From contig CP011213.1 of assembly GCA_001029735.1 (NCBI GenBank), forward strand, positions 524,613 through 588,612: 64,000 bases of DNA, read 5' to 3'. Under the pieces are notes generated by a model. That model was not told where the DNA came from. It made no database searches and saw only the letters and a list, made by a program, of their open reading frames with translations. Shown in pieces: positions 1 through 64,000 of the stretch (within the stretch, counting starts at the first letter, position 1; each line of letters starts with the position of its first letter). The position numbers were made by a program, and so were the translations under genes. This stretch comes from Berkelbacteria bacterium GW2011_GWE1_39_12. Lineage in GTDB: Bacteria > Patescibacteriota > UBA1384 > UBA12157.

Positions 1-7
1 TCAAAAC

Positions 8-3000
8 ATGACTCAATATGATAATTTTAATGACAATAGTATTGATGGCGCTAAATGGACTGGCGGCGGTACTTCAAATGGTGTTACTCTGGCAGAAACT
101 GGTGGAGAAATAAAAATTTCAGGTACCAATAGCTCTGCAGGAAATATTTACCCAACTTTAAATAGTGGATATACTCCCAGCGTAGTAACTCAAGTTGCTC
201 AAGTTAAGCTTAAAACGCCAACGGCTCCTGCTTCTGTTGGCACTTTCTATGAATTTGGATTAGCCGGCGATGGTGGAGCTTTTCCAATAGAAATTCAATA
301 TACCACATCCGGCTGGCGGCTAGCGTTTTACGATCCTATAACACAATGGGCCTACACAGCATATTCGGTTATTGGTAATGAATCAACTGAGTTTAAAACC
401 TTAAAGATTGTATATAATATAAATCATCCTGCTAGCCAATCGCCTGCTCCGGTTAATACTGGCTATGCCTATGGTTATGTTTATGATGCCAATGGCACTG
501 AACATTATCTCGGTAATTTTGCCATCAAGGGTATTACTCTTGGTGATAATATTGGCGTATATCTAAAAGGTGCTGTTGGCCCGGGCGTGGCTGTTGATGG
601 TCGTTTCGATGACTTTATGTTTTATCCAGTTAGTTCTACCGTTTCTGATGATTTTGATACTCAATCGGACGGGGAAAATCCTACTGGCTGGGTGGTGGCT
701 GGTGAACCCACCAATGGTTCTATTGAAGTTGACTCGGCCCAATCATTTTCGACCTCAAATTCACTTCTACTTCTCCGCAATGTCATAAACAATTCAAATA
801 TCAATGCTAATAAGAATTTCACAGCTTTAGACGGAATCGTTTACACCTCATTTAATTTTCGTGCCGATGGTACTACGATGACAGATAAATTGTTTCAGTT
901 AAGAAACGCCAGTGGTAACGAAAAAGTGCATATGAATTTTGCGCCAGATGGCCATATTTACGCCCAATCTACGGATTGGGCAGCGGTTGATCTAGGTACA
1001 TATAGTGCAAATACATGGTATAATGTTCTAATTAAAACCGATTGCCAGAGAGAAAAGTACGACGTCTATATTAATGGTGTTTTAAAAGTTTCCAATTTAC
1101 AGGTTGTTAATACGACAAATCAAAAAACAATTAGTCGAGCCCAAATACATAACACAGGGAATCTAACATCTGGCTCAAGAAGTATATGGTTTGATAGTAT
1201 TCAAATATACAATGAATTTAAAAACATCAGTGGACTTACTGCCGCTGATGCCACTTCGGCTTCGTGGGATTCAACCGGTTGGGCAGATGGCACAAACTAT
1301 CTTGTTCGTAACCGCGCCTACAACACAACAGATAATCTCTTTGGCCCTTACGATCATTCCGATGATGTTTTTGGTTTAGTTTTAGCGCCAGCAGAGGATG
1401 TGCCCGCGACTCCTTCTGTTATTGCTCCGGCAAACAATGGGACGGGTGTCATTACTAATCCTACTGGCACTTCTTCTGATTATTCTGGGAATCCGAGCCA
1501 ATTATCTGCCTCATGGGAGATCTATGATGATGCCGGGTTGGCAGCAGAAAACTTAGTTTGGTCAAAATATGCTGATACCACAAATTTAACATCGATAGTC
1601 GTAAACAGTACTAATGGCACTTTTTCCAATTCTTTAGCTGGTCAAACTACTTTAGCTTCTGGTACTGATTATTGGATTCATGTCAGACATACTAATAGTA
1701 TTGGTGATTCTGAATGGAGTACGGCCAATAAATTCACCACCGCAATCGATGCGCCAACTGCACCGACCAACATTGGAATTAATTCCTTAACCAATGCCGG
1801 CTTTAATGCTACTTGGACAGACAATTCAACTAATGAGTCTGACTTCAAAGTTTATATTTCCACAGTTGTAGCTAATAATGATTGCCAAGATGCGGGCACG
1901 ACTTGGGGTACGGCTTCTTTAGCTGGCGGGGCTGATGTTGCAACCAAAGCAATCTCGGGCCTCACTGGAAATACTCAATACTGTGTCAAAGTAACTTCTA
2001 CGAATGTTGCTGGAGATTCTGCACCGGCATATTTGGCCATTCCAAACTACACGTTGGCCAACGTGCCAACAGCGCCAACAATTGACGCAACATCTTCAAC
2101 ATCTTTAACCACTATTATTAATATTAATTCCAATCCGGCTACAACTGAATTTGCCATTTCCTGTGATTCGGATGAAATGTTCTTAAATTACACAACCAAT
2201 GCATGCGAATCAATTGTCGATGATTCAGACCATTGGCGAACCTTTACTAATTGGGGTGATGCTTCTGGTTTTACTCAGACGGGCTTGAATGTAAATAGTT
2301 CGCACGTTTATAAAGTGATGGCGCGAAATGCCGACAAAAACAACACAAACCTTTCTGCATCTACTTCAAAATTTACCTTGTCTGATACCCCTGCTTCACC
2401 AGATGTAACAAATACGACTTTAACCACTTCTTTGGAAATCGCTATCGCCGCCGATACTAATCCGGCATCAACTGAGTTTGCTATTTCTTGTGACTCTGAC
2501 GAGGCTTTCTTAAATTACACGACCAACGCTTGCGAGACCATCGCCGATGATTCTGATCACTGGCGAACGGCTGAAGGCTGGGGCGCATTCGGTAAAACGG
2601 ATTTATTAGCCAACACCAATCATACTTATAAAGTAAAATCTCGCAACGGTGATAAAGTAGCTAGTGTGTTTTCGGTTGGATCATCTAAATATACACTGAT
2701 TGAAATACCGGTAATCAGCTTCGGCGATATTGCTTCTGCATCTATAGCTCTGACTGGCGGCACTTTATCGAACATTAATGTGGGGTCATCTGGAGTCTGG
2801 TTTGAAGAAACTTCAGGCAATACTGGTGGCGGTAATCTTGTTAATCCTGACGGTTTTGGCGCTTGGAAAACGACAAACTCAATTATTGATGCTAGCTTGG
2901 TATCGTCAACAACTTATTCATACAAAGCTAAAGCTAAAAACGGTGATGGCACAGAGACGGTTTTTTCTTCGCCTGACGCCTCACAAATAACTTCGGCTGC

Positions 3001-6000
3001 AAGTTCTCCGCCTGAAGCACCAACCATTGGTACTCCAGTCGTTGCTTCTGCTACGGCGATTGATTGGCATTTTGTAGATAATTCAACGGACGAGACTGGG
3101 TTTAAAATTTACGATGGTTCAAATAATTTAGTGGCAACTTGTGCCACGTCGAATATCTCTGTTTGTACCGAAACTGGTCTTTCTCCTAACACTCAATATT
3201 CCGGTCGTTACGTTGTTGCTTACAATGAAGCTGGTAATTCAAGTTCTTCAACTAATGCTTCAGCTGTTTATACTTTAGCTAATACTCCTTTAGCTCCGAC
3301 GGTTAATACGGTTGACAATCATCCGGGTGAATTGATAGTTGTCGTTAATACAAACTCTAACCCAGTCAATACTGTCTTTGCCATTCAAGAAACTCAAGTT
3401 TCTGGCGGTAAATATGTTCAAGCAGACGGATCTTTGAACACTTCTGCCGTGTGGCAAAATGTAGCTCAATGGGGGAACATTACCGGCGTTAATATAACAG
3501 GACTTACTGTTGATACTCAATACACTTTTAAAGTTAGAGTGAAAAATGGTGACGATGTCGAAAGTCCATCGCCTCAATTTGGTCCGACGGCACAACAAAC
3601 AACTCTTACTGCTACCACCGCTTGTAATTGGACAAATGATGGTACTAATAATCTCTGGAGCAATGAGCTCAACTGGTCTTGCGCTCATGTCCCGACCAAC
3701 GCCGATGATGCTATTCTCGATGGTGCTATCTCTAATGATAATATGACAATTGATATATCAGCCACTACCGGTTCCCTTACTATTAAAGGAACCAATCTGC
3801 CAACTGGTGGCGACACTGCGTACACCGGTACTATCACTGAAAGTGCCAATTTAACTACTGATAATACTAATACTAAGTCTGGACTCTTCTATTTTGCCGG
3901 CGGCACATACAACGCTGGTTCTCATACTATTACCGCAATGGGTAACTTTACCCTTGCAGGTGGAACTTTCAATAAGGATACCTCCACTTTGGTGATGAAG
4001 GGTACTGGCTCTGTGACAACAGGCGGACAGGCATTAAATAATCTGCAGATCTCGGCAATTAGGTCAACCTCTACATCATTCAGAAGCGAAGCACATAATG
4101 CTGTTGCGCTAAACACGGCCGGCAGCATTGATTTGACCGTGAATAAGCCTAGCGGTGTAGTATCTGGTGATATGATGATTGCGGTTTTTTCATCTGGTTC
4201 GTCGAATTTATCTACAATTTCAGTAGCATCTGGATGGAACCTGATTAGGTCTTTATCTGATGCGACTAACGGTAATTACGCTTATGCTTATTCGAAACAA
4301 GCGACTGGCAGCGAACCTTCCACTTACACATTCGGTTTTACTGGTACCGGTGGCTATGCTTGTGACATCTATGCTTATCAAGGCGGGACAGTTTCTATTG
4401 ATTCGTATTCAAGTTCATTTTACAGTATGACCGGATCCCATGATCCTATTACTCTTACGATACCGCAAATCACTACTGTCTCCACAAACACCGTACTGGT
4501 AAGCTTGTTTGTATCTAGGATGGCTGACTCGTCTACTGCGACACTTTCTACCCCTGTAGGAGGGGTAAGTAGAGCTAATTTCACTATGAGCGTACCAACT
4601 CCTACTCGCTATTTTGTCAATAGTCTAAGCGACGAGACACTTTCTGTCTCAGGCGCCACTGGTACCAGATCTAGTATTGCCAATGAATCATCGGCCTTTA
4701 GTGCCATTGGGTTTATGGTTGCGTTCGAAAATCCTCCAGTTAACTCTTCAGTTATCGCATCTGACGATCTGATTCTTTCCGGCGCTCTTACTACCGATGC
4801 TAATCAAACATTCGGAACTGGTGGCAATGCGGTTACAATTGGCGGTAATATTGCCAACTCCGGTATCTTAACAGCCAATAATTCCACCATTTATATCGCC
4901 GGAAATTACACTAATTCTGGCACTTTCACCTACGGCACTTCGACCGTTAATCTTAATGGCACTGGCGCCCAGACTTTCACTGCTGGTGGCACTGATTCTA
5001 CAAAACAGCTTTACAATTTAGTTGCGGCCAATTCTTCTGGCAATGGTATTGGTGTCACTTTTGCCGACAGTTTAACAATCAACGGTTCTTTCACCAATAC
5101 GACCATCGATTCTAAACTTACTTTCAATGCCGGTTCGACTTATACTTTCCCGATAATTGATCTCGCTGGCACTGATGGTCATACGATTTTATTGAGAAGT
5201 TCTGCATCTAGCGCCTGGAATCTAAATGTTGATGCCGATTCGGTTGTCCATTACATAGATGCCGCCTATTCAAATGCCAACCATACTATCAATGACACTG
5301 ACGGCGGAGTTGATTCGCTCAATAATACCAACTGGGTTTTTGTAAATGCCCCAACAGCCCCAACAATCGGAACACCTCAAGTGCTTTCTACAACTTCGAT
5401 TCGTTGGACATTCACAGATAATGCTTCTAATGAAACAGGTTTCAAAATTTATGATGGCACAAATACTTTGAAAGCTACTTGTGCTACGGCAAACTTAACT
5501 TATTGTGACGAGGTAGCACTTTCACCGAATACTCAATATTCCGGTCGTTATGCGGTTGCGTACAATGACGGAGGTGACTCGATTCATTCGGCCGACGCTG
5601 TTGCAAAATACACTTATATTGAAAATCCAACAGGAATGACTAATAGTGTTAACGCGACGACAATTTCAACTTCGGCAACTGGGGCACTCTCTAATTTAGG
5701 AGCTGGCCAAACAGGATTCTACTTCACTTCTAGCCAGCCTGGTTCAAATACTTGCTTCAATAACTGGATTCAAGATAATCTATGCTTGAACGATAATTTA
5801 ACGCCAAATAGTCCTTACACTTATACGGTTAAGGCAAGAAATGGTGACGGATATGAAACTGCAATATCTGATCCTGTTTCTGTCTATACCTTATCTAATA
5901 CGCCGACTGCTCCTTCTGTTTCTGCAAATTATGACGAAGCAAATGGATACTACGAAACTATTTCTATTAATGCCAATTCAAACCCGGATAACACCTTATA

Positions 6001-9000
6001 TAAGATTGTTTATGATACTGATCCGGTAGGACCCTTTGATTCTGTCTTAGAAGATTGGACAGCCCATAAGAACGGTGACACAATTACACATGCTTCAGAT
6101 CTGTTGTGTAATAGTACATATTATTACAAGGTCCAAGCCCAAAACAGCGACCATGACAATTCGAACTATAGCCCTGTAAGTTTTGACACAACTCCGCCTT
6201 GTGCTCCAATTGGTTTGCAGAATACAAACACAACTGCCACCTCAACTTTACTTGATTGGTCAGGGGAAACTGTATTGACAACGGTTTACGATGTTAGTTT
6301 TGGCACCGACACACAGGCGACCAATCTTGGAGAGACAGAAGGAACGGCAACATCGCAATTGGTTAAATCTGGTTTAAATTCTGAAACAACATACTATTTC
6401 AAAGTTAGGACGGTTAACACTAATGGCACTGGCGCCTGGAGCGGTATTGCTAACTTTACAACTCCGATCGCTGGCTCGTTATTGTTAATCGGTTTACCAG
6501 GGCAAAGCTATGTTGCTGGAACTGGTATAGTTGGCGATCCTAATCCACAAATAGCAGGTCAGTCATTTAACGGTACTGTTTACTCTGTTAACGATAATAA
6601 AATTCTTGCCTCCACAAGTGTTGAAATGGTTACTTTCTCGACTATAACGGACAGTTTAATTTCGAAATTCAATAATGGAAGTTCTGCACCGTCAGCTTCA
6701 CAAACTTTATCATCTGGACAAAAAACAGTCAGTTTTACTTTCTACCAAGCCGGCCAAAATATTATTAACATGACCGGTAGTACGGGTTCAAGTTCGCCTT
6801 TCCAAGTTAATCCGGCTGTTACTTCAACAACAGATTCTACTGTTTCCCCGTCATCGGCAAGCTTAAATGTCGGCCAGACAGCGGTCGAAACAATCACTTT
6901 GGTTGATATCTATGGAAACCTTATTTCTAATCGCGGTGTGACTGTTTCCACAAATCAAATCGGCGATATAATTTCTTTCTCTTCGACTAAGACAAACTCA
7001 AACGGACAGATCACAGCTTATATTGGATCAGGTTTTGCTCATACATCGACATTAACTATCATCGATGAAAATGGATTGACGTTGTCAACCCATCCGCAAA
7101 TTACTTTCAATAATGTAAAGCCAACATCCATCGAAAATCCAAGTAATTTTATCGGCACTGCTGGTAACTCAATCGCTTCTATAGGATGGACAAACCCAAC
7201 TTCAGTATACTTTGATCACACGGAAATATATCGTTCTCAATACGCTGGGCAATTAGGGTCAAAGATTGCTGACTCAACAGTGGACAATTCGGATAATTAC
7301 GTTGATTCTAGCTTAACTAATGGTACGACTTACTTTTACACTTTAAAATCAGTAGATGTCTACGGTAATATTTCCTCTGGGACCTATCAACTAGCGCTTA
7401 CACCAAATGCGGAAGTAGAGCCGAAATTACCAGCACCAACCAACTTACGCGCAACATTAATCAATGCAAACGAAGTAAATTTAGCTTGGGATGCCCCAGT
7501 TGGTAATTTAAGAGTCACAGGATATCATGTTTACAATGCGGATACCAATATTCAGATTGATTCGACAGTTGATGAAGCTTACCACGCAGATGGGCTGTCA
7601 CCAGAAACTACTTACCGGTTTTTCGTAATTGCTTACAACGACGCCGGTAATTCAGGCGCTTCAAATGCTGTTACCATTGTTACAAAAGCAATTACCGGTC
7701 CAACCCCTCCAGGTCCAATTTGCCACAATGGCGGTGGCAGAGTTAGCTATTTAGTCCTAGGCAACATGCCTTCCGAGGTCATTTCCGGTAATAGTTTGCC
7801 AGATAGTGTCAGTGTCAAGGTGATCGTAGCTGATGGCGGGGGACAGCTCTGCGATGGTTATCAGGGTACGATTTACTTTACTTCAACTGATGAAAAGGCT
7901 GATTTGAGATGGGATAAAACAAATAGTTACACCTTCACTAGCTTCGATGCCGGTTTACACGAGTTTGATGGCAAAGGTTTCACCTTAAGAACATTAGGCA
8001 ATCAAATAATTACAGTAACAGATGGTACTGTCTCTGGTAAGGCTGAAATCAAAGTCATTTCTAATAGATCATCTGATGTTGTTTTCTCTAAAGCTCAAGG
8101 TGTCGTTTCAGATTTTGTAAACAAAAATGCAACTAAAGTTAACACTGCCGTGGTTACTGCCACAACGGCATTATTAGTTACGCCGGCGGCAGTGAATGCG
8201 GCTATCGGTTTAGGCAACATTTTACCTCAGCTTATTTACTGGTTTACCCAATTATTGCAAATGATCGGTATTAGAAAGAAACGCAAGCCATGGGGTATAG
8301 TCTTCAACTCTCAAACCGGCCAGCCGGTCAGCCTTGCTACAGTCAAAATTTATGATAAAGAATATAATCGTTTATTAGAATCTTCTGTAACAGACAGAGA
8401 TGGTCGTTTTGGTTTCCTAGTCAGACCTGGCACTTTCTACTTAGTTTTGGCAAAAGGTGGCTTTATCTTCCCATCGCAATATAAAGTTTCCGGCTTCTTT
8501 GAAAACGTTTATACTGGTGGCAATATTAATATTGCCACCAAAGATGAGGGTGCTATCGATTTGAATATTCCATTAGATCCCCAGGCAAAAGCATCAGTCA
8601 TATTTACTTTATGGGCCAATCTAATCAAGATTAATAGATTCTTGCAAAAAATTCGCATCCCTTTAATGGCTATTGGTGTAATTTTTGCCGTAATCATGAT
8701 TATCACTAACTACAATATAATTTACGCCTTATCTTTGGCTCTTTACGGCATCCTATTCGTAATTGAATATCTACAGTCCAAGAGATCAAGACCGTATGGT
8801 GTGGTGAGCGATGTATTTGGTCATCCGTTAGCAATTTCAATCGTTAGAATTTATAGTAAGAAGACTGATCGCTTAATCGCAACAGATGTTACAGATAATC
8901 AGGGTCGTTTCAAATTTTTGGTTGTGCCTGGTATTTATTATATGACTGCAGCCAAGCCAGGCTACATCGACTTTAAGAGTCATATCATGTATCTAGAACG

Positions 9001-9055
9001 CGAACGAACGATGGTTACGACCAATATCAAACTTAAAAAGATGGATCGTCAGTAA
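8..9055 (+). CDS. Giant (>=3015 aa) cell-surface adhesin-like protein. Contains two N-terminal LamG/ConA-like jelly-roll modules, many FN3-like repeats with PTAPT linkers, beta-helix-like G/T/N-rich repeats, Big/Ig-like domains and a C-terminal membrane anchor. The ORF is open to the window's left edge with no signal peptide, so it is probably 5'-truncated.
   Basis: Single 9 kb ORF with recurrent FN3 signatures (e.g. 'PAPTNLRATLINANEVNLAWDAP...YRFFVIAYNDAGNS'). Internal long-range duplications: 'TEFAISCDSDE.FLNYTTNACE' occurs twice, and 'TGFKIYDG.N.L.ATCAT...LSPNTQYSGRY.VAYN' occurs twice. C-terminus has hydrophobic helices flanking two CarboxypepD_reg-like segments ('VKIYDKEYNRLLESSVTDRDGRFGF', 'VRIYSKKTDRLIATDVTDNQGRFKF'). 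No in-frame stop between nt 2 and the ATG at nt 8. Confidence 0.85.
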   Translation: MTQYDNFNDNSIDGAKWTGGGTSNGVTLAETGGEIKISGTNSSAGNIYPTLNSGYTPSVVTQVAQVKLKTPTAPASVGTFYEFGLAGDGGAFPIEIQYTTSGWRLAFYDPITQWAYTAYSVIGNESTEFKTLKIVYNINHPASQSPAPVNTGYAYGYVYDANGTEHYLGNFAIKGITLGDNIGVYLKGAVGPGVAVDGRFDDFMFYPVSSTVSDDFDTQSDGENPTGWVVAGEPTNGSIEVDSAQSFSTSNSLLLLRNVINNSNINANKNFTALDGIVYTSFNFRADGTTMTDKLFQLRNASGNEKVHMNFAPDGHIYAQSTDWAAVDLGTYSANTWYNVLIKTDCQREKYDVYINGVLKVSNLQVVNTTNQKTISRAQIHNTGNLTSGSRSIWFDSIQIYNEFKNISGLTAADATSASWDSTGWADGTNYLVRNRAYNTTDNLFGPYDHSDDVFGLVLAPAEDVPATPSVIAPANNGTGVITNPTGTSSDYSGNPSQLSASWEIYDDAGLAAENLVWSKYADTTNLTSIVVNSTNGTFSNSLAGQTTLASGTDYWIHVRHTNSIGDSEWSTANKFTTAIDAPTAPTNIGINSLTNAGFNATWTDNSTNESDFKVYISTVVANNDCQDAGTTWGTASLAGGADVATKAISGLTGNTQYCVKVTSTNVAGDSAPAYLAIPNYTLANVPTAPTIDATSSTSLTTIININSNPATTEFAISCDSDEMFLNYTTNACESIVDDSDHWRTFTNWGDASGFTQTGLNVNSSHVYKVMARNADKNNTNLSASTSKFTLSDTPASPDVTNTTLTTSLEIAIAADTNPASTEFAISCDSDEAFLNYTTNACETIADDSDHWRTAEGWGAFGKTDLLANTNHTYKVKSRNGDKVASVFSVGSSKYTLIEIPVISFGDIASASIALTGGTLSNINVGSSGVWFEETSGNTGGGNLVNPDGFGAWKTTNSIIDASLVSSTTYSYKAKAKNGDGTETVFSSPDASQITSAASSPPEAPTIGTPVVASATAIDWHFVDNSTDETGFKIYDGSNNLVATCATSNISVCTETGLSPNTQYSGRYVVAYNEAGNSSSSTNASAVYTLANTPLAPTVNTVDNHPGELIVVVNTNSNPVNTVFAIQETQVSGGKYVQADGSLNTSAVWQNVAQWGNITGVNITGLTVDTQYTFKVRVKNGDDVESPSPQFGPTAQQTTLTATTACNWTNDGTNNLWSNELNWSCAHVPTNADDAILDGAISNDNMTIDISATTGSLTIKGTNLPTGGDTAYTGTITESANLTTDNTNTKSGLFYFAGGTYNAGSHTITAMGNFTLAGGTFNKDTSTLVMKGTGSVTTGGQALNNLQISAIRSTSTSFRSEAHNAVALNTAGSIDLTVNKPSGVVSGDMMIAVFSSGSSNLSTISVASGWNLIRSLSDATNGNYAYAYSKQATGSEPSTYTFGFTGTGGYACDIYAYQGGTVSIDSYSSSFYSMTGSHDPITLTIPQITTVSTNTVLVSLFVSRMADSSTATLSTPVGGVSRANFTMSVPTPTRYFVNSLSDETLSVSGATGTRSSIANESSAFSAIGFMVAFENPPVNSSVIASDDLILSGALTTDANQTFGTGGNAVTIGGNIANSGILTANNSTIYIAGNYTNSGTFTYGTSTVNLNGTGAQTFTAGGTDSTKQLYNLVAANSSGNGIGVTFADSLTINGSFTNTTIDSKLTFNAGSTYTFPIIDLAGTDGHTILLRSSASSAWNLNVDADSVVHYIDAAYSNANHTINDTDGGVDSLNNTNWVFVNAPTAPTIGTPQVLSTTSIRWTFTDNASNETGFKIYDGTNTLKATCATANLTYCDEVALSPNTQYSGRYAVAYNDGGDSIHSADAVAKYTYIENPTGMTNSVNATTISTSATGALSNLGAGQTGFYFTSSQPGSNTCFNNWIQDNLCLNDNLTPNSPYTYTVKARNGDGYETAISDPVSVYTLSNTPTAPSVSANYDEANGYYETISINANSNPDNTLYKIVYDTDPVGPFDSVLEDWTAHKNGDTITHASDLLCNSTYYYKVQAQNSDHDNSNYSPVSFDTTPPCAPIGLQNTNTTATSTLLDWSGETVLTTVYDVSFGTDTQATNLGETEGTATSQLVKSGLNSETTYYFKVRTVNTNGTGAWSGIANFTTPIAGSLLLIGLPGQSYVAGTGIVGDPNPQIAGQSFNGTVYSVNDNKILASTSVEMVTFSTITDSLISKFNNGSSAPSASQTLSSGQKTVSFTFYQAGQNIINMTGSTGSSSPFQVNPAVTSTTDSTVSPSSASLNVGQTAVETITLVDIYGNLISNRGVTVSTNQIGDIISFSSTKTNSNGQITAYIGSGFAHTSTLTIIDENGLTLSTHPQITFNNVKPTSIENPSNFIGTAGNSIASIGWTNPTSVYFDHTEIYRSQYAGQLGSKIADSTVDNSDNYVDSSLTNGTTYFYTLKSVDVYGNISSGTYQLALTPNAEVEPKLPAPTNLRATLINANEVNLAWDAPVGNLRVTGYHVYNADTNIQIDSTVDEAYHADGLSPETTYRFFVIAYNDAGNSGASNAVTIVTKAITGPTPPGPICHNGGGRVSYLVLGNMPSEVISGNSLPDSVSVKVIVADGGGQLCDGYQGTIYFTSTDEKADLRWDKTNSYTFTSFDAGLHEFDGKGFTLRTLGNQIITVTDGTVSGKAEIKVISNRSSDVVFSKAQGVVSDFVNKNATKVNTAVVTATTALLVTPAAVNAAIGLGNILPQLIYWFTQLLQMIGIRKKRKPWGIVFNSQTGQPVSLATVKIYDKEYNRLLESSVTDRDGRFGFLVRPGTFYLVLAKGGFIFPSQYKVSGFFENVYTGGNINIATKDEGAIDLNIPLDPQAKASVIFTLWANLIKINRFLQKIRIPLMAIGVIFAVIMIITNYNIIYALSLALYGILFVIEYLQSKRSRPYGVVSDVFGHPLAISIVRIYSKKTDRLIATDVTDNQGRFKFLVVPGIYYMTAAKPGYIDFKSHIMYLERERTMVTTNIKLKKMDRQ

Positions 9056-9057
9056 TA

Positions 9058-9150
9058 AAAAAAGACTCTCTAGTTTTTTCTGACACCGGATCGAGACGGG
9101 GAGGGGCATCTCCATCTCGGGCCGAAGTCAGAATCCAGAAAGTCTTTTTT
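9058..9150. terminator. Long imperfect hairpin between two convergent genes. It is a probable bidirectional intrinsic terminator or structured RNA element.
   Basis: Outer 10-bp perfect inverted repeat AAAAAAGACT (9058-9067) / AGTCTTTTTT (9141-9150). Nested perfect inverted repeat TTCTGAC (9078-9084) / GTCAGAA (9127-9133). GC-rich imperfect inner stem CCGGATCGAGA...TCTCGGGCCG. A/T runs on both flanks. Confidence 0.5.
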
Positions 9151-9163
9151 GTTGCTATTTAAT

Positions 9164-10624
9164 TTACCAGTGGATGAATACAGGTGTACCGATTTCATCC
9201 CAGTTATATATCCATTCAGCATCACCATTGGAAGCATTGATACAACCATGGCTCATTGGATGACCAAAGTTATTGTGCCAATAAGTTCCATGAATTGAAT
9301 AGTCTCCGCTCCACCAGCTGATCCATTCGACATTTGGCACGCTATAACCAGGCCCATCCATAGTTTGGGAACGTGTCTTACCATAAACGGAGTAAGTACC
9401 CGTTGGGGTTGGACCAGTTTTTCCTGACGAAATTAAGAAATGGTTAACCATTGTATATCCGTCGAAAGCGTACAAGGTTTGCTCTGATAAATTAACGTCA
9501 ATATATCTACCGGCAAAACGTCCTGGCTGAGCATGAGGGTTTCTAATGATTTCAATTTTAGTAATTGGATACGTACCAATACTGATGGAATTATTATTAT
9601 TTGATTTAACTTGGTTTAACACATTATTAAGTAATTTTTCTGTATCGACACCAATACCGTCTTGTCCTTCAACCAATACTTCGCCAGTTCCTTCCATAAT
9701 TTCACGATCGATTTTTTTAACTTTAATTTTTGAAGCAACCTTATCGGTATAAGAGTTTACTTTTTGTTTTGAAAGATCGGCAACTAACTTATCGTTAACT
9801 TCCTTAAACTCAATCCAAGAGCCGATTTCACTTCTAGAAATAATATAATTATCATCTTGATAAATAAGATTGATTGGCGCTGTAGCCATTAAACTCTCGG
9901 CTTGTTTTTGTGCATCAAGAGTATCATCAGCAAATATTTTCGGTTGAAGAATAGAAGTTTTTAAAGTGATTTTCTCGTCAATTTTATTTTTAATTGCGTG
10001 TATTAAATCATTTTTAAGTACATCCTTATCAAAACCAAACCCTGGCTTTTCAGCAATTATTGAGATATTACCATTATCAATTGAAAGGCTGGCATTTTGA
10101 GCCGGTTTTTCGATTTCCTGATTGATTTTAGATAAAAAGTCATCTAATTTTGATTCGTCAACCTTCGGGCTTAAAGCGATATCGTGACCGGTAAAAATTA
10201 TTTGAGAGTTGGAGATTACTTTTTGCTTAAATGAGCCATCTCGTCCAAAATTATAAGCATCTGCTACAATCTTATCTGCATCAAAAGAAACTCCTAGTTC
10301 TGGCAGGGTAGAGTTTAGGGTTTGAGTTTCATGATTGATAGAAGGACCTTTTTTATTAATACTATCTATATAGGATAAAATAATTCTTTTAGCTTCGTCT
10401 GGAGTTTTACCCCCGATATTTATTCCGGCAACGGTTACCTTGGGTAAAATTTTTCCGTCGGTATCATTTTTAATCTTCCAGCCGGAAGCAAATAAGAGTG
10501 CCAAAATTAAAAGAACAGCTGATACTTTAGCCATCACTGCTTTGTAAGTAGAGTGTTTAATTTTTTCTGATTTATTAGTCTTGATTTTTGGTAACGCGAT
10601 TGATGGATGAATAAACTGTTGCAT
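9164..10624 (-). CDS. L,D-transpeptidase (YkuD-fold) family protein with an N-terminal membrane anchor
   Basis: C-terminal catalytic motif '...HGTYWHNNFGHPMSHGCINASNGDAEWIYNW' (conserved H/SHGC of L,D-transpeptidases). Hydrophobic anchor 'VSAVLLILALLFASGW'. Start moved to the ATG at 10624 (MQQFIHP...) because a GGAGGGG SD lies 5 nt upstream; the ORF-track start at 10696 has no RBS. Confidence 0.8.
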   Translation of the reverse strand: MQQFIHPSIALPKIKTNKSEKIKHSTYKAVMAKVSAVLLILALLFASGWKIKNDTDGKILPKVTVAGINIGGKTPDEAKRIILSYIDSINKKGPSINHETQTLNSTLPELGVSFDADKIVADAYNFGRDGSFKQKVISNSQIIFTGHDIALSPKVDESKLDDFLSKINQEIEKPAQNASLSIDNGNISIIAEKPGFGFDKDVLKNDLIHAIKNKIDEKITLKTSILQPKIFADDTLDAQKQAESLMATAPINLIYQDDNYIISRSEIGSWIEFKEVNDKLVADLSKQKVNSYTDKVASKIKVKKIDREIMEGTGEVLVEGQDGIGVDTEKLLNNVLNQVKSNNNNSISIGTYPITKIEIIRNPHAQPGRFAGRYIDVNLSEQTLYAFDGYTMVNHFLISSGKTGPTPTGTYSVYGKTRSQTMDGPGYSVPNVEWISWWSGDYSIHGTYWHNNFGHPMSHGCINASNGDAEWIYNWDEIGTPVFIHW

Positions 10625-10730
10625 TTGCCCCTCCGGCCTATTTTTTGTTTTTTTAATTTTTGAAATTTCATTTTTCAAATTATATAAGTATATCAAAAAA
10701 AATACCGTTTGTCAAGCATTGGTATTTTAG

Positions 10731-10797
10731 TGGTGCGCGCGCTTGGATTCGCCTGCGTGCCTAAAGGTAGGCATCTAGCAAGAACCGATTGTGTATA
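10731..10797 (-). repeat. Partial duplicate of the 3' half of the adjacent tRNA (anticodon loop to CCA), interrupted by a 28-nt hairpin-forming insert in the T-arm. Possible att-site scar.
   Basis: Minus-strand sequence TATACACAATCGGTTCTT + [GCTAGATGCCTACCTTTAGGCACGCAGG] + CGAATCCAAGCGCGCGCACCA reproduces the tRNA 3' half exactly, except that GGTT is replaced by the insert (TGCCTA/TAGGCA stem). It lies 12 nt from the intact tRNA. Confidence 0.6.
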
Positions 10798-10809
10798 TAA
10801 ATAGAGTAT

Positions 10810-10884
10810 TGGTGCGCGCGCTTGGATTCGAACCAAGAACCGATTGTGTATAAGACAATTGCTCTGCCGTTGAGCTACGCGCGC
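10810..10884 (-). tRNA. tRNA-Ile, anticodon UAU (reads AUA)
   Basis: Manual fold of the minus strand: acceptor GCGCGCG/CGCGCGC, U8, D-arm GCTC-AACGGCA-GAGC, anticodon stem ATTGT/ACAAT with loop C-U-UAU-A-C, T-arm CTTGG-TTCGAAT-CCAAG, discriminator A, encoded CCA. Confidence 0.75.
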
Positions 10885-11077
10885 CTTCACTATTATTTTA
10901 ACCTGTAATCATCTAAATATCAAGCTTTTCGCTTGACATCCTTTGTACTCTAGAATAATATCTGATATCTTTATTAAGTAAGCCGAATTTCGGGCCGGGA
11001 TCTTAGGTCATTTTGAGCTAGGGTCAATAAGAGTAACAGTTGTATACCGAAAGTAATTTAAAAACTGAAAGGAAAAG

Positions 11078-12412
11078 ATGAGTCAAAAATTAAAACGCTG
11101 TTTTTTAATTTTTAGTGTTACAATTTTTGCGTTAATGACTTTCTTTGCTTTTGGTTTAGATAAATCTAAAGCCGCTGAAGAAAGTGAACCACAAGTAGAT
11201 GCTTTGCCGATAGTGCAATTTTCCGATGTATCAACAACCGGTTTGGAAAACAGTCCAAGCCATCCGATCAGAGTATACCTTTCGGAAGTTGCAACTCATG
11301 ATGTAATAGTCGATTATTCGGTCATCGGTGGAACGGCAGTAGCAGGGGAAGATTATTTGTTAGAATATTATTCCCTGAAAATTAGAGAAGGTGGATCCTA
11401 TGCGGACATTAATTTAATGTTGTTAGATAATCACTTGGTTGACAAAACAAGAAATCTAACATTAGGTTTATCAGGACCGATTAACGCACAATTAGGTGAA
11501 AACGCAGAGTTTAACTTTACGATTTTAGATGATGATTCGGCCCCGGTTAGTACTTTGACGACCGTGCCTCAAGTAGCAGATGGTCAAAATGGTTGGTTTA
11601 TAACTAAACCAGAGTTTGAGATAAGTACTGATAAGATAGCAGATGTTTATTACAGAATCAACAGACAAGATTGGGTTGTTTATGCTGGACCGGTTACGGT
11701 TTTGGAAGGTATAAATTTGATTGATTATTATGCATTTGATAGTTATGGAAACATTGAGTCAATTAAAACTACTACTTTGAAGGTTGATACTGTAAAGCCT
11801 AGCATACCAAGTTTAATAGTAAAATTGGAAAGCCAAGGCGAAACAATGCAAGCTAACCTTGCTTGGCAAACAGATGAAGACTCGCAGTTTTATCAAATTT
11901 GGCGAAATGGGGTATTGATCGAAACTTTATCTGGCGAAAAAAAAAGCTTTGCTGACGAGGGACTAGTTGTTAATCAGTCTTATGAATACTATATTATTGC
12001 CATTGATCGGGCGGGTAATCAGTCGGTTTCTGGAAAGTCGACTGTTCAGTTTGCAGTGAAAGAAGTGATTAAGGAAGTAAAAGGGACGCAAACCATTGCA
12101 AAACCTTTACCTAAAGTCAGAAAATCGATCGCTAAGGGTGTCAGCACTGAAGTTACAGAAAAAGTAAGTGGTGATGAAACCAAAATTGTCGAAGAGCAAC
12201 CAGAGAAGGAATCAGTAAAAGAAAGTGATTCAAATAAAGCTAATAATCAAGGAACTAAAGAAATAAATTGGAATAGAATCTTATTACTTATCTCTGTTTT
12301 GATTATTCTTTCAGGGCTTGGTATTGGAATTTATTACGGCTATGGATGGTTTTTGTCTTCAAAAAAAACGAAAACAGTAGTAGATGAAAAAAAGTCCAAG
12401 AGTAGATGGTAA
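11078..12412 (+). CDS. Membrane-anchored surface protein with a Calx-beta-like domain, an FN3-like domain, a Lys/Glu-rich linker and a C-terminal TM helix
   Basis: N-terminal signal/TM 'CFLIFSVTIFALMTFFAFG'. Calx-beta-like 'VDYSVIGGTAVAGEDYLLEYYSLKIREGGSYADINL...FNFTILDDD'. FN3-like 'LAWQTDEDSQFYQIWRNGVLIETLSGEKKSFADEGLVVNQSYEYYIIAIDRAGNQS'. C-terminal 'LLLISVLIILSGLGIGIYYGYGWF'. SD AAAGGAAAAG precedes the ATG. Confidence 0.65.
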   Translation: MSQKLKRCFLIFSVTIFALMTFFAFGLDKSKAAEESEPQVDALPIVQFSDVSTTGLENSPSHPIRVYLSEVATHDVIVDYSVIGGTAVAGEDYLLEYYSLKIREGGSYADINLMLLDNHLVDKTRNLTLGLSGPINAQLGENAEFNFTILDDDSAPVSTLTTVPQVADGQNGWFITKPEFEISTDKIADVYYRINRQDWVVYAGPVTVLEGINLIDYYAFDSYGNIESIKTTTLKVDTVKPSIPSLIVKLESQGETMQANLAWQTDEDSQFYQIWRNGVLIETLSGEKKSFADEGLVVNQSYEYYIIAIDRAGNQSVSGKSTVQFAVKEVIKEVKGTQTIAKPLPKVRKSIAKGVSTEVTEKVSGDETKIVEEQPEKESVKESDSNKANNQGTKEINWNRILLLISVLIILSGLGIGIYYGYGWFLSSKKTKTVVDEKKSKSRW

Positions 12413-12465
12413 ACAAAAATTGCTCCTAAGTTTAAATGGGGCAATTTTTGTAATATACTAAAACC

Positions 12466-12879
12466 ATGAGAATAAAAACAGCAGACAATATAAAGAGTTA
12501 TTTCAATCAAAACGGAGGGAGATATCTTTTGATTGTTTTAGTTTTTTACACTTTTATTATGCTTGGAAAATCTGTTTGGGCTAATTTTCAGCTACAAAAA
12601 CAAACCGACCTGATTAAGGCTAAAATTGAAGAAGTAAAAACTCAAAATAATAATTTAGGGAATTTAATACTTTATTATAAATCAGATAGCTTCAGGGAAG
12701 TGGAAGCAAGACGGAAATTAGGTCTAAAAAGACCGGATGAAAAAGTTATGAATGTTCCAGTTCAAAAATTTGATAATTTTAATGCAGAAATTGAAGCACA
12801 AAAAAATAATTTAGCGCCAAAGATAATTGATACTAAATCATCCAATCCTTCCATGTGGTGGCAATACTTAACTAAATAA
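12466..12879 (+). CDS. ftsB: FtsB/DivIC-like septum-formation initiator family protein
   Basis: Single TM followed by a coiled coil and the conserved 'SFREVEARRKLGLKRPDEKV' motif (compare FtsB 'EEARFELGMVKPGE'). Confidence 0.65.
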   Translation: MRIKTADNIKSYFNQNGGRYLLIVLVFYTFIMLGKSVWANFQLQKQTDLIKAKIEEVKTQNNNLGNLILYYKSDSFREVEARRKLGLKRPDEKVMNVPVQKFDNFNAEIEAQKNNLAPKIIDTKSSNPSMWWQYLTK

Positions 12880-12967
12880 ATCAGAACTCTCTGCTTGACT
12901 TACGGCCGTTTTTGTGGTAAACTATTTTAATATCAAAAAATTGATATTAAAAACAAAAGGAAGGGTA

Positions 12968-13966
12968 ATGGGAAAAAATTTTAAAAAGTTATTGATTGGG
13001 GCAATTCTCATTATTCTTTTTGTCGGTCCGATAAAATTCGCAAACGCTGCTGTTTCTTCAAATTCATTAACCAATTTAGTAAATGCTTCAAGATCTCAAG
13101 AAGGTTTATCTCCTTTAAGTAATAACGCCAAACTTGCCGATGCTGCTTTAAAAAAAGCGCAAGACATGTTTGACAATCAATATTTTTCCCATAACTCTCC
13201 AGAAGGTAAAACTCCTTGGGATTTTTTTAAAGTTTCCGATTATGATTATGTTTATGCTGGTGAAAACTTAGCCATAGGATATACCGATTCTAATGAGCTT
13301 CACGACGCGTGGATGAATTCGCCAACTCATCGAGAAAATATAATGAATCCAAATTATCGTGAAATTGGGATCGCGTTTTTGTCAGGTGAGTATAATGGGG
13401 AAAATACCACAATTGTTGTTCAAACGTTTGGTTCTATGTCCGCAATCCAGCCGGCCAGTCAACTAAAAACTGTTTCTGCTTCAGAAATAAATAAAGAATC
13501 TGGGGCAGTAAACTCTTTTGAAATCTTGAACGATGGTACTTCTTTTACCCCAACGAAAATTTTTCAAAATGACAGTGTTGATTTTAAAGTTGCAATTAAG
13601 GGTGACGCTAAGGATGTTTATATAATGGTAGGTGATCAAAAAATTGATTTAAAAAACATTTTATTACTAGCCGATGGTTCAGTTAAAAATTTATCTAAGA
13701 CTGTAAAAATAGAAAACGCTGGTAAACTAAATGTTGCGTTAACTGTAACTGATCATAATAATGAACAAGAGGTAAAGGATCTTGGCATTTTAGAGGTAAA
13801 TTCAGTTGTTGTCGCAAATGCTGGCACAAACCGTTCGATTACTGCTGCCACTTTTAATAATATAATCGATCATCTTAGCCTCTACCTGTCTGGAACCTTT
13901 TTCCTGATATTGATGATCGCTTTGTATTTTCTCTTTGTTCGTCAACGATATGGAAAATTTATATAA
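12968..13966 (+). CDS. CAP/SCP (YkwD-like) domain protein with a signal peptide, a beta-rich C-terminal extension and a C-terminal TM anchor
   Basis: CAP-domain signature 'FSHNSPEGKTPWDFF...YAGENLAIGYTDSNELHDAWMNSPTHRENIMNPNYREIGIA'. Start set to the ATG at 12968, which has an AAGGAAGGG SD; the upstream ORF-track start has no RBS. Confidence 0.75.
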   Translation: MGKNFKKLLIGAILIILFVGPIKFANAAVSSNSLTNLVNASRSQEGLSPLSNNAKLADAALKKAQDMFDNQYFSHNSPEGKTPWDFFKVSDYDYVYAGENLAIGYTDSNELHDAWMNSPTHRENIMNPNYREIGIAFLSGEYNGENTTIVVQTFGSMSAIQPASQLKTVSASEINKESGAVNSFEILNDGTSFTPTKIFQNDSVDFKVAIKGDAKDVYIMVGDQKIDLKNILLLADGSVKNLSKTVKIENAGKLNVALTVTDHNNEQEVKDLGILEVNSVVVANAGTNRSITAATFNNIIDHLSLYLSGTFFLILMIALYFLFVRQRYGKFI

Positions 13967-14038
13967 TTAAATCTTGATTTATTGCTCTAATGCTGATAGA
14001 ATAACTATGATAAGTAATTTTAGTATTCTTATTTTTGT

Positions 14039-14113
14039 CGCGGGGTGGAGAAGTGGCATCTCACCAGGCTCATAACCTGGGGATCGGCGGTTCGAGTCCG
14101 CCCCCCGCTACCA
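14039..14113 (+). tRNA. Initiator tRNA-fMet (CAU)
   Basis: CGCGGGGTGGAG...CTCATAA...GGTTCGAGTCCGCCCCCCGCTACCA. The 1:72 position is C:U unpaired, the 5' end 'CGCGGGGUGGAG' matches E. coli tRNA-fMet, and the anticodon is CAU. Confidence 0.8.
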
Positions 14114-14128
14114 TTTTTATTTTTAAAT

Positions 14129-14203
14129 GGCTGAGTAGCTCAGTGGTAGAGCAGCAGACTCATAAGCTGTTGGTCGGTGGTTCAAATCCACCCTCAGCCA
14201 CCA
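14129..14203 (+). tRNA. tRNA-Met (CAU), elongator type. tRNA-Ile2 (lysidine) cannot be excluded from sequence alone.
   Basis: GGCTGAG-TA-GCTC-AGTGGTA-GAGC...CTCATAA...GGTGG-TTCAAAT-CCACC-CTCAGCC-A-CCA. Anticodon CAU with a fully paired acceptor stem. Confidence 0.7.
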
Positions 14204-14272
14204 TCTGTTAAAACTGAGATTTACTCAGAAAAAAATTGTAAAATTAACTTTTATATAATAAGGAATTTCTTA

Positions 14273-16057
14273 ATGCGCGCCAGTTGTACACGAAACATTT
14301 TTTACATTATAGTAGCGGTCATCATTGCGCTAATAGTTTGGTCTCTTTTTGCCCAAACAGGAACTAAACCTGATCAGGTTAATATTTCTCAAGTAACCGA
14401 TGCAGTTAAAAACAACGAAGTCTCAAAAATCGTTGTTTCTAACGATAAATTGACTGTTGATTTAAAGAGCGGTAAAACTTGGCAAACCTATAAGGAATCA
14501 GGCGTAGGTATAAATCAGTACGGTATTACGCCGGATAAAGTTGCTATTGATATCCAAAATTCCAGCTCTAATAGTATCTGGCCAACAATTATTGGTTATT
14601 TGCTTCCATTTTTATTAATCGGTGGTTTTATTTTCTTTATGTTGCGCCAGGCCCAGGGTGGGAATATGAAAGCAATGAATTTCGGCCAATCCCGAGCCAG
14701 GCTTTTCCAGCCAGGGGCTAAAAAAACCACTTTTGCGGATGTTGCAGGATTGGAAGAACCTAAACAAGAATTGTATGAAATAGTAGAATTTTTAAAAAGT
14801 CCAGGTAAATTTCAAAATTTAGGCGCAGAAATTCCTAAGGGTGTTTTATTGGTAGGTCCTCCTGGAACCGGTAAAACTTTATTGGCAAGAGCAGTTGCTG
14901 GTGAAGCTGGTGTACCGTTCTTTTCGATTTCCGCATCAGAATTTGTGGAAATGTTTGTCGGTGTTGGTGCGGCAAGAGTAAGAGATTTATTTCAGAAAGC
15001 CAAACGGAACGCTCCGGCTATATTATTTATCGACGAATTAGATGCTATTGGTCGTCAGCGTGGAGGCGGTATGGGTAGTGGTTCTCATGATGAGAGGGAA
15101 CAGACCCTCAATCAAATTTTGGTGGAGATGGATGGATTTGAGACCGATACTCGTGTAATTGTTATGGCCGCAACAAACCGTCCTGATGTTTTAGATCCTG
15201 CATTGCTACGCCCAGGTAGATTTGACCGAAGGGTTGTAATAGATATTCCTGACTTAAAAGAAAGAGAAGAGATACTAAAAATTCATGGTCGCAATAAGCC
15301 TTTAGCCAAGGATGTTGATTTGGAAAGGATTGCACGCTCTACTGCTGGTCTATCTGGGGCAGACCTAAGAAACGTGATGAACGAAGCAGCTATATTGACG
15401 GCTAGAGCTAATGCAAAAAGTATTAATCAAAATCAGCTAAACATGGCGATTGAAAAAGTTATTTTAGGACCTGAAAGAAAATCTCATTTAATGTCGGTTA
15501 AAGAAAAAGAAATTTCCGCTTATCATGAAGCCGGACACGCAATTATCGGTAAATTATTACCAAATACTGATGAAATTCATAAAATTTCAATTGTTTCACG
15601 CGGCTCTGCCTTAGGATACACTTGGTCATTACCAACCGAGGATCGTAAGTTGTATTCCAAAGCTAAATTTGAAGATGAAATCGCGCAACTGTTGGGTGGT
15701 TTTGTTTCCGAAAAGATTATTTTCAATGAGGTGACAACAGGTGCGCAGAACGATCTTAAACGAGCAACAAAAATTGCCAAAGACATGGTTACTGTTTACG
15801 GCATGTCAGATCTTTTGGGTCCGGTTGTTCTCAAAGACAAAGAAGACGTGGGTTATTTAAGAGAACTCGGTGAACAAAAGAATTATTCAGAATCTAAAGC
15901 AACTCAAATTGACGCAGAAGTTTCAAGAATTATCTCCGATGCGCAAAAAAAAGCGACACGTGTCTTAAGCGGAAAGAAATCTCTTCTCAAAAAAATTGCT
16001 TTGAAACTGATCAAAGAAGAAACTATCGAAGGTGTTGATTTCGATAAACTTTTTTAA
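14273..16057 (+). CDS. ftsH: ATP-dependent zinc metalloprotease FtsH
   Basis: Two N-terminal TM segments, Walker A 'GPPGTGKT', SRH region, and zinc motif 'HEAGHA'. Start moved to the ATG at 14273 so that it no longer overlaps the tRNA. Confidence 0.95.
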
Positions 16058-16144
16058 GCTATTTGTTTTTTTCTAACTTATGTATATAATTAGTAGAGAC
16101 TAATGTTTTAGAGGGTATTTTAGGTTAAAAAAGAGGGGTTCATA

Positions 16145-17269
16145 GTGAAACTACTTACTAGGATCAAGCGATTACCTCAAAGGCAAAAAATAATACTTGG
16201 ACTATCTTCTTTTGTTGTATTGGCGACAATTGGAGTTTTGATTTGGGCAGCAGCCACTGGTCAAATCAAGCCTAAGGCTGCCAGTGTTCAGATCTCAAAT
16301 ACAGCTACCGTGACTTATCAAGACGCAGCAGGAAACTCTTACAGCGCACAGAGCAATACTGTGCTTGTTGATATTGTTCCGACTGTTAACGCGACTCTTG
16401 CTTTGTCGCCAGCTACTTCGAGCACCGTTGTTGGTAGTACTTTTAAAGTCGATATTATTTTAAATACAAACGGTCAAGTAAGCACAGAAACCGATGCTGT
16501 ATTGTCATACAATAACCAAGAGTTACAGGTGGTTGATTCAAATGGCAGTGCTGCAACACAAATAACACCGAATACGCCAAATGTATTTGCCACGGTATCG
16601 GCAAACACTGTCAATTCATCAATGGGAACAATTACTTATAAAGCAACCGGATCGTATGCTGGTACCGGAACTTTAGCCTCTATTAATTTTAAAGCTCTTA
16701 AAGCAGCTGCGCCGAGCAAGGTACAATTTGCCTTTACTAATGGTCAAACCAATGATTCAAATGTATTAATAACGAATGGATCAGATATTTTATCATTAGC
16801 AAGTGGGGGAGACTATACTATAACTGGCGCGACAAGCAATACCATTAATATTTCTTTAGCTCTGCAATCTGGAACTAACTTTTCAACTACTAATACAGTT
16901 TTCACAATTTATCGAGTAGGTACGACTACAGAAGTGTTTAAATCAGATGTGACTACCGATAGTTCTGGCAAGGCTTCTTTCACAATTACTTCACCTGCAG
17001 CTGGAAACTATGATTACATAATAAAAGTGAATGGTTATTTGGTTAAAGCCATAAAGAATACTGTTTATACTAATCCTTTGACTTTGAATTTTGGTAGTTT
17101 AAAAGCTGGTGATCTTGATAGCGATAATCATGTGACGCTTTCGGATTTTATATCTTTTAGAACCAAATTTGGTGGCAGTGACCCAGTTGCTGATTTCGAT
17201 CACGACGGAAAAGTAACATTATCGGATTTTATCACTTTTAGAACTAATTTTGGATTAACAGGAGATTAA
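16145..17269 (+). CDS. Surface protein with an N-terminal TM anchor, a cohesin-like domain, a beta-sandwich (CarboxypepD_reg/Cna-B-like) domain and a C-terminal two-repeat dockerin
   Basis: Cohesin-like 'GSTFKVDIILNTNGQVSTETDAVLSYNNQELQVVD...GTITYKATGSYAGTGTLASINFKALK'. Dockerin repeats 'GDLDSDNHVTLSDFISFRTKFG' and 'DFDHDGKVTLSDFITFRTNFG' (Ca-binding D-x-D-x-D...D pattern). GTG start with an AGAGGGG SD. Confidence 0.75.
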   Translation: MKLLTRIKRLPQRQKIILGLSSFVVLATIGVLIWAAATGQIKPKAASVQISNTATVTYQDAAGNSYSAQSNTVLVDIVPTVNATLALSPATSSTVVGSTFKVDIILNTNGQVSTETDAVLSYNNQELQVVDSNGSAATQITPNTPNVFATVSANTVNSSMGTITYKATGSYAGTGTLASINFKALKAAAPSKVQFAFTNGQTNDSNVLITNGSDILSLASGGDYTITGATSNTINISLALQSGTNFSTTNTVFTIYRVGTTTEVFKSDVTTDSSGKASFTITSPAAGNYDYIIKVNGYLVKAIKNTVYTNPLTLNFGSLKAGDLDSDNHVTLSDFISFRTKFGGSDPVADFDHDGKVTLSDFITFRTNFGLTGD

Positions 17270-17273
17270 TCAA

Positions 17274-18290
17274 ATGAAAAACAAGAAAAACATTACAATC
17301 ATAGCTGGGGTAGTTGCAATCTTAATTATTGTTTTTGTCTTAGCTTATGTTTATAGAACAAAAATATTTTCCAATGCTGCTACTATTACTTCATCGCTTA
17401 CTCTGTCTCCTGCTACAAGCTCAATTAATGCAGGTTCAGCCTTCAATGTGAACATTGCTTTAAATACTGCAGGACAAGCTGTTTCGGGTGTTCAGATTGA
17501 GAAGATACATTTTGATCCGACCGTCTTGCAAGTAGTTGACGCAGACACTGCTACAACTGGTATCCAAATCGCTAAAGGAAACATCAATAACTTTGAGATG
17601 TCGCTTACAAATAGTGTTGACAATGCTAGCGGAACAATCACCTATGCTGTGGCAACAATTAGTAATGACTATACCGGCAATGACATACTGGCGATAATAA
17701 ACTTTAAAGCTCTAAATAAAGTTGCCGCTAATTCTGCGGTTACTTTTGATTACACACAGGGTTCAAAGGTCCTGACTAGTGTTAGTGATTCATCTGGAAA
17801 CAACGTATTATTGACCGTTGGCAATGGTTCTTATTCAATAACCAACAATACGGCGGCTAATATTACTCTTGGCCTACAAGCAGGCAATAATTTTAATACT
17901 TCAGGAACGGTTTTTTCCATTTACCAAGTAAATTCATCGACATTGGTTTATCAAAATAATGCAGTAGCAACAGATAATACTGGTAAAGCAACGATATCTT
18001 TTGCTTCTCCGGTGGCTGGAAATTATGATTATAAAATAAAAGTTAATGGTTACTTGGTCAAAGCTGTTAAAAACACGGCCATTTCAAATACAATGTCACT
18101 TGCTTTTGGCACGTTGAAAGCGGGTGATCTCGATGGTGATAACACTGTTTCGTTAGCTGATTTTATTTCATTTAGATCAAAATTTGGTCAAGCTATAGCA
18201 AAAATTGTTCCTGATTTTGATCAAGACGGCAAGGTAACTTTATCTGACTTTGTTATTTTCAGAAGTAATTATTTGCAAAGTGGTGATTAA
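17274..18290 (+). CDS. Paralog with the same architecture: TM anchor, cohesin-like domain, beta-sandwich domain and dockerin
   Basis: 'SAFNVNIALNTAGQAVSGVQIEKIHFDPTVLQVVD' (cohesin-like). Dockerin repeats 'GDLDGDNTVSLADFISFRSKFG' and 'DFDQDGKVTLSDFVIFRSNY'. GGAGA SD precedes the ATG. Confidence 0.75.
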   Translation: MKNKKNITIIAGVVAILIIVFVLAYVYRTKIFSNAATITSSLTLSPATSSINAGSAFNVNIALNTAGQAVSGVQIEKIHFDPTVLQVVDADTATTGIQIAKGNINNFEMSLTNSVDNASGTITYAVATISNDYTGNDILAIINFKALNKVAANSAVTFDYTQGSKVLTSVSDSSGNNVLLTVGNGSYSITNNTAANITLGLQAGNNFNTSGTVFSIYQVNSSTLVYQNNAVATDNTGKATISFASPVAGNYDYKIKVNGYLVKAVKNTAISNTMSLAFGTLKAGDLDGDNTVSLADFISFRSKFGQAIAKIVPDFDQDGKVTLSDFVIFRSNYLQSGD

Positions 18291-18309
18291 TAAATTGGAC
18301 AGGAGATTG

Positions 18310-19755
18310 ATGAGTAAAATTGATTTTAAAGGGATGAAAAAAGACTTAGTTGTTGCTTTATCGGTAACGTTGATTGTTTTTATGATAGGTGGATATTTCG
18401 TGCTCAGGAAAACTGGAAAGCTTTCAACAAAAGCCGACGTAAACGGTCCTTCTTTTACTTTAGAACCAAATAGTGGCTCAATTTATCTTGACGCCAATCT
18501 CGAGGTCAGTGTAAGGATGGATACCTTTGGCCAAGCAGCTTCGGGAGCTCAGATAGAAAAAATCCATTTTGACCCGACGGTTTTACAGGTTATTGATGCA
18601 GACTCTCAAACTGATGGTGTCCAAATAGCTAAGGGTAATATTTCAAATTTTGAAATTCCATTGGCCAATTTGGTCGACAACTCTGCGGGTACTGTATCAT
18701 ATAGTGTAAGTTCGTTTACTAATAATTTTACTGGTAGTGATATATTGGCTGTTATAAACTTCAAAACAATCGCGGAATCGTCTAGTACTGAAATAAAATT
18801 TGATTTCGACGGTACGGCTTCGACTACAATGATGACAGATGTCCAGGGAAGCAATATTTTGGCAGGCGTGGGTTCTGCCGCTTTCAGTATCACAACGCAA
18901 AATCCGGCTCCGACAGTTGATTTAAAAGCTAATAATTCAGATGGCCCTATTACTATTAACTCAGGTGAAGCGGCTACTCTCTCATGGATTTCCGCAAATG
19001 CTACAAGTTGTAGTGCTTCAGAGGGTTGGTCAGGTTCGAAAGAATTATCGGGCAGCGATTCTACTGGCGCTTTAACAGTATCTCAGAGTTACATTTTAAC
19101 TTGCACTGGCGATGGAGGTTCTGTAAGTGATGCAGTTACTGTAAACGTTAAGACGCCAGATAAAAAAATCCCTCAAATAGATCTAAAGGCAAACAATATG
19201 AGTGGTTCAGTTACCATTGATAGTGGCTTGACTGTGAAGCTTGGCTGGACTGTCACAAATGCGAGTTCATGCAATGCGGGGGGCGACTGGCAGGGCGCAA
19301 AGGGTCTGATTGGCGAAGAGACCACAGCCGTGATTACTACTGCTAAAACTTATACACTAATTTGCCAAGGGGATGTGGAATCAACTGGAAGTGTGACGGT
19401 TAATGTGAATAGCGTTAATTCTGGTGGTGACGACACGAGTGACGACGTGAGTGACGACACGAATCGGGACAGCACTGGCGGAACAAGTAAAAAGACTGCC
19501 AGTACTCCGGTCGCGGCTTTACCCTCAAAGCTTACTCCTGCTGCTCCAGTGCAGCTCTCTAAGCTTCCAAGCAACATCCAACCAATAGCTACACCACAGG
19601 TTTCAGCTAACAATGTCGAGTTATACAAGAATGACTCAATGAAGCCTTGGGCATTGTGGTTTTTATATGCTATTATTCCTGCTTTTTTGGCTGGCGGTGC
19701 AATCTATTTCTATTTAAAAAGAAATAAAACAATGAAAAATAACGAGGTGATCTAG
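18310..19755 (+). CDS. Third paralog: TM anchor, cohesin-like domain, two Ig-like Cys-containing repeats, an acidic/Ser-Thr-rich linker and a C-terminal TM anchor. It has no dockerin.
   Basis: 'GQAASGAQIEKIHFDPTVLQVID' cohesin-like. Duplicated ~80-aa modules 'DLKANNSDGPITINSGEAATLSWISANATSC...LTCTG' and 'DLKANNMSGSVTIDSGLTVKLGWTVTNASSC...LICQG'. C-terminal 'WALWFLYAIIPAFLAGGAIYFYL'. Start set at 18310, which has an AGGAGA SD. Confidence 0.7.
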   Translation: MSKIDFKGMKKDLVVALSVTLIVFMIGGYFVLRKTGKLSTKADVNGPSFTLEPNSGSIYLDANLEVSVRMDTFGQAASGAQIEKIHFDPTVLQVIDADSQTDGVQIAKGNISNFEIPLANLVDNSAGTVSYSVSSFTNNFTGSDILAVINFKTIAESSSTEIKFDFDGTASTTMMTDVQGSNILAGVGSAAFSITTQNPAPTVDLKANNSDGPITINSGEAATLSWISANATSCSASEGWSGSKELSGSDSTGALTVSQSYILTCTGDGGSVSDAVTVNVKTPDKKIPQIDLKANNMSGSVTIDSGLTVKLGWTVTNASSCNAGGDWQGAKGLIGEETTAVITTAKTYTLICQGDVESTGSVTVNVNSVNSGGDDTSDDVSDDTNRDSTGGTSKKTASTPVAALPSKLTPAAPVQLSKLPSNIQPIATPQVSANNVELYKNDSMKPWALWFLYAIIPAFLAGGAIYFYLKRNKTMKNNEVI

Positions 19756-19825
19756 ATCTTGTTAAGCTGGTACAACTGGTTTAATATTTAACTATGAAAA
19801 AAAATTCACAAGAGCTAGAGCGATT

Positions 19826-21424
19826 ATGGTAAAAAAAATATCTAAAGCTTTAAATCGGCAAAACTCTCTGGCATCTGCCTCAATAATTTTAATCATTACT
19901 CTTTTTATTTCAAATATACTTGGTGTTTTTAGAGATCATTTTTTAACTCAAAAAATCCCGACTGATATCCTAAGTACGTATTATGCTGCCTTTAGGATTC
20001 CGGATTTTATTTTTAACCTATTAATTTTAGGAGCGATTGCCTCTGCCTTTATTCCTGTTTTTACAACATTAATAACCCAAAAGAAAAATGAAGAAGCATG
20101 GCAGGTTGCAAATTCGATTATTAATATCGCCATGCTAGTATTAGTGATTTTTATCACAACACTCTTTATTACTATGCCTTTTCTTGTTCCATTGGTAGTA
20201 CCAGGTTTTGACGAGGAAAAACAAAGAATAGTCACGTCCTTAGCGCGGATTATGCTCGGTTCGCCGTTGTTCTTTGGCCTCTCTTATATAGTCGGTGGAA
20301 TTCTAAACTCGCATAAACGTTTTCTTGCTTATTCTTTGGCACCGTTAATTTACAATGTTTCGATTATAGTGGGGGCCATATTTTTTGCCGATAAGTACGG
20401 GATAGTTGCAATTGCTTATGCCGTAGTAGTCGGCGCTTTTTTACATTTAATGATTCAGCTTCCTTCCGCGATTAAGCTAGGCTTTCGTTATCAACCTAAG
20501 ATTTATTGGAAGCATTGGGGTGTTAAAAGAATTGGCATAATGATGTTTCCTCGCTCTATCGCCTTGGGCGCCAATCAAATAATGTTATTAATTTTTACCG
20601 CCATTGCTTCCGGCCTAGGGGGTTTTTCAGTTGCAATATACACTTTGGCTGACAATATTCAAACTTTACCGGTAGTGGTATTTGGAACATCATTTGCCAC
20701 AGCAGTTTTTCCATCTCTTTCCGAAGCAATTTCTCAAAACAAACAAACAGTGTTTGTAGATCATCTCAAAAAAACAATGAGAATTATTATTTTTCTATTA
20801 ATCCCTGTGACGGCGGGGCTATTTTTGTTACGCACTGAAATAGTAAGGCTGATCCTGGGATCAGGCTTTTTTGGCTGGCAACAGACTATTACAACAGCAA
20901 ATACTTTAGGTATTTTAGCTCTTTCACTCGTTTTCTCGGGCTTAACACCTTTATTTTTCAGAGCATTCTATGCATTGCATAACACAAAGCTGCCGATGGT
21001 TATAATGTTGATAAACGTAATTTTTAGTATCGTTTTAGGTAAATTATTTTCGATCAATATGGGAGTACTTGGGTTAGCTTTGGGTTATGCAATCGGCGAT
21101 GTGATTGGAGCTGTTATTGCTTATGCGTTATTGCGTAGAAAAGTTACCATTTCTAATGAAAAGGAAATTTTTTTCTTTGTATTAAAAGTAGTTTTGGCTA
21201 CTTTGATAATGAGTATAGCGATTCAAGAGGCTAAAGTATTATCCGGTATTTTTGTCGACATGCAAAGATTTTGGGGAGTTTTAGCAAAAACGAGCATTGG
21301 CTTGGGAGTAGGCATATCTGTATATTCATTAACTTGCTGGATTTTTGGCTGCGAAGAAATACAGTCGGTTAAGGCAATTTTAAATCGCGTAATAAAACGG
21401 GGACCAGATGGAACAAAAATCTAA
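19826..21424 (+). CDS. murJ: Lipid II flippase MurJ (MviN family)
   Basis: 532-aa polytopic membrane protein with the MurJ-like N-terminus '...ASASIILIITLFISNILGVFRDHFLTQKIPTDILSTYYAAFRIPDFIFNLLILGAIASAFIPVF'. Confidence 0.85.
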   Translation: MVKKISKALNRQNSLASASIILIITLFISNILGVFRDHFLTQKIPTDILSTYYAAFRIPDFIFNLLILGAIASAFIPVFTTLITQKKNEEAWQVANSIINIAMLVLVIFITTLFITMPFLVPLVVPGFDEEKQRIVTSLARIMLGSPLFFGLSYIVGGILNSHKRFLAYSLAPLIYNVSIIVGAIFFADKYGIVAIAYAVVVGAFLHLMIQLPSAIKLGFRYQPKIYWKHWGVKRIGIMMFPRSIALGANQIMLLIFTAIASGLGGFSVAIYTLADNIQTLPVVVFGTSFATAVFPSLSEAISQNKQTVFVDHLKKTMRIIIFLLIPVTAGLFLLRTEIVRLILGSGFFGWQQTITTANTLGILALSLVFSGLTPLFFRAFYALHNTKLPMVIMLINVIFSIVLGKLFSINMGVLGLALGYAIGDVIGAVIAYALLRRKVTISNEKEIFFFVLKVVLATLIMSIAIQEAKVLSGIFVDMQRFWGVLAKTSIGLGVGISVYSLTCWIFGCEEIQSVKAILNRVIKRGPDGTKI

Positions 21425-22091
21425 CGATTTAACAAAATCGGGAAGAGGCGAAAACGATTTAAAACTCGGCCTCCCAGAAAAAGAAGAAGATTTCTATCGT
21501 GACTTAGACAGAAAAACTTCACACAAAAGTTGTTGTACTTGCCAGACATTGGCAATATTTTTTACCTGTTTATTATTGATTTTTTCAGGTTTAATTATTT
21601 TTATTTATTGGCAAATCACCAGAGGAGAGGTGCCAAATTTTAATGTTAAAAAGAGCGCTGAGGTTTTGAATTTGGAAAATAAATTGATGGGTACAAAACC
21701 AGACATTCAAAATAAATACGAAATAAGATTAACAAGTGATGAAATTAATTCATTACTAACAGGTGGTCTTTCGTTCCAAGATTTTTTATTAAAAGATACT
21801 ACAGTCAGTATAAATCCCAACGAAGTATTGATTTATGGAAACTTAGTAAAACCCTTTAATGCAAGAATTATACTATCAGTTGCACCGCAAGTTAAAAATA
21901 ATAAAATTGCCTTCAAAGTGATAAAAACCACGGCAGGGAATATTACTTTACCTGCGGTAGTAAATAAGAAGATTGAGACCAATCTGAATTTTTTGATTGA
22001 TCAAAAAATGGCGAAGTTTTATCAAAAGGCAAGTGTGACAGATGAAATTTTATTGAATAATGAATTATTAATTAAGGGCGTATCAAAATAA
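21408..22091 (+). CDS. Hypothetical single-pass membrane protein
   Basis: ORF with one TM helix ('LAIFFTCLLLIFSGLIIFIYW'). No recognisable domain. Overlaps the murJ end by 17 nt. Confidence 0.5.
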   Translation: MEQKSNDLTKSGRGENDLKLGLPEKEEDFYRDLDRKTSHKSCCTCQTLAIFFTCLLLIFSGLIIFIYWQITRGEVPNFNVKKSAEVLNLENKLMGTKPDIQNKYEIRLTSDEINSLLTGGLSFQDFLLKDTTVSINPNEVLIYGNLVKPFNARIILSVAPQVKNNKIAFKVIKTTAGNITLPAVVNKKIETNLNFLIDQKMAKFYQKASVTDEILLNNELLIKGVSK

Positions 22092-22110
22092 TTATCTCCA
22101 AAGGAGAAAA

Positions 22111-22374
22111 ATGCAAATTGCTTTTATGATTATCATTGCTCTGTTAGGAGCTGCTCTTGCTATGTCGCGCCGTGAAACCCGTGTATCGTTAGGGTTGTTG
22201 ATCGTAGCAGTATCTTTTGTTCTACAAATCGAAGGTTTGGCGTCTGGTTTTTGGTTAGATGCGTTAATGGCTCTATCATTAATCGTTTTTGCCTTTGGTG
22301 TCTATGTTTTAATTAGCCGGAATGAGGGTAAAAAAAATGAGAAAGAAGATAAAATTGAACCAGAAAAAGAGTAA
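22111..22374 (+). CDS. Small two-TM membrane protein with a charged tail
   Basis: 87 aa with two hydrophobic helices and a C-terminal KKNEKEDKIEPEKE tail. GGAGAAAA SD. Confidence 0.5.
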   Translation: MQIAFMIIIALLGAALAMSRRETRVSLGLLIVAVSFVLQIEGLASGFWLDALMALSLIVFAFGVYVLISRNEGKKNEKEDKIEPEKE

Positions 22375-22575
22375 TATTTAATTTTGCATGGATGGGAAAC
22401 TAATCCCAAAGCATATGGGATTTAGATTTTTAAGAAAAACTTAGGAAGAGCAGATACGGTAAAATTTTCAAAAATGAAATGCCTCACTAAGCCAACGTTT
22501 GACGCTGAATTTTCAAATTCAAGATAATACTGTTTCACAATTTCCAAACAGGAGAAAATATGGTAAAATTCAAGT

Positions 22576-23982
22576 ATGATAAATGACCGAATTAAATTTA
22601 CGGTAGATCATCGCTTGGATTTGCTTGAGGAAAAAGCAATTGAAGTGGTTAAAGTGCTACAAAAAAATAATTTCGAATGTTATTTTGCCGGCGGGGCAGT
22701 TCGGGATCTATTGTTAAACAGAAAAATATGCGATATCGATATTGCCACTTCAGCTAAGCAAGACGAAGTCAAGAAGTTGTTTCCAATTACTGAGGACAGG
22801 GGCAAATCATTCGGAGTCATTGTGGTAAAAATGGGAAAGTTTGAATTTGAAGTTGCCACATTTCGTAAGGATATCGGAACTACAGACCATCGTCGACCAA
22901 AAGAAACTGAATTTACCTCTGCAGAAGAGGATGCCAAGAGACGTGATTTTACAATTAACGGTCTTTTTTACGATCCAGTCAAAGAAGAAATTATCGATTA
23001 TGTCGAAGGCATTAAAGATATCAAAAATAAGGTCATCCGTTTTATTGGTAATCCTACCGAGAGAATAAATGAAGATTATCTTCGTCTGTTAAGGGCTATT
23101 CGTTTTGCTGGAAGACTAGATTTTCAAATTGAAGAAAATACCTTTGAAGCTATCAAAAAGAACGCTGACAAGATAAAGTTGATTTCTGTAGAAAGAATAA
23201 GAGATGAATTAAGTAAAATTTTACAAAATGAAAATAGATCCTTAAGTCTTGAAATTCTTTCCCGAACGAAGCTACTCAAAGAATTATTTCCAGAACTTGA
23301 AGCGTTAAAGAACGTTCCGCATCCACCGGAATTTCATAGCGAAGGAGACGTTTGGACTCATAATCTTCTAGCGTTGAATAATATTAACGATTTACCAAAA
23401 GAATCAGTAACCGAAGAATTAGTTTGGGCAGTACTACTTCATGATATTGCTAAGCCTGAGACCATTGGTTTTAGAGCAACACAAGGAAAGACTAAAATTA
23501 CTTTCTTTGATCATGATGTACGTTCGGCTGAAAAAGCCAAGAGTATCCTTGAACGAATGCGATTTTCGCATAGTTTTATAAACGCAGTGGTTTGGGCGAT
23601 TTCCCAGCACATGAGAATCGTGCATGCTTTTACCGGTATGAGTGAGCGTAAGCAAAAAAAATTATTTCTTGATGAAAATATCCAACTACTGCTGGATCTG
23701 ACCTACGCTGATCTTTCTGCTAGTTTAAGGCCAAATGGTAAGCCTGATATGCAGTTGCATAATGACGCATTGGAGATGGCCGAAAGATTTTCGAGAGAAA
23801 TGAAAGATGAGGAAAAAAATCAAATGAAAAAATTTGATTTGGTAACCGGCAAAGATATAATGGAAATTTTAAAAATTCCGGCCAGTAAAGAAGTTGGTAA
23901 AATAAAATCGGAAATTGAAAAAGCTTACTTTGAAGGTAAAATTAACACTCGTGAAGAAGCTTTAAAAATGGTGAATAAATAA
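22576..23982 (+). CDS. cca: CCA-adding tRNA nucleotidyltransferase with a C-terminal HD domain
   Basis: 'YFAGGAVRDLLL...DIDIAT' Pol-beta NTase head and 'LLHDIAKP' HD motif. Confidence 0.85.
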   Translation: MINDRIKFTVDHRLDLLEEKAIEVVKVLQKNNFECYFAGGAVRDLLLNRKICDIDIATSAKQDEVKKLFPITEDRGKSFGVIVVKMGKFEFEVATFRKDIGTTDHRRPKETEFTSAEEDAKRRDFTINGLFYDPVKEEIIDYVEGIKDIKNKVIRFIGNPTERINEDYLRLLRAIRFAGRLDFQIEENTFEAIKKNADKIKLISVERIRDELSKILQNENRSLSLEILSRTKLLKELFPELEALKNVPHPPEFHSEGDVWTHNLLALNNINDLPKESVTEELVWAVLLHDIAKPETIGFRATQGKTKITFFDHDVRSAEKAKSILERMRFSHSFINAVVWAISQHMRIVHAFTGMSERKQKKLFLDENIQLLLDLTYADLSASLRPNGKPDMQLHNDALEMAERFSREMKDEEKNQMKKFDLVTGKDIMEILKIPASKEVGKIKSEIEKAYFEGKINTREEALKMVNK

Positions 23983-24096
23983 TGAAACAATCCAATATAC
24001 AGACAACTCGGAATTTTGTAATAATGGCAAATCAAAAGATTTGCGCGGAAATTACGATTCCGATAAAAGAAAGTTATTTAATTCGGGAGGTCTGCT

Positions 24097-25836
24097 ATGG
24101 TTGAACAATCAAACATACGAAATTTCGTAATTATTGCTCATATCGATCATGGTAAATCGACATTGGCCGATCGAATGATTGAAGTGACTAAAACTGTCGA
24201 GATAAATAAAATCAAACCGCAAATGTTAGACACAATGGATTTGGAAAGGGAACGTGGTATAACGATTAAACTTCAGCCAGTGAGAATGAACTTTCATTGC
24301 GGCGGCAATGATTATATTTTGAATTTAATTGACACTCCTGGTCACGTTGATTTTTCGTATGAAGTTTCAAGGTCTCTTGCCGCGGTCGAAGGAGCAGTCC
24401 TTGTTGTTGATGCAACTAAAGGTATTCAAGCACAAACATTAGCTAATCTTCAGCATGCTATTGATAATAATTTAATCATTATTCCGGTTATAAATAAAAT
24501 TGATTTACCTAACGCACAGATCGAAGAAGTGGAGAAGGAAATTTCAGAGCTATTAAAAATCGATCAGAACCAAATATTGAAAGTGTCGGCAAAAACTGGC
24601 CAGGGCGTCACTGAAATTTTAGAAAAAATTATTTCGTTAATTCCTGCCCCAAAAGGCAAGAGGGAAGCGCCGTTTAAAGCTTTAATCTTTGATTCAGTTT
24701 ACGATTCATATCGAGGGGTGATTGCTTATGTCAAAGTTTTCGAAGGCAGATTAGAAATAGGCGACAAGATTAATTTCTTTGCTACCAAAAAAATAGGTGA
24801 GACCGTTGAAGTAGGGGAATTTAAACTCAAATATCAAGCAACTGACGAATTGGTAGCAGGGGAGATCGGTTATATTGTGACCGGTGCTAAATCAATTTCC
24901 GAAGTTCAGGTTGGTGACACCATCGCCTCCCAATCCCCTGAAGACGTCTCCCCTATTGAAGGTTACAAAAAACCTCAGTCTTTTGTCTTTGCTAGTTTTT
25001 TTACTGTCGGCAGTGATGTTAATCATCTTCGCACTGCTCTGGATAAATTGGTTTTAAATGATTCAAGTTTGAATTTTAGCCCTGAAAATTCCGAAGCATT
25101 TGGTCATGGTTTTCGTTGTGGTTTTCTTGGGTTGCTTCATTTGGAGATTGTTAAAGAACGCTTAGAGCGGGAATACAACTTAGATTTAGTTATTACTCAG
25201 CCATCAGTAGAATATAAGGTTCATGATGAAGGCTCAAAAATAGAGTACGAAGAACCATGGGTGAACTTGGAAATTATTACGCCGTCACAGTATTTGGGAC
25301 AGGTAATGGAGCTAATTCAAAACAAGCGCGCTGTTTATCAAGATACAAAATATTTTGGCGACCGTGCAGTCTTGTACTATGAATGTCCCCTTTCGGAGAT
25401 CATCGTCCAGTTTTACGATCAGCTAAAATCAGTATCTTCTGGGTATGCGTCGCAAAACTACGAGATGATTGGGTGGAGGCAGGGAGATTTAGCGAAATTA
25501 GACGTTCTAGTCGCTGGAGACAAAGTCGATGAATTTGGCAAGATTGTTCCCCGAACTCGAGTTGATAGTGAGGCAAAAAGTTTAGCCCTAAAATTAAAAA
25601 ATTTAATTCCCAAACAAATGTTCGAAGTTTCAATTCAAATTGTTATCGGTGGAAAAATTATCGCTCGTGAAAATATCTCGGCTATGAAAAAAGATGTTAT
25701 CGCCAAACTCTATGGTGGAGACATTACTCGTAAAAATAAACTTCTAAAGAAGCAAGCTGCGGGTAAGAAAAAAATGAAACAAATGGGCCGCTTGCAAATA
25801 CCCGACGAAGTTTTCATGGAAATATTAAAGCAATAG
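24097..25836 (+). CDS. lepA: Elongation factor 4 (LepA)
   Basis: 'IRNFVIIAHIDHGKSTLADRMIE', 'DTPGHVDF', 'NKIDL' G-motifs. LepA-specific C-terminal domain. GGGAGG SD. Confidence 0.95.
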   Translation: MVEQSNIRNFVIIAHIDHGKSTLADRMIEVTKTVEINKIKPQMLDTMDLERERGITIKLQPVRMNFHCGGNDYILNLIDTPGHVDFSYEVSRSLAAVEGAVLVVDATKGIQAQTLANLQHAIDNNLIIIPVINKIDLPNAQIEEVEKEISELLKIDQNQILKVSAKTGQGVTEILEKIISLIPAPKGKREAPFKALIFDSVYDSYRGVIAYVKVFEGRLEIGDKINFFATKKIGETVEVGEFKLKYQATDELVAGEIGYIVTGAKSISEVQVGDTIASQSPEDVSPIEGYKKPQSFVFASFFTVGSDVNHLRTALDKLVLNDSSLNFSPENSEAFGHGFRCGFLGLLHLEIVKERLEREYNLDLVITQPSVEYKVHDEGSKIEYEEPWVNLEIITPSQYLGQVMELIQNKRAVYQDTKYFGDRAVLYYECPLSEIIVQFYDQLKSVSSGYASQNYEMIGWRQGDLAKLDVLVAGDKVDEFGKIVPRTRVDSEAKSLALKLKNLIPKQMFEVSIQIVIGGKIIARENISAMKKDVIAKLYGGDITRKNKLLKKQAAGKKKMKQMGRLQIPDEVFMEILKQ

Positions 25837-25857
25837 TCAAAATTTTTGTGGAGGAAA

Positions 25858-26097
25858 ATGGAAATTATAAAACTTGATGGTGCAAACATCGATATTGATC
25901 TTACGTCGAATGACAAGACTTCGTGGAAACAGGCCCAATGTCCTTGGAATAAAGCCGAAGGTGCTAATTTACATAGATGCGCTGTTAAAAATACCTCAAT
26001 TTGTTCCTATTTTTGCGGAATCGAGTATGAAGATACTGTTATGTGTTGTTATCCTGATAAAAATATTTCGGTAGATAAAGAAAAACAGAAAATATAA
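25858..26097 (+). CDS. Small Cys-rich protein (6 Cys, no signal peptide); hypothetical
   Basis: GGAGGA SD followed by ATG. 'CPWNKAEGANLHRCAVKNTSICSYFCGIEYEDTVMCC'. Confidence 0.45.
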   Translation: MEIIKLDGANIDIDLTSNDKTSWKQAQCPWNKAEGANLHRCAVKNTSICSYFCGIEYEDTVMCCYPDKNISVDKEKQKI

Positions 26098-26114
26098 GTT
26101 GTAAAGTCTCGAAC

Positions 26115-26738
26115 TTATAATTTTTTTGAGTGATCTCTGATTTCTTTATTTAGAACTTTGCCTTCGTCATCAATCTCATAAACATGAATAACTCCAGTGC
26201 CGATTTCCAATTCGGCGATTTTATCGTCCGGAATATTTTCCAAATGTTTAACGATGGCACGAAGAGAATTGCCATGTGCGGCCACAATCACATTATGGCC
26301 GGATTTAAGATCATTTAAAATGTGTTCTTCATAGTAAGGAATAGCGCGTTCAAAAGTATCTTTTAAACTTTCGCCGTTTGGCGGAGCCACATCCCAGCTG
26401 CGGCGATAAAGTTTAAACTTTTCTTCACCGAATTTGGCTCTGGCCTCGTCTTTGTTCATGCCAGTTAGATCACCATAGTGTCGCTCTTTAATGGCCGGAT
26501 GTTTTTTTACATCGATATCGGTATGATTATTTTCTTTTAAAATGATATCTAACGTCTCTTGGGCGCGTTTCAAATCAGAAGTGTGCGCTTTGTGTAGCGT
26601 GATATCGGAAATTAAATTTGCCGCTTGCTTTGCTTCTTCCCGGCCTTTGTCTGAAAGCTCGACGTTGGTAAAGCCGGTCCATTTATTTAACAAATTCCAT
26701 TTTGATTGACCGTGTCGAACCAATATCAAATAAGACAT
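26115..26738 (-). CDS. gpmA: Phosphoglycerate mutase, 2,3-BPG-dependent type (histidine phosphatase superfamily)
   Basis: 'LVRHGQSKWN' catalytic RHG motif, and 'AHGNSLRA'. Confidence 0.85.
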   Translation of the reverse strand: MSYLILVRHGQSKWNLLNKWTGFTNVELSDKGREEAKQAANLISDITLHKAHTSDLKRAQETLDIILKENNHTDIDVKKHPAIKERHYGDLTGMNKDEARAKFGEEKFKLYRRSWDVAPPNGESLKDTFERAIPYYEEHILNDLKSGHNVIVAAHGNSLRAIVKHLENIPDDKIAELEIGTGVIHVYEIDDEGKVLNKEIRDHSKKL

Positions 26739-26768
26739 TTTAATAATCCTCTCTAAATGTAAATAAAG

Positions 26769-28100
<1,332 letters not shown>

Positions 28101-28159
28101 TCACAACTTCCGCTTTTCAAGCTAAAATTAATATATACAAAATTATAGAAAGGGATAAC

Positions 28160-29356
28160 TTGACTAATTTTAACAAGTCCAAACTTCGGTTTCCGTTTTC
28201 CTATTTAATTGTTTTGATTCTTATTATTTATGTCATTATTGTTTTGTTTTTACCTATGCCTAAAATTTCGGCAACTTCTAACGAAATTATGGTCGACCCA
28301 GTGAATGGGAAATTGATATGGCCAACTTATGGACAGTCAGCTGTTGGCGTAGAAAATTATGGTGTTTTAGCGACGAATGGTGAGCAAAAAGCGGCACCAA
28401 TCGCCAGTATCGCCAAGACCATGGTTGCTTTATCAGTGTTAAAAGAAAGGCCGTTAAAGATTGGTGAGCAGGGTCCGATGATTACAATGACAGCTAATGA
28501 TGAAGAGTTTTTCAGACAGGATTTTGCTCAAAATGGATCAGTAGTCCCGATAAGAATTGGTGAAGAGCTTTCTGAGTATCAAGCGATCCAGGCCTTATTA
28601 TTGCCATCAGGAGATAATATTGCTAGTACGCTTGCTGTTTGGGCATTCGGATCTGTTGAGGAATATCTAACCTATGCTAATAATTTGGCTAAAGATTTGG
28701 GTTTGGAGCAGACTTATTTCGCAGATGCATCGGGTCTTTCTCCTCAGACAGTAAGTTCGGCACAGAATCTGGTTGTGCTGGGTGAAAAAGTGATGGCGGA
28801 ACCGGTATTAGCCGAGATCGTTGGACAATCAAGCGTGACTTTACCAGTAGCGGGGAAAGTCAATAATTACAATACTATTTTAGGAATTGAAAATATTGTC
28901 GGCATTAAGACAGGAAACACAGACGAAGCTGGTGGCTGCTTCCTATTTGCTTCAAAGAGAAGCATTGGTAGTAAGGAAGCGATGGTTATAGGTGTTATTT
29001 TAGGCGCAACAAGTAGAAATCAAGCACTTTCTGATACCAAAACTTTCCTTCGTTCAAATAGCTCAAATTTTGTTTCGCAAACAGTGGTAAGTGAAGGTCA
29101 GATTGTTGGTAGTTATAGATTGCCTTGGGGTAAAGAAGTTAATATTTTAGCAAAAGATGATCTTTCAGTCATAACTATTCCAGGTGCTAAACAGGAAATT
29201 AAGGCTAATTTTTCCAGTATAAATAAATCCACGAATAAAGGCTCAGAAGTTGGCAGAATTTCGGTTTCATCTGGTACGAATGAGATTTCGGTATCAGGTA
29301 TTCTTGATGAAAAAGTTTCCAAACCGCCGTTTTTCTGGAAACTTCTTCATCCTTAA
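28160..29356 (+). CDS. D-alanyl-D-alanine carboxypeptidase (peptidase S11, PBP5-like) with an N-terminal TM anchor
   Basis: SxxK active-site motif 'ASIAKTM', 'SGDN' (SxN-like), 'KTGNT' (KTG). TTG start with an AAAGGGA SD. Confidence 0.8.
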   Translation: MTNFNKSKLRFPFSYLIVLILIIYVIIVLFLPMPKISATSNEIMVDPVNGKLIWPTYGQSAVGVENYGVLATNGEQKAAPIASIAKTMVALSVLKERPLKIGEQGPMITMTANDEEFFRQDFAQNGSVVPIRIGEELSEYQAIQALLLPSGDNIASTLAVWAFGSVEEYLTYANNLAKDLGLEQTYFADASGLSPQTVSSAQNLVVLGEKVMAEPVLAEIVGQSSVTLPVAGKVNNYNTILGIENIVGIKTGNTDEAGGCFLFASKRSIGSKEAMVIGVILGATSRNQALSDTKTFLRSNSSNFVSQTVVSEGQIVGSYRLPWGKEVNILAKDDLSVITIPGAKQEIKANFSSINKSTNKGSEVGRISVSSGTNEISVSGILDEKVSKPPFFWKLLHP

Positions 29357-29412
29357 ATAACCAATCTTTAGTTCTAATAAATAACAATATTTTTTCACCG
29401 AGTTGTTATAAG

Positions 29413-29449
29413 AAAAAACAATATTTTTGCAGAATATTGTTTTTTTAGA
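29413..29449 (+). terminator. AU-rich intrinsic terminator-like hairpin downstream of the carboxypeptidase gene
   Basis: Perfect 13-bp inverted repeat AAAAAACAATATT (29413-29425) / AATATTGTTTTTT (29433-29445) with a 7-nt loop, running into a T tract. Confidence 0.5.
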
Positions 29450-29518
29450 CGAAGAATATGACTTAGGATGATAGGAAAATAAAATCATCAACTAAATGTT
29501 TTGACTAGAAAGGAAAAA

Positions 29519-29782
29519 ATGAGCTGGATTATTACGATTATCGTTGGTGGTTTAATTGGATGGATTGCTAATGGTATCTATAAAACTGGGCACATGCACG
29601 GTTTGTTAGTAGATATCGTTGTTGGTATCGTGGGCTCTCTGCTCGGTAAATATGTTTTTTATGATTTATTGGGAATTGGTTCAGCAGCGAGTTCAGGAAG
29701 TTTTAGCTTTTTCGGTATTTTTTGGGGAGTAATTGGAGCAATTATCCTCATATCCATCTTGCGATTATTAAAAATCTACTAA
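29519..29782 (+). CDS. GlsB/YeaQ/YmgE family (transglycosylase-associated) small membrane protein
   Basis: 'MSWIITIIVGGLIGWIANGI...GLLVDIVVGIVGSLLGKYVF' typical of the family. AAAGGAAAA SD. Confidence 0.75.
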   Translation: MSWIITIIVGGLIGWIANGIYKTGHMHGLLVDIVVGIVGSLLGKYVFYDLLGIGSAASSGSFSFFGIFWGVIGAIILISILRLLKIY

Positions 29783-29788
29783 TTTACA

Positions 29789-29977
29789 ATGAACCAAAAT
29801 ACTTTTTATGTATTGCTTTCAATCGGGAGCATAATATCGAGTCTGTTTTACATCTTAATAATATTAATTATTCTTTTTCTGACTGTTAAGTTAGTTAAAA
29901 TATTTAAAACCATTAACCATGGTTTTAAATATTTAAGTGACATAAAGGAAATGATAAAAAAGATAATAAATAATTAG
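29789..29977 (+). CDS. Small hydrophobic protein; hypothetical
   Basis: 62-aa ORF with one TM helix; weak support. Confidence 0.35.
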   Translation: MNQNTFYVLLSIGSIISSLFYILIILIILFLTVKLVKIFKTINHGFKYLSDIKEMIKKIINN

Positions 29978-29987
29978 AAAGGCGAAA

Positions 29988-30299
29988 ATGAAAAAAGAAT
30001 TTTTCATTGGTCTAATGATCGGATTAATAAGTGGTGCCACGGCTGGAATATTACTTGCACCAAAAAAAGGCGAGGAGACACAAAGAGACATTAATGATGC
30101 GATGGCCAACTTAAAAACCACTATCACTGGAAAAATTGCCAATTTGGGAAAAATGAGCCGTCAAAAGTTTAATGAAATTATTGACTCGACTTTTGATGAA
30201 ATTGATGATCTAAAAAGTCTCTCGGTAAATGAAAAAGATGAGTTGAAAGAAAAGTTAAAAAACAAATATGATCAGGTAAGGGAAGTGATAGAAGGATAA
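29988..30299 (+). CDS. YtxH-like (DUF948) small membrane-associated stress protein
   Basis: 'FFIGLMIGLISGATAGILLAPKKGEETQRDI' N-terminus followed by a coiled-coil tail. Confidence 0.65.
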   Translation: MKKEFFIGLMIGLISGATAGILLAPKKGEETQRDINDAMANLKTTITGKIANLGKMSRQKFNEIIDSTFDEIDDLKSLSVNEKDELKEKLKNKYDQVREVIEG

Positions 30300-30348
30300 T
30301 ACGGCAAGGTATGGCAAAAATGGCTGCAAACGTTCCACCTTCGAACAT

Positions 30349-31275
30349 TCATGAAATTTTCTTCAAAACTTTTTTAAGATCAAATCCTGTTGAGTATAAA
30401 ATTGAAGAAAATAAATCTCCCTTCTTTTTAAGTCGAGCCGTTACTGTTTTCAAATTAAAATCTTCCGGGTTTAAGCCGCTTCTTATTTCCTCCCAATCAA
30501 GAGGGACTGATACAGTAGCTTTTATGGCTGGACGAACTGAATAAGGTGCAACGGTTGTTTTGTCTAATCCGTTTTGTAACCAATCTAAATATACCTTACC
30601 TTTTCTTTTTTTTGGGCTTCTTTCCAGACTAGTAAAATCTGCTGCCTTGCGATGTGCTAAGTTTGCAATAATCTCTGCCAATGTCTTTATTTGTGCGTAA
30701 TCGTATTTAGCGCCTGTAGGCAGATAGATATGTAGGCCTCTTTTTCCAGAAGTTTTTGGGTAACCCTCAATATTAAGATCGTCTAAAATCTCTTTAATTA
30801 TTAAAGCCGTCTTTATGACGTTATCAAAAGAGCTTTCAACAGGATCAAGATCAAGTATTAAATAGTCAGGTTTTTCGAAATCTGGGCCTTTTGAAGCCCA
30901 GGGATTTATTTCAATACAGCCCAGATTCACCACATAAATTAAAGAGGCAAGATCGTTAATGATTAAATACTTAGTTAAACTATTTTCCATCTTGCTGACT
31001 GTTTTAGTTTCAATCCAATCGGGTAGATTTAAATTGGAAGTGTCTTTTTGAAAAAAACCTAATCCTTTAATTCCATCTGGTGTTCGAAAAAGTGATTCAG
31101 GCCTTCCTTCTAAATACGGTAGAATAAACGGTGCGATTTCTGTATAAAAATTTATTAAATCTAATTTAGAGATTTTTTCTTCTGGCCAAAATATTTTCGA
31201 TGGATTCGAAATTTTAACTTTTTTGTTTTCAAGTGTTAATATCATTTCAGAATTTTGATTTATTAATTTCGGCAT
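30349..31275 (-). CDS. ligD: LigD polymerase (primase-like) domain protein
   Basis: 'KISNPSKIFWPEEKISKLDLINFYTEIAPFILPYLEGRP...FRTPDG' and 'YSVRPAIKATVSVPLDWEEI', characteristic of the LigD Pol domain. Overlaps the upstream gene by 29 nt; the alternative ATG at 31245 would abut its stop codon instead. Confidence 0.8.
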   Translation of the reverse strand: MPKLINQNSEMILTLENKKVKISNPSKIFWPEEKISKLDLINFYTEIAPFILPYLEGRPESLFRTPDGIKGLGFFQKDTSNLNLPDWIETKTVSKMENSLTKYLIINDLASLIYVVNLGCIEINPWASKGPDFEKPDYLILDLDPVESSFDNVIKTALIIKEILDDLNIEGYPKTSGKRGLHIYLPTGAKYDYAQIKTLAEIIANLAHRKAADFTSLERSPKKRKGKVYLDWLQNGLDKTTVAPYSVRPAIKATVSVPLDWEEIRSGLNPEDFNLKTVTARLKKKGDLFSSILYSTGFDLKKVLKKIS

Positions 31276-32749
31276 CTTCGAAAGTTACCTCATTAGGATT
31301 TTTGTCTTCTCTTAAACCTAAGAAGACGGCTTGTCTCAACATTTTATCTTTTGTCAGTTCTTGGTACCTAATCTCAATGACTATATCCGGAGCAACCCAT
31401 GTTGAATTCGGAAGCCGATTAAAATTTCCAAAAGGGGAATCCTTAATAATTTTTTGTCTTAGTTTTGAGTAGAACATTTCAAGATCTTTTTCTGTAAAAC
31501 CGGTCCCAACTCCACCGATAAACCTAAACTTATCTTTTTCAAAAATTCCTACTAATAATGATCCGAAGTATTTTCTGCCATTTTTGGGCTTTGTAAAGCC
31601 ACCAACCACAACTTCTTGCTGGGTTAAGGCTTTAATCTTTAGCCAATCTTTTGATCGAACTCCTTCGTGATATAAGCTATCCTTTTTCTTAGCGATAATT
31701 CCTTCGATGTTGTTTATTTTTGCTATTTCGAAAAATCTTTTTCCCTCTTTTTCGATAAATTCAGATTTCTTTAAATACGGAAGATCGGTAAGTATTTCGT
31801 CGAGGATTTGTTTCCTTTTAGTTAAGGGCAATACTTCGCAATTCTTCCCAGAAATATTCAAAACGTCAAAAACATAGTATATTAAATTACCCTCTTTAGT
31901 TTTTGAATAATCTTGAATTAAATGAAAATCTGGGTATCCCTTATCATTTAGAACCGTAATTTCTCCATCGAGTATACAATCAATGCTCAATTTTTTAAGC
32001 GATGAAACTAATTCGGGAAATCTTTTATTTAAAGATAATTGATTTCTTGAGATTAATTCAACTGAGCCATTTTTAATTAGCGCTAATGCTCGATAGCCGT
32101 CCCACTTAATTTCATAAAGCCAGTCTGGACTATCAAAAGGTTCGTGCACTAAAGTAGTCATCATTGGTTTGGCCATTTTAATATCTTTTGGTGGAAGTGA
32201 ACTTAGATCTAACTTTCCGCCTTTAAGCCAAAATACTTCTTTTTCGTTTTTAACTGGCTCTTCACTAAATTTTTTTTCCCTCGAAAATTCATCATTAGCT
32301 TTTATAAATAGCCAATAATTTTCCCCTTTAATTTTTTGTATTTTTACCAAAGCAAACTCGCCTTTAAGTTTTTTTCCTTTCAGCAAAAAAGTCAGGTGGC
32401 CGCTTTCTAAATTTTTATTATCTAAAAACTTATATTTACCTTTGTCCCAAATTTCTACCGTACCAGCGCCATAGTTACCCTCGGGAATCACTCCTTCGAA
32501 ATTTATATATTCTAAAGGATGGTCTTCGACTTGAACAGCCAATCTTTTTATTTTTGGATCTAATGTCGGTTTTTTTGGAATTGCCCAGCTTTTTAAAACG
32601 CCTTCCATTTGCAATCTAAAATCATAATGAAGATGCGATGCGTTGTGCTTTTGAATTACAAAATTTGAATCGGAACTACCCGTCAATTTTCCGAAGGGCT
32701 CCGGTGTTTTTTTGAATCGCCTTTTTGTTCGATATTTTCCTAAGGCCAC
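31247..32749 (-). CDS. ligD: LigD 3'-phosphoesterase (PE) + ATP-dependent DNA ligase domain protein
   Basis: PE domain 'FVIQKHNASHLHYDFRLQMEGVLKSWAIPKKP'. Ligase adenylation motif 'YEIKWDGYRALA' (KxDG). Confidence 0.85.
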   Translation of the reverse strand: MALGKYRTKRRFKKTPEPFGKLTGSSDSNFVIQKHNASHLHYDFRLQMEGVLKSWAIPKKPTLDPKIKRLAVQVEDHPLEYINFEGVIPEGNYGAGTVEIWDKGKYKFLDNKNLESGHLTFLLKGKKLKGEFALVKIQKIKGENYWLFIKANDEFSREKKFSEEPVKNEKEVFWLKGGKLDLSSLPPKDIKMAKPMMTTLVHEPFDSPDWLYEIKWDGYRALALIKNGSVELISRNQLSLNKRFPELVSSLKKLSIDCILDGEITVLNDKGYPDFHLIQDYSKTKEGNLIYYVFDVLNISGKNCEVLPLTKRKQILDEILTDLPYLKKSEFIEKEGKRFFEIAKINNIEGIIAKKKDSLYHEGVRSKDWLKIKALTQQEVVVGGFTKPKNGRKYFGSLLVGIFEKDKFRFIGGVGTGFTEKDLEMFYSKLRQKIIKDSPFGNFNRLPNSTWVAPDIVIEIRYQELTKDKMLRQAVFLGLREDKNPNEVTFEDAEINKSKF

Positions 32750-32751
32750 TT

Positions 32752-33531
32752 CTAAACCTTAGTTTTAGTTTTAGCTTTCTTTAAACTTTCTTGTAGCATT
32801 TTCATAAGGTCGGGGACAGGCGTAGGTTTTTTGACCGGAACAGCTTCCGGTTCCTTACCTGAAAGTTTTTGTTCGATAATTTTTTTCAAATTTTCGTTAA
32901 AATTATCTTTGTAGTTTTCAATCTCAATTGGCTTTTCTAAACTCGATATTAAATTAACCGCAAGTTTTAATTCGTCGTTTGTTACTTCTGAGGCTGCAGG
33001 ATTTTTTAATTCTTCTGGGCTTCTTATTTCATCTTGAAATCGAATTTGTTCCAAAATTAAATAACCATTTTCTACCTGCAAGGTCGCAAGATGCTCTCTG
33101 TTACGAATGGAAAATTTAGCTACTGCAATTCTTTTAGTTTGAATTAATGCTTCGCGAAGTAAGGCAAAAGATTTTTCAGCGCCTTCGTTTGGCTCTAGAT
33201 AATATGGTTTTTGATCTAGCATTCGATTAACTTTTTCTTTATCAGTGAAACCGACTATATTGATGCTTTTGTAGCTCGGTGAATTAACTTGTAGAAAGTC
33301 TTTTTCCGTTAAAACAACGTATTGATCCTTTTCATATTCATAGCCTTTGACGATTTCCGCATACGGAACCTCTTTTTCTTCTTCAACACAAACTCTGGCG
33401 AAACGAATCGGTGATAAATCCTTTTTATGAAGCATATCAAAATTATACACTCGATCATTCGATGCAGAATAAAGTTTAATTGGAATACTAATTAAGAAGA
33501 AATTTAAACTGCCCGACCAAATTGCTTTCAT
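32752..33531 (-). CDS. ku: Ku DNA-end-binding protein
   Basis: 'MKAIWSGSLNFFLISIPIKLYSAS...ARVC...YYLEP' matches the bacterial Ku core. Abuts the ligD genes. Confidence 0.85.
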   Translation of the reverse strand: MKAIWSGSLNFFLISIPIKLYSASNDRVYNFDMLHKKDLSPIRFARVCVEEEKEVPYAEIVKGYEYEKDQYVVLTEKDFLQVNSPSYKSINIVGFTDKEKVNRMLDQKPYYLEPNEGAEKSFALLREALIQTKRIAVAKFSIRNREHLATLQVENGYLILEQIRFQDEIRSPEELKNPAASEVTNDELKLAVNLISSLEKPIEIENYKDNFNENLKKIIEQKLSGKEPEAVPVKKPTPVPDLMKMLQESLKKAKTKTKV

Positions 33532-33635
33532 TTCACCTCTTAAAAAGTATAGTCTATTACTTTGTGAAAAGGTTTGTGGATATTAATAATGATTTACTTA
33601 ATGATTATTAATAGGATAAATAAGAAAGGAAAAGA

Positions 33636-33938
33636 ATGGTTTATCCCTATAGAAATAGATTTTTGGTCTATCTGGTTGATTTAGTGTTTTCACTGATTGA
33701 ACTTCTGCTCGTAATGAGAATACTTTTGCGTCTTTTTGGCGCTTCGCCTAGCGCATCTTTCGTGCGTTGGATTTTTGATACAACTTCTTCCCTGCTACGT
33801 CCATTTTTCGGTATCTTTCCCACGACTGCGATTAATCATGTTTATATATTAGAGCTTTCAACTTTGTTCGCTTTGGTAGTATATGCGATTTTACATTATC
33901 TAATCGTTGAACTTTTGAATTGGTTTGCTGCTCGATAA
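33636..33938 (+). CDS. YggT family membrane protein
   Basis: 'LLLVMRILLRLFGASPSASFVRWIFDTTSSLLRPFFGIFP' matches the YggT repeat. Confidence 0.65.
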   Translation: MVYPYRNRFLVYLVDLVFSLIELLLVMRILLRLFGASPSASFVRWIFDTTSSLLRPFFGIFPTTAINHVYILELSTLFALVVYAILHYLIVELLNWFAAR

Positions 33939-34160
33939 TTAGTTTTGTTTAAAAAGATTTAAAAGCTCAAAGAAAAAGCGGCCCACAATTGGGATGTTGG
34001 TTAGAACTTTTATTATATACAGCAAGATAGTAGCAAATAACGCTGAACCTAAAAAGAATCCAAAACCACCAAAAATCCCTTTGATAAATGTCCACTTTAA
34101 AGAATTAGCTTTTATTAATTCATTTTTTAATTCTAGAATAGGATTTTTTTGAATATTCAT
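33939..34160 (-). CDS. Small two-TM protein; hypothetical
   Basis: 73-aa ORF with a 'GIFGGFGFFLGSALFATILLYII' helix. Confidence 0.4.
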   Translation of the reverse strand: MNIQKNPILELKNELIKANSLKWTFIKGIFGGFGFFLGSALFATILLYIIKVLTNIPIVGRFFFELLNLFKQN

Positions 34161-34309
34161 TGTTTACTTATATTTTACTTGATTGAAAATAAAAACTCTT
34201 GATAAATAAAACAAATATTACACAAGATTTTAAAGAATTTATGAGCTAATTGCCAATGATTTTCGAGTTTAAAATAATCAAACTGAAAGTAAGAATGGGG
34301 GCGATATTA

Positions 34310-34504
34310 ATGAATAACAGCCAAAGGAAAGGGACAGAAAAAAGAGGATTTGCTTCAATGAGTCCTGACGAGCAAAAAAAAATTGCCAGTATGGGTGGAA
34401 AAGCTGCACATCAAAAAGGTACTGCGCATGAATTTACTTCTTCCGAAGCTCGAGAAGCCGGTCGCAAAGGGGGACGATCCTCCCAAAAAAGTCGAGCAAG
34501 ATAA
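34310..34504 (+). CDS. KGG-repeat stress-induced protein (YciG/con-10-like)
   Basis: 'RGFASMSPDEQKKIASMGGKAAHQKG...REAGRKGGRSS' KGG motifs. Start set at MNNSQ, which has a G-rich SD. Confidence 0.65.
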   Translation: MNNSQRKGTEKRGFASMSPDEQKKIASMGGKAAHQKGTAHEFTSSEAREAGRKGGRSSQKSRAR

Positions 34505-34554
34505 TATGCAAAATTTGATTAACTCAAAAAATCATCGGCTATACCGATGATTTT

Positions 34555-34878
34555 TTATTCGACACCATTATTTTCAATTAATTCATTTACTTTTATTTTA
34601 CCACTAGTTTCTAAATGAGCCTCACAGTGATATCCAAATTCGCCAGGATCGTTAAAAGTGTGTTCAAAAGTCTCGCCGGGTCTAATTATTTGAGATGAGA
34701 AGAAATTATCATCAGATGTGACCGTATGTTCTTTGTCGCCGACATTTTGCCAAATTACTTTTGAATTTGGATAAATTTCTAAAAAATCAGGATCAAATAC
34801 GTCATCAGTAATAACTATATTTGATCTTTCTAAATTACTTTCACTTATCTCGTCTAAGAATTCTTTTTCTTGGTTCAT
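34555..34878 (-). CDS. Cupredoxin-like (plastocyanin/amicyanin-fold) small protein
   Basis: 'KEHTVTSDD...PGEFGYHCEAHLETSGKIKV' resembles a type-1 copper H...C..H ligand arrangement. No axial Met is seen. Confidence 0.45.
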   Translation of the reverse strand: MNQEKEFLDEISESNLERSNIVITDDVFDPDFLEIYPNSKVIWQNVGDKEHTVTSDDNFFSSQIIRPGETFEHTFNDPGEFGYHCEAHLETSGKIKVNELIENNGVE

Positions 34879-34984
34879 AATTAAATTTTATAAAAAATTA
34901 TTAAAATAAACTTCGTCAAATAAAACAAAGTTTTCTAAATCAATAACCGGAGAATTTCTCCGGTTATTGTTAAATAAAGCTATC

Positions 34985-35488
34985 CTACTCTGCACCGTAT
35001 TGCTGACAAATGATGTGTGCCAGCTTTTCGGCAGTAATATCAGTGAGATCTACCGCTCTTTCTGCGTTGTTAAATACGAGATAGCAATTGCCGCTATGAA
35101 GCATAATGCCTTCTGTTTCGTCCATCCAGATACACAGCCGGAAGTCCAAAATGGTTAGCGACTCAATACTGCAGCAGTTCTCCAGCATCAAATCACGCTT
35201 TTCCAGGACTTCTTCGATTGCGGTCCGCCACTCAGCGACATTGGTACCGTATCGGTTTACGAAGTTGTTGATCTTTGATACGGATTCCTCAACGGAAACG
35301 TAGTTCTGGCCTTTGGGCCATTCCACTGATACATCGACTACTGCGAGATTCTTTACTAGATCATCACCAAATGCCTTAACGATGCCCAGATAGACGCATC
35401 CTGCTTCTTGGCTTATAACCATACCACTGAGTGGTGATTCAGTCCCAAGAAAGTATACACCGATCACATGTGAATTTTCCAAATCCAC
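34985..35488 (-). CDS. Hypothetical protein (167 aa) in a locally higher-GC segment
   Basis: Long ORF. No recognisable motif. Local GC ~47% versus ~35% nearby. Confidence 0.5.
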   Translation of the reverse strand: MDLENSHVIGVYFLGTESPLSGMVISQEAGCVYLGIVKAFGDDLVKNLAVVDVSVEWPKGQNYVSVEESVSKINNFVNRYGTNVAEWRTAIEEVLEKRDLMLENCCSIESLTILDFRLCIWMDETEGIMLHSGNCYLVFNNAERAVDLTDITAEKLAHIICQQYGAE

Positions 35489-35636
35489 ACCTCCTTAGAA
35501 TCAAATTTGCCATGCATAGCATAGCAAATTTGGGGTCCAATGTCAATCAGTGCCTTTTAAAAAACCGCCTTGATATTATAATTTCGCAGAAATTTCCGCG
35601 GATTTATCCTATCTTCGGCGGGTTAATCTTGTGTTC

Positions 35637-38360
35637 TTATCGGATGAATTTAGAAGAGAGCTTAGAAATGTTTGGAATGTCATCGCTTTTGGTAGCTTTT
35701 TGGCCTAAACGATAAAAATATTTTCGGATTTCTTCCACTACGATTATTGATAAACTAATAGTAATGATTGTTACCCAGTCAATAAAATTTAATGGAGTTG
35801 TGTGCAAAATCCTCTGCATAATTGGATTATAGACTGCTAACATCTGTAGCAGAATAACTATGATAGTCGCTCCGACTAAAAATTTATTGGAAAAAAATCT
35901 CATCTGAAAGATCGATTTTTCTTCTGAACGACAGTTCCAAGCGTTGAACCATTGAAAAACCGCTAATGTTGTCAAAGATATCGTCCAGGCTTTAGTAATA
36001 TCGACTTGATAGAACCTGCTAAAAAGATAAAGCGTACCAACCATCATTGGTAGAGCCATTAAAATAATTCTCTTTGTCATTAAGGAATCAATCAGATATT
36101 TAGAAGGTTTTTCAGGTTTTTCCTTGAGCAAACCGTCTTCTTTCGGTTCCATCGCCAATGACATGTCTAAAAAACCATCAGTAACTAAATTGAGCCAAAT
36201 AATCTGTGCCGGTAATATGGGTAGTGCCCATCCTAAAACAAGTGCTCCCGATATAGTTAAAACTTCGCCTATGCTGGTGGAGAAAAGATACAGAATCACC
36301 TTTTTAATGGTTTTATAGATCGATCGACCTTCTTCGACCGCTGAGACAATGCTGCCGAAATTATCGTCCAAAAGAACAATGTCAGCGGCTTCTTTAGTTA
36401 CCTCAGTACCGATTTTCCCCATCGCCACTCCTAAATCGGCAGCAACAAGGGAAGGCGCGTCATTAACGCCGTCGCCAGTCATCGCAATAATTTCCCCTCT
36501 TGTCCTAAAAGCTTTGATTATCATCAGTTTGTGTTCGGGAGTTACTCTGGCGAAAACCGAGGTATAATCAAGTTTTTCTGAAAGTTCAGTTTCGGAAAGT
36601 TTTTCAAGTTCTTCACCTGTTAAAATCATATCTCCTTGCGAGAAGATCCCCGCCTCTTGGGCAACTGCCTTGGCCGTAATCGGATGGTCGCCGGTAATCA
36701 TTACAATTCTAATACCGGCAGAATGTGCTTTTTGAACTGCATTATGGACTTCTGGGCGAAGAGCATCTTTCATGCCCAAAAAGCCCAAGAAGGTTAGTGA
36801 ATTAACCTCGTCTAGCTTAAGACTTGTAGAGATTTTATCCGAAGTTGCGATAGCGACCACTCTTAAACCTTCTTTAGACATTTCTTGAAAAGTTGACTCA
36901 AGTTTTTTAACCTCTACCAAAGATAATTCTTCAACTTTCCCATCCCGCCAGATTTTCTGGGAAAGTTTTAAAATCGTCTCGGGTGCTCCAGAAACTGTCA
37001 TTATTTTGTTTAATCCTTCTTGATTTACAACTGTGCGAAGTTTATGTCTGTAATCAAAGGGAGTCTCGGCAATCTTTGGCAAATCTTTTTCCGTCTTGTC
37101 TCTGTCAATCCCTAGTTTATTGGCAAATACCAACATAGCCGCCTCTGTTGGATCGCCTGAAACTTGATGGTTACCTTTCTCAAAAGTTACATTTGCCCCT
37201 GAGGACAACAATGTATGCAAAGATAAGGTTTCTAACTCAGGAAAATCACTAAGATTGATCGTTTTCCCATCAATTTTTACTTCTCCTTTTGGTTCGTAAC
37301 CTTCACCGGTAATTTGAAAGCATTTTCCATTAATAAATACTTTTTGGACCATCATTTCATTCTTTGTGATCGTGCCCGTTTTATCAACTGCAATAATTTT
37401 AGTTTGCCCTAGCGCTTCAACAGCATAAAGTTTTTTGATCAAAGCATTGCGCTTACTCATCCTCCAGACCCCGGTGGTCAGAATCAGAGTCATCACAATT
37501 GGCAAACCCTCTGGAATTATCGAAACAGCCAAAGAAACCACCGTTCTAAACATTTCAGAAAGGGGATTTCCATGAGCAATTCCAAGGAATATAAGAAGAG
37601 TACCAATTATTATGACAGCATAAACAATTAGTCGTGAAAGATAGCGGATGTTGGTTTTAAGAGGTATTTCCGTATCGATGGTAGCGATTTCTTTAGAGAT
37701 TTTCCCAATATAAGTATCTAACCCTGTGGCGACAACAATTGCTTTTCCATTTCCGGCAACAATGTGAGTTCCTTTGAAAACCATGTTTTTTTGATCGGAG
37801 ATCGGCAAATGAGTTGTTTCCAAAATCTCGGATATTTTACTTACAGGCTCTGACTCGCCAGTTAAGGTTGATTCATCGAGGCGCAACTGATTAGAAACTA
37901 ACAGACGAGCATCGGTAGGGATTTTCTCGCCTTCTTGCAAGACAATAATGTCACCAGGAACGAGTTCGCTATCTGAAATAATCGATTCTTTACCGTCCCT
38001 TAAAACAGTTGCCTTAGTGGCGACATAGTTTTTAAGTGCTAAGAGTGTATTTTGGGCTTTCCCTTCTTGAATGGTGCCGACAATCGCATTAAAGAAAAGA
38101 ACAAACAGGATCAATCCTCCATCGGTATACTCCTTTAGAAAGAGGGTAATGACGGCGGCGGCAAAAAGGATATAGATTAGAGGACTTTGAAATTGACGAA
38201 AAAATATTACCAGCAAACTATCTGATTTCGCTTCAGGAAGTTTGTTCTGTCCGTACTTTAGTAAGCGGTTTTTGCTTTCTGGATTCGTTAAACCTTCTAT
38301 ATTGGAACCAAAATCAGCCAAGATTGTCTCAGTTGATTTATTAAACCATAAATTGTTCAC
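35637..38360 (-). CDS. P2-type cation-transporting ATPase (Ca2+-ATPase-like)
   Basis: 'DKTGTITKN' phosphorylation motif, 'IPEGLP' TM4 motif, 'TGDGVNDAPSL' hinge, and the N-terminal cation-ATPase domain. Confidence 0.9.
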   Translation of the reverse strand: MNNLWFNKSTETILADFGSNIEGLTNPESKNRLLKYGQNKLPEAKSDSLLVIFFRQFQSPLIYILFAAAVITLFLKEYTDGGLILFVLFFNAIVGTIQEGKAQNTLLALKNYVATKATVLRDGKESIISDSELVPGDIIVLQEGEKIPTDARLLVSNQLRLDESTLTGESEPVSKISEILETTHLPISDQKNMVFKGTHIVAGNGKAIVVATGLDTYIGKISKEIATIDTEIPLKTNIRYLSRLIVYAVIIIGTLLIFLGIAHGNPLSEMFRTVVSLAVSIIPEGLPIVMTLILTTGVWRMSKRNALIKKLYAVEALGQTKIIAVDKTGTITKNEMMVQKVFINGKCFQITGEGYEPKGEVKIDGKTINLSDFPELETLSLHTLLSSGANVTFEKGNHQVSGDPTEAAMLVFANKLGIDRDKTEKDLPKIAETPFDYRHKLRTVVNQEGLNKIMTVSGAPETILKLSQKIWRDGKVEELSLVEVKKLESTFQEMSKEGLRVVAIATSDKISTSLKLDEVNSLTFLGFLGMKDALRPEVHNAVQKAHSAGIRIVMITGDHPITAKAVAQEAGIFSQGDMILTGEELEKLSETELSEKLDYTSVFARVTPEHKLMIIKAFRTRGEIIAMTGDGVNDAPSLVAADLGVAMGKIGTEVTKEAADIVLLDDNFGSIVSAVEEGRSIYKTIKKVILYLFSTSIGEVLTISGALVLGWALPILPAQIIWLNLVTDGFLDMSLAMEPKEDGLLKEKPEKPSKYLIDSLMTKRIILMALPMMVGTLYLFSRFYQVDITKAWTISLTTLAVFQWFNAWNCRSEEKSIFQMRFFSNKFLVGATIIVILLQMLAVYNPIMQRILHTTPLNFIDWVTIITISLSIIVVEEIRKYFYRLGQKATKSDDIPNISKLSSKFIR

Positions 38361-38364
38361 GGAG

Positions 38365-38565
38365 CTACTCCTTGATTTGCTTTAAGCCAATAATGGCAAG
38401 ATAAATGATGGGGACAACAAAAATAATCCAAAGCAAAATAACGGCCATATCGGTCAAAAACCAACCTGGAAAATAAACGGTGATTAGAACACCGGCGGCG
38501 ATCATGGAAAACTTAAGTAGCCCCAATTGCCACCAAGAAAACGAATAATCTTTAAATGGATGCAT
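38365..38565 (-). CDS. Small two-TM membrane protein, apparently co-transcribed with the P-type ATPase gene
   Basis: AAGGAG SD precedes an ATG at 38565 (MHPFKDYSFSWWQLGLLKFSMIAAGVLITVYF...). The ORF-track start at 38652 lies inside the promoter/-35 region. Confidence 0.5.
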   Translation of the reverse strand: MHPFKDYSFSWWQLGLLKFSMIAAGVLITVYFPGWFLTDMAVILLWIIFVVPIIYLAIIGLKQIKE

Positions 38566-38645
38566 TTTGCTCCTTTGTTTAATTTTACCACAGAAAGATG
38601 ATAAGTAATTGTACTGCAAATAAACGGATGAAAAACGTAAAAAAC

Positions 38646-38674
38646 TTGACAAATATGAACATATGTTCTAAAAT
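38646..38674 (+). promoter_or_regulatory. Sigma70-like promoter (TTGACA-17-TAAAAT) with a perfect 12-bp palindrome GAACATATGTTC in the spacer
   Basis: TTGACA at 38646-38651, 17-nt spacer 'aatatgaacatatgttc', TAAAAT at 38669-38674. Confidence 0.5.
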
Positions 38675-38680
38675 AAAATT

Positions 38681-38761
38681 AATCAATTTGATTTCAAACT
38701 TGTTTATAATCAATTTGATTTCAAACTTGTTTATAATCAATTTGATTTCAAACTTGTTTAT
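38681..38761 (+). repeat. Three perfect tandem copies of a 27-bp unit (AATCAATTTGATTTCAAACTTGTTTAT), each containing a TTTGA-N2-TCAAA palindrome. Probable operator/iteron array in the 5' leader.
   Basis: Direct reading: the unit repeats at 38681, 38708 and 38735. The array ends 20 nt before the ATG of the DUF134 gene. Confidence 0.9.
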
Positions 38762-38781
38762 TTTTACTAGAAAAGGAAAAT

Positions 38782-39297
38782 ATGCGTAATGGAAAACGGG
38801 GAAGAAAAAAACTTTTAAGAACAATTCATTTTTGTCCAGAAATAACCTACTTTAAACCGGTGGGGGTTCCTTTGAGAAACTTACAAGAGGAGGTTTTGAC
38901 TTTGGATGAAGTCGAAGCAATACGCTCGACAGATCTAGACGATCTAAATCAAGAAGAAGCGGCTATAAAAATGGGAATTTCCAGGATTACATATTTAAGA
39001 ATTTTACATAGTGCGCACAAAAAAATAGCCAGAAGTTTAATTTATGGTAAAGCAATTCAAATGAGAGGAGGTGATGTAATTATGCCAAACTTAGACGGGA
39101 CCGGCCCCCAGGGCCATGGTTCGCAAACTGGACAAGGACAGGGTTGGGGTAAAAAACAAGGACAAGGATTAGGCGGCACTGAAGAGTGTGTCTGCCCAAA
39201 ATGTGGCGAAAAAGTATCGCATCGCAGAGGAGTTCCCTGTAGCCAAATGATTTGCCCGAAATGTAACGCGCCTTTAACAGGAAAATTTTGTGAGTAA
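38782..39297 (+). CDS. DUF134 (UPF0251) HTH DNA-binding domain fused to a DUF5320 Gly-rich segment and a C-terminal CxxC...CxxC zinc ribbon
   Basis: 'CPEITYFKPVGVPLRNLQEEVLTLDEVEAIRSTDLDDLNQEEAAIKMGISRITYLRILHSAHKKIARSLIYGKAI' (DUF134). 'MPNLDGTGPQGHGSQTGQGQG' (DUF5320-like). 'CVCPKCGEKVSHRRGVPCSQMICPKCNAPL'. AAAGGAAAA SD. Confidence 0.75.
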   Translation: MRNGKRGRKKLLRTIHFCPEITYFKPVGVPLRNLQEEVLTLDEVEAIRSTDLDDLNQEEAAIKMGISRITYLRILHSAHKKIARSLIYGKAIQMRGGDVIMPNLDGTGPQGHGSQTGQGQGWGKKQGQGLGGTEECVCPKCGEKVSHRRGVPCSQMICPKCNAPLTGKFCE

Positions 39298-39327
39298 GAA
39301 ATTTTTTATAGAAGGGAGGTGACTAAT

Positions 39328-39570
39328 ATGCCAAGATTAAATGGAACAGGTCCGCAAGGAATGGGACCAATGACAGGAAGAGGTTTGGGTTCTTGCGGAG
39401 GTGGTAGAGGATATGGACGGGGAATGGGTTGTGGCTATGGTTGTGGAATGCCCTGGTCATATCGACAGCCGAATATTGACGAAGAAAAAGAAATGATTAA
39501 AGATGACATTGCCGTTTTAAAAGAAGAATTAAAAGCCGCCGAAGAGCGTCTTTCAGAGTTGAATAAGTAG
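39328..39570 (+). CDS. DUF5320 family protein (Gly/Cys-rich N-terminus and coiled-coil C-terminus)
   Basis: 'MPRLNGTGPQGMGPMTGRGLGSCGGGRGYGRGMGCGYGCGMPW' followed by a coiled coil. GAAGGGAGG SD before the ATG at 39328. Confidence 0.75.
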   Translation: MPRLNGTGPQGMGPMTGRGLGSCGGGRGYGRGMGCGYGCGMPWSYRQPNIDEEKEMIKDDIAVLKEELKAAEERLSELNK

Positions 39571-39635
39571 AATAAAAATGAAGAGGGAATTAACGGAAAC
39601 CCACTTCCCTCTTCACTTGTATTGTAAGGAGATTT

Positions 39636-40031
39636 ATGGACTCATACAATGTGTGCGGGCAGATCCCCGTTATTAAAGAAATATCGTGGGTTGTAATCAC
39701 TAGTGCCGCGCTAGTCGATTCAATTAATCCTTGCGCAATCGCGGTATTGTTAATTTTATTAGGATCGCTTCTTACCTTAAAAACTAAAAGGCAAGCAGTT
39801 TTAACTGGGCTATCTTTTGTTGTCGGCTTGTTTGTTGCTTATTTTTTAGCAGGCTTCGGACTTTTTCATGCCTTAACTTTGGTTGGAATCGCCAAGTGGT
39901 TCCATCTGGTAGTGGGGATATTGGCAATAATTATTGGACTTTCCAATGTCAAAGACTATTTTTGGTATGGGGCGGGTGGATTTGTTACTGAAATCCCAAA
40001 TCGCTGGCGGCCAAAAATGAAAAATATTTGA
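39636..40031 (+). CDS. ccdA: CcdA/DsbD-family thiol-disulfide transporter, N-terminal half. The gene is split or frameshifted.
   Basis: 'DSINPCAIAVLLILLGSLL' first conserved Cys-containing TM. The ORF ends in an A-rich tract, and the continuation lies in another frame. Confidence 0.6.
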   Translation: MDSYNVCGQIPVIKEISWVVITSAALVDSINPCAIAVLLILLGSLLTLKTKRQAVLTGLSFVVGLFVAYFLAGFGLFHALTLVGIAKWFHLVVGILAIIIGLSNVKDYFWYGAGGFVTEIPNRWRPKMKNI

Positions 40032-40342
40032 CAAAAATTGTAAAACCGTTGCCAGCTTTTTTGATTGGTTTTGTGATTATTTTCTTCGAGCTGCCGTGTA
40101 CTGGCGGACCGTATCTATTTACTCTGGGCTATCTCGCTAGTCTGCCCAAATTTTCTTTAGTGCCAATACTTATCTATTATAACTTGATCTTTATTTTGCC
40201 GCTTTTGCTTATTATCGGTCTGGTGTATTTTGGATATTCTAGTATTGAAAAAACAACTCAATGGAAAGATAAAAACATTAGGATTTTACACCTTATTTCT
40301 GGTATAATAATGTTGGGTCTAGGTCTTTGGATAATTAATTAG
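40028..40342 (+). CDS. ccdA: CcdA/DsbD-family thiol-disulfide transporter, C-terminal half (TTG start overlapping the upstream stop)
   Basis: 'FFELPCTGGPYLFTLGYLAS' second conserved Cys motif. The two halves together come to ~235 aa. Confidence 0.6.
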   Translation: MTKIVKPLPAFLIGFVIIFFELPCTGGPYLFTLGYLASLPKFSLVPILIYYNLIFILPLLLIIGLVYFGYSSIEKTTQWKDKNIRILHLISGIIMLGLGLWIIN

Positions 40343-40351
40343 AATGGGATA

Positions 40352-41089
40352 ATGACTTTACTATTTATTCTTTTGGCTACTTTTATTAATGGATTAGTCG
40401 CTTTTACAGGTGCTACTTTTTTATTTTTTGGCCCTAAGAAGTATGGAAAAATCCTTTTTTTACTCGTTGCTTTTTCGACTGGCGCATTGCTCGGCGGTGC
40501 ATTTTTTCATCTTATTCCTGAATCTTTAGAAGCCATTGATTCAAATTTGACTTTTATATTGGTCTTGATTGGTTTCTCTGCTTTTTTTCTGATGGAAAAA
40601 TACTTTCATTGGCGTCATTGTCATGACGATGAATGCAATATCCATCCTGCCAGTTACCTGCTATTGTTTGGCGATGGAATCCATAATTTTATTGACGGCT
40701 TAGTTATAGCTGCTTCTTTTATGGTTGATTTTCGATTTGGTGTCATTACGACAATCCTTATTATCGCCCATGAATTGCCTCAAGAACTGGGAGATTTCGG
40801 TGTTTTAGTCCATTTGGGTATGAAAGTTAAAAAAGCCCTAATTTATAATTTTCTCTCACAATTAACAGCGGTTGCTGGGGGGATTGTCGGATATATTTTA
40901 TCGGGTAACACTGAATTTAGCACTGCAATGCTACCGATAGCTGCCGGCGGATTTATCTATATTGCGGCCTCTGATCTAATTCCTGAATTACATAAAGAGC
41001 GACAGCTTAAACGCTCAATTGCTAATTACTCAATCTTTTTAGTGGGTATTTGTTTTATTGTTATTCTAAAAATTTTATTGGGTGAATAG
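40352..41089 (+). CDS. zupT: ZIP-family metal (Zn/Fe) transporter ZupT
   Basis: 'HNFIDGLVIAASF' and 'HELPQELGDFGVLV' ZIP signatures. Confidence 0.85.
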   Translation: MTLLFILLATFINGLVAFTGATFLFFGPKKYGKILFLLVAFSTGALLGGAFFHLIPESLEAIDSNLTFILVLIGFSAFFLMEKYFHWRHCHDDECNIHPASYLLLFGDGIHNFIDGLVIAASFMVDFRFGVITTILIIAHELPQELGDFGVLVHLGMKVKKALIYNFLSQLTAVAGGIVGYILSGNTEFSTAMLPIAAGGFIYIAASDLIPELHKERQLKRSIANYSIFLVGICFIVILKILLGE

Positions 41090-41223
41090 CTCTCGATCAA
41101 TTTTCTGATTTACTCAATTTGCTCCACTTAAAAAGTTTCATATATTAAGCGGAGAGATTTGGGTTACCCATCTTCACGATCTAAACTGCAATATCAGCTG
41201 ATTCAAGCCAAATATTACAAAAA

Positions 41224-41252
41224 ACACCTCTACCATTTGAAGAGGTGTTTTT
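41224..41252. terminator. Bidirectional intrinsic terminator
   Basis: AAAAAACACCTCT-accatttga-AGAGGTGTTTTT. 8-bp GC-containing stem flanked by an A-run and a T-run between convergent genes. Confidence 0.8.
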
Positions 41253-41276
41253 GCTCAATAATTTCTCTAAATGTAT

Positions 41277-41984
41277 CTAAAAATTATTTTTCCAGCGATT
41301 CATCCAACCGAATAAGCTAAACCCACTCTGTAAACTAGTTAACTGATCTTTCAACTCTAATTGGGTTTGCTGTAAAACAATGATCTGATTGGCAACTGTA
41401 ATCTTGTCGGTGTTACTAGTTAATTGTGTTAGTATTTGCTCAAGTGACTTTATCTGTTTTTGGTTCTCGGATAGGGTATCTTTGGCTATTTTTAATTCTT
41501 TGTAGTTTGCTCCAATAAAGAACTTGGCAAATCCGCTTCTTGTTTCAGCTTTATCAATAGATTGTCCTATCTTGTCTTGATTTTTGGTCTGCGTTTGAGC
41601 AATCGTTCGAATTTGATCTCCGATTCCCTCATTTTTGACTTGAGCGGCGGTGCGAATCAACTGCTGTGCCGCGCTGGCGACCGCACTTCTTTGCTCAACA
41701 CCTTTGGAATTTTTCGGTGTGTATTGGGATGTGGCTTGACTAATATCTTCCTGGATCTGTGTCTCGGTTCTAGTTTGTGTCATCGTTCCCGCACTGGGAT
41801 TATTTGTTTGTGTTTGGCTTTGAGTCGCATCCGTTGTGTTGCTCGAAGCCGCAGACGAATCAACTGATGTACTAGACGTACCGGTATTTCCACTTGTTGA
41901 ACCTTGTCCATTTTCCGAGGCTGCAAAGGCCAATCCAGGAACCAGCATAATGAGTCCAAGCATAATTGTAAAAGCTTTTTTCAT
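41277..41984 (-). CDS. Secreted protein with an S/T/Q-rich low-complexity region and a C-terminal coiled coil; hypothetical
   Basis: Signal peptide 'MKKAFTIMLGLIMLVPGLAFAAS'. Long S/T/Q-rich tract followed by heptad-like repeats. Confidence 0.6.
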   Translation of the reverse strand: MKKAFTIMLGLIMLVPGLAFAASENGQGSTSGNTGTSSTSVDSSAASSNTTDATQSQTQTNNPSAGTMTQTRTETQIQEDISQATSQYTPKNSKGVEQRSAVASAAQQLIRTAAQVKNEGIGDQIRTIAQTQTKNQDKIGQSIDKAETRSGFAKFFIGANYKELKIAKDTLSENQKQIKSLEQILTQLTSNTDKITVANQIIVLQQTQLELKDQLTSLQSGFSLFGWMNRWKNNF

Positions 41985-42189
41985 AACCCTCCTATTGCTT
42001 AATTAACTTCTCAAATCAATTATAGCATAAATGCAAAATCGTTGGTTTGATATTCCAGTGATGAGTTAGTAATCGTCCATCAAAAAGCCCAAATTTGCCA
42101 TCAGACTTTTTGAAAAAAATTGCTATTTTTTGTGAGAAATGTCATAGAATTTTAAAAATTAATTTAAGATAATACTTTTGGAGGTAAAA

Positions 42190-42615
42190 ATGTTCACAGG
42201 TTTAGACGTCCTAGATACAACTGTTCAAAAAACCAATATATTTCTTGGGTCAATTGAAAATGATTTAGGTTGGGAGGGGCATCGACATCAGGCCTATCAA
42301 GCGACTCGAGCAGTATTGCATGCATTAAGAGATCGTTTGCCAATTGATTTAGAAGCGCATTTGGCGGCTGAATTGCCACTTTTCCTTAAAGGTGTTTTCT
42401 TTGAAGGCTGGAGCCCGGCTCGAGTGCCTTTACGTATGAATAAGGAAGAGTTTATTCAGTATATCCGTCAAAATTTTATTTTCGATGTTAAAGAGAATGA
42501 AGTAGAAAAAGTTATTAATGTTGTTGGTAAGCGGATTTTTGAATTAATTGGTCCTGAAGAAACAAAAAATATTCTTCAAGCACTTTCGTCTGATGTTGCC
42601 GAGTTATTTGAGTAA
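42190..42615 (+). CDS. DUF2267 family protein
   Basis: 'AYQATRAVLHALRDRLPIDLEAHLAAELPLFLKGVFFEGWSPARVP' matches DUF2267. GGAGGT SD. Locally higher GC. Confidence 0.65.
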   Translation: MFTGLDVLDTTVQKTNIFLGSIENDLGWEGHRHQAYQATRAVLHALRDRLPIDLEAHLAAELPLFLKGVFFEGWSPARVPLRMNKEEFIQYIRQNFIFDVKENEVEKVINVVGKRIFELIGPEETKNILQALSSDVAELFE

Positions 42616-42618
42616 ATT

Positions 42619-42798
42619 ATGCCAATCGATAATCATGAACTTAAAACTAAAATAGGTAAAATCGAGCAACGTTTAAATATGGTTGAAAAACGAGAGCAAG
42701 AAGATTTTATTGGGATATATTCACGTTTAGATAATTTAGAAGAATCTTTAAGAAAATTGGAAAATGATATTGCCGCCGTACATCTGAATAACCAATAA
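42619..42798 (+). CDS. Possible 59-aa coiled-coil protein. It falls below the ORF-track length threshold.
   Basis: ATG 3 nt after the upstream stop. 'MPIDNHELKTKIGKIEQRLNMVEKREQEDFIGIYSRLDNLEESLRKLENDIAAVHLNNQ'. Confidence 0.3.
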   Translation: MPIDNHELKTKIGKIEQRLNMVEKREQEDFIGIYSRLDNLEESLRKLENDIAAVHLNNQ

Positions 42799-42902
42799 TG
42801 ATTTAACACCTTGTGTTTCTAAACGCCACTTTACACTAAAAAAACCGTCCAAATGACAGTTTCTTTAGTGGAGGGACACTCGGGTCTAGTCTCTTAGCTT
42901 TT

Positions 42903-43142
42903 TTAGTAAAAATTAATGTTATATAGGCTTAGTAAATAAATTATCTCTACTAATAAACCTAAAACTGAAAAAACAATTCCAAAAATTGCTAAAATTTTTG
43001 AAGATTTTAGCCCCCTTAATGAAAGTACTAAGCCTATAATCTGCAGAGGTATTCCTAAAGCACCAAGTGATGTTGTAATTAGCCCAATAAATCCAAAAAT
43101 TAGTCCGTATAATGCCGATTTGTTTATTTCTTTTACTTTCAT
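42903..43142 (-). CDS. Small two-TM membrane protein; hypothetical
   Basis: 79-aa ORF with two clear hydrophobic helices. Confidence 0.45.
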   Translation of the reverse strand: MKVKEINKSALYGLIFGFIGLITTSLGALGIPLQIIGLVLSLRGLKSSKILAIFGIVFSVLGLLVEIIYLLSLYNINFY

Positions 43143-43194
43143 TTGGAATGGTGCTTTAGATCTGGAACCTTTGCTTTTTTATCACTTAATCTAT

Positions 43195-43782
43195 TTAAAA
43201 TCCTAATTCATCAGAAATATTTTGTAGCGAAGACAGCCCAATTTGCATAAATTCATCCAAGGGGATACTAACTTTTTCGCATTCTAGAATAAGTTCGCGA
43301 TTACATTTTGCTGCAAATTTTTTATTCTTGAACTTTTTTTGTAAGCTGTGTAAAGATAAGCTCGCCAATTTTTTGTCGTTTGTCATTAGTGCCGATGCAA
43401 TAATTAATCCAGTCAAGGTTTCAGCCGCGACAAGGCAGTGTTGAATTCTCGTCGTGCGCAGCTTTTCTTTTAGTTGGGGTATCATCTCATTTGAGTAGCC
43501 ATGAGAAACAATGGTTTCAATTAAGAACTCACTCGCCTCGACTTCTCTTAAGATTTCTTGGCACTTTATGCAATGTTCAGTTGAGTTATCTTTCGTTAGA
43601 TCCCAATCAATATCATGAAGTAGTCCGATGATTCCCCATTTTTCCTCATCCTCATGAAATTTTTTTGCCAATGCACGCATAATAACTTCTGTTTCCCTGA
43701 GGTGTAATTTAGTAATCGGATTGCTTACATATTTATTAACCAATTCATTTGCATCTTTAATTGTAATATTTAAATCTTCCAT
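43195..43782 (-). CDS. HD-domain phosphohydrolase family protein
   Basis: 'WGIIGLLHDIDWD' HD motif plus a downstream His/Asp-containing helix. Confidence 0.7.
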   Translation of the reverse strand: MEDLNITIKDANELVNKYVSNPITKLHLRETEVIMRALAKKFHEDEEKWGIIGLLHDIDWDLTKDNSTEHCIKCQEILREVEASEFLIETIVSHGYSNEMIPQLKEKLRTTRIQHCLVAAETLTGLIIASALMTNDKKLASLSLHSLQKKFKNKKFAAKCNRELILECEKVSIPLDEFMQIGLSSLQNISDELGF

Positions 43783-43912
43783 TTGGTTTGATTATACAAA
43801 AAAATCACCAGAATAGCGATATTCGTGAAATCTATAAATTATAGTAACAAACTGCTTGGGGACATACGTGTCTGGAACCTTTTGAGGTTTTCTATAGACA
43901 AACTCATTACTA

Positions 43913-44419
43913 ATGATTAAATTATATACAGTAGGAGTTGTTAATATGACAGGGTCGTTCAAAGAAAAATTTGATTTAGTTACTAGGGAGTTTCAAGAGA
44001 TTTGCGAGTTTAAAATATCAGAATCAAGTTTATTGGATGCCGATAAGGAAACTTATATTCGTTTTTTTAGAGATTGTTTTCATCTAAAAGACTGGCTAAG
44101 AAATGATAATGCCATTAAAAACAATAATGCTAAAAATATTATAGAAACCTATATAAATAACTCTAGTTATCTTAAATTTTCTGCAGATGTTGCAAATGCA
44201 TCCAAACATAAAATATTAAATCCCAAGCGAAAAATAAGAGTCGATAAAGATATCGATCTAGTTGAAAGTGGTTATATTATGCCTGGAGATTTTACAATGA
44301 CTCAGTTTGGAAAATGTGTGCGGATAATTTATAATGAATATCACTCTATCAACGCCTTTACACTTGCAAAAGGTTGTATCGATGAATGGAGAATGTTTAT
44401 TGAAAAATATAAATTATAA
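43913..44419 (+). CDS. Hypothetical protein (168 aa)
   Basis: ORF only; no recognisable motif. Confidence 0.45.
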   Translation: MIKLYTVGVVNMTGSFKEKFDLVTREFQEICEFKISESSLLDADKETYIRFFRDCFHLKDWLRNDNAIKNNNAKNIIETYINNSSYLKFSADVANASKHKILNPKRKIRVDKDIDLVESGYIMPGDFTMTQFGKCVRIIYNEYHSINAFTLAKGCIDEWRMFIEKYKL

Positions 44420-44438
44420 GTCCATCTTAAAGGAAAAT

Positions 44439-44870
44439 ATGAATAAGAAGTGTCCTTTTTGTAACATAAATAAAGTGAAAACAAGAATTATCGAAAATGG
44501 AAATCATTGTTTTGTTATTCTTAGCAACCCTCGTTTAATGCCTGGTCATTTGCTAATAATTCCCAAGAGACATGTTGAGAAATTATCTGAACTAAGCAAT
44601 TCTGAGTTAGCTGATCTATTAAAATTTACCGTTAAATACCAGGAAAAGATTATTAAAAATATTGCTTCAGGGTGCGATGTGCGTCAAAATTATCGTCCAT
44701 TTATAAAAGACGGTAAACTCAAAGTTGCGCATTTACATTTTCATTTGCAACCAAGATGGCCAGATGTTTCTGATGAATTATTTACCAAATGTCAGAAATA
44801 TGAAATTGAATTATTTAAGCCTTTAACTGACGACGAAAAAGCCGATATTGAAAAACTTTTAGAAAAATAA
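44439..44870 (+). CDS. HIT-family (histidine triad) protein with an N-terminal CxxC
   Basis: 'CPFC' and 'HLHFHLQP' histidine triad. AAGGAAA SD. Start moved to 44439 to remove the overlap. Confidence 0.75.
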   Translation: MNKKCPFCNINKVKTRIIENGNHCFVILSNPRLMPGHLLIIPKRHVEKLSELSNSELADLLKFTVKYQEKIIKNIASGCDVRQNYRPFIKDGKLKVAHLHFHLQPRWPDVSDELFTKCQKYEIELFKPLTDDEKADIEKLLEK

Positions 44871-45082
44871 ATAAAATGTCCCACAATTTTTTAGAGCCAA
44901 CAGATTGAAAAAACAGTTCCAGACCCACTTGGGTGTCTCCAAAAATGAGCTCGTTTGGCACCAAAAAAGACCGAAATCGGTCTTTTGCGTCTTTACCTCT
45001 ACCTTATAATTACTTAATAAATATATCGACCAAAGGTCGCTATACTCTTTTCTACTACTTTGAATCGTCCCACTATATAAGT

Positions 45083-45098
45083 GGAGGGCCAGGTGGGC
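45083..45098 (-). repeat. 16-nt exact repeat of the 3' end (T-stem to CCA) of the nearby tRNA-Lys, inside a degenerate tRNA-like stretch
   Basis: tggagggccaggtggg occurs at 45083-45098 and again at 45189-45204, which is the tRNA-Lys 3' end. Confidence 0.6.
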
Positions 45099-45188
45099 AA
45101 GATGCCAACTTCCGTTGGCGGACCCACAGGTCGTGATTTCTCAACTCCACCATACAAAAAAGCATCAACCGAATTGGTGACGCTTTTT

Positions 45189-45263
45189 TGGAGGGCCAGG
45201 TGGGGATCGAACCCACGACACGGAGCTTAAAAGGCTCCTGCTCTACCACTGAGCTACTGGCCC
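45189..45263 (-). tRNA. tRNA-Lys (UUU)
   Basis: Minus strand: GGGCCAG-TA-GCTC-AGTGGTA-GAGC-A-GGAGC-CTTTTAA-GCTCC-GTGTC-GTGGG-TTCGATC-CCCAC-CTGGCCC-T-CCA. Confidence 0.85.
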
Positions 45264-45379
45264 ATAATTTTGAAAAAATTTCCGCGGCAATATATTGCCC
45301 ATAAATTCTTAACTAATTCAAAAATACCTTTACATTGTATAATAAAAAAGATGAAAAATCAAGCCTGATTAGAGACGGA

Positions 45380-45586
45380 TTAGTCGACCCATTCGACATT
45401 GGGAAAAGGCTTCTTGCTTGCAATTAAAATTACGTCGACTAGCCACCAGATACCCAAACCACCAAAAGTGATAAGTTTCAAGATACCTAATCCAACTTGA
45501 CCCATCATGAAACGATCGACCCCTAATTGGCCGAAAAAGATCGATAAAATCAAAACCAGAACCCGATTCAGTTTTCTAGCTTGCAT
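45380..45586 (-). CDS. TM2-domain small membrane protein
   Basis: 'VLVLILSIFFGQLGVDRFMMGQVGLGILKLITFGGLGIWWLVDVILIA'. Confidence 0.7.
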   Translation of the reverse strand: MQARKLNRVLVLILSIFFGQLGVDRFMMGQVGLGILKLITFGGLGIWWLVDVILIASKKPFPNVEWVD

Positions 45587-45692
45587 ATTTCTCCTTAAGA
45601 ATATTATACCTTATATTTAGAATTAATTAAAATATTACGGCGTTGTTTAACAATATCTTGGAAAGGGGTTTTTAATCTGATAAACTGAAGAT

Positions 45693-46052
45693 ATGTATAA
45701 TCAAAAAACAATCGATTACTTTTCGAACCCTCGAAATATGGGAGAGATAAGCAATGCTACTGTTGTTGCTGAAGGCGGAAACCTTTCGTGTGGCGATGTG
45801 GTCAAACTTTATTTAAAGGTTGATAAAGACATAATAACGGATATAAAATTCAAGGCTTTTGGCTGTGGCGCCTGCATTGCCACCGCTTCTGCTTTGACTG
45901 AATTGGTTAAAGGTAAAACTCTTAACGAGGTTGATAAGATATCCAACGGAGACGTCGATAAGTTTTTAGGTGGATTACCGCCACAAAAGTTAAAATGTTC
46001 TAATTTTTCTGCCGAAGTATTGCAGAAAGCTCTCAAGCAACTAAAAAAATAA
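45693..46052 (+). CDS. Fe-S cluster assembly scaffold, IscU/NifU-N/SufU-like
   Basis: 'NLSCGDVVKLYLKV...FKAFGCGACIATASALTELVKGKT' conserved Cys ligands. Confidence 0.8.
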   Translation: MYNQKTIDYFSNPRNMGEISNATVVAEGGNLSCGDVVKLYLKVDKDIITDIKFKAFGCGACIATASALTELVKGKTLNEVDKISNGDVDKFLGGLPPQKLKCSNFSAEVLQKALKQLKK

Positions 46053-46063
46053 TTTTATTATTT

Positions 46064-46090
46064 AAAAAAATGAACCCTTCGGGTTGCGGA
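46064..46090. terminator. Short GC hairpin. Its T-run is on the minus strand, so it is probably the terminator for the minus-strand gene at 46129-46638.
   Basis: gAACCCttcGGGTTgc preceded by AAAAAAA on the + strand, which is a T-run on the - strand. Confidence 0.5.
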
Positions 46091-46128
46091 AATTGCTACG
46101 CAATTAATCTGGCTATTTGAGAAATTTT

Positions 46129-46638
46129 TTAGTCGGCGCTTTTACGGAAAAAGCCCATACCAATTAAGACGAGAACCGGAGTAATCACCCACCAAGTATA
46201 ATCATTAATTAAGATGGCGGCGAATTTTGAATTCTCGACAAAAGCGGCTCGAGAGTCGGCAGGCATAAAGTTGAAGAGGGAAGAGAGGATCAAGCCTGTT
46301 GTTAGTATTGAATAACCGATAATCTCAAAAGGCGAGAGTAGTCCTTTTGTTTTACCACCCGAAATACCTGCTTTGGCGGTAAGTAAAGTGATAGTTAGCA
46401 TAAAAATAGCAGATCGTATGCTAAACGGTGAGGCATGAAGATTTATCCAAAACTGATTAAAGGTTTTGGATCCTTCAAAAAATTGCTGCATAGTGCCAGA
46501 GAGTGCTTGAGTCATGATTAATCCGACGTATACCGAAAGCAGGGTCGCGATAATTTTATCGCGCTGCAAGATATAGCCAAAAGAAATCCCCATAACAAAA
46601 ATAACTGCAATTGCCAGGTTCCAACTTGGTACCGGCAT
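46129..46638 (-). CDS. Hypothetical polytopic membrane protein
   Basis: 169-aa ORF with ~5 hydrophobic helices. Confidence 0.5.
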   Translation of the reverse strand: MPVPSWNLAIAVIFVMGISFGYILQRDKIIATLLSVYVGLIMTQALSGTMQQFFEGSKTFNQFWINLHASPFSIRSAIFMLTITLLTAKAGISGGKTKGLLSPFEIIGYSILTTGLILSSLFNFMPADSRAAFVENSKFAAILINDYTWWVITPVLVLIGMGFFRKSAD

Positions 46639-46775
46639 ATTTCCCCTCCGAAATAGATGATCAATCCTTTTTAATCTCTATCTTAATTATTGATTAAGGA
46701 TGATCATCTTAATTATACAACAATAATTTTTCTTCAACAATCAAAATAATAAAAACCTGTTAAGTTAATAACAGG

Positions 46776-47390
46776 TTAAATAATGGTCAAAATACTTCCG
46801 CATCGGTGTATTAGTGGATGGATGATGGTTTTCTTTCCGTCCTGTAAATCAAAAACCATATCCATGGCGAAGCGCATAAAGTCGAATCGAAATTGCACGC
46901 ATTCACTGTTGTTTGTGCTCGTGCATTTACTTGTGCTGGTAAATGCACGGCAGAGAAGCGGTCTAACGGAATAAATGCCGCAACTTGATTCATTAAGGAA
47001 TGGACAAGGGTATGTACCATACCAATCTTCCAGCATTAACTCCGTATTTTGCCTACTGGATTGCCTTCGACTATCTGGTAGGGAGGATAGATAGTCTTGC
47101 CATCGTGTGTATCCATCTTTCATTTTCTTTAAGAGAATCGAGCGGTCTTCGACTGGCATTTCGGCAATATATTTCTCAATAAGTTGCCATTCAACGTCTG
47201 ATGCGGCCACTAACTGATGGCAGCAATGCGTACATCCTTCGCTGCAAGCAAGGTGTATGTCTCCTCGCTTAATGGTTTCTGATAGTAATTCATCCACGAT
47301 ACGGTAAATAGCCTCAATCGGTTTCAAGCCATTTTCTCGACTAGTAAGAGCAACAAGTAACTCAAATGCTTTGCGATCAAAACTCTCCAT
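46776..47390 (-). CDS. YkgJ-family (UPF0153) putative zinc/iron-chelating Cys-cluster protein
   Basis: 'CSEGCTHCCH' plus 'CPFLNESSCGIYSVRPLLCRAF'. Locally higher GC. Confidence 0.65.
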   Translation of the reverse strand: MESFDRKAFELLVALTSRENGLKPIEAIYRIVDELLSETIKRGDIHLACSEGCTHCCHQLVAASDVEWQLIEKYIAEMPVEDRSILLKKMKDGYTRWQDYLSSLPDSRRQSSRQNTELMLEDWYGTYPCPFLNESSCGIYSVRPLLCRAFTSTSKCTSTNNSECVQFRFDFMRFAMDMVFDLQDGKKTIIHPLIHRCGSILTII

Positions 47391-47457
47391 TGACGCATTA
47401 CCTCCTCAACTCAAATACAAGAACCATTATACATGTTGACTGGTTCTTTATCAAGAG

Positions 47458-48063
47458 TTATAGTCCAGAATTCCTTAGTTTTTCAAAGAGTTCTTTTTGT
47501 TCCCGATTTAATTTTCGCGGCAGTTTCACTCGTACGGTTACCAATAAGTCGCCTCTGCCTCGGTTATAAGACTGGCCTTTGCCTCTGAATCGGAAAGTAG
47601 TGCCGTCAGCCGTTCCAGCTGGAATATTTAATACGATTTTTTCACCCGTTGATATTTGTAATTCTATTTTCTCGCCCAAAACTGCCGTGGAAAGACTGAT
47701 TGCAATTTCTGTTTGTACTTGAGAAAAAGCTTGTCCAAACATGGTCTCGAATATGTCACCAATACCACCGAAACCGCCAAAATCTGCACCTTGAAAACCG
47801 CCGGCATTTTGCCAGCCGCCACCAGAGTTAAATCCGCCTCCGCCTACTCCGGCTTCTCCAAATTGGTCATATTGCGCTCTCTTTTGAGTGTCGGAAAGCA
47901 CTTGATAGGCTTCGTTGATTTCCTTAAATTTAGCCTCATCACCGCCGTCTTTATCGGGATGGTATAGATGGGCTAATTTACGATAGGATTTCTTAATTTC
48001 TTCAATTGTGGCGTCTTTTTTTACACCTAAAACGCCGTAAAAATCTTTTGACATGTTTTTCAC
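47458..48063 (-). CDS. DnaJ-like co-chaperone (J-domain, G/F-rich region, C-terminal substrate-binding domain; no zinc-finger repeats)
   Basis: '[33 protein letters not shown]' with the HPD motif. Gly/Phe-rich linker. No CxxCxGxG repeats. Confidence 0.85.
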
Positions 48064-48147
48064 CAGAAAATTATAAAAGACAAACTTTGTTTGTCAGTCA
48101 TTAAAATATTCTACCAAGAATTTCTAATTATTTCAAGAGAAAATGTT

Positions 48148-48777
48148 TTATTTTGAGACCAAAATGCCGCTGTCGTTATAAATTAAGCCATCATTTGCTG
48201 AAATACGAATTTTTTGAGCATCAGTTGCACCGCGATACTCAACGACATACCACGTCCAGTTTTTCGGTGCGCTCTGTGAGAGTGTTACTGTTGTCTGCGC
48301 TTCTGGATGCTGGGCTTTGTAGGCTGTGCCGCCATTATCATCGGCTGTTCGCAATATATCAACATAACTTTTTTTCCAATATTGTTCTTGGATTGGCTGA
48401 AGATCTGTACCAAGAAAATCGGCTTTAGGGATTGCAGCGCGGACGAACTTGTTTTGCGCGTCAATGGAATAGGTAAACCAGTTATCCTTGTCCTCGTTTG
48501 AGCCAAATATGTATGTCATGCTCAAGCTTAATGGGTTTAAGTCGCCTGGCACGCGGAAATTCAAACCGGCAAAATATGCATCGCTCTTCCAGGCATTTGC
48601 CGCCACTTTAGCTTTGGCTAAATTTGTTTGAGTGTTCGTTGTTACCGTTTTGGTATCTTGATTAGTAAAATCATTTCCACTTGTTGTGGTACTTACAGTA
48701 TTATCTTTAGCGGTTCCGCAACCAGCTGTGAAAAAAAGTATTGAAGAAATAATAGCTATCTTGGTTATTTTAGTCAT
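48148..48777 (-). CDS. Lipoprotein, hypothetical (Thr/Asn-rich N-terminus)
   Basis: 'ISSILFFTAGCGTAKD' lipobox-like signal. Lies between dnaJ and dnaK. Confidence 0.55.
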   Translation of the reverse strand: MTKITKIAIISSILFFTAGCGTAKDNTVSTTTSGNDFTNQDTKTVTTNTQTNLAKAKVAANAWKSDAYFAGLNFRVPGDLNPLSLSMTYIFGSNEDKDNWFTYSIDAQNKFVRAAIPKADFLGTDLQPIQEQYWKKSYVDILRTADDNGGTAYKAQHPEAQTTVTLSQSAPKNWTWYVVEYRGATDAQKIRISANDGLIYNDSGILVSK

Positions 48778-48897
48778 TTCCCCTCCCGACTATTTTTTGA
48801 GATAGAGCTTACTTTTGAAATGTTCGCTCTAGAAAATTTAAACTATTTAATTTAAGGTACTTTAATTGTACAACCAATTTTATTTAAATACTATTGT

Positions 48898-50784
48898 CTA
48901 TTTGTTTTCTTCTTTTGTCTCTTCAGTTTGCTCGGTTTTAGCTTCCTCTTTTGTGTCTTCTGCTTGCGCACTCTCGGCTGGTTTACTGGCTTCATACATG
49001 GCTGCGCCAACTTTTTGAATTTTTTCGCTTAATTCGGCAGTCGCAGTTTTGATTTTTTCTAAATCATCTTTACCCAAAGCTTCTTTCAAAGCGCTGATTT
49101 TTTCTTCAACTTCTTTTTTATCTTCATCTTTTACTTTGTCACCGGCGTCCTTCAAAGTTTTTTCAGAAGTGTAAATCAAATTTTCAGCAATATTATTAAT
49201 CTCGATGCTTTCTTTTCTTTTTTGATCTTCGGCGCTATGTGCTTCGGCTTCAGTTTTCATTTTTTCAATTTCTTCTTTGCTTAGCCCCGAAGAAGCGGTG
49301 ATAGTGATTTTTTGTTCTTTATTTGTGGCTTTATCCACAGCTTTAACATTTAAAATTCCGTTAGCGTCGATGTCAAAACTGACTTCAACCTGAGGAATGC
49401 CGCGTGGCGCTGGTGGGATACCGTCTAACATGAAGGTGCCAAGCGTTCGGTTGTCAGTAGACAGCGGACGTTCTCCTTGTAAAACATGAATTTGAACAGA
49501 AGTTTGATTATCTGCTGCCGTTGAAAAAATCTGGCTTTTTGAAGCGGGGATTGTCGTGTTTCGATCAATCAATGGCGTCATAACACCGCCCAAGGTTTCA
49601 ATACCAAGTGTTAACGGCGTAACGTCCAAAAGTAAAAGATCTTTGACTTCTCCAGTTAAAACGCCACCCTGAATTGCCGCGCCAAGTGCGACGCACTCAT
49701 CTGGGTTAACGCCTTTGGATGGTTCTTTTTCAAAAATCTTTTTGACCGTTTCTTGAATCAAGGGCATTCTGGTCTGACCGCCGACTAAAATGACTTCTAA
49801 AATATCTTTTTTATTTATTTTAGCGTCTGTGATTGCTTTTTCAGAAATGCCGACAGTTTTTTCGATTAGGTCGCCGGTCAGTTGTTCTAGTTTAGCGCGG
49901 TTCATTTTCTTAACCAGATGTTTTGGTCCGGAAGCGTCTGCAGTAATAAATGGCAAGTTAATTTCGGTTTCCATATTGGTGGAAAGTTCGATCTTCGCTT
50001 TTTCAGCCGCTTCTTTGACGCGCTGCAAAGCCATCGGATCTTTTCTTAAATCAACGCCTTCTTCTTTTTCAAAGTCATTCACGATCCAATCCATGACTTT
50101 TTGATCCAAATCGTCGCCGCCCAAATGGGTGTCACCATGAGTACTTAGAACTTCAAAGACACCATCACCGATTTCCAAAATTGTAATGTCGAAAGTTCCG
50201 CCGCCAAAGTCATAAACGGCAATTTTACCTTCTTTTTTCTTGTCTAAGCCATAAGCTAAAGAAGAGGCGGTTGGTTCGTTGATAATTCTTTTGACTTCCA
50301 AGCCCGCAATTTGGCCGGCGTCTTTAGTTGCTTGACGTTGCGAGTCGCTAAAATAAGCCGGAACTGTAATAACAGCTTCGGTGACTTTCTCTCCTAAGTA
50401 GCTTTCAGCGTCTTTTTTTAATTTTTCCAAGATAAAAGCGGAGATTTCTTGAGGCGTGTATTCTTTTTCGCCCATTTTAACTTTAACGCCTTCGCCAGCT
50501 TTAACAATTTTATATGGTAAGAGTTTAAGATCAGTTTGAATTTCTTCGTCGTCCCAATGGCGGCCAATTAAACGTTTGACCGAAAAAATAGTGTTTTCCG
50601 GATTAGTGACGGCTTGTCTTTTGGCCAGTTGTCCAACCAAACGTTCACCAGCTTTGCTTTCGGCGACGATTGACGGACAAAGGTTTGAGCCCTCTGCTGT
50701 TGGGATAACTTTAGCTTTGCCGCCCTCCATAACAGCGACAACGGAGTTAGTGGTACCAAGATCGATTCCAATAATTTTACTCAT
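48898..50784 (-). CDS. dnaK: Molecular chaperone DnaK (Hsp70)
   Basis: '[10 protein letters not shown]', 'DLGGGTFD', '[11 protein letters not shown]' and an EEVD-less acidic C-terminus. Confidence 0.97.
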
Positions 50785-50958
50785 TTAAATCCTTTCCGAT
50801 CCGTGTTTTACGTTCCGAAACAGGAAGTAAAACCGGAAGTCCGCCAAGAGTTAAATCCTATTTACAGATTCACGAATAGGGATACTGTAAGAGATTTAAC
50901 GATGGTGGATATTACTTTAATTTTTCTTCGTATATTAAATGTAAAGTCTCCTTTACAT

Positions 50959-51003
50959 TTTGTCAAGTACTTTCTTGACAAACTTGGAGAATTGAGATAT
51001 ATT
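50959..51003 (+). promoter_or_regulatory. Consensus-like sigma70 promoter (TTGACA-17-TATATT) overlapped by a perfect 9-bp inverted repeat TTTGTCAAG-N6-CTTGACAAA (candidate operator)
   Basis: Inverted-repeat arms at 50959-50967 and 50974-50982. -35 at 50975-50980. -10 at 50998-51003. Confidence 0.55.
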
Positions 51004-51090
51004 TTATTGTTCTATGCAGAATCGGACATAGAACACTTATCGATGGGTCAATTTGCCCAAACCAAATTGATAAGTAAATGGAGGGATCCG

Positions 51091-51786
51091 ATGTTTTCGA
51101 TTTTAGAGGTCATTAGGGTTCTGACAGTGCTCGTCTGTATACTCGTTCTTTATAAGGGCGCAAGCTGTGGTCGCCAAGGTATGGCAGTATTTGGCACCTT
51201 TTCTTCTATGGCTTTTGCTGAGCTTGGTTTCAGGATTGTCATGATAGGTAATGGATTACCTGGTCTTGATGTCCTCGACGGTATGTTTGTTGGAATCGGC
51301 TTTTTCTTGTCAATTGCATTGTGGATATCTTTTGTGCCAGACAAGGCTTCTGACAAGGGAGATGACTGTATAGTAATCGGCTTTGTTCAGCGTTTTGGCC
51401 ATACAGTATTTTACGAAGGCTCGGCTGAGCCGTTTAACAACTGGTGGAACCGTACCTTTGGATTATCCAACTTTGTCAGCGGATTGGAAATTAAGAACTG
51501 TCGATTCGCCTACGGTAATGGCCCATCCTTTAACGGCCGATACGTTATCAAGGCCCAGAGATCAATCGCCTACAAGGAATTTCTTGAGTTGAAAAGAACC
51601 ATTCCTAGAGACCTTGATAAACTCGTGCAGGAGCTCATTTTCGAAAAAGCACCAGCTGATGTGGTGATTTCCAAGTTGGCCGCCTTTTGGAAGTCTCATA
51701 AGGGTTTTGAATTGCAAAAATTCGATCTATTTCCACATCAGCCCCAGAATCTGATGGCACCGATTAGGAAGAAAGCTGAGGTGTAG
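51091..51786 (+). CDS. Hypothetical membrane protein in a higher-GC segment
   Basis: GGAGGG SD 5 nt before the ATG at 51091. N-terminal TM helices 'VIRVLTVLVCILVLY' and 'FVGIGFFLSIALWISFV'. The upstream ORF-track extension (50803-51090) has no RBS and covers the promoter. Confidence 0.55.
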   Translation: MFSILEVIRVLTVLVCILVLYKGASCGRQGMAVFGTFSSMAFAELGFRIVMIGNGLPGLDVLDGMFVGIGFFLSIALWISFVPDKASDKGDDCIVIGFVQRFGHTVFYEGSAEPFNNWWNRTFGLSNFVSGLEIKNCRFAYGNGPSFNGRYVIKAQRSIAYKEFLELKRTIPRDLDKLVQELIFEKAPADVVISKLAAFWKSHKGFELQKFDLFPHQPQNLMAPIRKKAEV

Positions 51787-51843
51787 CTCATCACCAAAAC
51801 AGGAGATCTGGCACTAGCTTTAGTAGTAAACAAGTTCAAAATC

Positions 51844-51873
51844 ACCGCCTAGAGAAATCAAGGCGGTTTTTTA
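51844..51873 (+). terminator. Intrinsic terminator
   Basis: ACCGCCT-agagaaatca-AGGCGGT followed by TTTTTT. Confidence 0.8.
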
Positions 51874-51986
51874 GTACTTTATTTCTAAACCTCCTTTAAG
51901 ATCAGTTGTAAATATACTTGACGTGTCTGCATATAGATTGTTAAATAAAAGGGTAACAGCTTAGTCTTTTAAATTAGGAGGATCGC

Positions 51987-52412
51987 ATGTCTAATGAAGA
52001 ACTCGAAAAGACGAACCCTGAAGATGAGCAAAAGCCTGAGGAATTTACTGCACCAGAAACTGGAAATCTGAAAGAAGCGGTAGGAGAGAATGATGGTATA
52101 AGCGGAGTATACGAGGCCTATGAAAGAATGGGCGAAATTGATGCAATGGATTCGGCGGAATTTAAAAAGGAAGTTTTAGATGATTTGATGAGAATCAAAA
52201 CAGAATTATTAGAGGAAGACGATGTGGAAAAGGCAATAATGTCTTTTTTGTTATCTGTTGAAGTTTATGGTAGTTACGAGAAGGGATTAAAGTTAAATAA
52301 TTTTAAGGAAATTGTGTATAAGGCCGTTGAATTAAAGAAAAAATCTTCCAAGGAAGAACTTGCTGATTATTTTGATTATGTAATCAGTCAAATCGAGTTT
52401 GATCAAATTTAG
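51987..52412 (+). CDS. Acidic hypothetical protein (141 aa) carrying an N-terminal 'PE(E/D)FTAPxTG' motif
   Basis: TAGGAGGA SD. 'EDEQKPEEFTAPETGNLKEAV'. Paralogous at the N-terminus to the 55483 gene. Confidence 0.55.
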   Translation: MSNEELEKTNPEDEQKPEEFTAPETGNLKEAVGENDGISGVYEAYERMGEIDAMDSAEFKKEVLDDLMRIKTELLEEDDVEKAIMSFLLSVEVYGSYEKGLKLNNFKEIVYKAVELKKKSSKEELADYFDYVISQIEFDQI

Positions 52413-52466
52413 ACATGAGAACATATTAATCTAAGCAATGCTTTAGAATTGTGTTTATAGTATTTT

Positions 52467-52955
52467 TTATTTTCCTTTGGAAACTCTGACTTTGGCCGGT
52501 TTGAGTACTTTGCCGTTGAATTCCCAGCCGCTTTCGGCTTCGGCGATAATAGAATCGGCAGGCAATTCATTTTCTTCGTAAGATATTGCTTCGTGTTTTG
52601 CCGGGTTAAAAAGTTCTCCGGTGGTTTCGATTTTTTTGAGTCCTTCGGCGGTTAATATCTCTTCCAGTTGTTTTTCAATTTGTTTAATGCCAAGTGTAAA
52701 ATTATCTTCGCCAGCTGGCGAATTTGGTGCATGCAAAAAAGCTCGGCGAAAATTATCTAAAACCGGTACGATTTCCATCATTAAATCAGTATTGGCAGCC
52801 TTAATAATATTTAATTTCTGATCTTCGCTTCTTTTAACATAGTTATCAAAATCGGCCTGGGTTCTCTTCCAGCCGTTTTCTAATTCAATTATTTTTTCTT
52901 CTAAATTGTTATCTTTTTGATCCTTCGGATCATTTTTTAGATTTTTCTTTGTCAT
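52467..52955 (-). CDS. grpE: Nucleotide exchange factor GrpE
   Basis: 'EKQLEEIL...GLKKIETTGELFNPAKHEAIS' GrpE C-terminal domain, preceded by a coiled coil. Confidence 0.85.
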   Translation of the reverse strand: MTKKNLKNDPKDQKDNNLEEKIIELENGWKRTQADFDNYVKRSEDQKLNIIKAANTDLMMEIVPVLDNFRRAFLHAPNSPAGEDNFTLGIKQIEKQLEEILTAEGLKKIETTGELFNPAKHEAISYEENELPADSIIAEAESGWEFNGKVLKPAKVRVSKGK

Positions 52956-53052
52956 GTTAAAACCAGTATAGTTGAAAAGCCATGGCTTTTCAACGCGGAA
53001 ATTTAATAATTTTGGTTATTAAATTATACTAAAGGGGGAGCGTGATGTAAAG

Positions 53053-54522
53053 ATGAAGTTACAACGAATTGGACTCTCAAGATTTACGTTGAGTTTTTTA
53101 GGGCTTTTCTTAATCGGTATATTTTTGGGCGATTTTACCCAAATCGTTTTTTATTATTTTTTGCTTTTGGTTTTTGTTCTCATTGTTATCGCATTATTTA
53201 TTCGAAAGAAAAATTTAACCGTTCTAATTCTTATAGCGCTTTGTGGCCTAAGTTCTGGTTTGGCCGATTACAGATATTTCGACGCAAAAGAAACCGCAAA
53301 AAAAATTAGCTATGGCAAATCGGAATTTGAGGTCATGGTTGAATCTTCAATCGTAAAAAACAATACTCAGCAAATTATCGCAAAATACAAAAACACAAAA
53401 CTGCAAATCGATGCGCCACTTTATCCGGCATTTAATTATGGCGACAAGCTAAAAGTTAAGGGCGAGATTCAGGATCCGAAAGATTTAAAATTCAACGATT
53501 TCGATTACGGTAATTATTTATTAAAAAAAGGAATAAGGGGTACGGTAAAAAATCCGAAAAAAATCGCAAAGATTGATTGGCAGGGGAATAAGATTATTTC
53601 GCAGATTCTAAAAATCAGCAATACTTTCGCGATTATTATTAATAAAGAACTACCAGAACCAATGTCGACTTTGATGATCGGTTTGATAATGGGTTTAAAA
53701 CAGCAGCTGCCGGATTCCGTTTCGACCGCTTTTCAACGAACCGGACTTTCCCATGTCACCGCCGTCTCTGGCTACAATGTTACAATCATCATTATTTGGC
53801 TTTCCTTTTTGTTAACGTATATTTCTCGACGCGCTTCTTTTTTTGGCACAATTTTAGCGACTATTATGTTTGTGGTTCTAACTGGCGCCGGCGCGTCTGT
53901 CATGCGTGCCGGAATTTTAGCGATATTAATTTTGTTTGGAAAACATATTGGCCGCAAAGCTTACTATCCGATTCTAATTTTACTCGTGGCTGATAGCATG
54001 TTGATAATAAATCCTTATGCGCTAAAAAACGACGCCTCTTTTCAGTTGTCATTTTTAGCTTTTATCGGTTTGATGATCTTATCTTCGCCAATTTCTAAAA
54101 TTAAATATATCCAATTTATTCCAGAAAATCTAAGAACAGTTTTATCCGAAACGCTGGGCGCCCAAATCCTAGTCTTACCGATCTTAATTTATAATTTCGG
54201 TTTGGTTTCGGTTATCGCGCCATTGGCTAATATTTTAGTTTTGCCTTTTATACCTTTGGCGATGCTTCTCGGCTTTATTTCTGGTATAACCGGTTTAATT
54301 TGGTTGAAAGCTGGCATTTTTGTCGCTAATTTTGCTTGGCTTATCTTAAAATATATTTTAGTGGTGGTTGATAATTTTAGTCGTTTTCCATGGGCCGCTT
54401 TCAGTCTAAAAAATAAAGAATGGTGGTGGATCCCGCTTTACTATATTATTATATTTATATTACTCAGACATAAAAACGAGACGTCATCCCGTGACCGGCC
54501 GGTGGCAGGATCCGGGATCTAA
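53053..54522 (+). CDS. comEC: ComEC/Rec2 competence protein, DUF4131 + Competence (channel) domains. The MBL domain is encoded separately.
   Basis: N-terminal TM helices plus an OB-like region, and polytopic Competence-domain helices ('GLSHVTAVSGYNVTII'). Confidence 0.75.
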   Translation: MKLQRIGLSRFTLSFLGLFLIGIFLGDFTQIVFYYFLLLVFVLIVIALFIRKKNLTVLILIALCGLSSGLADYRYFDAKETAKKISYGKSEFEVMVESSIVKNNTQQIIAKYKNTKLQIDAPLYPAFNYGDKLKVKGEIQDPKDLKFNDFDYGNYLLKKGIRGTVKNPKKIAKIDWQGNKIISQILKISNTFAIIINKELPEPMSTLMIGLIMGLKQQLPDSVSTAFQRTGLSHVTAVSGYNVTIIIIWLSFLLTYISRRASFFGTILATIMFVVLTGAGASVMRAGILAILILFGKHIGRKAYYPILILLVADSMLIINPYALKNDASFQLSFLAFIGLMILSSPISKIKYIQFIPENLRTVLSETLGAQILVLPILIYNFGLVSVIAPLANILVLPFIPLAMLLGFISGITGLIWLKAGIFVANFAWLILKYILVVVDNFSRFPWAAFSLKNKEWWWIPLYYIIIFILLRHKNETSSRDRPVAGSGI

Positions 54523-54550
54523 TTTGTGATAGCGCAAGAAGAATTTTAAA

Positions 54551-55420
54551 ATGATTAAAAACCGCTTACAATTTATCTTTGGATTTCTATTAGTTAGCGC
54601 CGTAATTATTTGGGCTGGCTATTTCACTAATTCGAACGCTGATACAAATAACACTGATCACATTTATTTTTTAGATGTCGGTCAGGGTGATAGCGAGTAC
54701 ATTAAACTGCGCGACGGCAGTGACATTCTAATCGACGGCGGCCCAGATCAAAAAGTGCTCACTGAGCTGGGAAGAGTCATGGATTTCGGTGACAGAAAAA
54801 TCGACTTGGTTATTTTAACTCATCCCCATGCCGATCACTTAACAGGTTTAATTTCCGTCATTAACAGGTTCGAAATTGGAGAAGTTTGGGAGTCTGGGGT
54901 AGAGTATCCATCCTCTGTCTATGATCAATGGAAAAACGACATTAAAACAAAGAATATTTCCGATAGCTTTGTAACGGCTGGAAAATCACAATCGTTTAAT
55001 TTTGGCCAAACAAAATTTTCCGTGCTCTATCCCCTTCTTCCGGAAAAAAATTTGAAAATTGATGATCTAAATAATTCATCGGTTATTACACAGCTTAGCG
55101 ATGGTAGAATTTCTTTTCTCTTTTTAGGTGATGCGCAGCTTGAAGCTCAACAAAAAATTTTAAATCAGCTTAACTTAATTACCGTTTTAAAAGTTGGCCA
55201 CCATGGGTCGAGTAATGGGACATTAGATGATTTATTAAAAATCACGCGGCCCGCTGTCGGTGTAATTGAAGTCGGTAAAGATAATACCTATGGTCATCCG
55301 GCGTCATCGGTAATCAATTTATTGAAGTCTTATGCAGTACGGATTTATCGCACTGACCAAAATGGTACGGTAGAAATTAGTACTGATGGGAAAAGCTATA
55401 ACATAAAAACTAATTTTTGA
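54551..55420 (+). CDS. Metallo-beta-lactamase-fold protein corresponding to the ComEC C-terminal nuclease domain
   Basis: 'LTHPHADHLTGL' (HxHxDH), 'KVGHHGS'. N-terminal TM anchor. Confidence 0.8.
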   Translation: MIKNRLQFIFGFLLVSAVIIWAGYFTNSNADTNNTDHIYFLDVGQGDSEYIKLRDGSDILIDGGPDQKVLTELGRVMDFGDRKIDLVILTHPHADHLTGLISVINRFEIGEVWESGVEYPSSVYDQWKNDIKTKNISDSFVTAGKSQSFNFGQTKFSVLYPLLPEKNLKIDDLNNSSVITQLSDGRISFLFLGDAQLEAQQKILNQLNLITVLKVGHHGSSNGTLDDLLKITRPAVGVIEVGKDNTYGHPASSVINLLKSYAVRIYRTDQNGTVEISTDGKSYNIKTNF

Positions 55421-55482
55421 CAATTTCTTCAATAAGTTTAAAATGAAAGAGTAAAGTTATTTAAAATTGTGAGGAGTAAATT

Positions 55483-55950
55483 ATGGCAAGCGAAAATGAT
55501 CCCGACTTCGAAGGTGAAGAGCAAAGACCAGAGGATTTTACAGCGCCTGGAACAGGCAAGCCAAATATGGAAGAGATATACAGAAAAACAGGAGAAGCAA
55601 TGAGAAAAGGAGAAACGATTTTATATGAAAATAGGCAGGAACGTTTAAGTAGATTTAGTTCAGAGCAGCGATCGATGCTTAGATTATTAAGAGATGCGGC
55701 TGAATTTAGACTGACCAGATCCATAGAATTGTATCGAGAAAATCGCAGAAAAGAAGAGGAACAAGGAATCAATACCGTCATTCGCAAAGAAAAAAATCCT
55801 TCACAGTTACTTTTAGTAAGCATTGATGATTTTATCATTGAGGGAGATCCCGAAAATGTTGATGATTTCTTTCATAAAATTATGAAGAGACTTGTAGAAG
55901 AGGGGCAAGAGCAGGATGAAAAATATTTTGCAACAAAACTGGAACTTTAA
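55483..55950 (+). CDS. Acidic hypothetical protein (155 aa); N-terminal paralog of the 51987 gene
   Basis: 'EEQRPEDFTAPGTGKPNMEEI' aligns with 'EDEQKPEEFTAPETGNLKEAV'. The remainder has diverged. Confidence 0.55.
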   Translation: MASENDPDFEGEEQRPEDFTAPGTGKPNMEEIYRKTGEAMRKGETILYENRQERLSRFSSEQRSMLRLLRDAAEFRLTRSIELYRENRRKEEEQGINTVIRKEKNPSQLLLVSIDDFIIEGDPENVDDFFHKIMKRLVEEGQEQDEKYFATKLEL

Positions 55951-55964
55951 GCAGAAATTAAATT

Positions 55965-56702
55965 ATGTCAGGACACAGTAAATGGTCACAAATTAAACGT
56001 CAAAAAGGTGCGGCCGATGTTAAGCGCGGCGCTTCTTTTTCGAAACTATCAAATGCTATTATTGTCGCAGCAAAAAACGGCGGCGGTGATCCTGGAAATA
56101 ATTTTACCTTGAAGATGGCAATTGAAAGAGCTAAAGCAGTCAGTATGCCTAAAGACACAATCGAACGGGCGATTAAACGAGGTACGGGTGAAATCGCTGG
56201 CGCAGCTATCGACGAAGTTTTGTACGAAATTATTGCAACTGACAATGTTGGCATTTTAGTTGAGGCGGCGACTGATAATAGAAATCGCACGACCGCCGAA
56301 TTGAAAAATGTTTTGACTAAATGCGGCGGTAAGCTAGCTAGCTCAGGCGCTGTTTCTTATCAATATAACAAAATGGGCAAGCTCCTAGTGGAAGTCGGCG
56401 AGAATCCGCCAGCTGGCGGAAAAGAAGAATTAGAGCTAGCGTTAATCGATGCCGGCGCGGAAGATTTTACCGAAGAAGATAATGCTATTGCCGTTTACAC
56501 TAAGCCAAACGAATTAGAATTAACTAAAAAAGCACTTGAAGCGCAAGGGTTAAACATATTAGAAGCGGGTCTGACTTACGAGCCGCAAAGTACTATAAAA
56601 CTTGAAGAAAAAGAAAAAGCAGATAAGATGATTAAATTAATGGAATCGTTAGAAGATCTCGAAGATGTGACGGCAGTCTACGCCAATTTTGAACTCGAAT
56701 AG
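55965..56702 (+). CDS. yebC: YebC/PmpR family transcriptional regulator
   Basis: 'MSGHSKWSQIKRQKGAADVKRG...' canonical YebC N-terminus. Confidence 0.9.
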   Translation: MSGHSKWSQIKRQKGAADVKRGASFSKLSNAIIVAAKNGGGDPGNNFTLKMAIERAKAVSMPKDTIERAIKRGTGEIAGAAIDEVLYEIIATDNVGILVEAATDNRNRTTAELKNVLTKCGGKLASSGAVSYQYNKMGKLLVEVGENPPAGGKEELELALIDAGAEDFTEEDNAIAVYTKPNELELTKKALEAQGLNILEAGLTYEPQSTIKLEEKEKADKMIKLMESLEDLEDVTAVYANFELE

Positions 56703-56742
56703 AAATTCATATATGATGGTCTTATAAGTAAGGAGGTTTCTC

Positions 56743-57261
56743 TTGCGTATTTTAGGTATTGATCCTGGTAGTGCTCGTTGCGGTTGGGGAGTTATTGATA
56801 TTACAGAAGAAAAAGGCCAACCGGCTTGGGTGGCACATGGTTGTATTGAAACAGAAAAAACCATGGAAGCATGCGAAAAATTAAATCGAGTTTTTAATGA
56901 TATAATGAGTTTGATAGAACAGTATAAACCAAATATGGTTTCGCTTGAATTGCTCTTTATGTTTAATAATCAAAAAACGGTGATGAAAATTGCCGAGGCG
57001 CGTGGTGTAATATTACTGGCTTGTGCCAAGAAAGGCCTTGCCTTGCAAACTTTTGAATATACACCGATGCAGGTAAAGCTGGCAGTAACTGGTTACGGCC
57101 GAAGTGATAAAAAACAGGTGATGGAAGAAGTAATTAAAGCTCTAAATCCACAGCGAAATATTAGTTCCGGGAAAAAAGATGGTTTTGATGATGCGGCTGA
57201 TGCGTTAGCTGTGGCCATGGCTCATTTTCACAAATATATTGAAGAGGGGATAAAAGAGTAA
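56743..57261 (+). CDS. ruvC: Holliday junction resolvase RuvC
   Basis: 'RILGIDPGSARCGWGVI' catalytic Asp, and 'DAADALAVAMAH'. TTG start with an AAGGAGG SD. Confidence 0.88.
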   Translation: MRILGIDPGSARCGWGVIDITEEKGQPAWVAHGCIETEKTMEACEKLNRVFNDIMSLIEQYKPNMVSLELLFMFNNQKTVMKIAEARGVILLACAKKGLALQTFEYTPMQVKLAVTGYGRSDKKQVMEEVIKALNPQRNISSGKKDGFDDAADALAVAMAHFHKYIEEGIKE

Positions 57262-57298
57262 CGCTTCGGGTTTGTCTCAGCTAAAAAAGGAGAGAGGA

Positions 57299-58270
57299 AT
57301 GTCTAAATTAAGACAGAATATTATAACAGGCGAATGGGTGGTAATTTCGCCGGAGCGGTCTCAAAGGCCGGAAGATTATGTGATGGCGTCTTCCGCCAAG
57401 CGTGGCATCCCATTGGATTGCCCTTTTTGTGTCACCAATAATAATGCTTACCGTTTTTCAATCAAAGAAGCAGAAACTAAAAATGTTTATGTCATCCCAA
57501 ATAAATACCCGGCATTTTCCAAAGCTGACGGTGTGATTGATGAAGGCGACGGTTTCTACCAAAACTCCAAAGCACTCGGAGGACATGAAGTTATTATATT
57601 AAAAGATCATGAACAAGATGTTTATGACGACGGCGTGGAAATTACAGACGAGCTTATTGGCGTCTATCGCGACCGTTATAATTTTTACGATCAGGACCCA
57701 ACGATTGAATATACGATGTTAATTCATAATCACGGTCCGGAAGCGGGTGCTTCCATTGATCACCCTCACTCCCAGCTTTTTGCTTCAGCTATTGTACCAA
57801 GCTATATTCAAAAAGAATTAGAAAACACCAAAGCTTATTTTGAAGCAAATAAAAAATGTGTTTTTTGTGAAATGAATAAAGTTGAGAAAGAAAACAACCA
57901 CCGAGTTGTTTACGAAAATGACGAGTTTATAGTTTTTACTGTTTTTGCCGCGCGTTTTCCTTTTGAGATGTGGGTTGTGCCAAAAAAACATCAACCGCAA
58001 TTTGAAAAAATTTCGGCCGAGACTCAACTACAATTAGCCGATGCGATGAGAAATGTTTTACAAAAATTAAACAAATCTTTAAATTTTCCTCCATTTAATT
58101 ATTGGATCCACACCTTGCCTCATCATGAAGCAGGCGCCAGTGAATACTATCATTGGCATGTGGAAATCGCACCGCGCATTTCCAAATTTGGTGGTTACGA
58201 AATGGGCTCTGGTGTAGTAATAGATGTTGTCTCGCCGGAAGTGGCAGCAGAGTTCCTTAGGAAAGCATAA
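57299..58270 (+). CDS. galT: Galactose-1-phosphate uridylyltransferase-like (GalT, HIT superfamily)
   Basis: 'CPFC' zinc motif and 'DHPHSQLF' HxHxQ active-site motif. AAGGAGAG SD before the ATG at 57299. Confidence 0.8.
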   Translation: MSKLRQNIITGEWVVISPERSQRPEDYVMASSAKRGIPLDCPFCVTNNNAYRFSIKEAETKNVYVIPNKYPAFSKADGVIDEGDGFYQNSKALGGHEVIILKDHEQDVYDDGVEITDELIGVYRDRYNFYDQDPTIEYTMLIHNHGPEAGASIDHPHSQLFASAIVPSYIQKELENTKAYFEANKKCVFCEMNKVEKENNHRVVYENDEFIVFTVFAARFPFEMWVVPKKHQPQFEKISAETQLQLADAMRNVLQKLNKSLNFPPFNYWIHTLPHHEAGASEYYHWHVEIAPRISKFGGYEMGSGVVIDVVSPEVAAEFLRKA

Positions 58271-58376
58271 TCTAAATGAGAGCCGCGGAAATTTTGCCCC
58301 ACAAAATTATGGGCTCTGGTGTAGTAATAGATGTTGTCTCGCCGGAAGTGGCAGCAGAGTTCCTTAGGAAAGCATA
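58202..58376 (+). repeat. Perfect 68-bp tandem duplication (copies at 58202-58269 and 58309-58376) of the last 22 codons of galT
   Basis: Direct reading: atgggctctggtgtagtaatagatgttgtctcgccggaagtggcagcagagttccttaggaaagcata occurs twice, 39 nt apart. Confidence 0.9.
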
Positions 58377-58459
58377 GTGAAAGAGGTTTGAAAGATTGAT
58401 TAAAAGCCCCCTACGTGTTACAATACAGGGCAAAGTAAATACACAAGTAAATTATACAT

Positions 58460-59797
58460 ATGAACAAAGAAATATCTCAAAAAAACGCTAGCATTTCGGC
58501 GATTATTCCTGCATTTAATGAAGCCAAGACAGTATGCAAAGTAATCGAGGAAGTATTGAAGCTCAGAGAAGTCTCAGAGCTTATTTTGGTGAATGATGCT
58601 AGTACGGATCAAACTGAAACTAAAATTAAAAAATATAAAGACGATCCTCGCTTTATTTGTATTCGTCACAACAAAAATAAGGGTAAGGGAGACTCTTTAA
58701 GGGACGGTATTGCGAAAGCAAAGAATGAGGTAATATTGCTTTTAGATGCTGATTTAAGAAATATTACTTCCCAAAAAATACGTAAAATTTTCTCGCCCGT
58801 TCTACGAGGCGAAGTTGATGTTGCTCGCGCTGGCTTTCGAAGGAAAAGAGGCCGTGTGACTGAGTATGCCGTAAAGCCAATGATGAAAGTTCTTTTTCCA
58901 GATATTAATTTTGAACAACCGATTAGTGGACAGATTTGTGCTAAAAAGAACTTTTTGAACCAAGTTAAATTTGAAAGTCGCTACGGTGTGGATATCGGCT
59001 TACTCTTCGATGCGATTGAGTTGGGTCAGAAGGTAATTGAAGTTGATATCGGAAGATTAGAGCATAAAGAGAATAACGAAGAAACAATTACGGAAATGTC
59101 ACGTCAAGTATTAGAGACCATGATCAAAAAAGCTGGGTTAATTCAGCATAAATATCGTTTGGTTGTTTTTACTTTAGATAACACTCTTTTACCGCAAAAA
59201 TCACTCGAAAAAATTTTTATCGCCTTGGGTATAAAAACAAAACAAATTGATTTGAAGCAAAAATTAGATTCGGGAGACATCACATTCAAAGAATTTATTA
59301 AAGATTCTGCCGCTTTACTTAAAGACGTCCCGATTGAAAAAATCGACAAAGCTGTAAACGAAGTAGAGGTCATGAAATACGCATACGAAGTAATCCATGC
59401 GCTTAAAAAAAGAAGATATCAAGTTGCTATAATTAGTTCTAATTTTTCACCTATCGTCTACCCAATTGCAAAACGGCTAGGTGTTGATCTGGTTGATTGC
59501 GTTTCGTTAGAGAGCCATAATCATCAAATACTCACGGGCAATATTTACAACCGTTCGGCAAATCGTTGGCTTGAAGATAATGCAGAGACGGCTTTCTCAA
59601 AAGCATTTACTTCAATTTTAAACCGTGCAAAAGTAAAACCTTTGCAGACAATAATGGTGGCAAATAGTGAAAAATGCAGTGCACTTTTCCTCAAGGCCGG
59701 ACTTTCAATTGCTTTTAAGCCAAAAGATAAATCATTAAAAGAAGTTGCGAATAAGACTATTTCAATTTTGCCAGAACTTTTGGCAATCATGGAATAA
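58460..59797 (+). CDS. Bifunctional-looking protein: N-terminal GT2-family glycosyltransferase domain fused to a C-terminal HAD-superfamily hydrolase-like domain
   Basis: 'ISAIIPAFNEAKTV...LVNDASTDQT...LLLDADL' (GT-A, DxD). C-terminal 'LVVFTLDNTLL' (HAD motif I-like) and 'AIISSNFSP'. Confidence 0.65.
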   Translation: MNKEISQKNASISAIIPAFNEAKTVCKVIEEVLKLREVSELILVNDASTDQTETKIKKYKDDPRFICIRHNKNKGKGDSLRDGIAKAKNEVILLLDADLRNITSQKIRKIFSPVLRGEVDVARAGFRRKRGRVTEYAVKPMMKVLFPDINFEQPISGQICAKKNFLNQVKFESRYGVDIGLLFDAIELGQKVIEVDIGRLEHKENNEETITEMSRQVLETMIKKAGLIQHKYRLVVFTLDNTLLPQKSLEKIFIALGIKTKQIDLKQKLDSGDITFKEFIKDSAALLKDVPIEKIDKAVNEVEVMKYAYEVIHALKKRRYQVAIISSNFSPIVYPIAKRLGVDLVDCVSLESHNHQILTGNIYNRSANRWLEDNAETAFSKAFTSILNRAKVKPLQTIMVANSEKCSALFLKAGLSIAFKPKDKSLKEVANKTISILPELLAIME

Positions 59798-59814
59798 AAT
59801 TATTTAGGAAAAAA

Positions 59815-60846
59815 ATGCCCGAAAGTCTCAATTTCGAAGGTATTTCTCAGCCAGAATTCAATGAAAGAGAAGAAAAGAAACCTATAGACGCTTTGGTTGT
59901 TTTTGGTGGAGGGATTGTTTCTGACAATTCTTATAGAGCTAGAGAAAGTGGCAAGTCTTTGATAGGCCATCCGGAAGGTGGTTGGCGTTTACCTTTGAGT
60001 GCCAAATTAAGAGTATTAGCTACTGCAGATTTATTTTCAAAAGGGATGGTTGGCGATGTGATTTTAACCGGAGGAGCGGTCAAAGAGAAGGAAGGTTTTT
60101 TAACCTCCGAAGCTGCTTTAATGAAGAAATATCTTCGCCAAAAATTAATTCATAAATGGCAAAGAGAAGCGCTTGAAATTGCTCGAAGCCATGGTGAAGT
60201 TTCAGATGAAAAAGAAGGGCAAGCAAGACAAAGCGCGGAAGAAAAATGGTTAGAATCTGAACCGCATATTATTCTAGAAGATAAGGCAACGAATACAATT
60301 GAGAATTTTGCATATACTGTAAATTATCTAGAAAAAAATAAAGCAAAATATCAAAATATTTCTTTGCTTTCAAATAATTTTCATATTGATCGGATCACTA
60401 AGCTGGCTAAAAAATTTGCAGTTGATGGGAAAGGAATTGGCGCGGAAACTATAATGTCTCAAATTGACCCAAGATATGATCAACTGATACAAAACTATCT
60501 AAATCCGGAAAAAAATGATGAGTATAGACAGGAAATAATTGATTCTGTGCCCGACGAAGAAAAGCAAAAATATCTAGCTCGTTTAGGCGGATCAGCAAAA
60601 GATGCGATGAAAAGTGAGAAGCGTTTTAGTCGAGGGCTTGATGAAATTCCGGAGTATTGGCTGCCGAATGTAAAGCATATTGAAAATTTTGATTATCTAA
60701 AGCAGATTTTAGCAGCAGAGGAAAAGACTCAGGAAGTATTAGAAGAGAAGGGAATTCCAAATGTAAATGAGGCGAGTGAAGAAGAAGTGAGAAACGTTTT
60801 AGATAATTTAGAGAGAATAATTCCGCCTGAAGAATGGGGAGAATAA
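59815..60846 (+). CDS. DUF218 (YdcF/SanA/ElyC-like) domain protein
   Basis: 'IDALVVFGGGI...DVILTGGAV...SEAALMKKYL'. Confidence 0.6.
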   Translation: MPESLNFEGISQPEFNEREEKKPIDALVVFGGGIVSDNSYRARESGKSLIGHPEGGWRLPLSAKLRVLATADLFSKGMVGDVILTGGAVKEKEGFLTSEAALMKKYLRQKLIHKWQREALEIARSHGEVSDEKEGQARQSAEEKWLESEPHIILEDKATNTIENFAYTVNYLEKNKAKYQNISLLSNNFHIDRITKLAKKFAVDGKGIGAETIMSQIDPRYDQLIQNYLNPEKNDEYRQEIIDSVPDEEKQKYLARLGGSAKDAMKSEKRFSRGLDEIPEYWLPNVKHIENFDYLKQILAAEEKTQEVLEEKGIPNVNEASEEEVRNVLDNLERIIPPEEWGE

Positions 60847-60848
60847 TA

Positions 60849-61943
60849 ATGGATAAATTAAAAATTGCGGTTTTGGCGCCGTTAACGCGCCCAATTGAAA
60901 ACGACCCACGAGGTGCAAGAGCTCGGATTGTTTACGATTTAGTGAAGGGTTTAGTTGAAAAAGGTCATGAAGTGACTACTTTTTGCACGGGTAATTCGAC
61001 AATTCCTGGAAAAATAGTACCGATTGCCCCTGTCGCGGTATTTCAAATGGATGCAGAGAACCCGTTTTATCAGCACATGATTTATTTATGTCGAATGATG
61101 GATGAGGTTATAAAGCGTGAGGGTGAATTCGATTTGATACACAGTCACCTTTATCCTGAAGTATTGCCCATTACTTTTGATCAGTTTTTGAAAAAACCTT
61201 TGTTAGTTACTCCTCATCAATTTGTTTCTGGTGAAGTTGCCGAGAACTATAAGGCTCATTCTAAAGCAAGCTATATTGCTGTATCTAATTATCAAGTTCA
61301 AGAGGAACCACAGATTAACTTCATTGGAACTGTCCACAACGGTGTTGCTTTAAATGAATTCGATTTCAATGATAGCTCTGAAGATTATTTATTATTTTTT
61401 GGTCGCATGAAAGAATTTGTTGAAATTGACGGTAAGAGTGTTGATCCAAAAGGCGTAACGAACGCCATTAAAATTGCCCAAAAAGCTGGTATGCGACTGA
61501 AAATTGCTGGAAATGTTGAATCTCAAGCATTCTTTGATAGAGAAATTAAACCTTATCTTGGCGAACAAATTGAATTTGTTGGTCCAATCGACTCTTTTGG
61601 TCCAATATCAGTAGAGCAAAAAGTTAAATTATACAAAAATGCCAAAGCATTTTTATTTCCGATAAATTTAGTTGAAGCATTTGGTATGACAATGCTTGAA
61701 TCAATGGCCTGTGGCACACCGGTCATCGGCTCAGATTTAGGCGCAACTTCAGAAGCTATCATCGATGGCAAAACTGGTTTTCTTGTACCACCTGGCGATA
61801 TTGATGCCGCAGTAGCAGCAGCTAAGAAAATCGATCAAATTGATCGAAAAAATTGTCGCAAACATATTGAAGAAAATTTCACAGTCGAAAAAATGGTGGC
61901 AGAGTACGAAGGAATGTATCAAAAAGTACTAAAGACTAATTAA
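60849..61943 (+). CDS. Glycosyltransferase family 1 (GT4-like)
   Basis: 'EAFGMTMLESMACGTPVIGSDLGATSEAIIDGKTGFLV' E-x7-E motif. Confidence 0.8.
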   Translation: MDKLKIAVLAPLTRPIENDPRGARARIVYDLVKGLVEKGHEVTTFCTGNSTIPGKIVPIAPVAVFQMDAENPFYQHMIYLCRMMDEVIKREGEFDLIHSHLYPEVLPITFDQFLKKPLLVTPHQFVSGEVAENYKAHSKASYIAVSNYQVQEEPQINFIGTVHNGVALNEFDFNDSSEDYLLFFGRMKEFVEIDGKSVDPKGVTNAIKIAQKAGMRLKIAGNVESQAFFDREIKPYLGEQIEFVGPIDSFGPISVEQKVKLYKNAKAFLFPINLVEAFGMTMLESMACGTPVIGSDLGATSEAIIDGKTGFLVPPGDIDAAVAAAKKIDQIDRKNCRKHIEENFTVEKMVAEYEGMYQKVLKTN

Positions 61944-62706
61944 ACCAAAACTCCAAACCTCTTTTTTGGTCGACTCTTTCCCATAAATGAAGTGGTAGTA
62001 TCTGTTTGGCTTCCGCTGTGCTTGGGATCGGCAGATGATGTTTATTTCTAACAAGGTTTAAGTTTTTTTTTCTTAAATCAAATTCAACGCTAGAAGTTAA
62101 ACTCTCATTGTGGACAATAGCAGTAGTCATTATTTCAGGTATATATCCGAATTTTGCATCAAGCTTTAAAAAATTTAACCACAAATCATAATCCTCACTA
62201 GTAAAAAGATCAAAATCATAACCACTCGACTTTAAATAGATTTCTTTTTTGTAACAAGCGGTAGGATTAAAAATGTAGTTATAGATTCTTTGCAATTTTG
62301 GATTGTGCTCACAGGATGTAAGAATTTCCGATTTGCCATCTCTGATAATTTCCATATCGCCGTATATTACATCTAAAAAAGGCTTTTGACTGATGTATTG
62401 GGATAGAACCTCGAGGCGGTTGATTCTGTTAATATTATCGGAGTCAGCAATAACAATATAATCGCCGCTAGCTTGACGGATGCCAAAGTCACGTGCGGCC
62501 CCTGGTCCAGTATTGCTAACTAATTTCTTATAAATAATTCTTTGATCTTTGAAAGTCTCGACTATTGCCTCAGTTTCGTCAGTACTATGATCGTCAACTA
62601 CGATCAATTCCCAATCGGTGTAAGTCTGATTTATAATTGAATCGATGCTTTGCTTAAGAAAGCCCGCTCTATTTTTAGTTGGCATAATAAACGTAAATTT
62701 ACTCAT
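61936..62706 (-). CDS. Glycosyltransferase family 2
   Basis: 'FTFIMPTKNRAGFLKQSIDSIINQTYTDWELIVVDDHSTDET'. Confidence 0.8.
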   Translation of the reverse strand: MSKFTFIMPTKNRAGFLKQSIDSIINQTYTDWELIVVDDHSTDETEAIVETFKDQRIIYKKLVSNTGPGAARDFGIRQASGDYIVIADSDNINRINRLEVLSQYISQKPFLDVIYGDMEIIRDGKSEILTSCEHNPKLQRIYNYIFNPTACYKKEIYLKSSGYDFDLFTSEDYDLWLNFLKLDAKFGYIPEIMTTAIVHNESLTSSVEFDLRKKNLNLVRNKHHLPIPSTAEAKQILPLHLWERVDQKRGLEFWFN

Positions 62707-62753
62707 ATTTTTTCTCTCTTTCTGTTATAATTATACCAGAAAGAATATTTACT

Positions 62754-63608
62754 ATGAAACAACCAAAAATTGGAATCGTTGGATATTTTGGCCACGAAAA
62801 TGCAGGCGATGAAATAATGAAGGATTTGATGCTTGCCGAGTTTCCAAATTCCGTGGCTATGAATCTTGGGAAGCTAGAGAAATGCGATGCCTATATTATC
62901 GCTGGTGGCGATTTGATAACTAAATATCACGGACTCCATCTGCCTGAAATATGGAATTCAGTGACAGACGAACCGTGTTACGCTTTGTCACTTGGCGTTA
63001 AGCCAGGTTGGGAGGTTTTACAGGATCAAGTGATTAACCATTTAAAAAAATTTCGCATCGTCTATGTGCGAGATCAAAAATCTTTTGATGTCTTGTCAAA
63101 ATATAGTACTCTCGACGGCGTGATGCCTGATCTGGTTTTTTTGGCTGATGCAGCTAAGGCTACCGAAAATTATCCGATTTTATTCAATTATACTGATAGA
63201 CCGGAGCTCAATCCCAATGGCCAATTTGAGGATGTTTTAAATTCTGGCGAAGTTTTTCCAATTGCGCTTTCTCCGGATTTTGACACTAATTACTCCAAAA
63301 AAATCGTTGACGCTAAAAAGTTTATTTCGATGGCTAAATCATCAAAGGGTGTGATTGGTACGAGACTGCACTCAGTGGTTATGGCGGTAATAGCTGATGT
63401 TCCGGTTGTAGCCATTACTTATGAAGAAAAAGTTAGAAAATTTTGTGAGCGTTATGATATACCGTGCTTCGAATATGGCCAAAAAAACGGTAAGGAAATT
63501 TTAGAAAGCATGAAAAAAACAAACATTGATTTAGAGTCTGAAAGAACGAAAATTAGAACAGTGATTAACATGATTAAGGAAGACTTATTAAGCAGAGAAT
63601 GGAATTAA
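62754..63608 (+). CDS. Polysaccharide pyruvyl transferase (CsaB/WcaK-like)
   Basis: 'IGIVGYFGHENAGDEIM' and 'IGTRLHSVVMAVIADVPVVAI' PS_pyruv_trans signatures. Confidence 0.7.
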   Translation: MKQPKIGIVGYFGHENAGDEIMKDLMLAEFPNSVAMNLGKLEKCDAYIIAGGDLITKYHGLHLPEIWNSVTDEPCYALSLGVKPGWEVLQDQVINHLKKFRIVYVRDQKSFDVLSKYSTLDGVMPDLVFLADAAKATENYPILFNYTDRPELNPNGQFEDVLNSGEVFPIALSPDFDTNYSKKIVDAKKFISMAKSSKGVIGTRLHSVVMAVIADVPVVAITYEEKVRKFCERYDIPCFEYGQKNGKEILESMKKTNIDLESERTKIRTVINMIKEDLLSREWN

Positions 63609-63633
63609 TTTGATTCAGCCGGACAATAAAAAA

Positions 63634-64000
63634 ATGAAGATTCTTATTCTATCTTCTGAAGTAACGCCACTAATAAAAGCAGGCGGGCTTGGTGATGTGA
63701 CTGGGTCGTTACCTAAAGCGCTGGTTAAACAGTATGACTTAGACATCATCATCATGATTCCGAAGTATAAAAGCTTCGATGATAAAAAAAATCCAAATCA
63801 AAAAATAATCTCAAAATTTGAAATTACCTTGCCAAGCGGCGAAAAATATTTTATTGATGTTTACAAAACTCCTCTACCACAAACTAATATCTCGGTTTAT
63901 ATGATTGACATGCCAAAATTTTTCAACGGTGACGGCGTGTATAGCCATCATCCCGAAATCAATAACATCCAGTGGGTTAATTTTTCGAAAGCCGCATTGG
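63634..64000 (+). CDS. glgA: Glycogen/starch synthase (GT5, GlgA-like). Only the N-terminal fragment is present, because the gene runs off the window end.
   Basis: 'MKILILSSEVTPLIKAGGLGDVTGSLPKAL' canonical GlgA N-terminus. No stop before nt 64000. Confidence 0.75.
   Translation, partial: MKILILSSEVTPLIKAGGLGDVTGSLPKALVKQYDLDIIIMIPKYKSFDDKKNPNQKIISKFEITLPSGEKYFIDVYKTPLPQTNISVYMIDMPKFFNGDGVYSHHPEINNIQWVNFSKAAL

Follow-up and report, generated by a model that had tools for sequence, protein, structure and literature searches.

Why does a short intergenic region of Berkelbacteria bacterium GW2011_GWE1_39_12 hold a palindrome inside a promoter and, right behind it, three perfect copies of a 27-bp unit? 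The region lies in a stretch of 64,000 nucleotides (contig CP011213.1, positions 524,613 to 588,612), here called the window, and precedes the gene of a predicted DNA-binding protein of the DUF134 family. The preliminary description took palindrome and repeats together as one elaborate operator of a metal-responsive regulon. We consider it likely that two unrelated things lie side by side here: an operator in the promoter spacer, by which the DUF134 protein would repress its own synthesis, and a recent, non-conserved triplication of 27 bp in the leader.

The promoter itself is as good as it had been said to be. Its -35 hexamer TTGACA (38646-38651) and its -10 hexamer TAAAAT (38669-38674), both on the forward strand and located by a consensus scan, are 17 nt apart, and with a score of 11/12 it is the top promoter-like site between 37800 and 41600. 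TTGACA is kept in the promoters of all CPR orthologues, and TAnAnT stands at the place equivalent to the -10 hexamer in the orthologues. The spacer does contain a perfect 12-bp palindrome, GAACATATGTTC (38657-38668, no strand being assigned), the predicted operator of DUF134. This sequence has a single exact copy in the window, and its copies with up to 2 mismatches, 4 against 3.3 expected, are at chance level. A Shine-Dalgarno-like AAAGGA (38772-38777, forward strand) ends 4 nt 5' of the ATG at 38782; a GAAAGGA-type motif occupies the equivalent place in the orthologues.

The gene behind this promoter (38782-39297, forward strand) encodes a regulator of 171 amino acids. Its assignment to DUF134 (UPF0251, PF02001) holds: residues 5-100 score 81.2 bits against a gathering cut-off of 27 (E = 8.7e-23), and the NCBIfam model PRK04217 matches with 6.3e-20, under its equivalog cut-off. 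The protein consists of a sigma-4-like helix-turn-helix (HTH) domain (5-100), a Gly-rich DUF5320-type N-motif (101-129) and a Cys7-His domain (136-170) with the invariant residues C136, C138, C141, H147, C153, C158, C161 and C170. The DUF5320 match in the C-terminal part, 21.6 bits, stays below the cut-off of 27 and covers the N-motif alone. The AF2 model is confident for the core 36-95 (pLDDT 74-94). Foldseek aligned it with ECF sigma-70 region 4 and with the DNA-binding domain of DeoR (TMt 0.6-0.72, E >= 0.05), and the profile search yielded 7bhy (E = 0.0023) as the sole sequence-level PDB match of the DUF134 HTH. Model, fold comparison and profile all point to a three-helix HTH core resembling sigma-70 region 4. 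DUF134 (COG1342) is an old family of uncharacterised function, and a widespread one: it counts about 4000 clusters at 50% identity. No paper dealing with its DNA target or with its role turned up in the literature searched.

The palindrome gains weight outside the window. Promoter and palindrome recur base for base before DUF134 orthologues of 40-82% identity in unrelated gene neighbourhoods. Three of these orthologues (69-82% identity) may serve as examples: one adjoins cobalamin and ribonucleotide-reductase genes (L014), another TMEM175 and heliorhodopsin genes (L020), the third a GalT gene (L024), and all display TTGACA-AWWA-TGAACATATGTTC-TAnAAT 17-21 nt 5' of the ATG. Promoter and palindrome travel with the DUF134 gene. 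Scanning metagenome contigs for promoter and palindrome in combination gave 42 loci; 41 of them could be assessed, and in 32 of these the pattern is directly followed by a DUF134 ORF.

Found by protein similarity alone, DUF134 genes of other phyla have related palindromes with a CATATG core immediately before them, namely in Deltaproteobacteria, Bacteroidales, Clostridia, enterobacterial plasmids and DPANN archaea. These sites read GAGCATATGCTT in Smithella, GGGCATATGCTC in Melioribacteraceae, ATGAGCATATGCTCAT in bacterium BMS3Abin03, ATGAATATATATTCAT in a DPANN-like archaeon, TAGCAAATGCCA in Acetoanaerobium, TTGACATATGTCAA in Clostridium butyricum and TGACATATGCCA in Subdoligranulum; plasmids of Klebsiella, Citrobacter and Aeromonas carry two T[GTA]GCATATGCCA sites, and Woesearchaeota two sites 3' of a TATA box. 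At a Bacteroidales locus (L004), palindromes stand before a NifX-like-DUF5320 operon as well as before the neighbouring gene pair. Of 20 independent loci, 13 have such a palindrome in the 150 nt upstream, where chance would give 0.028 per locus; the motif definition had been fixed after the first examples had been seen. Among the loci fetched afterwards, i.e., prospectively, it was found in 6 of 6. The region just before the DUF134 genes of DHVE2/Thermoplasmata (L007, L008, L010) is free of such palindromes. Many DUF134 proteins in the databases, by the way, have their start codon wrongly set inside the operator ('MNICS...').

These copies in relatives, in other phyla and in archaea argue that the palindrome is a genuine, strongly conserved regulatory site, as the preliminary description had it. 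The operator half-site changes jointly with the recognition helix of DUF134. The helix SR[IVT]T..R goes with GAACATATGTTC; in a subclade, AR[IV]TYL[KN] goes with TGACATATGTTA (4 of 4 proteins); SR[QA]T is paired with xxGCATATGCxx and SQPT with GAATATATATTC. The operators of the family thus appear to share the CATATG core and to vary in a palindromic half-site with the helix that would read it. The covariation within the CPR may represent a single evolutionary event. Being conserved with the gene across phyla and covarying with the helix, GAACATATGTTC is most likely the DUF134 protein's own operator, an autorepressor site. Autoregulation by the DUF134 fusion protein, formerly mentioned as a possibility, appears to be the best-supported reading in view of conservation, enrichment and covariation.

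Two other readings of the palindrome have to be considered. GAACATATGTTC fits GAAC-N4-GTTC, the LexA motif of Firmicutes and Actinobacteria, of which variants exist in other phyla (PMC4951493); that it equals a Gram-positive LexA box had been overlooked in the preliminary description. The DUF134 operon of Berkelbacteria and their relatives would then be repressed by LexA and belong to the DNA-damage regulon. In other metagenome contigs, the promoter-embedded 12-mer is indeed also seen before the genes of a LexA-type HTH protein (LexA_DNA_bind, L040), a Y-family polymerase (L059/L065), a DUF3224 protein (L049/L060) and a glyoxalase/bleomycin-resistance protein (L052). A study on the patescibacterial SOS network has been published by Sanchez-Osuna et al. 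(2017). The distribution of the site, however, follows the DUF134 gene and not LexA: CATATG-core palindromes precede DUF134 in archaea, enterobacterial plasmids, Bacteroidales and Deltaproteobacteria, groups in which LexA is missing or binds other motifs. Archaea are not known to possess LexA, and LexA therefore fails to explain the archaeal sites. It equally fails to explain the enterobacterial ones, because the gammaproteobacterial motif is CTGT-N8-ACAG (PMC4951493), and those of the Bacteroidales, because the LexA of Bacteroidetes has other motifs (PMC8565304). In a CPR subclade, the outer bases, which are critical for LexA, have changed (TGAC...GTTA), and the recognition helix of DUF134 has changed with them; the CPR-type matches of the promoter scan are all DUF134 genes. 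The 64-kb window harbours no other intergenic GAAC-N4-GTTC and neither lexA nor recA (the genome has 915 kb), and in L014 the class II ribonucleotide reductase gene has no GAAC-N4-GTTC before it. A LexA box is, in our opinion, quite unlikely. Hardly credible is a MerR-type activator site, from which the regulator would activate by DNA distortion upon a signal. The hallmark of MerR sites is a dyad at the centre of the promoter spacer; the one discussed here sits just there, and the downstream genes are metal-related. Yet MerR promoters need a spacer of 19-20 bp, whereas the present one, with 17 bp, is already optimal, and the hexamers are near consensus; moreover, DUF134 is outside the MerR family, and the site takes other positions in other lineages, either over the -35 hexamer or beside the ribosome-binding site. 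The MerR-type operator was rejected because of the 17-bp spacer and the DUF134 regulator.

The tandem array is a different matter. Three perfect copies of TAATCAATTTGATTTCAAACTTGTTTA do follow the promoter (38680-38761, no strand being assigned; TRF and repeat search), in the predicted 5' leader, and a gap of 20 nt does separate them from the ATG at 38782. TRF counts 3.0 copies with 100% matches; the score of 164 is the maximum of the window, the runner-up reaching 79. The unit is as unique as had been claimed: even when up to 3 mismatches are allowed, the window has no further copy (0 expected), and the unit was not found in viral contigs or elsewhere in the fetched loci. Each unit contains the TTTGA-N2-TCAAA dyad that had been noticed before and also AATCAA-T-TTGATT. 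A 5-bp dyad of the former type is expected by chance at 0.59 sites in the window, and in a unit of 78% A+T it is unremarkable by itself.

The array is real. Exactly 3 copies are present in a JGI contig (L038) and in two MEGAHIT contigs (k127) that stem from different samples (L011, L013), and the agreement of these contigs excludes an assembly artefact; the scaffold L012 has 100 N within the array. The same number in all resolved assemblies could mean fixation by selection. At the 49 relatives' loci examined, the array is missing throughout, even at the closest syntenic ones, L075/L044 (81% identity), which display the same order of DUF134, DUF5320 and CcdA-like genes. The distance from the -10 hexamer to the ATG has a median of 18 nt at these 49 loci (range 6-52) versus 107 nt here; the array shifts promoter and operator 81 bp farther from the start codon. 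Its absence from relatives shows that the array is not ancestral, but not that it lacks a function. Judged from these comparisons, it looks like a recent tandem triplication in the 5' leader of one Berkelbacteria population from groundwater, and not like a part of the conserved control region, where the preliminary description had placed it. The perfect identity of the units, previously ascribed to selection or recent expansion, fits recent duplication as well as selection. The array itself is a minor, strain-level curiosity.

Could the units nevertheless be functional protein-binding sites, i.e., an operator or roadblock array that allows cooperative control by DUF134 or a second regulator? 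Three perfect units with small dyads between promoter and ribosome-binding site, and the constant copy number, are in line with this idea. We regard it as very unlikely. The units of a cooperative operator array or of iterons should contain the regulator's motif and be conserved in relatives; the 27-bp unit lacks the CATATG core and is unique to the locus. The period corresponds to about 2.6 helical turns, which places successive units on different faces of the helix, hence out of phase. Multi-site cooperative binding had been proposed with the proviso that a dyad not conserved in relatives would speak against it; no conserved dyad is seen there, and by that standard the proposal fails. An action at the RNA level is unlikely too. 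The insertion of 81 nt would create a long A/U-rich hairpin leader, change mRNA stability or translation and retune the loop in this strain. The array lies 3' of the predicted transcription start, and the predicted leader RNA forms a long imperfect hairpin (-23.4 kcal/mol, z = -3.4) and a second, weak helix in which the U-rich end of the last unit pairs with the Shine-Dalgarno region; the leaders of relatives are very short. However, the leader position depends on a predicted transcription start, and a hairpin is the automatic outcome of repeating a dyad-containing unit. The leader matches no Rfam family and offers no conservation by which covariation could be judged. Most likely, the array either has no effect or acts at the level of the mRNA, by giving it a long, structured leader rich in A/U.

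What does the putative autorepressor control? The next gene (39328-39570, forward strand) codes for an 80-aa protein that had correctly been called a second DUF5320 protein (PF17253; 59.4 bits against a cut-off of 27, E = 8.4e-16). A DUF5320 gene comes after DUF134 also in L028, L041, L044, L046, L066, L067, L075, L077 and L078. It is followed by a GC-rich hairpin, GAAGAGGGAA...TTCCCTCTTC (39580-39614, forward strand), which was found by folding (-19.2 kcal/mol, z = -2.1), has an equivalent stem in L075 and is not followed by a T-run. It is possibly a partial terminator or an mRNA-stability element; together with a weak promoter-like site at 39622, it may separate two transcription units. The CcdA-like gene (39636-40342, forward strand; recognized from the ORF list and orthologues) encodes an SfLAP/DsbD_2-like membrane protein with NPC and PCxxGP motifs. 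The old label CcdA is thus partly borne out, but the gene is not intact: a 1-nt deletion near 40026-40029, identical in three assemblies, splits it into ORFs 39636-40031 and 40028-40342. The fragments in the window reach 27.6 bits for SfLAP (cut-off 35) or match nothing, i.e., neither an intact frame nor a score above cut-off assigns them to the CcdA/DsbD type (PF13386 DsbD_2 and related). Intact orthologues of 236 aa exist in L046, L075 and L077, the last one scoring 42.7 for SfLAP (cut-off 35) and 26.6 for DsbD_2 (cut-off 24.9). The product of the fourth gene (40352-41089, forward strand; 245 aa) is a ZIP-family metal transporter (Pfam Zip, PF02535; 153 bits against 35.1, E = 1.5e-44). The more specific name ZupT is not borne out, since the NCBIfam equivalog NF003243 yields 48 bits against a cut-off of 252. 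This and the frameshift had escaped the preliminary description.

ZIP genes are found in or near DUF134 operons also in L045, L066 and L077. As the linkage of DUF134 with genes for DUF5320, DsbD_2/SfLAP-like membrane proteins, ZIP and CDF recurs in relatives, a metal/thiol-redox theme is reasonable. The linkage thus agrees with the metal-responsive regulon that had been postulated; the metal or thiol-redox role as such is plausible only.

With autorepression as the preferred reading, the following scheme emerges. A DUF134 dimer would bind GAACATATGTTC between -35 and -10 via its sigma-4-like HTH, occlude RNA polymerase and repress its own operon, which would comprise the DUF134 and DUF5320 genes and probably also, if the four are co-transcribed, the CcdA-like and ZIP genes. 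The Cys7-His domain, the DUF5320 partner, or both, might sense a metal, an Fe-S cluster or a thiol-redox signal and thereby release repression. A far more general reading is possible rather than probable when taken as a whole. DUF134/UPF0251 proteins would be universal bacterial and archaeal autoregulated sensors acting on a CATATG-core palindrome, and base 3 of the half-site would be read by residue x of the helix motif S-R-x-T. In the CPR, the sensor would be fused to the DUF5320-type motif and a metal/Fe-S-binding Cys7-His domain and govern Zn/Fe transporter and thiol-redox genes; elsewhere it would govern genes of NifX/Mrp-type Fe-S carriers, including those on ~190 clinical enterobacterial plasmids. 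On this view, the 27-bp array of Berkelbacteria would have rewired the DUF134 loop only recently, and post-transcriptionally.

Whatever its generality, this scheme supplies DUF134 with a concrete predicted operator that can be tested, namely a palindrome around CATATG whose half-site follows the recognition helix by a kind of code. The protein probably acts by repressing its own promoter, and its recurrent partner genes are those for DUF5320, NifX-like and DsbD_2-like proteins, ZIP and CDF. The version on enterobacterial plasmids is an easy experimental system. GAAC-N4-GTTC boxes that emerge from SOS-regulon scans of CPR genomes may be those of DUF134 and not of LexA.

How does all this compare with known systems? 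With the LexA box (GAAC-N4-GTTC, 'Cheo box') the site shares the identical 12 bp, the position over a sigma-70 promoter and the predicted action, in which a dimeric HTH protein represses sterically. It differs in accompanying DUF134 into phyla and domains where LexA is missing or recognizes other motifs, in covarying with the DUF134 recognition helix and in not involving DNA-repair genes. The array resembles intergenic minisatellites (VNTRs, e.g., the mycobacterial MIRU loci), which are confined to particular strains and result from slippage or unequal recombination: the units are perfect, tens of bp long, arranged head to tail and in an intergenic or leader position. Unlike these, it is a single locus without related units elsewhere and without copy-number variation observed so far. 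Plasmid iterons and tandem operator arrays also present three identical direct repeats near the gene of a DNA-binding protein; here, however, the context of a rep gene or origin is missing, the unit is neither conserved nor equipped with the regulator's motif, and the period is 27 bp (about 2.6 turns). The closest solved folds are those of sigma-70 region 4 and of SorC/DeoR-type regulators, the latter represented by the DNA-binding domain of B. subtilis DeoR with its operator (PDB 7bhy/8r7y). DeoR, which is bound to its DNA operator in the solved complex, matches the DUF134 HTH with ISRxT in the recognition helix (E = 0.0023; rmsd 0.6-1.1 Å over 40-50 residues). DUF134, in contrast, possesses an N-terminal FKP motif and flanking strands of its own and lacks a sugar-binding effector domain, and in the CPR it is fused to the Gly-rich DUF5320-type motif and the Cys7-His domain. 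Autoregulated metalloregulator operons of the Zur/Fur and ArsR/SmtB types, which control ZIP and CDF transporters, are also comparable. DUF134 belongs to a different family, many of its orthologues stand alone or beside unrelated genes, and outside the CPR its partners are NifB/NifX-like and Mrp/ORP-type Fe-S proteins. Like those operons, though, the present one combines a small repressor gene beside metal importer or exporter genes, a palindromic operator over the promoter and a Cys-rich, putatively sensing module.

The genome comes from Candidatus Berkelbacteria (CPR/Patescibacteria) of the Rifle groundwater. A consensus promoter scan places a -35 hexamer TTGACA at 38646-38651 and, after a spacer of 17 nt, a -10 hexamer TAAAAT at 38669-38674 of the plus strand; with 11/12 points this is the top promoter-like site of the region. 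The spacer contains the perfect palindrome GAACATATGTTC (38657-38668), of which the 64-kb window holds a single exact copy. Near-copies occur at chance frequency, and no additional copies above chance were found in the window. The promoter is followed, at 38680-38761, by 3.0 perfect copies of a 27-bp unit, a tandem array with the highest TRF score of the window (164), which ends 20 nt before the ATG (38782) of the DUF134 gene. Promoter, palindrome and triple repeat had been seen in the preliminary description, and promoter scan, copy search and TRF bear them out. We consider it probable, from comparison of sequences, that GAACATATGTTC is the operator by which the DUF134 protein would repress its own gene, and that the array is an unrelated, recent triplication.

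The palindrome travels with the gene. The surroundings of DUF134 orthologues of 69-82% identity vary widely: in L014 the neighbours are cobalamin genes and a class II ribonucleotide reductase, in L020 TMEM175 and heliorhodopsin genes, in L024 a GalT-type gene, and in L023 the region is plasmid-like. These four loci of relatives all keep TTGACA-AWWA-TGAACATATGTTC-TAnAAT 17-21 nt before the ATG. A metagenome scan with the pattern TTGACA-N4-TGAACATATGTTCTA returned 42 loci, 41 of them assessable, and in 32 of the latter a DUF134 ORF lies directly downstream. The start codon is often called inside the operator, where ATG AAC ATA TGT TCT reads ‘MNICS’, and ‘MNICS...’ or similar N-terminal extensions are found in many database CPR DUF134 proteins (P0095, P0097-P0099, P0112, P0017, P0062; also at the loci L023, L071 and L079). 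The peptide is translated operator; gene callers therefore misplace the start codon inside the palindrome. In viral contigs and phage records no DUF134 relatives were found.

Related palindromes are not confined to CPR. DUF134 genes of other phyla were picked by protein similarity alone, and palindromes were sought immediately upstream. They read TTGACA..TGAGCATATGCTTATAAT in Smithella, GGGCATATGCTC in Melioribacteraceae, ATGAGCATATGCTCAT in Bacterium BMS3Abin03, ATAAACATTTGTTCAT in a Bacteroidales locus (L009), ATGAATATATATTCAT in a DPANN-like archaeon (L006), TAGCAAATGCCA in Acetoanaerobium and TGACATATGCCA in Subdoligranulum. In Clostridium butyricum, TTGACATATGTCAA is embedded in a 34-bp palindrome overlapping the -35 element, and in Woesearchaeota (L001) two sites follow a TTTAAATA box upstream of DUF5320-DUF134. 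Plasmids of Klebsiella, Citrobacter and Aeromonas (L068, L070, L082) carry, shortly before the DUF134 gene, two TGGCATATGCCA-like palindromes of the form T[GTA]GCATATGCCA, 29-30 bp apart. Among conjugative enterobacterial plasmids a DUF134-NifB/NifX(-PaaI thioesterase-Dps) module is widely distributed (183-198 plasmid records) and offers a tractable model for the family. A fixed definition allowed no more than one bad pair in a 12-bp palindrome and no more than one mismatch in its CATATG core; a site of this kind lies within 150 nt upstream at 13 of 20 independent DUF134 loci, versus 0.028 expected per locus. The binomial estimate of about 3e-16 is optimistic, since the definition was chosen once the first examples had been seen; six further loci, fetched after it had been fixed, all had the palindrome. 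In the Bacteroidales locus L004, palindromes of this type also occur away from the DUF134 gene: one of the two (7139-7154 and 9458-9473) lies between a CoA-disulfide-reductase-like gene and a divergent pair of DUF89 damage-control phosphatase and radical SAM genes, the other upstream of a NifX-like-DUF5320 operon. They hint at a small regulon.

The recognition helix varies together with the half-site. The helix SR[IVT]T[FY].R is paired with GAACATATGTTC at every locus that has it (about 45 loci, from 25 or more different proteins). In a CPR subclade whose helix reads AR[IV]TYL[KN], 4/4 proteins have TGACATATGTTA; SR[QA]T goes with xxGCATATGCxx, and SQPT, the version of DPANN archaea, with GAATATATATTC. 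This covariation is the pattern expected if the DUF134 protein itself reads the half-site. When the full protein was compared with PDB sequences, the outcome was weak zinc-ribbon similarity to ClpX only and no solved structure of the family; the family profile has its sole match in 7bhy, the DNA-binding domain of DeoR (E = 0.0023). AlphaFold models residues 36-95 with confidence as strand, helix, helix, long helix and strand, and the model resembles the sigma-70 region 4 found in ECF factors as well as the DNA-binding domain of B. subtilis DeoR (rmsd 0.6-1.1 Å over 40-50 residues, E ≥ 0.05). A dimeric helix-turn-helix protein binding a palindrome would fit these predicted folds.

The main caveat is LexA. 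By sequence the CPR operator is indistinguishable from the LexA (SOS) box of Gram-positive bacteria: GAACATATGTTC fits GAAC-N4-GTTC, the motif used by LexA in Firmicutes and Actinobacteria (PMC4951493). The nine scan matches not directly followed by a DUF134 ORF are on contigs of mostly higher G+C. There the box precedes a gene for a LexA_DNA_bind protein in L040 and Y-family polymerase genes in L059 and L065; it also precedes DUF3224 genes in L049 and L060, a glyoxalase/bleomycin-resistance gene in L052 and further ORFs in L027, L057 and L062. LexA is, however, an improbable binder at DUF134 genes. Related palindromes precede them also in archaea, enterobacterial plasmids and Bacteroidales, where LexA is missing or has another motif. 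To our knowledge, archaea have no LexA. That of Gammaproteobacteria recognizes a different motif (PMC4951493), and those of Bacteroidetes recognize others again (PMC8565304). Moreover, the bases altered in TGACATATGTTA are those most critical for LexA, and the CPR subclade has swapped them along with the DUF134 helix. Pfam annotation of 40 ORFs revealed neither lexA nor recA in the window, a tblastn search for lexA in the window and the fetched loci matched only the LexA-like HTH protein of L040, and no Cheo-like box was found ahead of the class II ribonucleotide reductase beside the L014 orthologue. The cross-phylum comparison favours DUF134 over LexA as the likely binder of the palindrome. 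The autoregulation proposed in the preliminary description is, as far as the palindrome is concerned, supported by cross-phylum co-occurrence and helix covariation.

The repeats tell a different story. They had been taken for a multi-site cooperative operator, a view that is not supported: the array is missing in relatives, its unit lacks the CATATG core and its period corresponds to 2.6 helical turns. It is restricted to one population, i.e., the window and other assemblies of it (L011-L013, L038), and assemblies made independently, a JGI contig and two k127 contigs, likewise show three copies. The public scaffold L012 has 100 N within the array (about 2504-2603) with two units on each side, which shows that short-read assemblers struggle there. 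The array was not found in the closest syntenic relatives L075, L044 and L076 (81% identity, sharing the DUF134-DUF5320-CcdA-like order), nor in any other of the 49 relatives' loci compared. The median distance from -10 element to ATG in these 49 loci is 18 nt (range 6-52); in the window it is 107 nt. The unit has no further copies above chance in the window, no match in viral contigs and only chance matches of 10-18 nt in all fetched loci (blastn-short). No internal promoter is predicted on the plus strand of the array, and the one weak 9/12 site on the minus strand is no more than chance would give. The array is transcribed if the cell uses the predicted promoter. The predicted leader then folds into an extended, imperfect hairpin (-23.4 kcal/mol, z = -3.4), as must happen when a unit that contains dyads is repeated. 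A coding role was rejected: the ORFs that cross the array (38598-38789, plus strand; 38585-38824, minus strand) start upstream of the promoter or are antisense, and have no ribosome-binding site. The most economical explanation is that slippage or unequal exchange recently triplicated the unit in tandem; the copies would be perfectly identical because they are young, and an effect, if there is one, would be post-transcriptional.

The gene behind the promoter (38782-39297) encodes a protein of 171 residues. Its DUF134 domain scores 81 bits; a Gly-rich stretch, similar to the first 29 positions of DUF5320, scores under the cut-off of that family. In 33 CPR relatives, the seven Cys and the single His of its C-terminal module C-x-C-x2-C-x5-H-x5-C-x4-C-x2-C-x8-C (residues 136-170; 39187-39294) never vary. 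Since these ligands exceed the need of a simple 4-Cys zinc ribbon, the module may hold two metal sites or an Fe-S cluster. Downstream follow genes for a DUF5320 protein (39328-39570), for an SfLAP/DsbD_2-like (‘CcdA-like’) membrane protein with NPC and PCxxGP motifs (39636-40342) and for a ZIP-family transporter (40352-41089). The CcdA-like gene has lost one nucleotide from a short T-run near 40026-40029, which splits its frame; L046, L075 and L077 have intact orthologues of 236 aa. The lesion is the same in every assembly of this population, and the gene is therefore either a real pseudogene or read via a frameshift. The supposed metal locus is a plausible hypothesis. Its ‘CcdA’ is a frameshifted DsbD_2/SfLAP-like gene, and its ‘ZupT’ a ZIP-family member below the ZupT equivalog threshold. 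The stretch from the DUF5320 gene to the CcdA-like gene contains a GC-rich hairpin, GAAGAGGGAA...TTCCCTCTTC (39580-39614, -19 kcal/mol), which has no T-run downstream and is shared with L075 (about 4785-4820). It may divide the operon, either as a partial terminator or as an element of mRNA stability. Rfam families gave no match in 38000-41500.

Other features of the window deserve mention. Divergent from the DUF134 promoter, a 67-aa ORF (38365-38568, minus strand) resembling a two-helix membrane protein shares the strand of a P2-type cation ATPase (35637-38360) and lies directly upstream of it; one independent assembly (L013) calls it as a gene. Ku, a LigD ligase with phosphoesterase domain and a LigD primase-polymerase form a complete bacterial NHEJ set (30349-33531, minus strand) despite the small size of the CPR genome, near which set neither the palindrome nor an SOS-like box was found. 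A weak imperfect repeat (34 bp x 2.1, 75% matches; 29371-29441) is intergenic, after a D-Ala-D-Ala carboxypeptidase gene, and an ORF of 3015 aa opens the window (8-9055).

How could the system work? The DUF134 protein would occupy the palindrome in the optimal 17-bp spacer of a near-consensus promoter and, because of this position, would exclude RNA polymerase: negative autoregulation. A MerR-like activation is unlikely, given a spacer of no excess length and a protein of a different family. The invariant Cys7-His module and the recurrence of partner genes, namely DUF5320, a DsbD_2-like protein, and ZIP and CDF transporters (L045, L066, L077, L078), elsewhere NifX/Mrp-type Fe-S proteins, suggest that DUF134 would sense metal, Fe-S or thiol redox state. 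The proposed family-wide DUF134 operator is a more interesting outcome than the array. The predicted system is of a familiar kind: an HTH repressor that controls its own gene through a palindromic operator inside the promoter.

What the first reader, a model, noticed from the sequence alone, without database searches (positions are those of the whole stretch)
38782..39570. Unusual domain fusion: DUF134 HTH + DUF5320 Gly-rich module + zinc ribbon, followed by a stand-alone DUF5320 gene
DUF134 (UPF0251) and DUF5320 are usually separate neighbouring genes in archaeal and clostridial Fe-S/metal contexts. Here the first ORF fuses the DUF134 HTH to a DUF5320-like 'MPNLDGTGPQG...' segment and a 4-Cys ribbon (CxxC-N13-CxxC). 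The next gene is a classical DUF5320 with a Gly/Cys-rich N-terminus and a coiled coil. The fusion suggests the two families physically interact (regulator plus metal-sensing partner) and gives a handle on the function of both DUFs. The locus is also unusual for a CPR-like genome.
Basis: partly seen in the sequence, partly recalled or inferred. Interest (0 to 1): 0.55.

Follow-up and report, generated by a model that had tools for sequence, protein, structure and literature searches.

The report
Autoregulated DUF134 regulator with metal-binding tail
The fused gene is real but common, and comparison with relatives shows it is very probably a self-regulating DNA-binding switch with a metal-binding tail that in some lineages, including this genome, heads an operon holding a small partner protein and metal transporters, which gives two families of unknown function a testable role.

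Summary
Both ORFs exist as described. ORF A (38782-39297, 171 aa) is a DUF134 HTH, then a disordered Gly-rich linker that starts with the DUF5320 N-terminal motif, then a Cys/His module. ORF B (true start 39328) is a canonical DUF5320.

The fusion is not an artefact and not unusual. All 120 listed homologues keep the same 7-Cys/1-His spacing, and DUF134 fused to the DUF5320 motif recurs in at least six phyla. The ribbon is CxCxxC-x5-H-x5-C-x4-CxxC-x8-C. It has no Pfam family, yet it matches 1,751 protein clusters.

New result: a palindrome, GAACATATGTTC, fills the -35/-10 spacer of the gene's promoter (38657-38668). It is conserved upstream of DUF134 operons across phyla. It co-varies with the DUF134 recognition helix (SR with GAAC, AR with TGAC, SQ with GAAT), including in an archaeon. 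So DUF134 most likely binds it and autoregulates, and it is not a LexA box.

Operons with this operator recurrently hold DUF5320 plus ZIP or CDF transporters. A conserved Shine-Dalgarno sequence before internal Met101 suggests a second, 71-aa product. Metal sensing is inferred, not shown.

The parts
38646..38674 (+). Sigma-70-type promoter of the operon: TTGACA, 17-nt spacer, TAAAAT
   Evidence: It is the best promoter-like site in 38300-41200, matching 11 of 12 positions. The same TTGACA-N5/6-palindrome-TAxAAT arrangement is conserved in homologous loci.
38657..38668 (.). Operator palindrome GAACATATGTTC (extended ATATGAACATATGTTCTAAA), filling the -35/-10 spacer. Proposed DUF134 binding site.
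   Evidence: It is the only copy in the 64-kb window. 22 of 80 loci have it with <=1 mismatch within 300 bp upstream of DUF134, against 2 hits in 811 kb of background. It co-varies with the DUF134 recognition helix. Its flanks differ from LexA-type sites.
38680..38761 (+). Three perfect copies of a 27-bp tandem repeat in the predicted 5' leader, between the -10 box and the ribosome-binding site. Specific to this genome.
   Evidence: It is absent from homologous loci, which have roughly 10-30 nt between the -10 box and the ribosome-binding site in most cases. The copy number is unresolved: a 100-N scaffold gap sits inside the array in L083. As RNA it folds at -23.4 kcal/mol, z = -2.7.
38782..39297 (+). 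ORF A, 171 aa: DUF134 HTH, Gly-rich linker, Cys/His module
38794..39081 (+). DUF134 domain (residues 5-100), a sigma-70 region 4-like HTH. The recognition helix is ...GISRITYLRILHSAHKK...
   Evidence: Pfam 81.2 bits. The AlphaFold model has pLDDT about 90 for residues 41-88. Foldseek matches sigma-70 region 4 and DeoR/SorC HTH domains.
39067..39084 (+). Internal Shine-Dalgarno sequence GGAGGTGAT, 6 nt, then the ATG of Met101. Candidate in-frame internal start giving a 71-aa product.
   Evidence: It is conserved at the nucleotide level in CPR, PVC-type and archaeal fusions. Only 3-4% of other internal ATGs have such a motif.
39082..39177 (+). MPNLDGTGPQG motif (the DUF5320 N-terminal motif) plus Gly-rich linker, residues 101-132
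   Evidence: Pfam DUF5320 scores 21.6 bits, below the cutoff, and covers profile positions 1-29 only. The region is predicted disordered, pLDDT below 50. The motif is present in 107 of 120 homologues.
39178..39294 (+). Cys/His module CxCxxC-x5-H-x5-C-x4-CxxC-x8-C (residues 133-171), giving eight potential metal ligands
   Evidence: The pattern is invariant in 120 of 120 homologues. pLDDT is 70-81. It is an independent domain found in 1,751 clusters and has no Pfam family.
39328..39570 (+). ORF B, stand-alone DUF5320 (80 aa): MPRLNGTGP motif, Gly/Cys-rich stretch, C-terminal coiled coil. Its Shine-Dalgarno sequence GGGAGGTGA lies at 39314-39322.
   Evidence: Pfam 59.4 bits, full profile length. 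Gene callers place the start at 39328.
39568..39626 (+). Inverted repeat (core GAAGAGGGAA / TTCCCTCTTC) just after ORF B. Possible internal attenuator or RNA-stabilising hairpin.
   Evidence: repeat I3. It has no T-tract and was not called as a terminator.
39636..40342 (+). DsbD_2/SfLAP-like membrane protein, split here into 131-aa and 104-aa ORFs
   Evidence: Weak Pfam hits. Homologues in L013 and L086 are single 236-aa ORFs. The same split appears in three assemblies.
40352..41089 (+). ZIP-family divalent-metal transporter, last gene of the putative operon
   Evidence: Pfam Zip 153 bits. ZIP or CDF genes recur in operator-bearing DUF134 operons.

Best explanation
ORF A is a genuine, conserved one-component transcription regulator.

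DNA binding (supported by comparative data). Its DUF134 domain is a sigma-70 region 4-like helix-turn-helix. It most likely binds as a dimer to the palindrome TATGAACAT-ATGTTCATA. That palindrome fills the 17-nt spacer between the -35 and -10 boxes of its own promoter.

Regulatory effect (inferred from position). Binding there would block RNA polymerase. The protein would then repress its own operon: DUF134 fusion, DUF5320, DsbD_2-like membrane protein, ZIP transporter.

Signal input (inferred). The C-terminal half is a flexible Gly-rich linker that begins with the DUF5320 N-terminal motif. It is followed by a compact module with seven Cys and one His. That gives eight ligands, most simply two tetrahedral metal sites: a zinc-ribbon site (C138, C141, C158, C161) and a second site (C136, H147, C153, C170). 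I propose this tail is the signal-input part. Occupancy by a transition metal such as Zn or Fe, or cysteine redox state, would modulate DNA binding. The operon's transporters would then follow metal status.

Partner protein (inferred). DUF5320 shares the MPxxDGTGP motif and is co-transcribed. It is proposed to be a partner or co-regulator.

Second product (hypothesis). A conserved internal ribosome-binding site suggests that the tail (residues 101-171) is also made as a separate 71-aa protein.
For: Real and conserved: the identical protein is on 8 contigs, and the three loci shown come from different sources or samples. All 120 homologue clusters keep the exact Cys/His spacing.

HTH: Pfam DUF134 81 bits, a confident model of the HTH core, and fold matches to sigma-70 region 4 and DeoR HTH domains.

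Operator:
- The palindrome lies in the spacer of the best promoter and occurs once in the 64-kb window.
- 22 of 80 loci have it upstream of DUF134, against 2 hits in 811 kb of background.
- It is conserved from Patescibacteria to Planctomycetota, Verrucomicrobia, Lentisphaerae and Syntrophia-type loci.

Co-variation with the recognition helix:
- SR helix with GAACATATGTTC in 35 of 36 loci.
- AR helix with [TC]GACATATGT[TC]A in 7 of 7 loci.
- SQ helix with GAATATATATTC: 6 exact hits in 974 kb, all at the promoters of DUF5320-first operons in Peribacteria and in a Woesearchaeota archaeon.

Metal link:
- The window operon ends in ZIP.
- L086: fusion, DUF5320, DsbD_2, MBL, ZIP, CDF, ZIP.
- L012: fusion, DUF5320, CDF fused to Nitro_FeMo-Co. 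L022: DUF5320, CDF, DUF134.
- ZIP or CDF lies within 6 kb in 14 of 102 DUF134 loci, against 0 of 104 control loci covering 589 kb.
- The module co-occurs with Nitro_FeMo-Co domains in P0121.

Internal start.
Against: - No experiment exists. Neither DNA binding nor metal binding has been shown for any DUF134 or DUF5320 protein in the literature available here.
- Most Patescibacteria homologues have no DUF5320 or metal transporter nearby. The metal link holds for a minority of loci, about 14%.
- The Cys/His module could be purely structural, could serve dimerisation, or could hold an Fe-S cluster.
- The AR and SQ co-variations each rest on one or two clades. The SQ case could reflect horizontal transfer of a whole cassette.
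- The operator core is identical to the Gram-positive-type LexA box.
- L086 has an importer (ZIP) and an exporter (CDF) in one operon. That does not fit a simple metal-repression logic.
Confidence: 0.6

Rival explanations
1. The palindrome is a LexA (SOS) box. On this view the DUF134 operon belongs to the DNA-damage regulon and DUF134 does not bind its own promoter.
For: GAAC-N4-GTTC is the classic Gram-positive/Actinobacteria LexA box (established knowledge). A metagenome scan for TTGACA-N5/6-GAACATATGTTC mostly returned promoters of genes that look like SOS genes: imuA-like, dnaE2, dinB and radical-SAM repair genes, identified from their N-terminal sequences only. Only 14 of 107 downstream ORFs were DUF134.
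Against: - DUF134-associated sites always have TAT 5' of GAAC and ATA or TA.A 3'. SOS-type sites have A or C 5' and T or G 3'.
- The site co-varies with the DUF134 recognition helix in three states.
- The SQ/GAAT variant is not a LexA box, and it occurs in an archaeon, which has no LexA.
- PMC7739468 cites the Verrucomicrobia and Patescibacteria LexA papers as cases of non-canonical, direct-repeat LexA motifs. The primary papers could not be read.
Confidence: 0.07
2. DUF134 autoregulates as described, but the Cys/His module is only a structural zinc ribbon for folding or dimerisation, or it is a redox or Fe-S sensor. The true signal would then not be cytosolic metal level. The DUF5320 motif would be a docking peptide for another partner, for example NifX-like or MinD-type Fe-S proteins.
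For: In other phyla DUF134 neighbours are often Nitro_FeMo-Co (NifX-like) proteins: 14 of 60 loci. The module is fused to such domains in P0121. Most CPR loci lack adjacent transporters. Some clade members lose the MP motif but keep the module.
Against: ZIP or CDF genes sit inside operator-bearing operons in four independent arrangements. Eight invariant ligands are more than a single structural site needs.
Confidence: 0.28
3. The apparent fusion is a frameshift, assembly or stop-codon-loss artefact of two adjacent genes.
For: Met101 with its own Shine-Dalgarno sequence looks like a former gene start. Stand-alone versions of the C-terminal half exist (P0150, P0158). In L063 an in-frame TGA separates the two parts.
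Against: The identical ORF appears in independent assemblies. All 120 homologue clusters, down to 55% identity, are fused in the same frame with the same spacing.
Confidence: 0.01

Closest known systems
DUF134 / UPF0251 (Pfam PF02001, COG1342, NCBIfam PRK04217)
   Same: Residues 5-100 match at 81 bits. NCBI already annotates the identical protein as 'DUF134 domain-containing protein' from a Candidatus Berkelbacteria bacterium.
   Different: The family has no described function, operator or structure in the sources searched. This protein adds a 71-aa tail. The NCBIfam equivalog cutoff is not reached (71 against 115 bits).
DUF5320 (Pfam PF17253)
   Same: ORF B is a full-length member (59 bits). 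The tail of ORF A begins with the family's N-terminal MPxxDGTGPxG motif.
   Different: ORF A has only profile positions 1-29 and scores below the cutoff. It has a Cys/His module where DUF5320 has a coiled coil.
Sigma-70 region 4 and SorC/DeoR-type N-terminal HTH domains
   Same: These are the best fold and sequence matches for the DNA-binding core. B. subtilis DeoR also binds palindromic operators.
   Different: The E-values are weak (0.02-0.1). There is no sigma region 2 and no SorC sugar-binding domain, so this is a resemblance and not membership.
Metal-responsive repressors whose operators overlap the -35/-10 region (Zur/Fur, ArsR/SmtB, CsoR, NikR)
   Same: The proposed logic is the same: a dimeric repressor on a palindrome inside the promoter of a transporter operon, with a Cys/His metal site as input.
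   Different: There is no sequence or fold relationship to any of them. Metal dependence is untested.
LexA box of Gram-positive bacteria (GAAC-N4-GTTC)
   Same: The 12-bp core is identical.
   Different: The flanks differ. The site co-varies with DUF134. It is also present in an archaeon.
Genes that yield two proteins by in-frame internal initiation (for example CheA long/short, IF2, ClpB; from general knowledge)
   Same: A strong Shine-Dalgarno sequence plus ATG lies inside the ORF, in frame and at a domain boundary.
   Different: No protein-level evidence exists here.

Membership tests
DUF134 (PF02001) | Whole-protein score at or above the Pfam gathering cutoff (27 bits) over the full domain | tested here: met
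   81.2 bits, residues 5-100, profile positions 3-96 of 98
DUF5320 (PF17253), ORF B | Score at or above the cutoff (27 bits) over the full 99-position profile, meaning the N-terminal motif plus the coiled coil | tested here: met
   59.4 bits, profile positions 1-99
DUF5320 (PF17253), tail of ORF A | Score at or above the cutoff over the full profile | tested here: not met
   21.6 bits against a cutoff of 27, covering profile positions 1-29 only. The tail shares the N-terminal motif but is not a family member in the strict sense.
Named zinc-ribbon families (Zn_ribbon_SprT, Zn_ribbon_Top1, DZR and others) | Score at or above the family's gathering cutoff | tested here: not met
   17.1 bits against 28.1, and 14.4 against 32. 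Stand-alone and multi-copy carriers of the module also have no Pfam hit above threshold for it.
Metal-binding Cys/His domain (generic) | Invariant ligand set with fixed spacing | tested here: met
   The pattern C-x-C-x2-C-x5-H-x5-C-x4-C-x2-C-x8-C is present in 120 of 120 homologues.
Metal-binding Cys/His domain (generic) | Bound metal and its stoichiometry | not testable with these tools
   This needs ICP-MS or spectroscopy on purified protein.
Autoregulated HTH repressor | Palindromic site inside its own promoter, conserved in orthologous loci | tested here: met
Autoregulated HTH repressor | The site co-evolves with the protein's recognition helix | tested here: met
   Three helix/half-site pairs
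Autoregulated HTH repressor | Direct binding and repression | not testable with these tools
   This needs EMSA or footprinting and reporter assays.
LexA (SOS) regulon member | The site matches the LexA motif of the same organism and is shared with recA and lexA promoters | tested here: inconclusive
   The core matches the Gram-positive-type box, but the flanks differ. The window has no recA or lexA by motif search. The primary Patescibacteria and Verrucomicrobia LexA papers are not held.

The most novel reading that the evidence does not exclude
DUF134 is a widespread family of autoregulators found in bacteria and archaea, with a simple and readable recognition code. Helix Ser-Arg reads GAAC, Ala-Arg reads TGAC and Ser-Gln reads GAAT.

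In the fused forms one ORF would make two proteins. The first is the full-length repressor. The second is its free 71-aa tail (DUF5320 motif plus a two-metal Cys/His module), made from a conserved internal ribosome-binding site. The free tail and the stand-alone DUF5320 would compete with or complement the tethered tail. Together they would form a previously undescribed metal-responsive switch that controls ZIP and CDF transporters in organisms with minimal genomes.
Probability: 0.25. Interest if true: 0.7.

Novelty: new variant of a known kind. Interest (0 to 1): 0.5.

Why it matters
DUF134 (UPF0251, COG1342) and DUF5320 are widespread in anaerobic bacteria, CPR bacteria and archaea. They had no assigned role in any source searched here.

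The comparative evidence turns both into testable objects:
- a defined operator sequence;
- a predicted recognition code that single-residue swaps can test;
- a candidate set of regulated genes (DUF5320, a DsbD_2-like membrane protein, ZIP and CDF transporters);
- an unnamed Cys/His domain present in about 1,750 protein clusters.

For Patescibacteria, which have very few recognisable regulators, this may be one of the few regulators of metal homeostasis.

Tried and rejected
- **Frameshift or assembly artefact.** Rejected. The ORF is identical in independent assemblies and fused in all 120 homologues.
- **The 27-bp x3 tandem repeat as the operator.** Rejected. It is specific to this genome and lies downstream of the -10 box. 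The conserved element is the palindrome upstream of it. Its copy number is not even resolved.
- **LexA box.** Considered seriously after the metagenome scan. It was set aside on the basis of flanks, helix/operator co-variation and the archaeal case.
- **Literature.** There is no functional study of DUF134, DUF5320, UPF0251, COG1342, PF02001 or PF17253 in the library. The Patescibacteria and Verrucomicrobia LexA papers are not held.
- **Solved structures.** None exists for DUF134 by sequence. The best match is the DeoR HTH at E = 0.02. Foldseek gives only generic sigma-70 region 4-type HTH hits and nothing for the ribbon.
- **PHROGs.** The module-bearing proteins that looked phage-like, and both window proteins, gave nothing meaningful.
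- **Context of a stand-alone module gene (P0158).** Uninformative.
- **Second operator copies near transporter genes.** None was found within the fetched loci or the window. Control of the transporters can therefore only be through co-transcription.
Full report
**1. The observation**

The window holds two co-directional ORFs at the stated coordinates.

ORF A (38782-39297, 171 aa) matches Pfam DUF134 at 81.2 bits over residues 5-100. Residues 101-129 match only the first 29 of the 99 DUF5320 profile positions. That match scores 21.6 bits, below the cutoff of 27. The C-terminus gets only sub-threshold zinc-ribbon hits.

ORF B is a full-length DUF5320 (59.4 bits). Gene callers, the family's Met-Pro N-terminus and the GGGAGGTGA six bases upstream all place its start at ATG 39328, not at GTG 39319.

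Two details of the finding need correction:
- The CxxC pairs are 16 residues apart, not 13.
- The module has seven invariant Cys plus one invariant His, not four Cys.

**2. The fusion is real but not unusual**

The identical protein is encoded on 8 contigs. The three loci shown come from NCBI and two ENA samples. NCBI names it a DUF134 protein of a Candidatus Berkelbacteria bacterium.

A search of 5.8 billion proteins gave 151 clusters with E <= 0.001. The 120 listed have 55-82% identity and a median length of 169 aa. All 120 keep C-x-C-x2-C-x5-H-x5-C-x4-C-x2-C-x8-C with identical spacing, and 107 keep the MPxxDGTGP motif. A frameshift or assembly artefact is therefore excluded.

Across 80 loci from species-representative genomes, DUF134 proteins carry four recurrent kinds of C-terminus:
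- None, giving a bare protein of about 100 aa.
- The MPxxDGTGP motif plus a Gly/Arg-rich tail with GPCGCG. This occurs in Verrucomicrobia, Planctomycetota, Lentisphaerae, Krumholzibacteria and Methanosarcinales.
- The Cys/His module, with or without the motif. This occurs in Patescibacteria, Bacteroidota, Acidobacteriota, Caldisericum and Woesearchaeota.
- A different CxxC...CxxC ribbon, in Firmicutes and others.

It is also typical for this part of the CPR.

**3. The tail**

An AlphaFold model built on 26 homologues gives three regions:
- a confident HTH core (residues 41-88, pLDDT about 90);
- a disordered Gly-rich stretch (97-132, pLDDT below 50);
- a moderately confident small beta-rich module (133-168, pLDDT 70-81).

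The HTH resembles sigma-70 region 4 and the DeoR/SorC HTH.

A profile of the Cys/His module alone, searched against 1.84 billion representative proteins, found 1,751 clusters at E <= 0.001. They include:
- many stand-alone proteins of 50-100 aa;
- proteins that equal residues 101-171 of ORF A as a separate gene (P0150, P0158: MPxLDGTGP, Gly-rich stretch, module);
- tandem duplications (P0134);
- large proteins with up to five copies. P0121 combines five modules with three Nitro_FeMo-Co domains and PDZ domains.

No Pfam family covers the module. Eight invariant ligands most simply mean two tetrahedral sites. One would be the zinc-ribbon knuckles (C138, C141, C158, C161). The other would be C136, H147, C153 and C170. 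This is inference. In non-CPR versions C170 is absent and a conserved ...EHH follows instead.

**4. The operator**

Alignment of the upstream regions of homologous loci showed a conserved promoter. It reads TTGACA, 5-6 nt, GAACATATGTTC, then a TATAAT-like box.

In the window this is the best promoter-like site: TTGACA-17-TAAAAT at 38646-38674, matching 11 of 12 positions. The palindrome lies at 38657-38668 and occurs once in 64 kb.

Across the 80 loci, 22 have the 12-mer with <=1 mismatch within 300 bp upstream of DUF134. The remaining 811 kb holds 2 such hits, and one of those was a mis-anchored true case.

The site extends to TTATGAACAT-ATGTTCATAA. It is found upstream of DUF134 in Patescibacteria, Planctomycetota, Verrucomicrobia, Lentisphaerae and Syntrophia-type loci.

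**5. The LexA problem and how it was resolved**

A metagenome scan for the promoter-plus-palindrome returned mostly genes that look like SOS genes: imuA-like, dnaE2, dinB and radical-SAM repair genes. I identified these from their N-terminal sequences only. Just 14 of 107 downstream ORFs were DUF134. The 12-mer core is the classic Gram-positive-type LexA box. I therefore tested LexA site against DUF134 site in three ways.

First, the flanks differ. Every DUF134-associated site has TAT 5' of GAAC and ATA or TA.A 3'. The SOS-type sites have A or C 5' and T or G 3'.

Second, the site co-varies with the DUF134 recognition helix:
- Helix x[IV]SR.TF/Y goes with GAACATATGTTC in 35 of 36 loci.
- Helix x[IV]ARITY goes with [TC]GACATATGT[TC]A in 7 of 7 loci.
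- Helix SQSTF/L goes with ttatGAATATATATTCatta. There are 6 exact occurrences in 974 kb, and every one sits at the promoter of an operon that holds DUF134.

Third, the SQ/GAAT pair occurs in Peribacteria and also in a Woesearchaeota archaeon, which has no LexA. An Arg-to-Gln change paired with a C:G-to-T:A change is what a direct base contact would predict.

A review statement also lists Verrucomicrobia and Patescibacteria among phyla with non-canonical LexA motifs (PMC7739468). I could not read the primary papers.

I conclude, with good but not complete confidence, that DUF134 binds this palindrome. Because the site fills the -35/-10 spacer, I infer that DUF134 represses its own operon.

**6. 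What the operon contains**

| Locus | Gene order after the operator |
|---|---|
| Window | fusion, DUF5320, DsbD_2/SfLAP-like membrane protein (split here), ZIP |
| L086 | fusion, DUF5320, DsbD_2-like, MBL-fold protein, ZIP, CDF, ZIP |
| L012 | DUF134-module, DUF5320, CDF fused to a Nitro_FeMo-Co domain |
| L022 (archaeon) | DUF5320, CDF, DUF134-module |
| Peribacteria | DUF5320, 420-aa membrane protein, bare DUF134, with a divergent ZIP |

ZIP or CDF lies within 6 kb of DUF134 in 14 of 102 loci. It is found in none of 104 unrelated control loci covering 589 kb.

The association is real but holds for a minority. Several Patescibacteria homologues stand alone with no such neighbours. In other phyla the commoner neighbour is a NifX-like protein (14 of 60 loci). 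Metal sensing is therefore my preferred reading of the tail, but it is not shown.

**7. A possible second product**

Met101 is where the stand-alone versions begin. It is preceded by GGAGGTGAT and a 6-nt spacer, as strong a ribosome-binding site as that of ORF B.

- In 19 CPR loci, the two invariant Gly codons are GGA-GGT in 13 cases, where codon usage predicts about 8-12%. All 19 keep a G-rich, Shine-Dalgarno-like run (18 of them GGAGG or GGGGG) ahead of the ATG.
- In PVC-type and archaeal fusions the encoded residues differ (KGEN, KGMT, HGGD), yet most keep an AAGGAG- or GGAGG-type element 6-10 nt before ATG-CCA (10 of 14, plus a weaker AAGGAA in three).
- GGA is used at that site in the 12 of 14 junctions that encode a Gly there, against a 17% background.
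- Only 3-4% of other internal ATGs in these loci have such a motif.

This points to selection at the nucleotide level for an internal start. It could also be a retained relic of gene fusion or a translational pause site.

**8. Verdict**

It is partly wrong: the fusion is neither unusual nor CPR-atypical, and the metal-binding part is not DUF5320.

The added value lies in three items:
- the operator and its co-variation with the recognition helix;
- the recognition of an unnamed but widespread Cys/His domain;
- the candidate internal start.

I rate this as a new variant of a known kind, namely a one-component autoregulated HTH repressor with a new input module. Interest is moderate.

Noticed in passing
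window 38680-38761: Three perfect copies of a 27-bp unit (TAATCAATTTGATTTCAAACTTGTTTA, which contains the palindrome AATCAA-T-TTGATT) lie in the predicted 5' leader of ORF A. Homologous loci lack it. In L083 a 100-N scaffold gap interrupts the array, so the true copy number is unknown. As RNA it folds into a long imperfect hairpin (-23.4 kcal/mol, z = -2.7).
   Followed up: partly
window 39636-40031 and 40028-40342: A DsbD_2/SfLAP-like membrane protein is split into 131-aa and 104-aa ORFs that overlap by 4 nt. Homologues in L013 and L086 are single 236-aa ORFs. The split appears in three independent assemblies, so it is a real frameshift or a split gene and not a one-off error.
   Followed up: partly
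window 39067-39084: A perfect Shine-Dalgarno sequence (GGAGGTGAT) plus an in-frame ATG lies inside ORF A at the domain boundary. It is conserved at the nucleotide level across phyla and is a candidate internal translation start giving a 71-aa protein.
   Followed up: yes
window 38670-38697 (minus strand) and 35637-38565 (minus strand): A weak promoter-like site on the minus strand (TTGAAA-16-TATTTT) abuts the operator. It faces a small membrane ORF and a 907-aa P2-type cation ATPase. The operator might therefore also affect this divergent unit. This was not tested.
   Followed up: no
window about 30350-34900 (L081 1568-6097, offset 28781): Ku, LigD ligase and LigD primase-polymerase genes (non-homologous end joining) and a cupredoxin-like gene lie just upstream of the ATPase.
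   Followed up: no
L063 4450-4926: In a bin labelled Micrarchaeota, an in-frame TGA lies between the DUF134 part and the Cys/His module (WHG-TGA-GGYILTCMC...). This could be an unfused state, a pseudogene, or a reassigned or read-through stop codon.
   Followed up: no
L012 6834-8039; P0121: L012 has a CDF metal exporter fused to a Nitro_FeMo-Co (NifX-like) domain. P0121 is a 1430-aa protein with 2 PDZ domains, 3 Nitro_FeMo-Co domains and 5 Cys/His modules. Both link the module to NifX-like cofactor-binding domains.
   Followed up: partly
L093-L212 (metagenome scan): TTGACA-N5/6-GAACATATGTTC also precedes genes whose N-terminal sequences look like FtsZ (L135, L146, L176), an ABC permease from human-gut contigs, a conserved membrane protein (MSANSIPFIPERIQVKRG...) and phage-like DNA methyltransferases. 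These are probably LexA-box promoters of other phyla.
   Followed up: no
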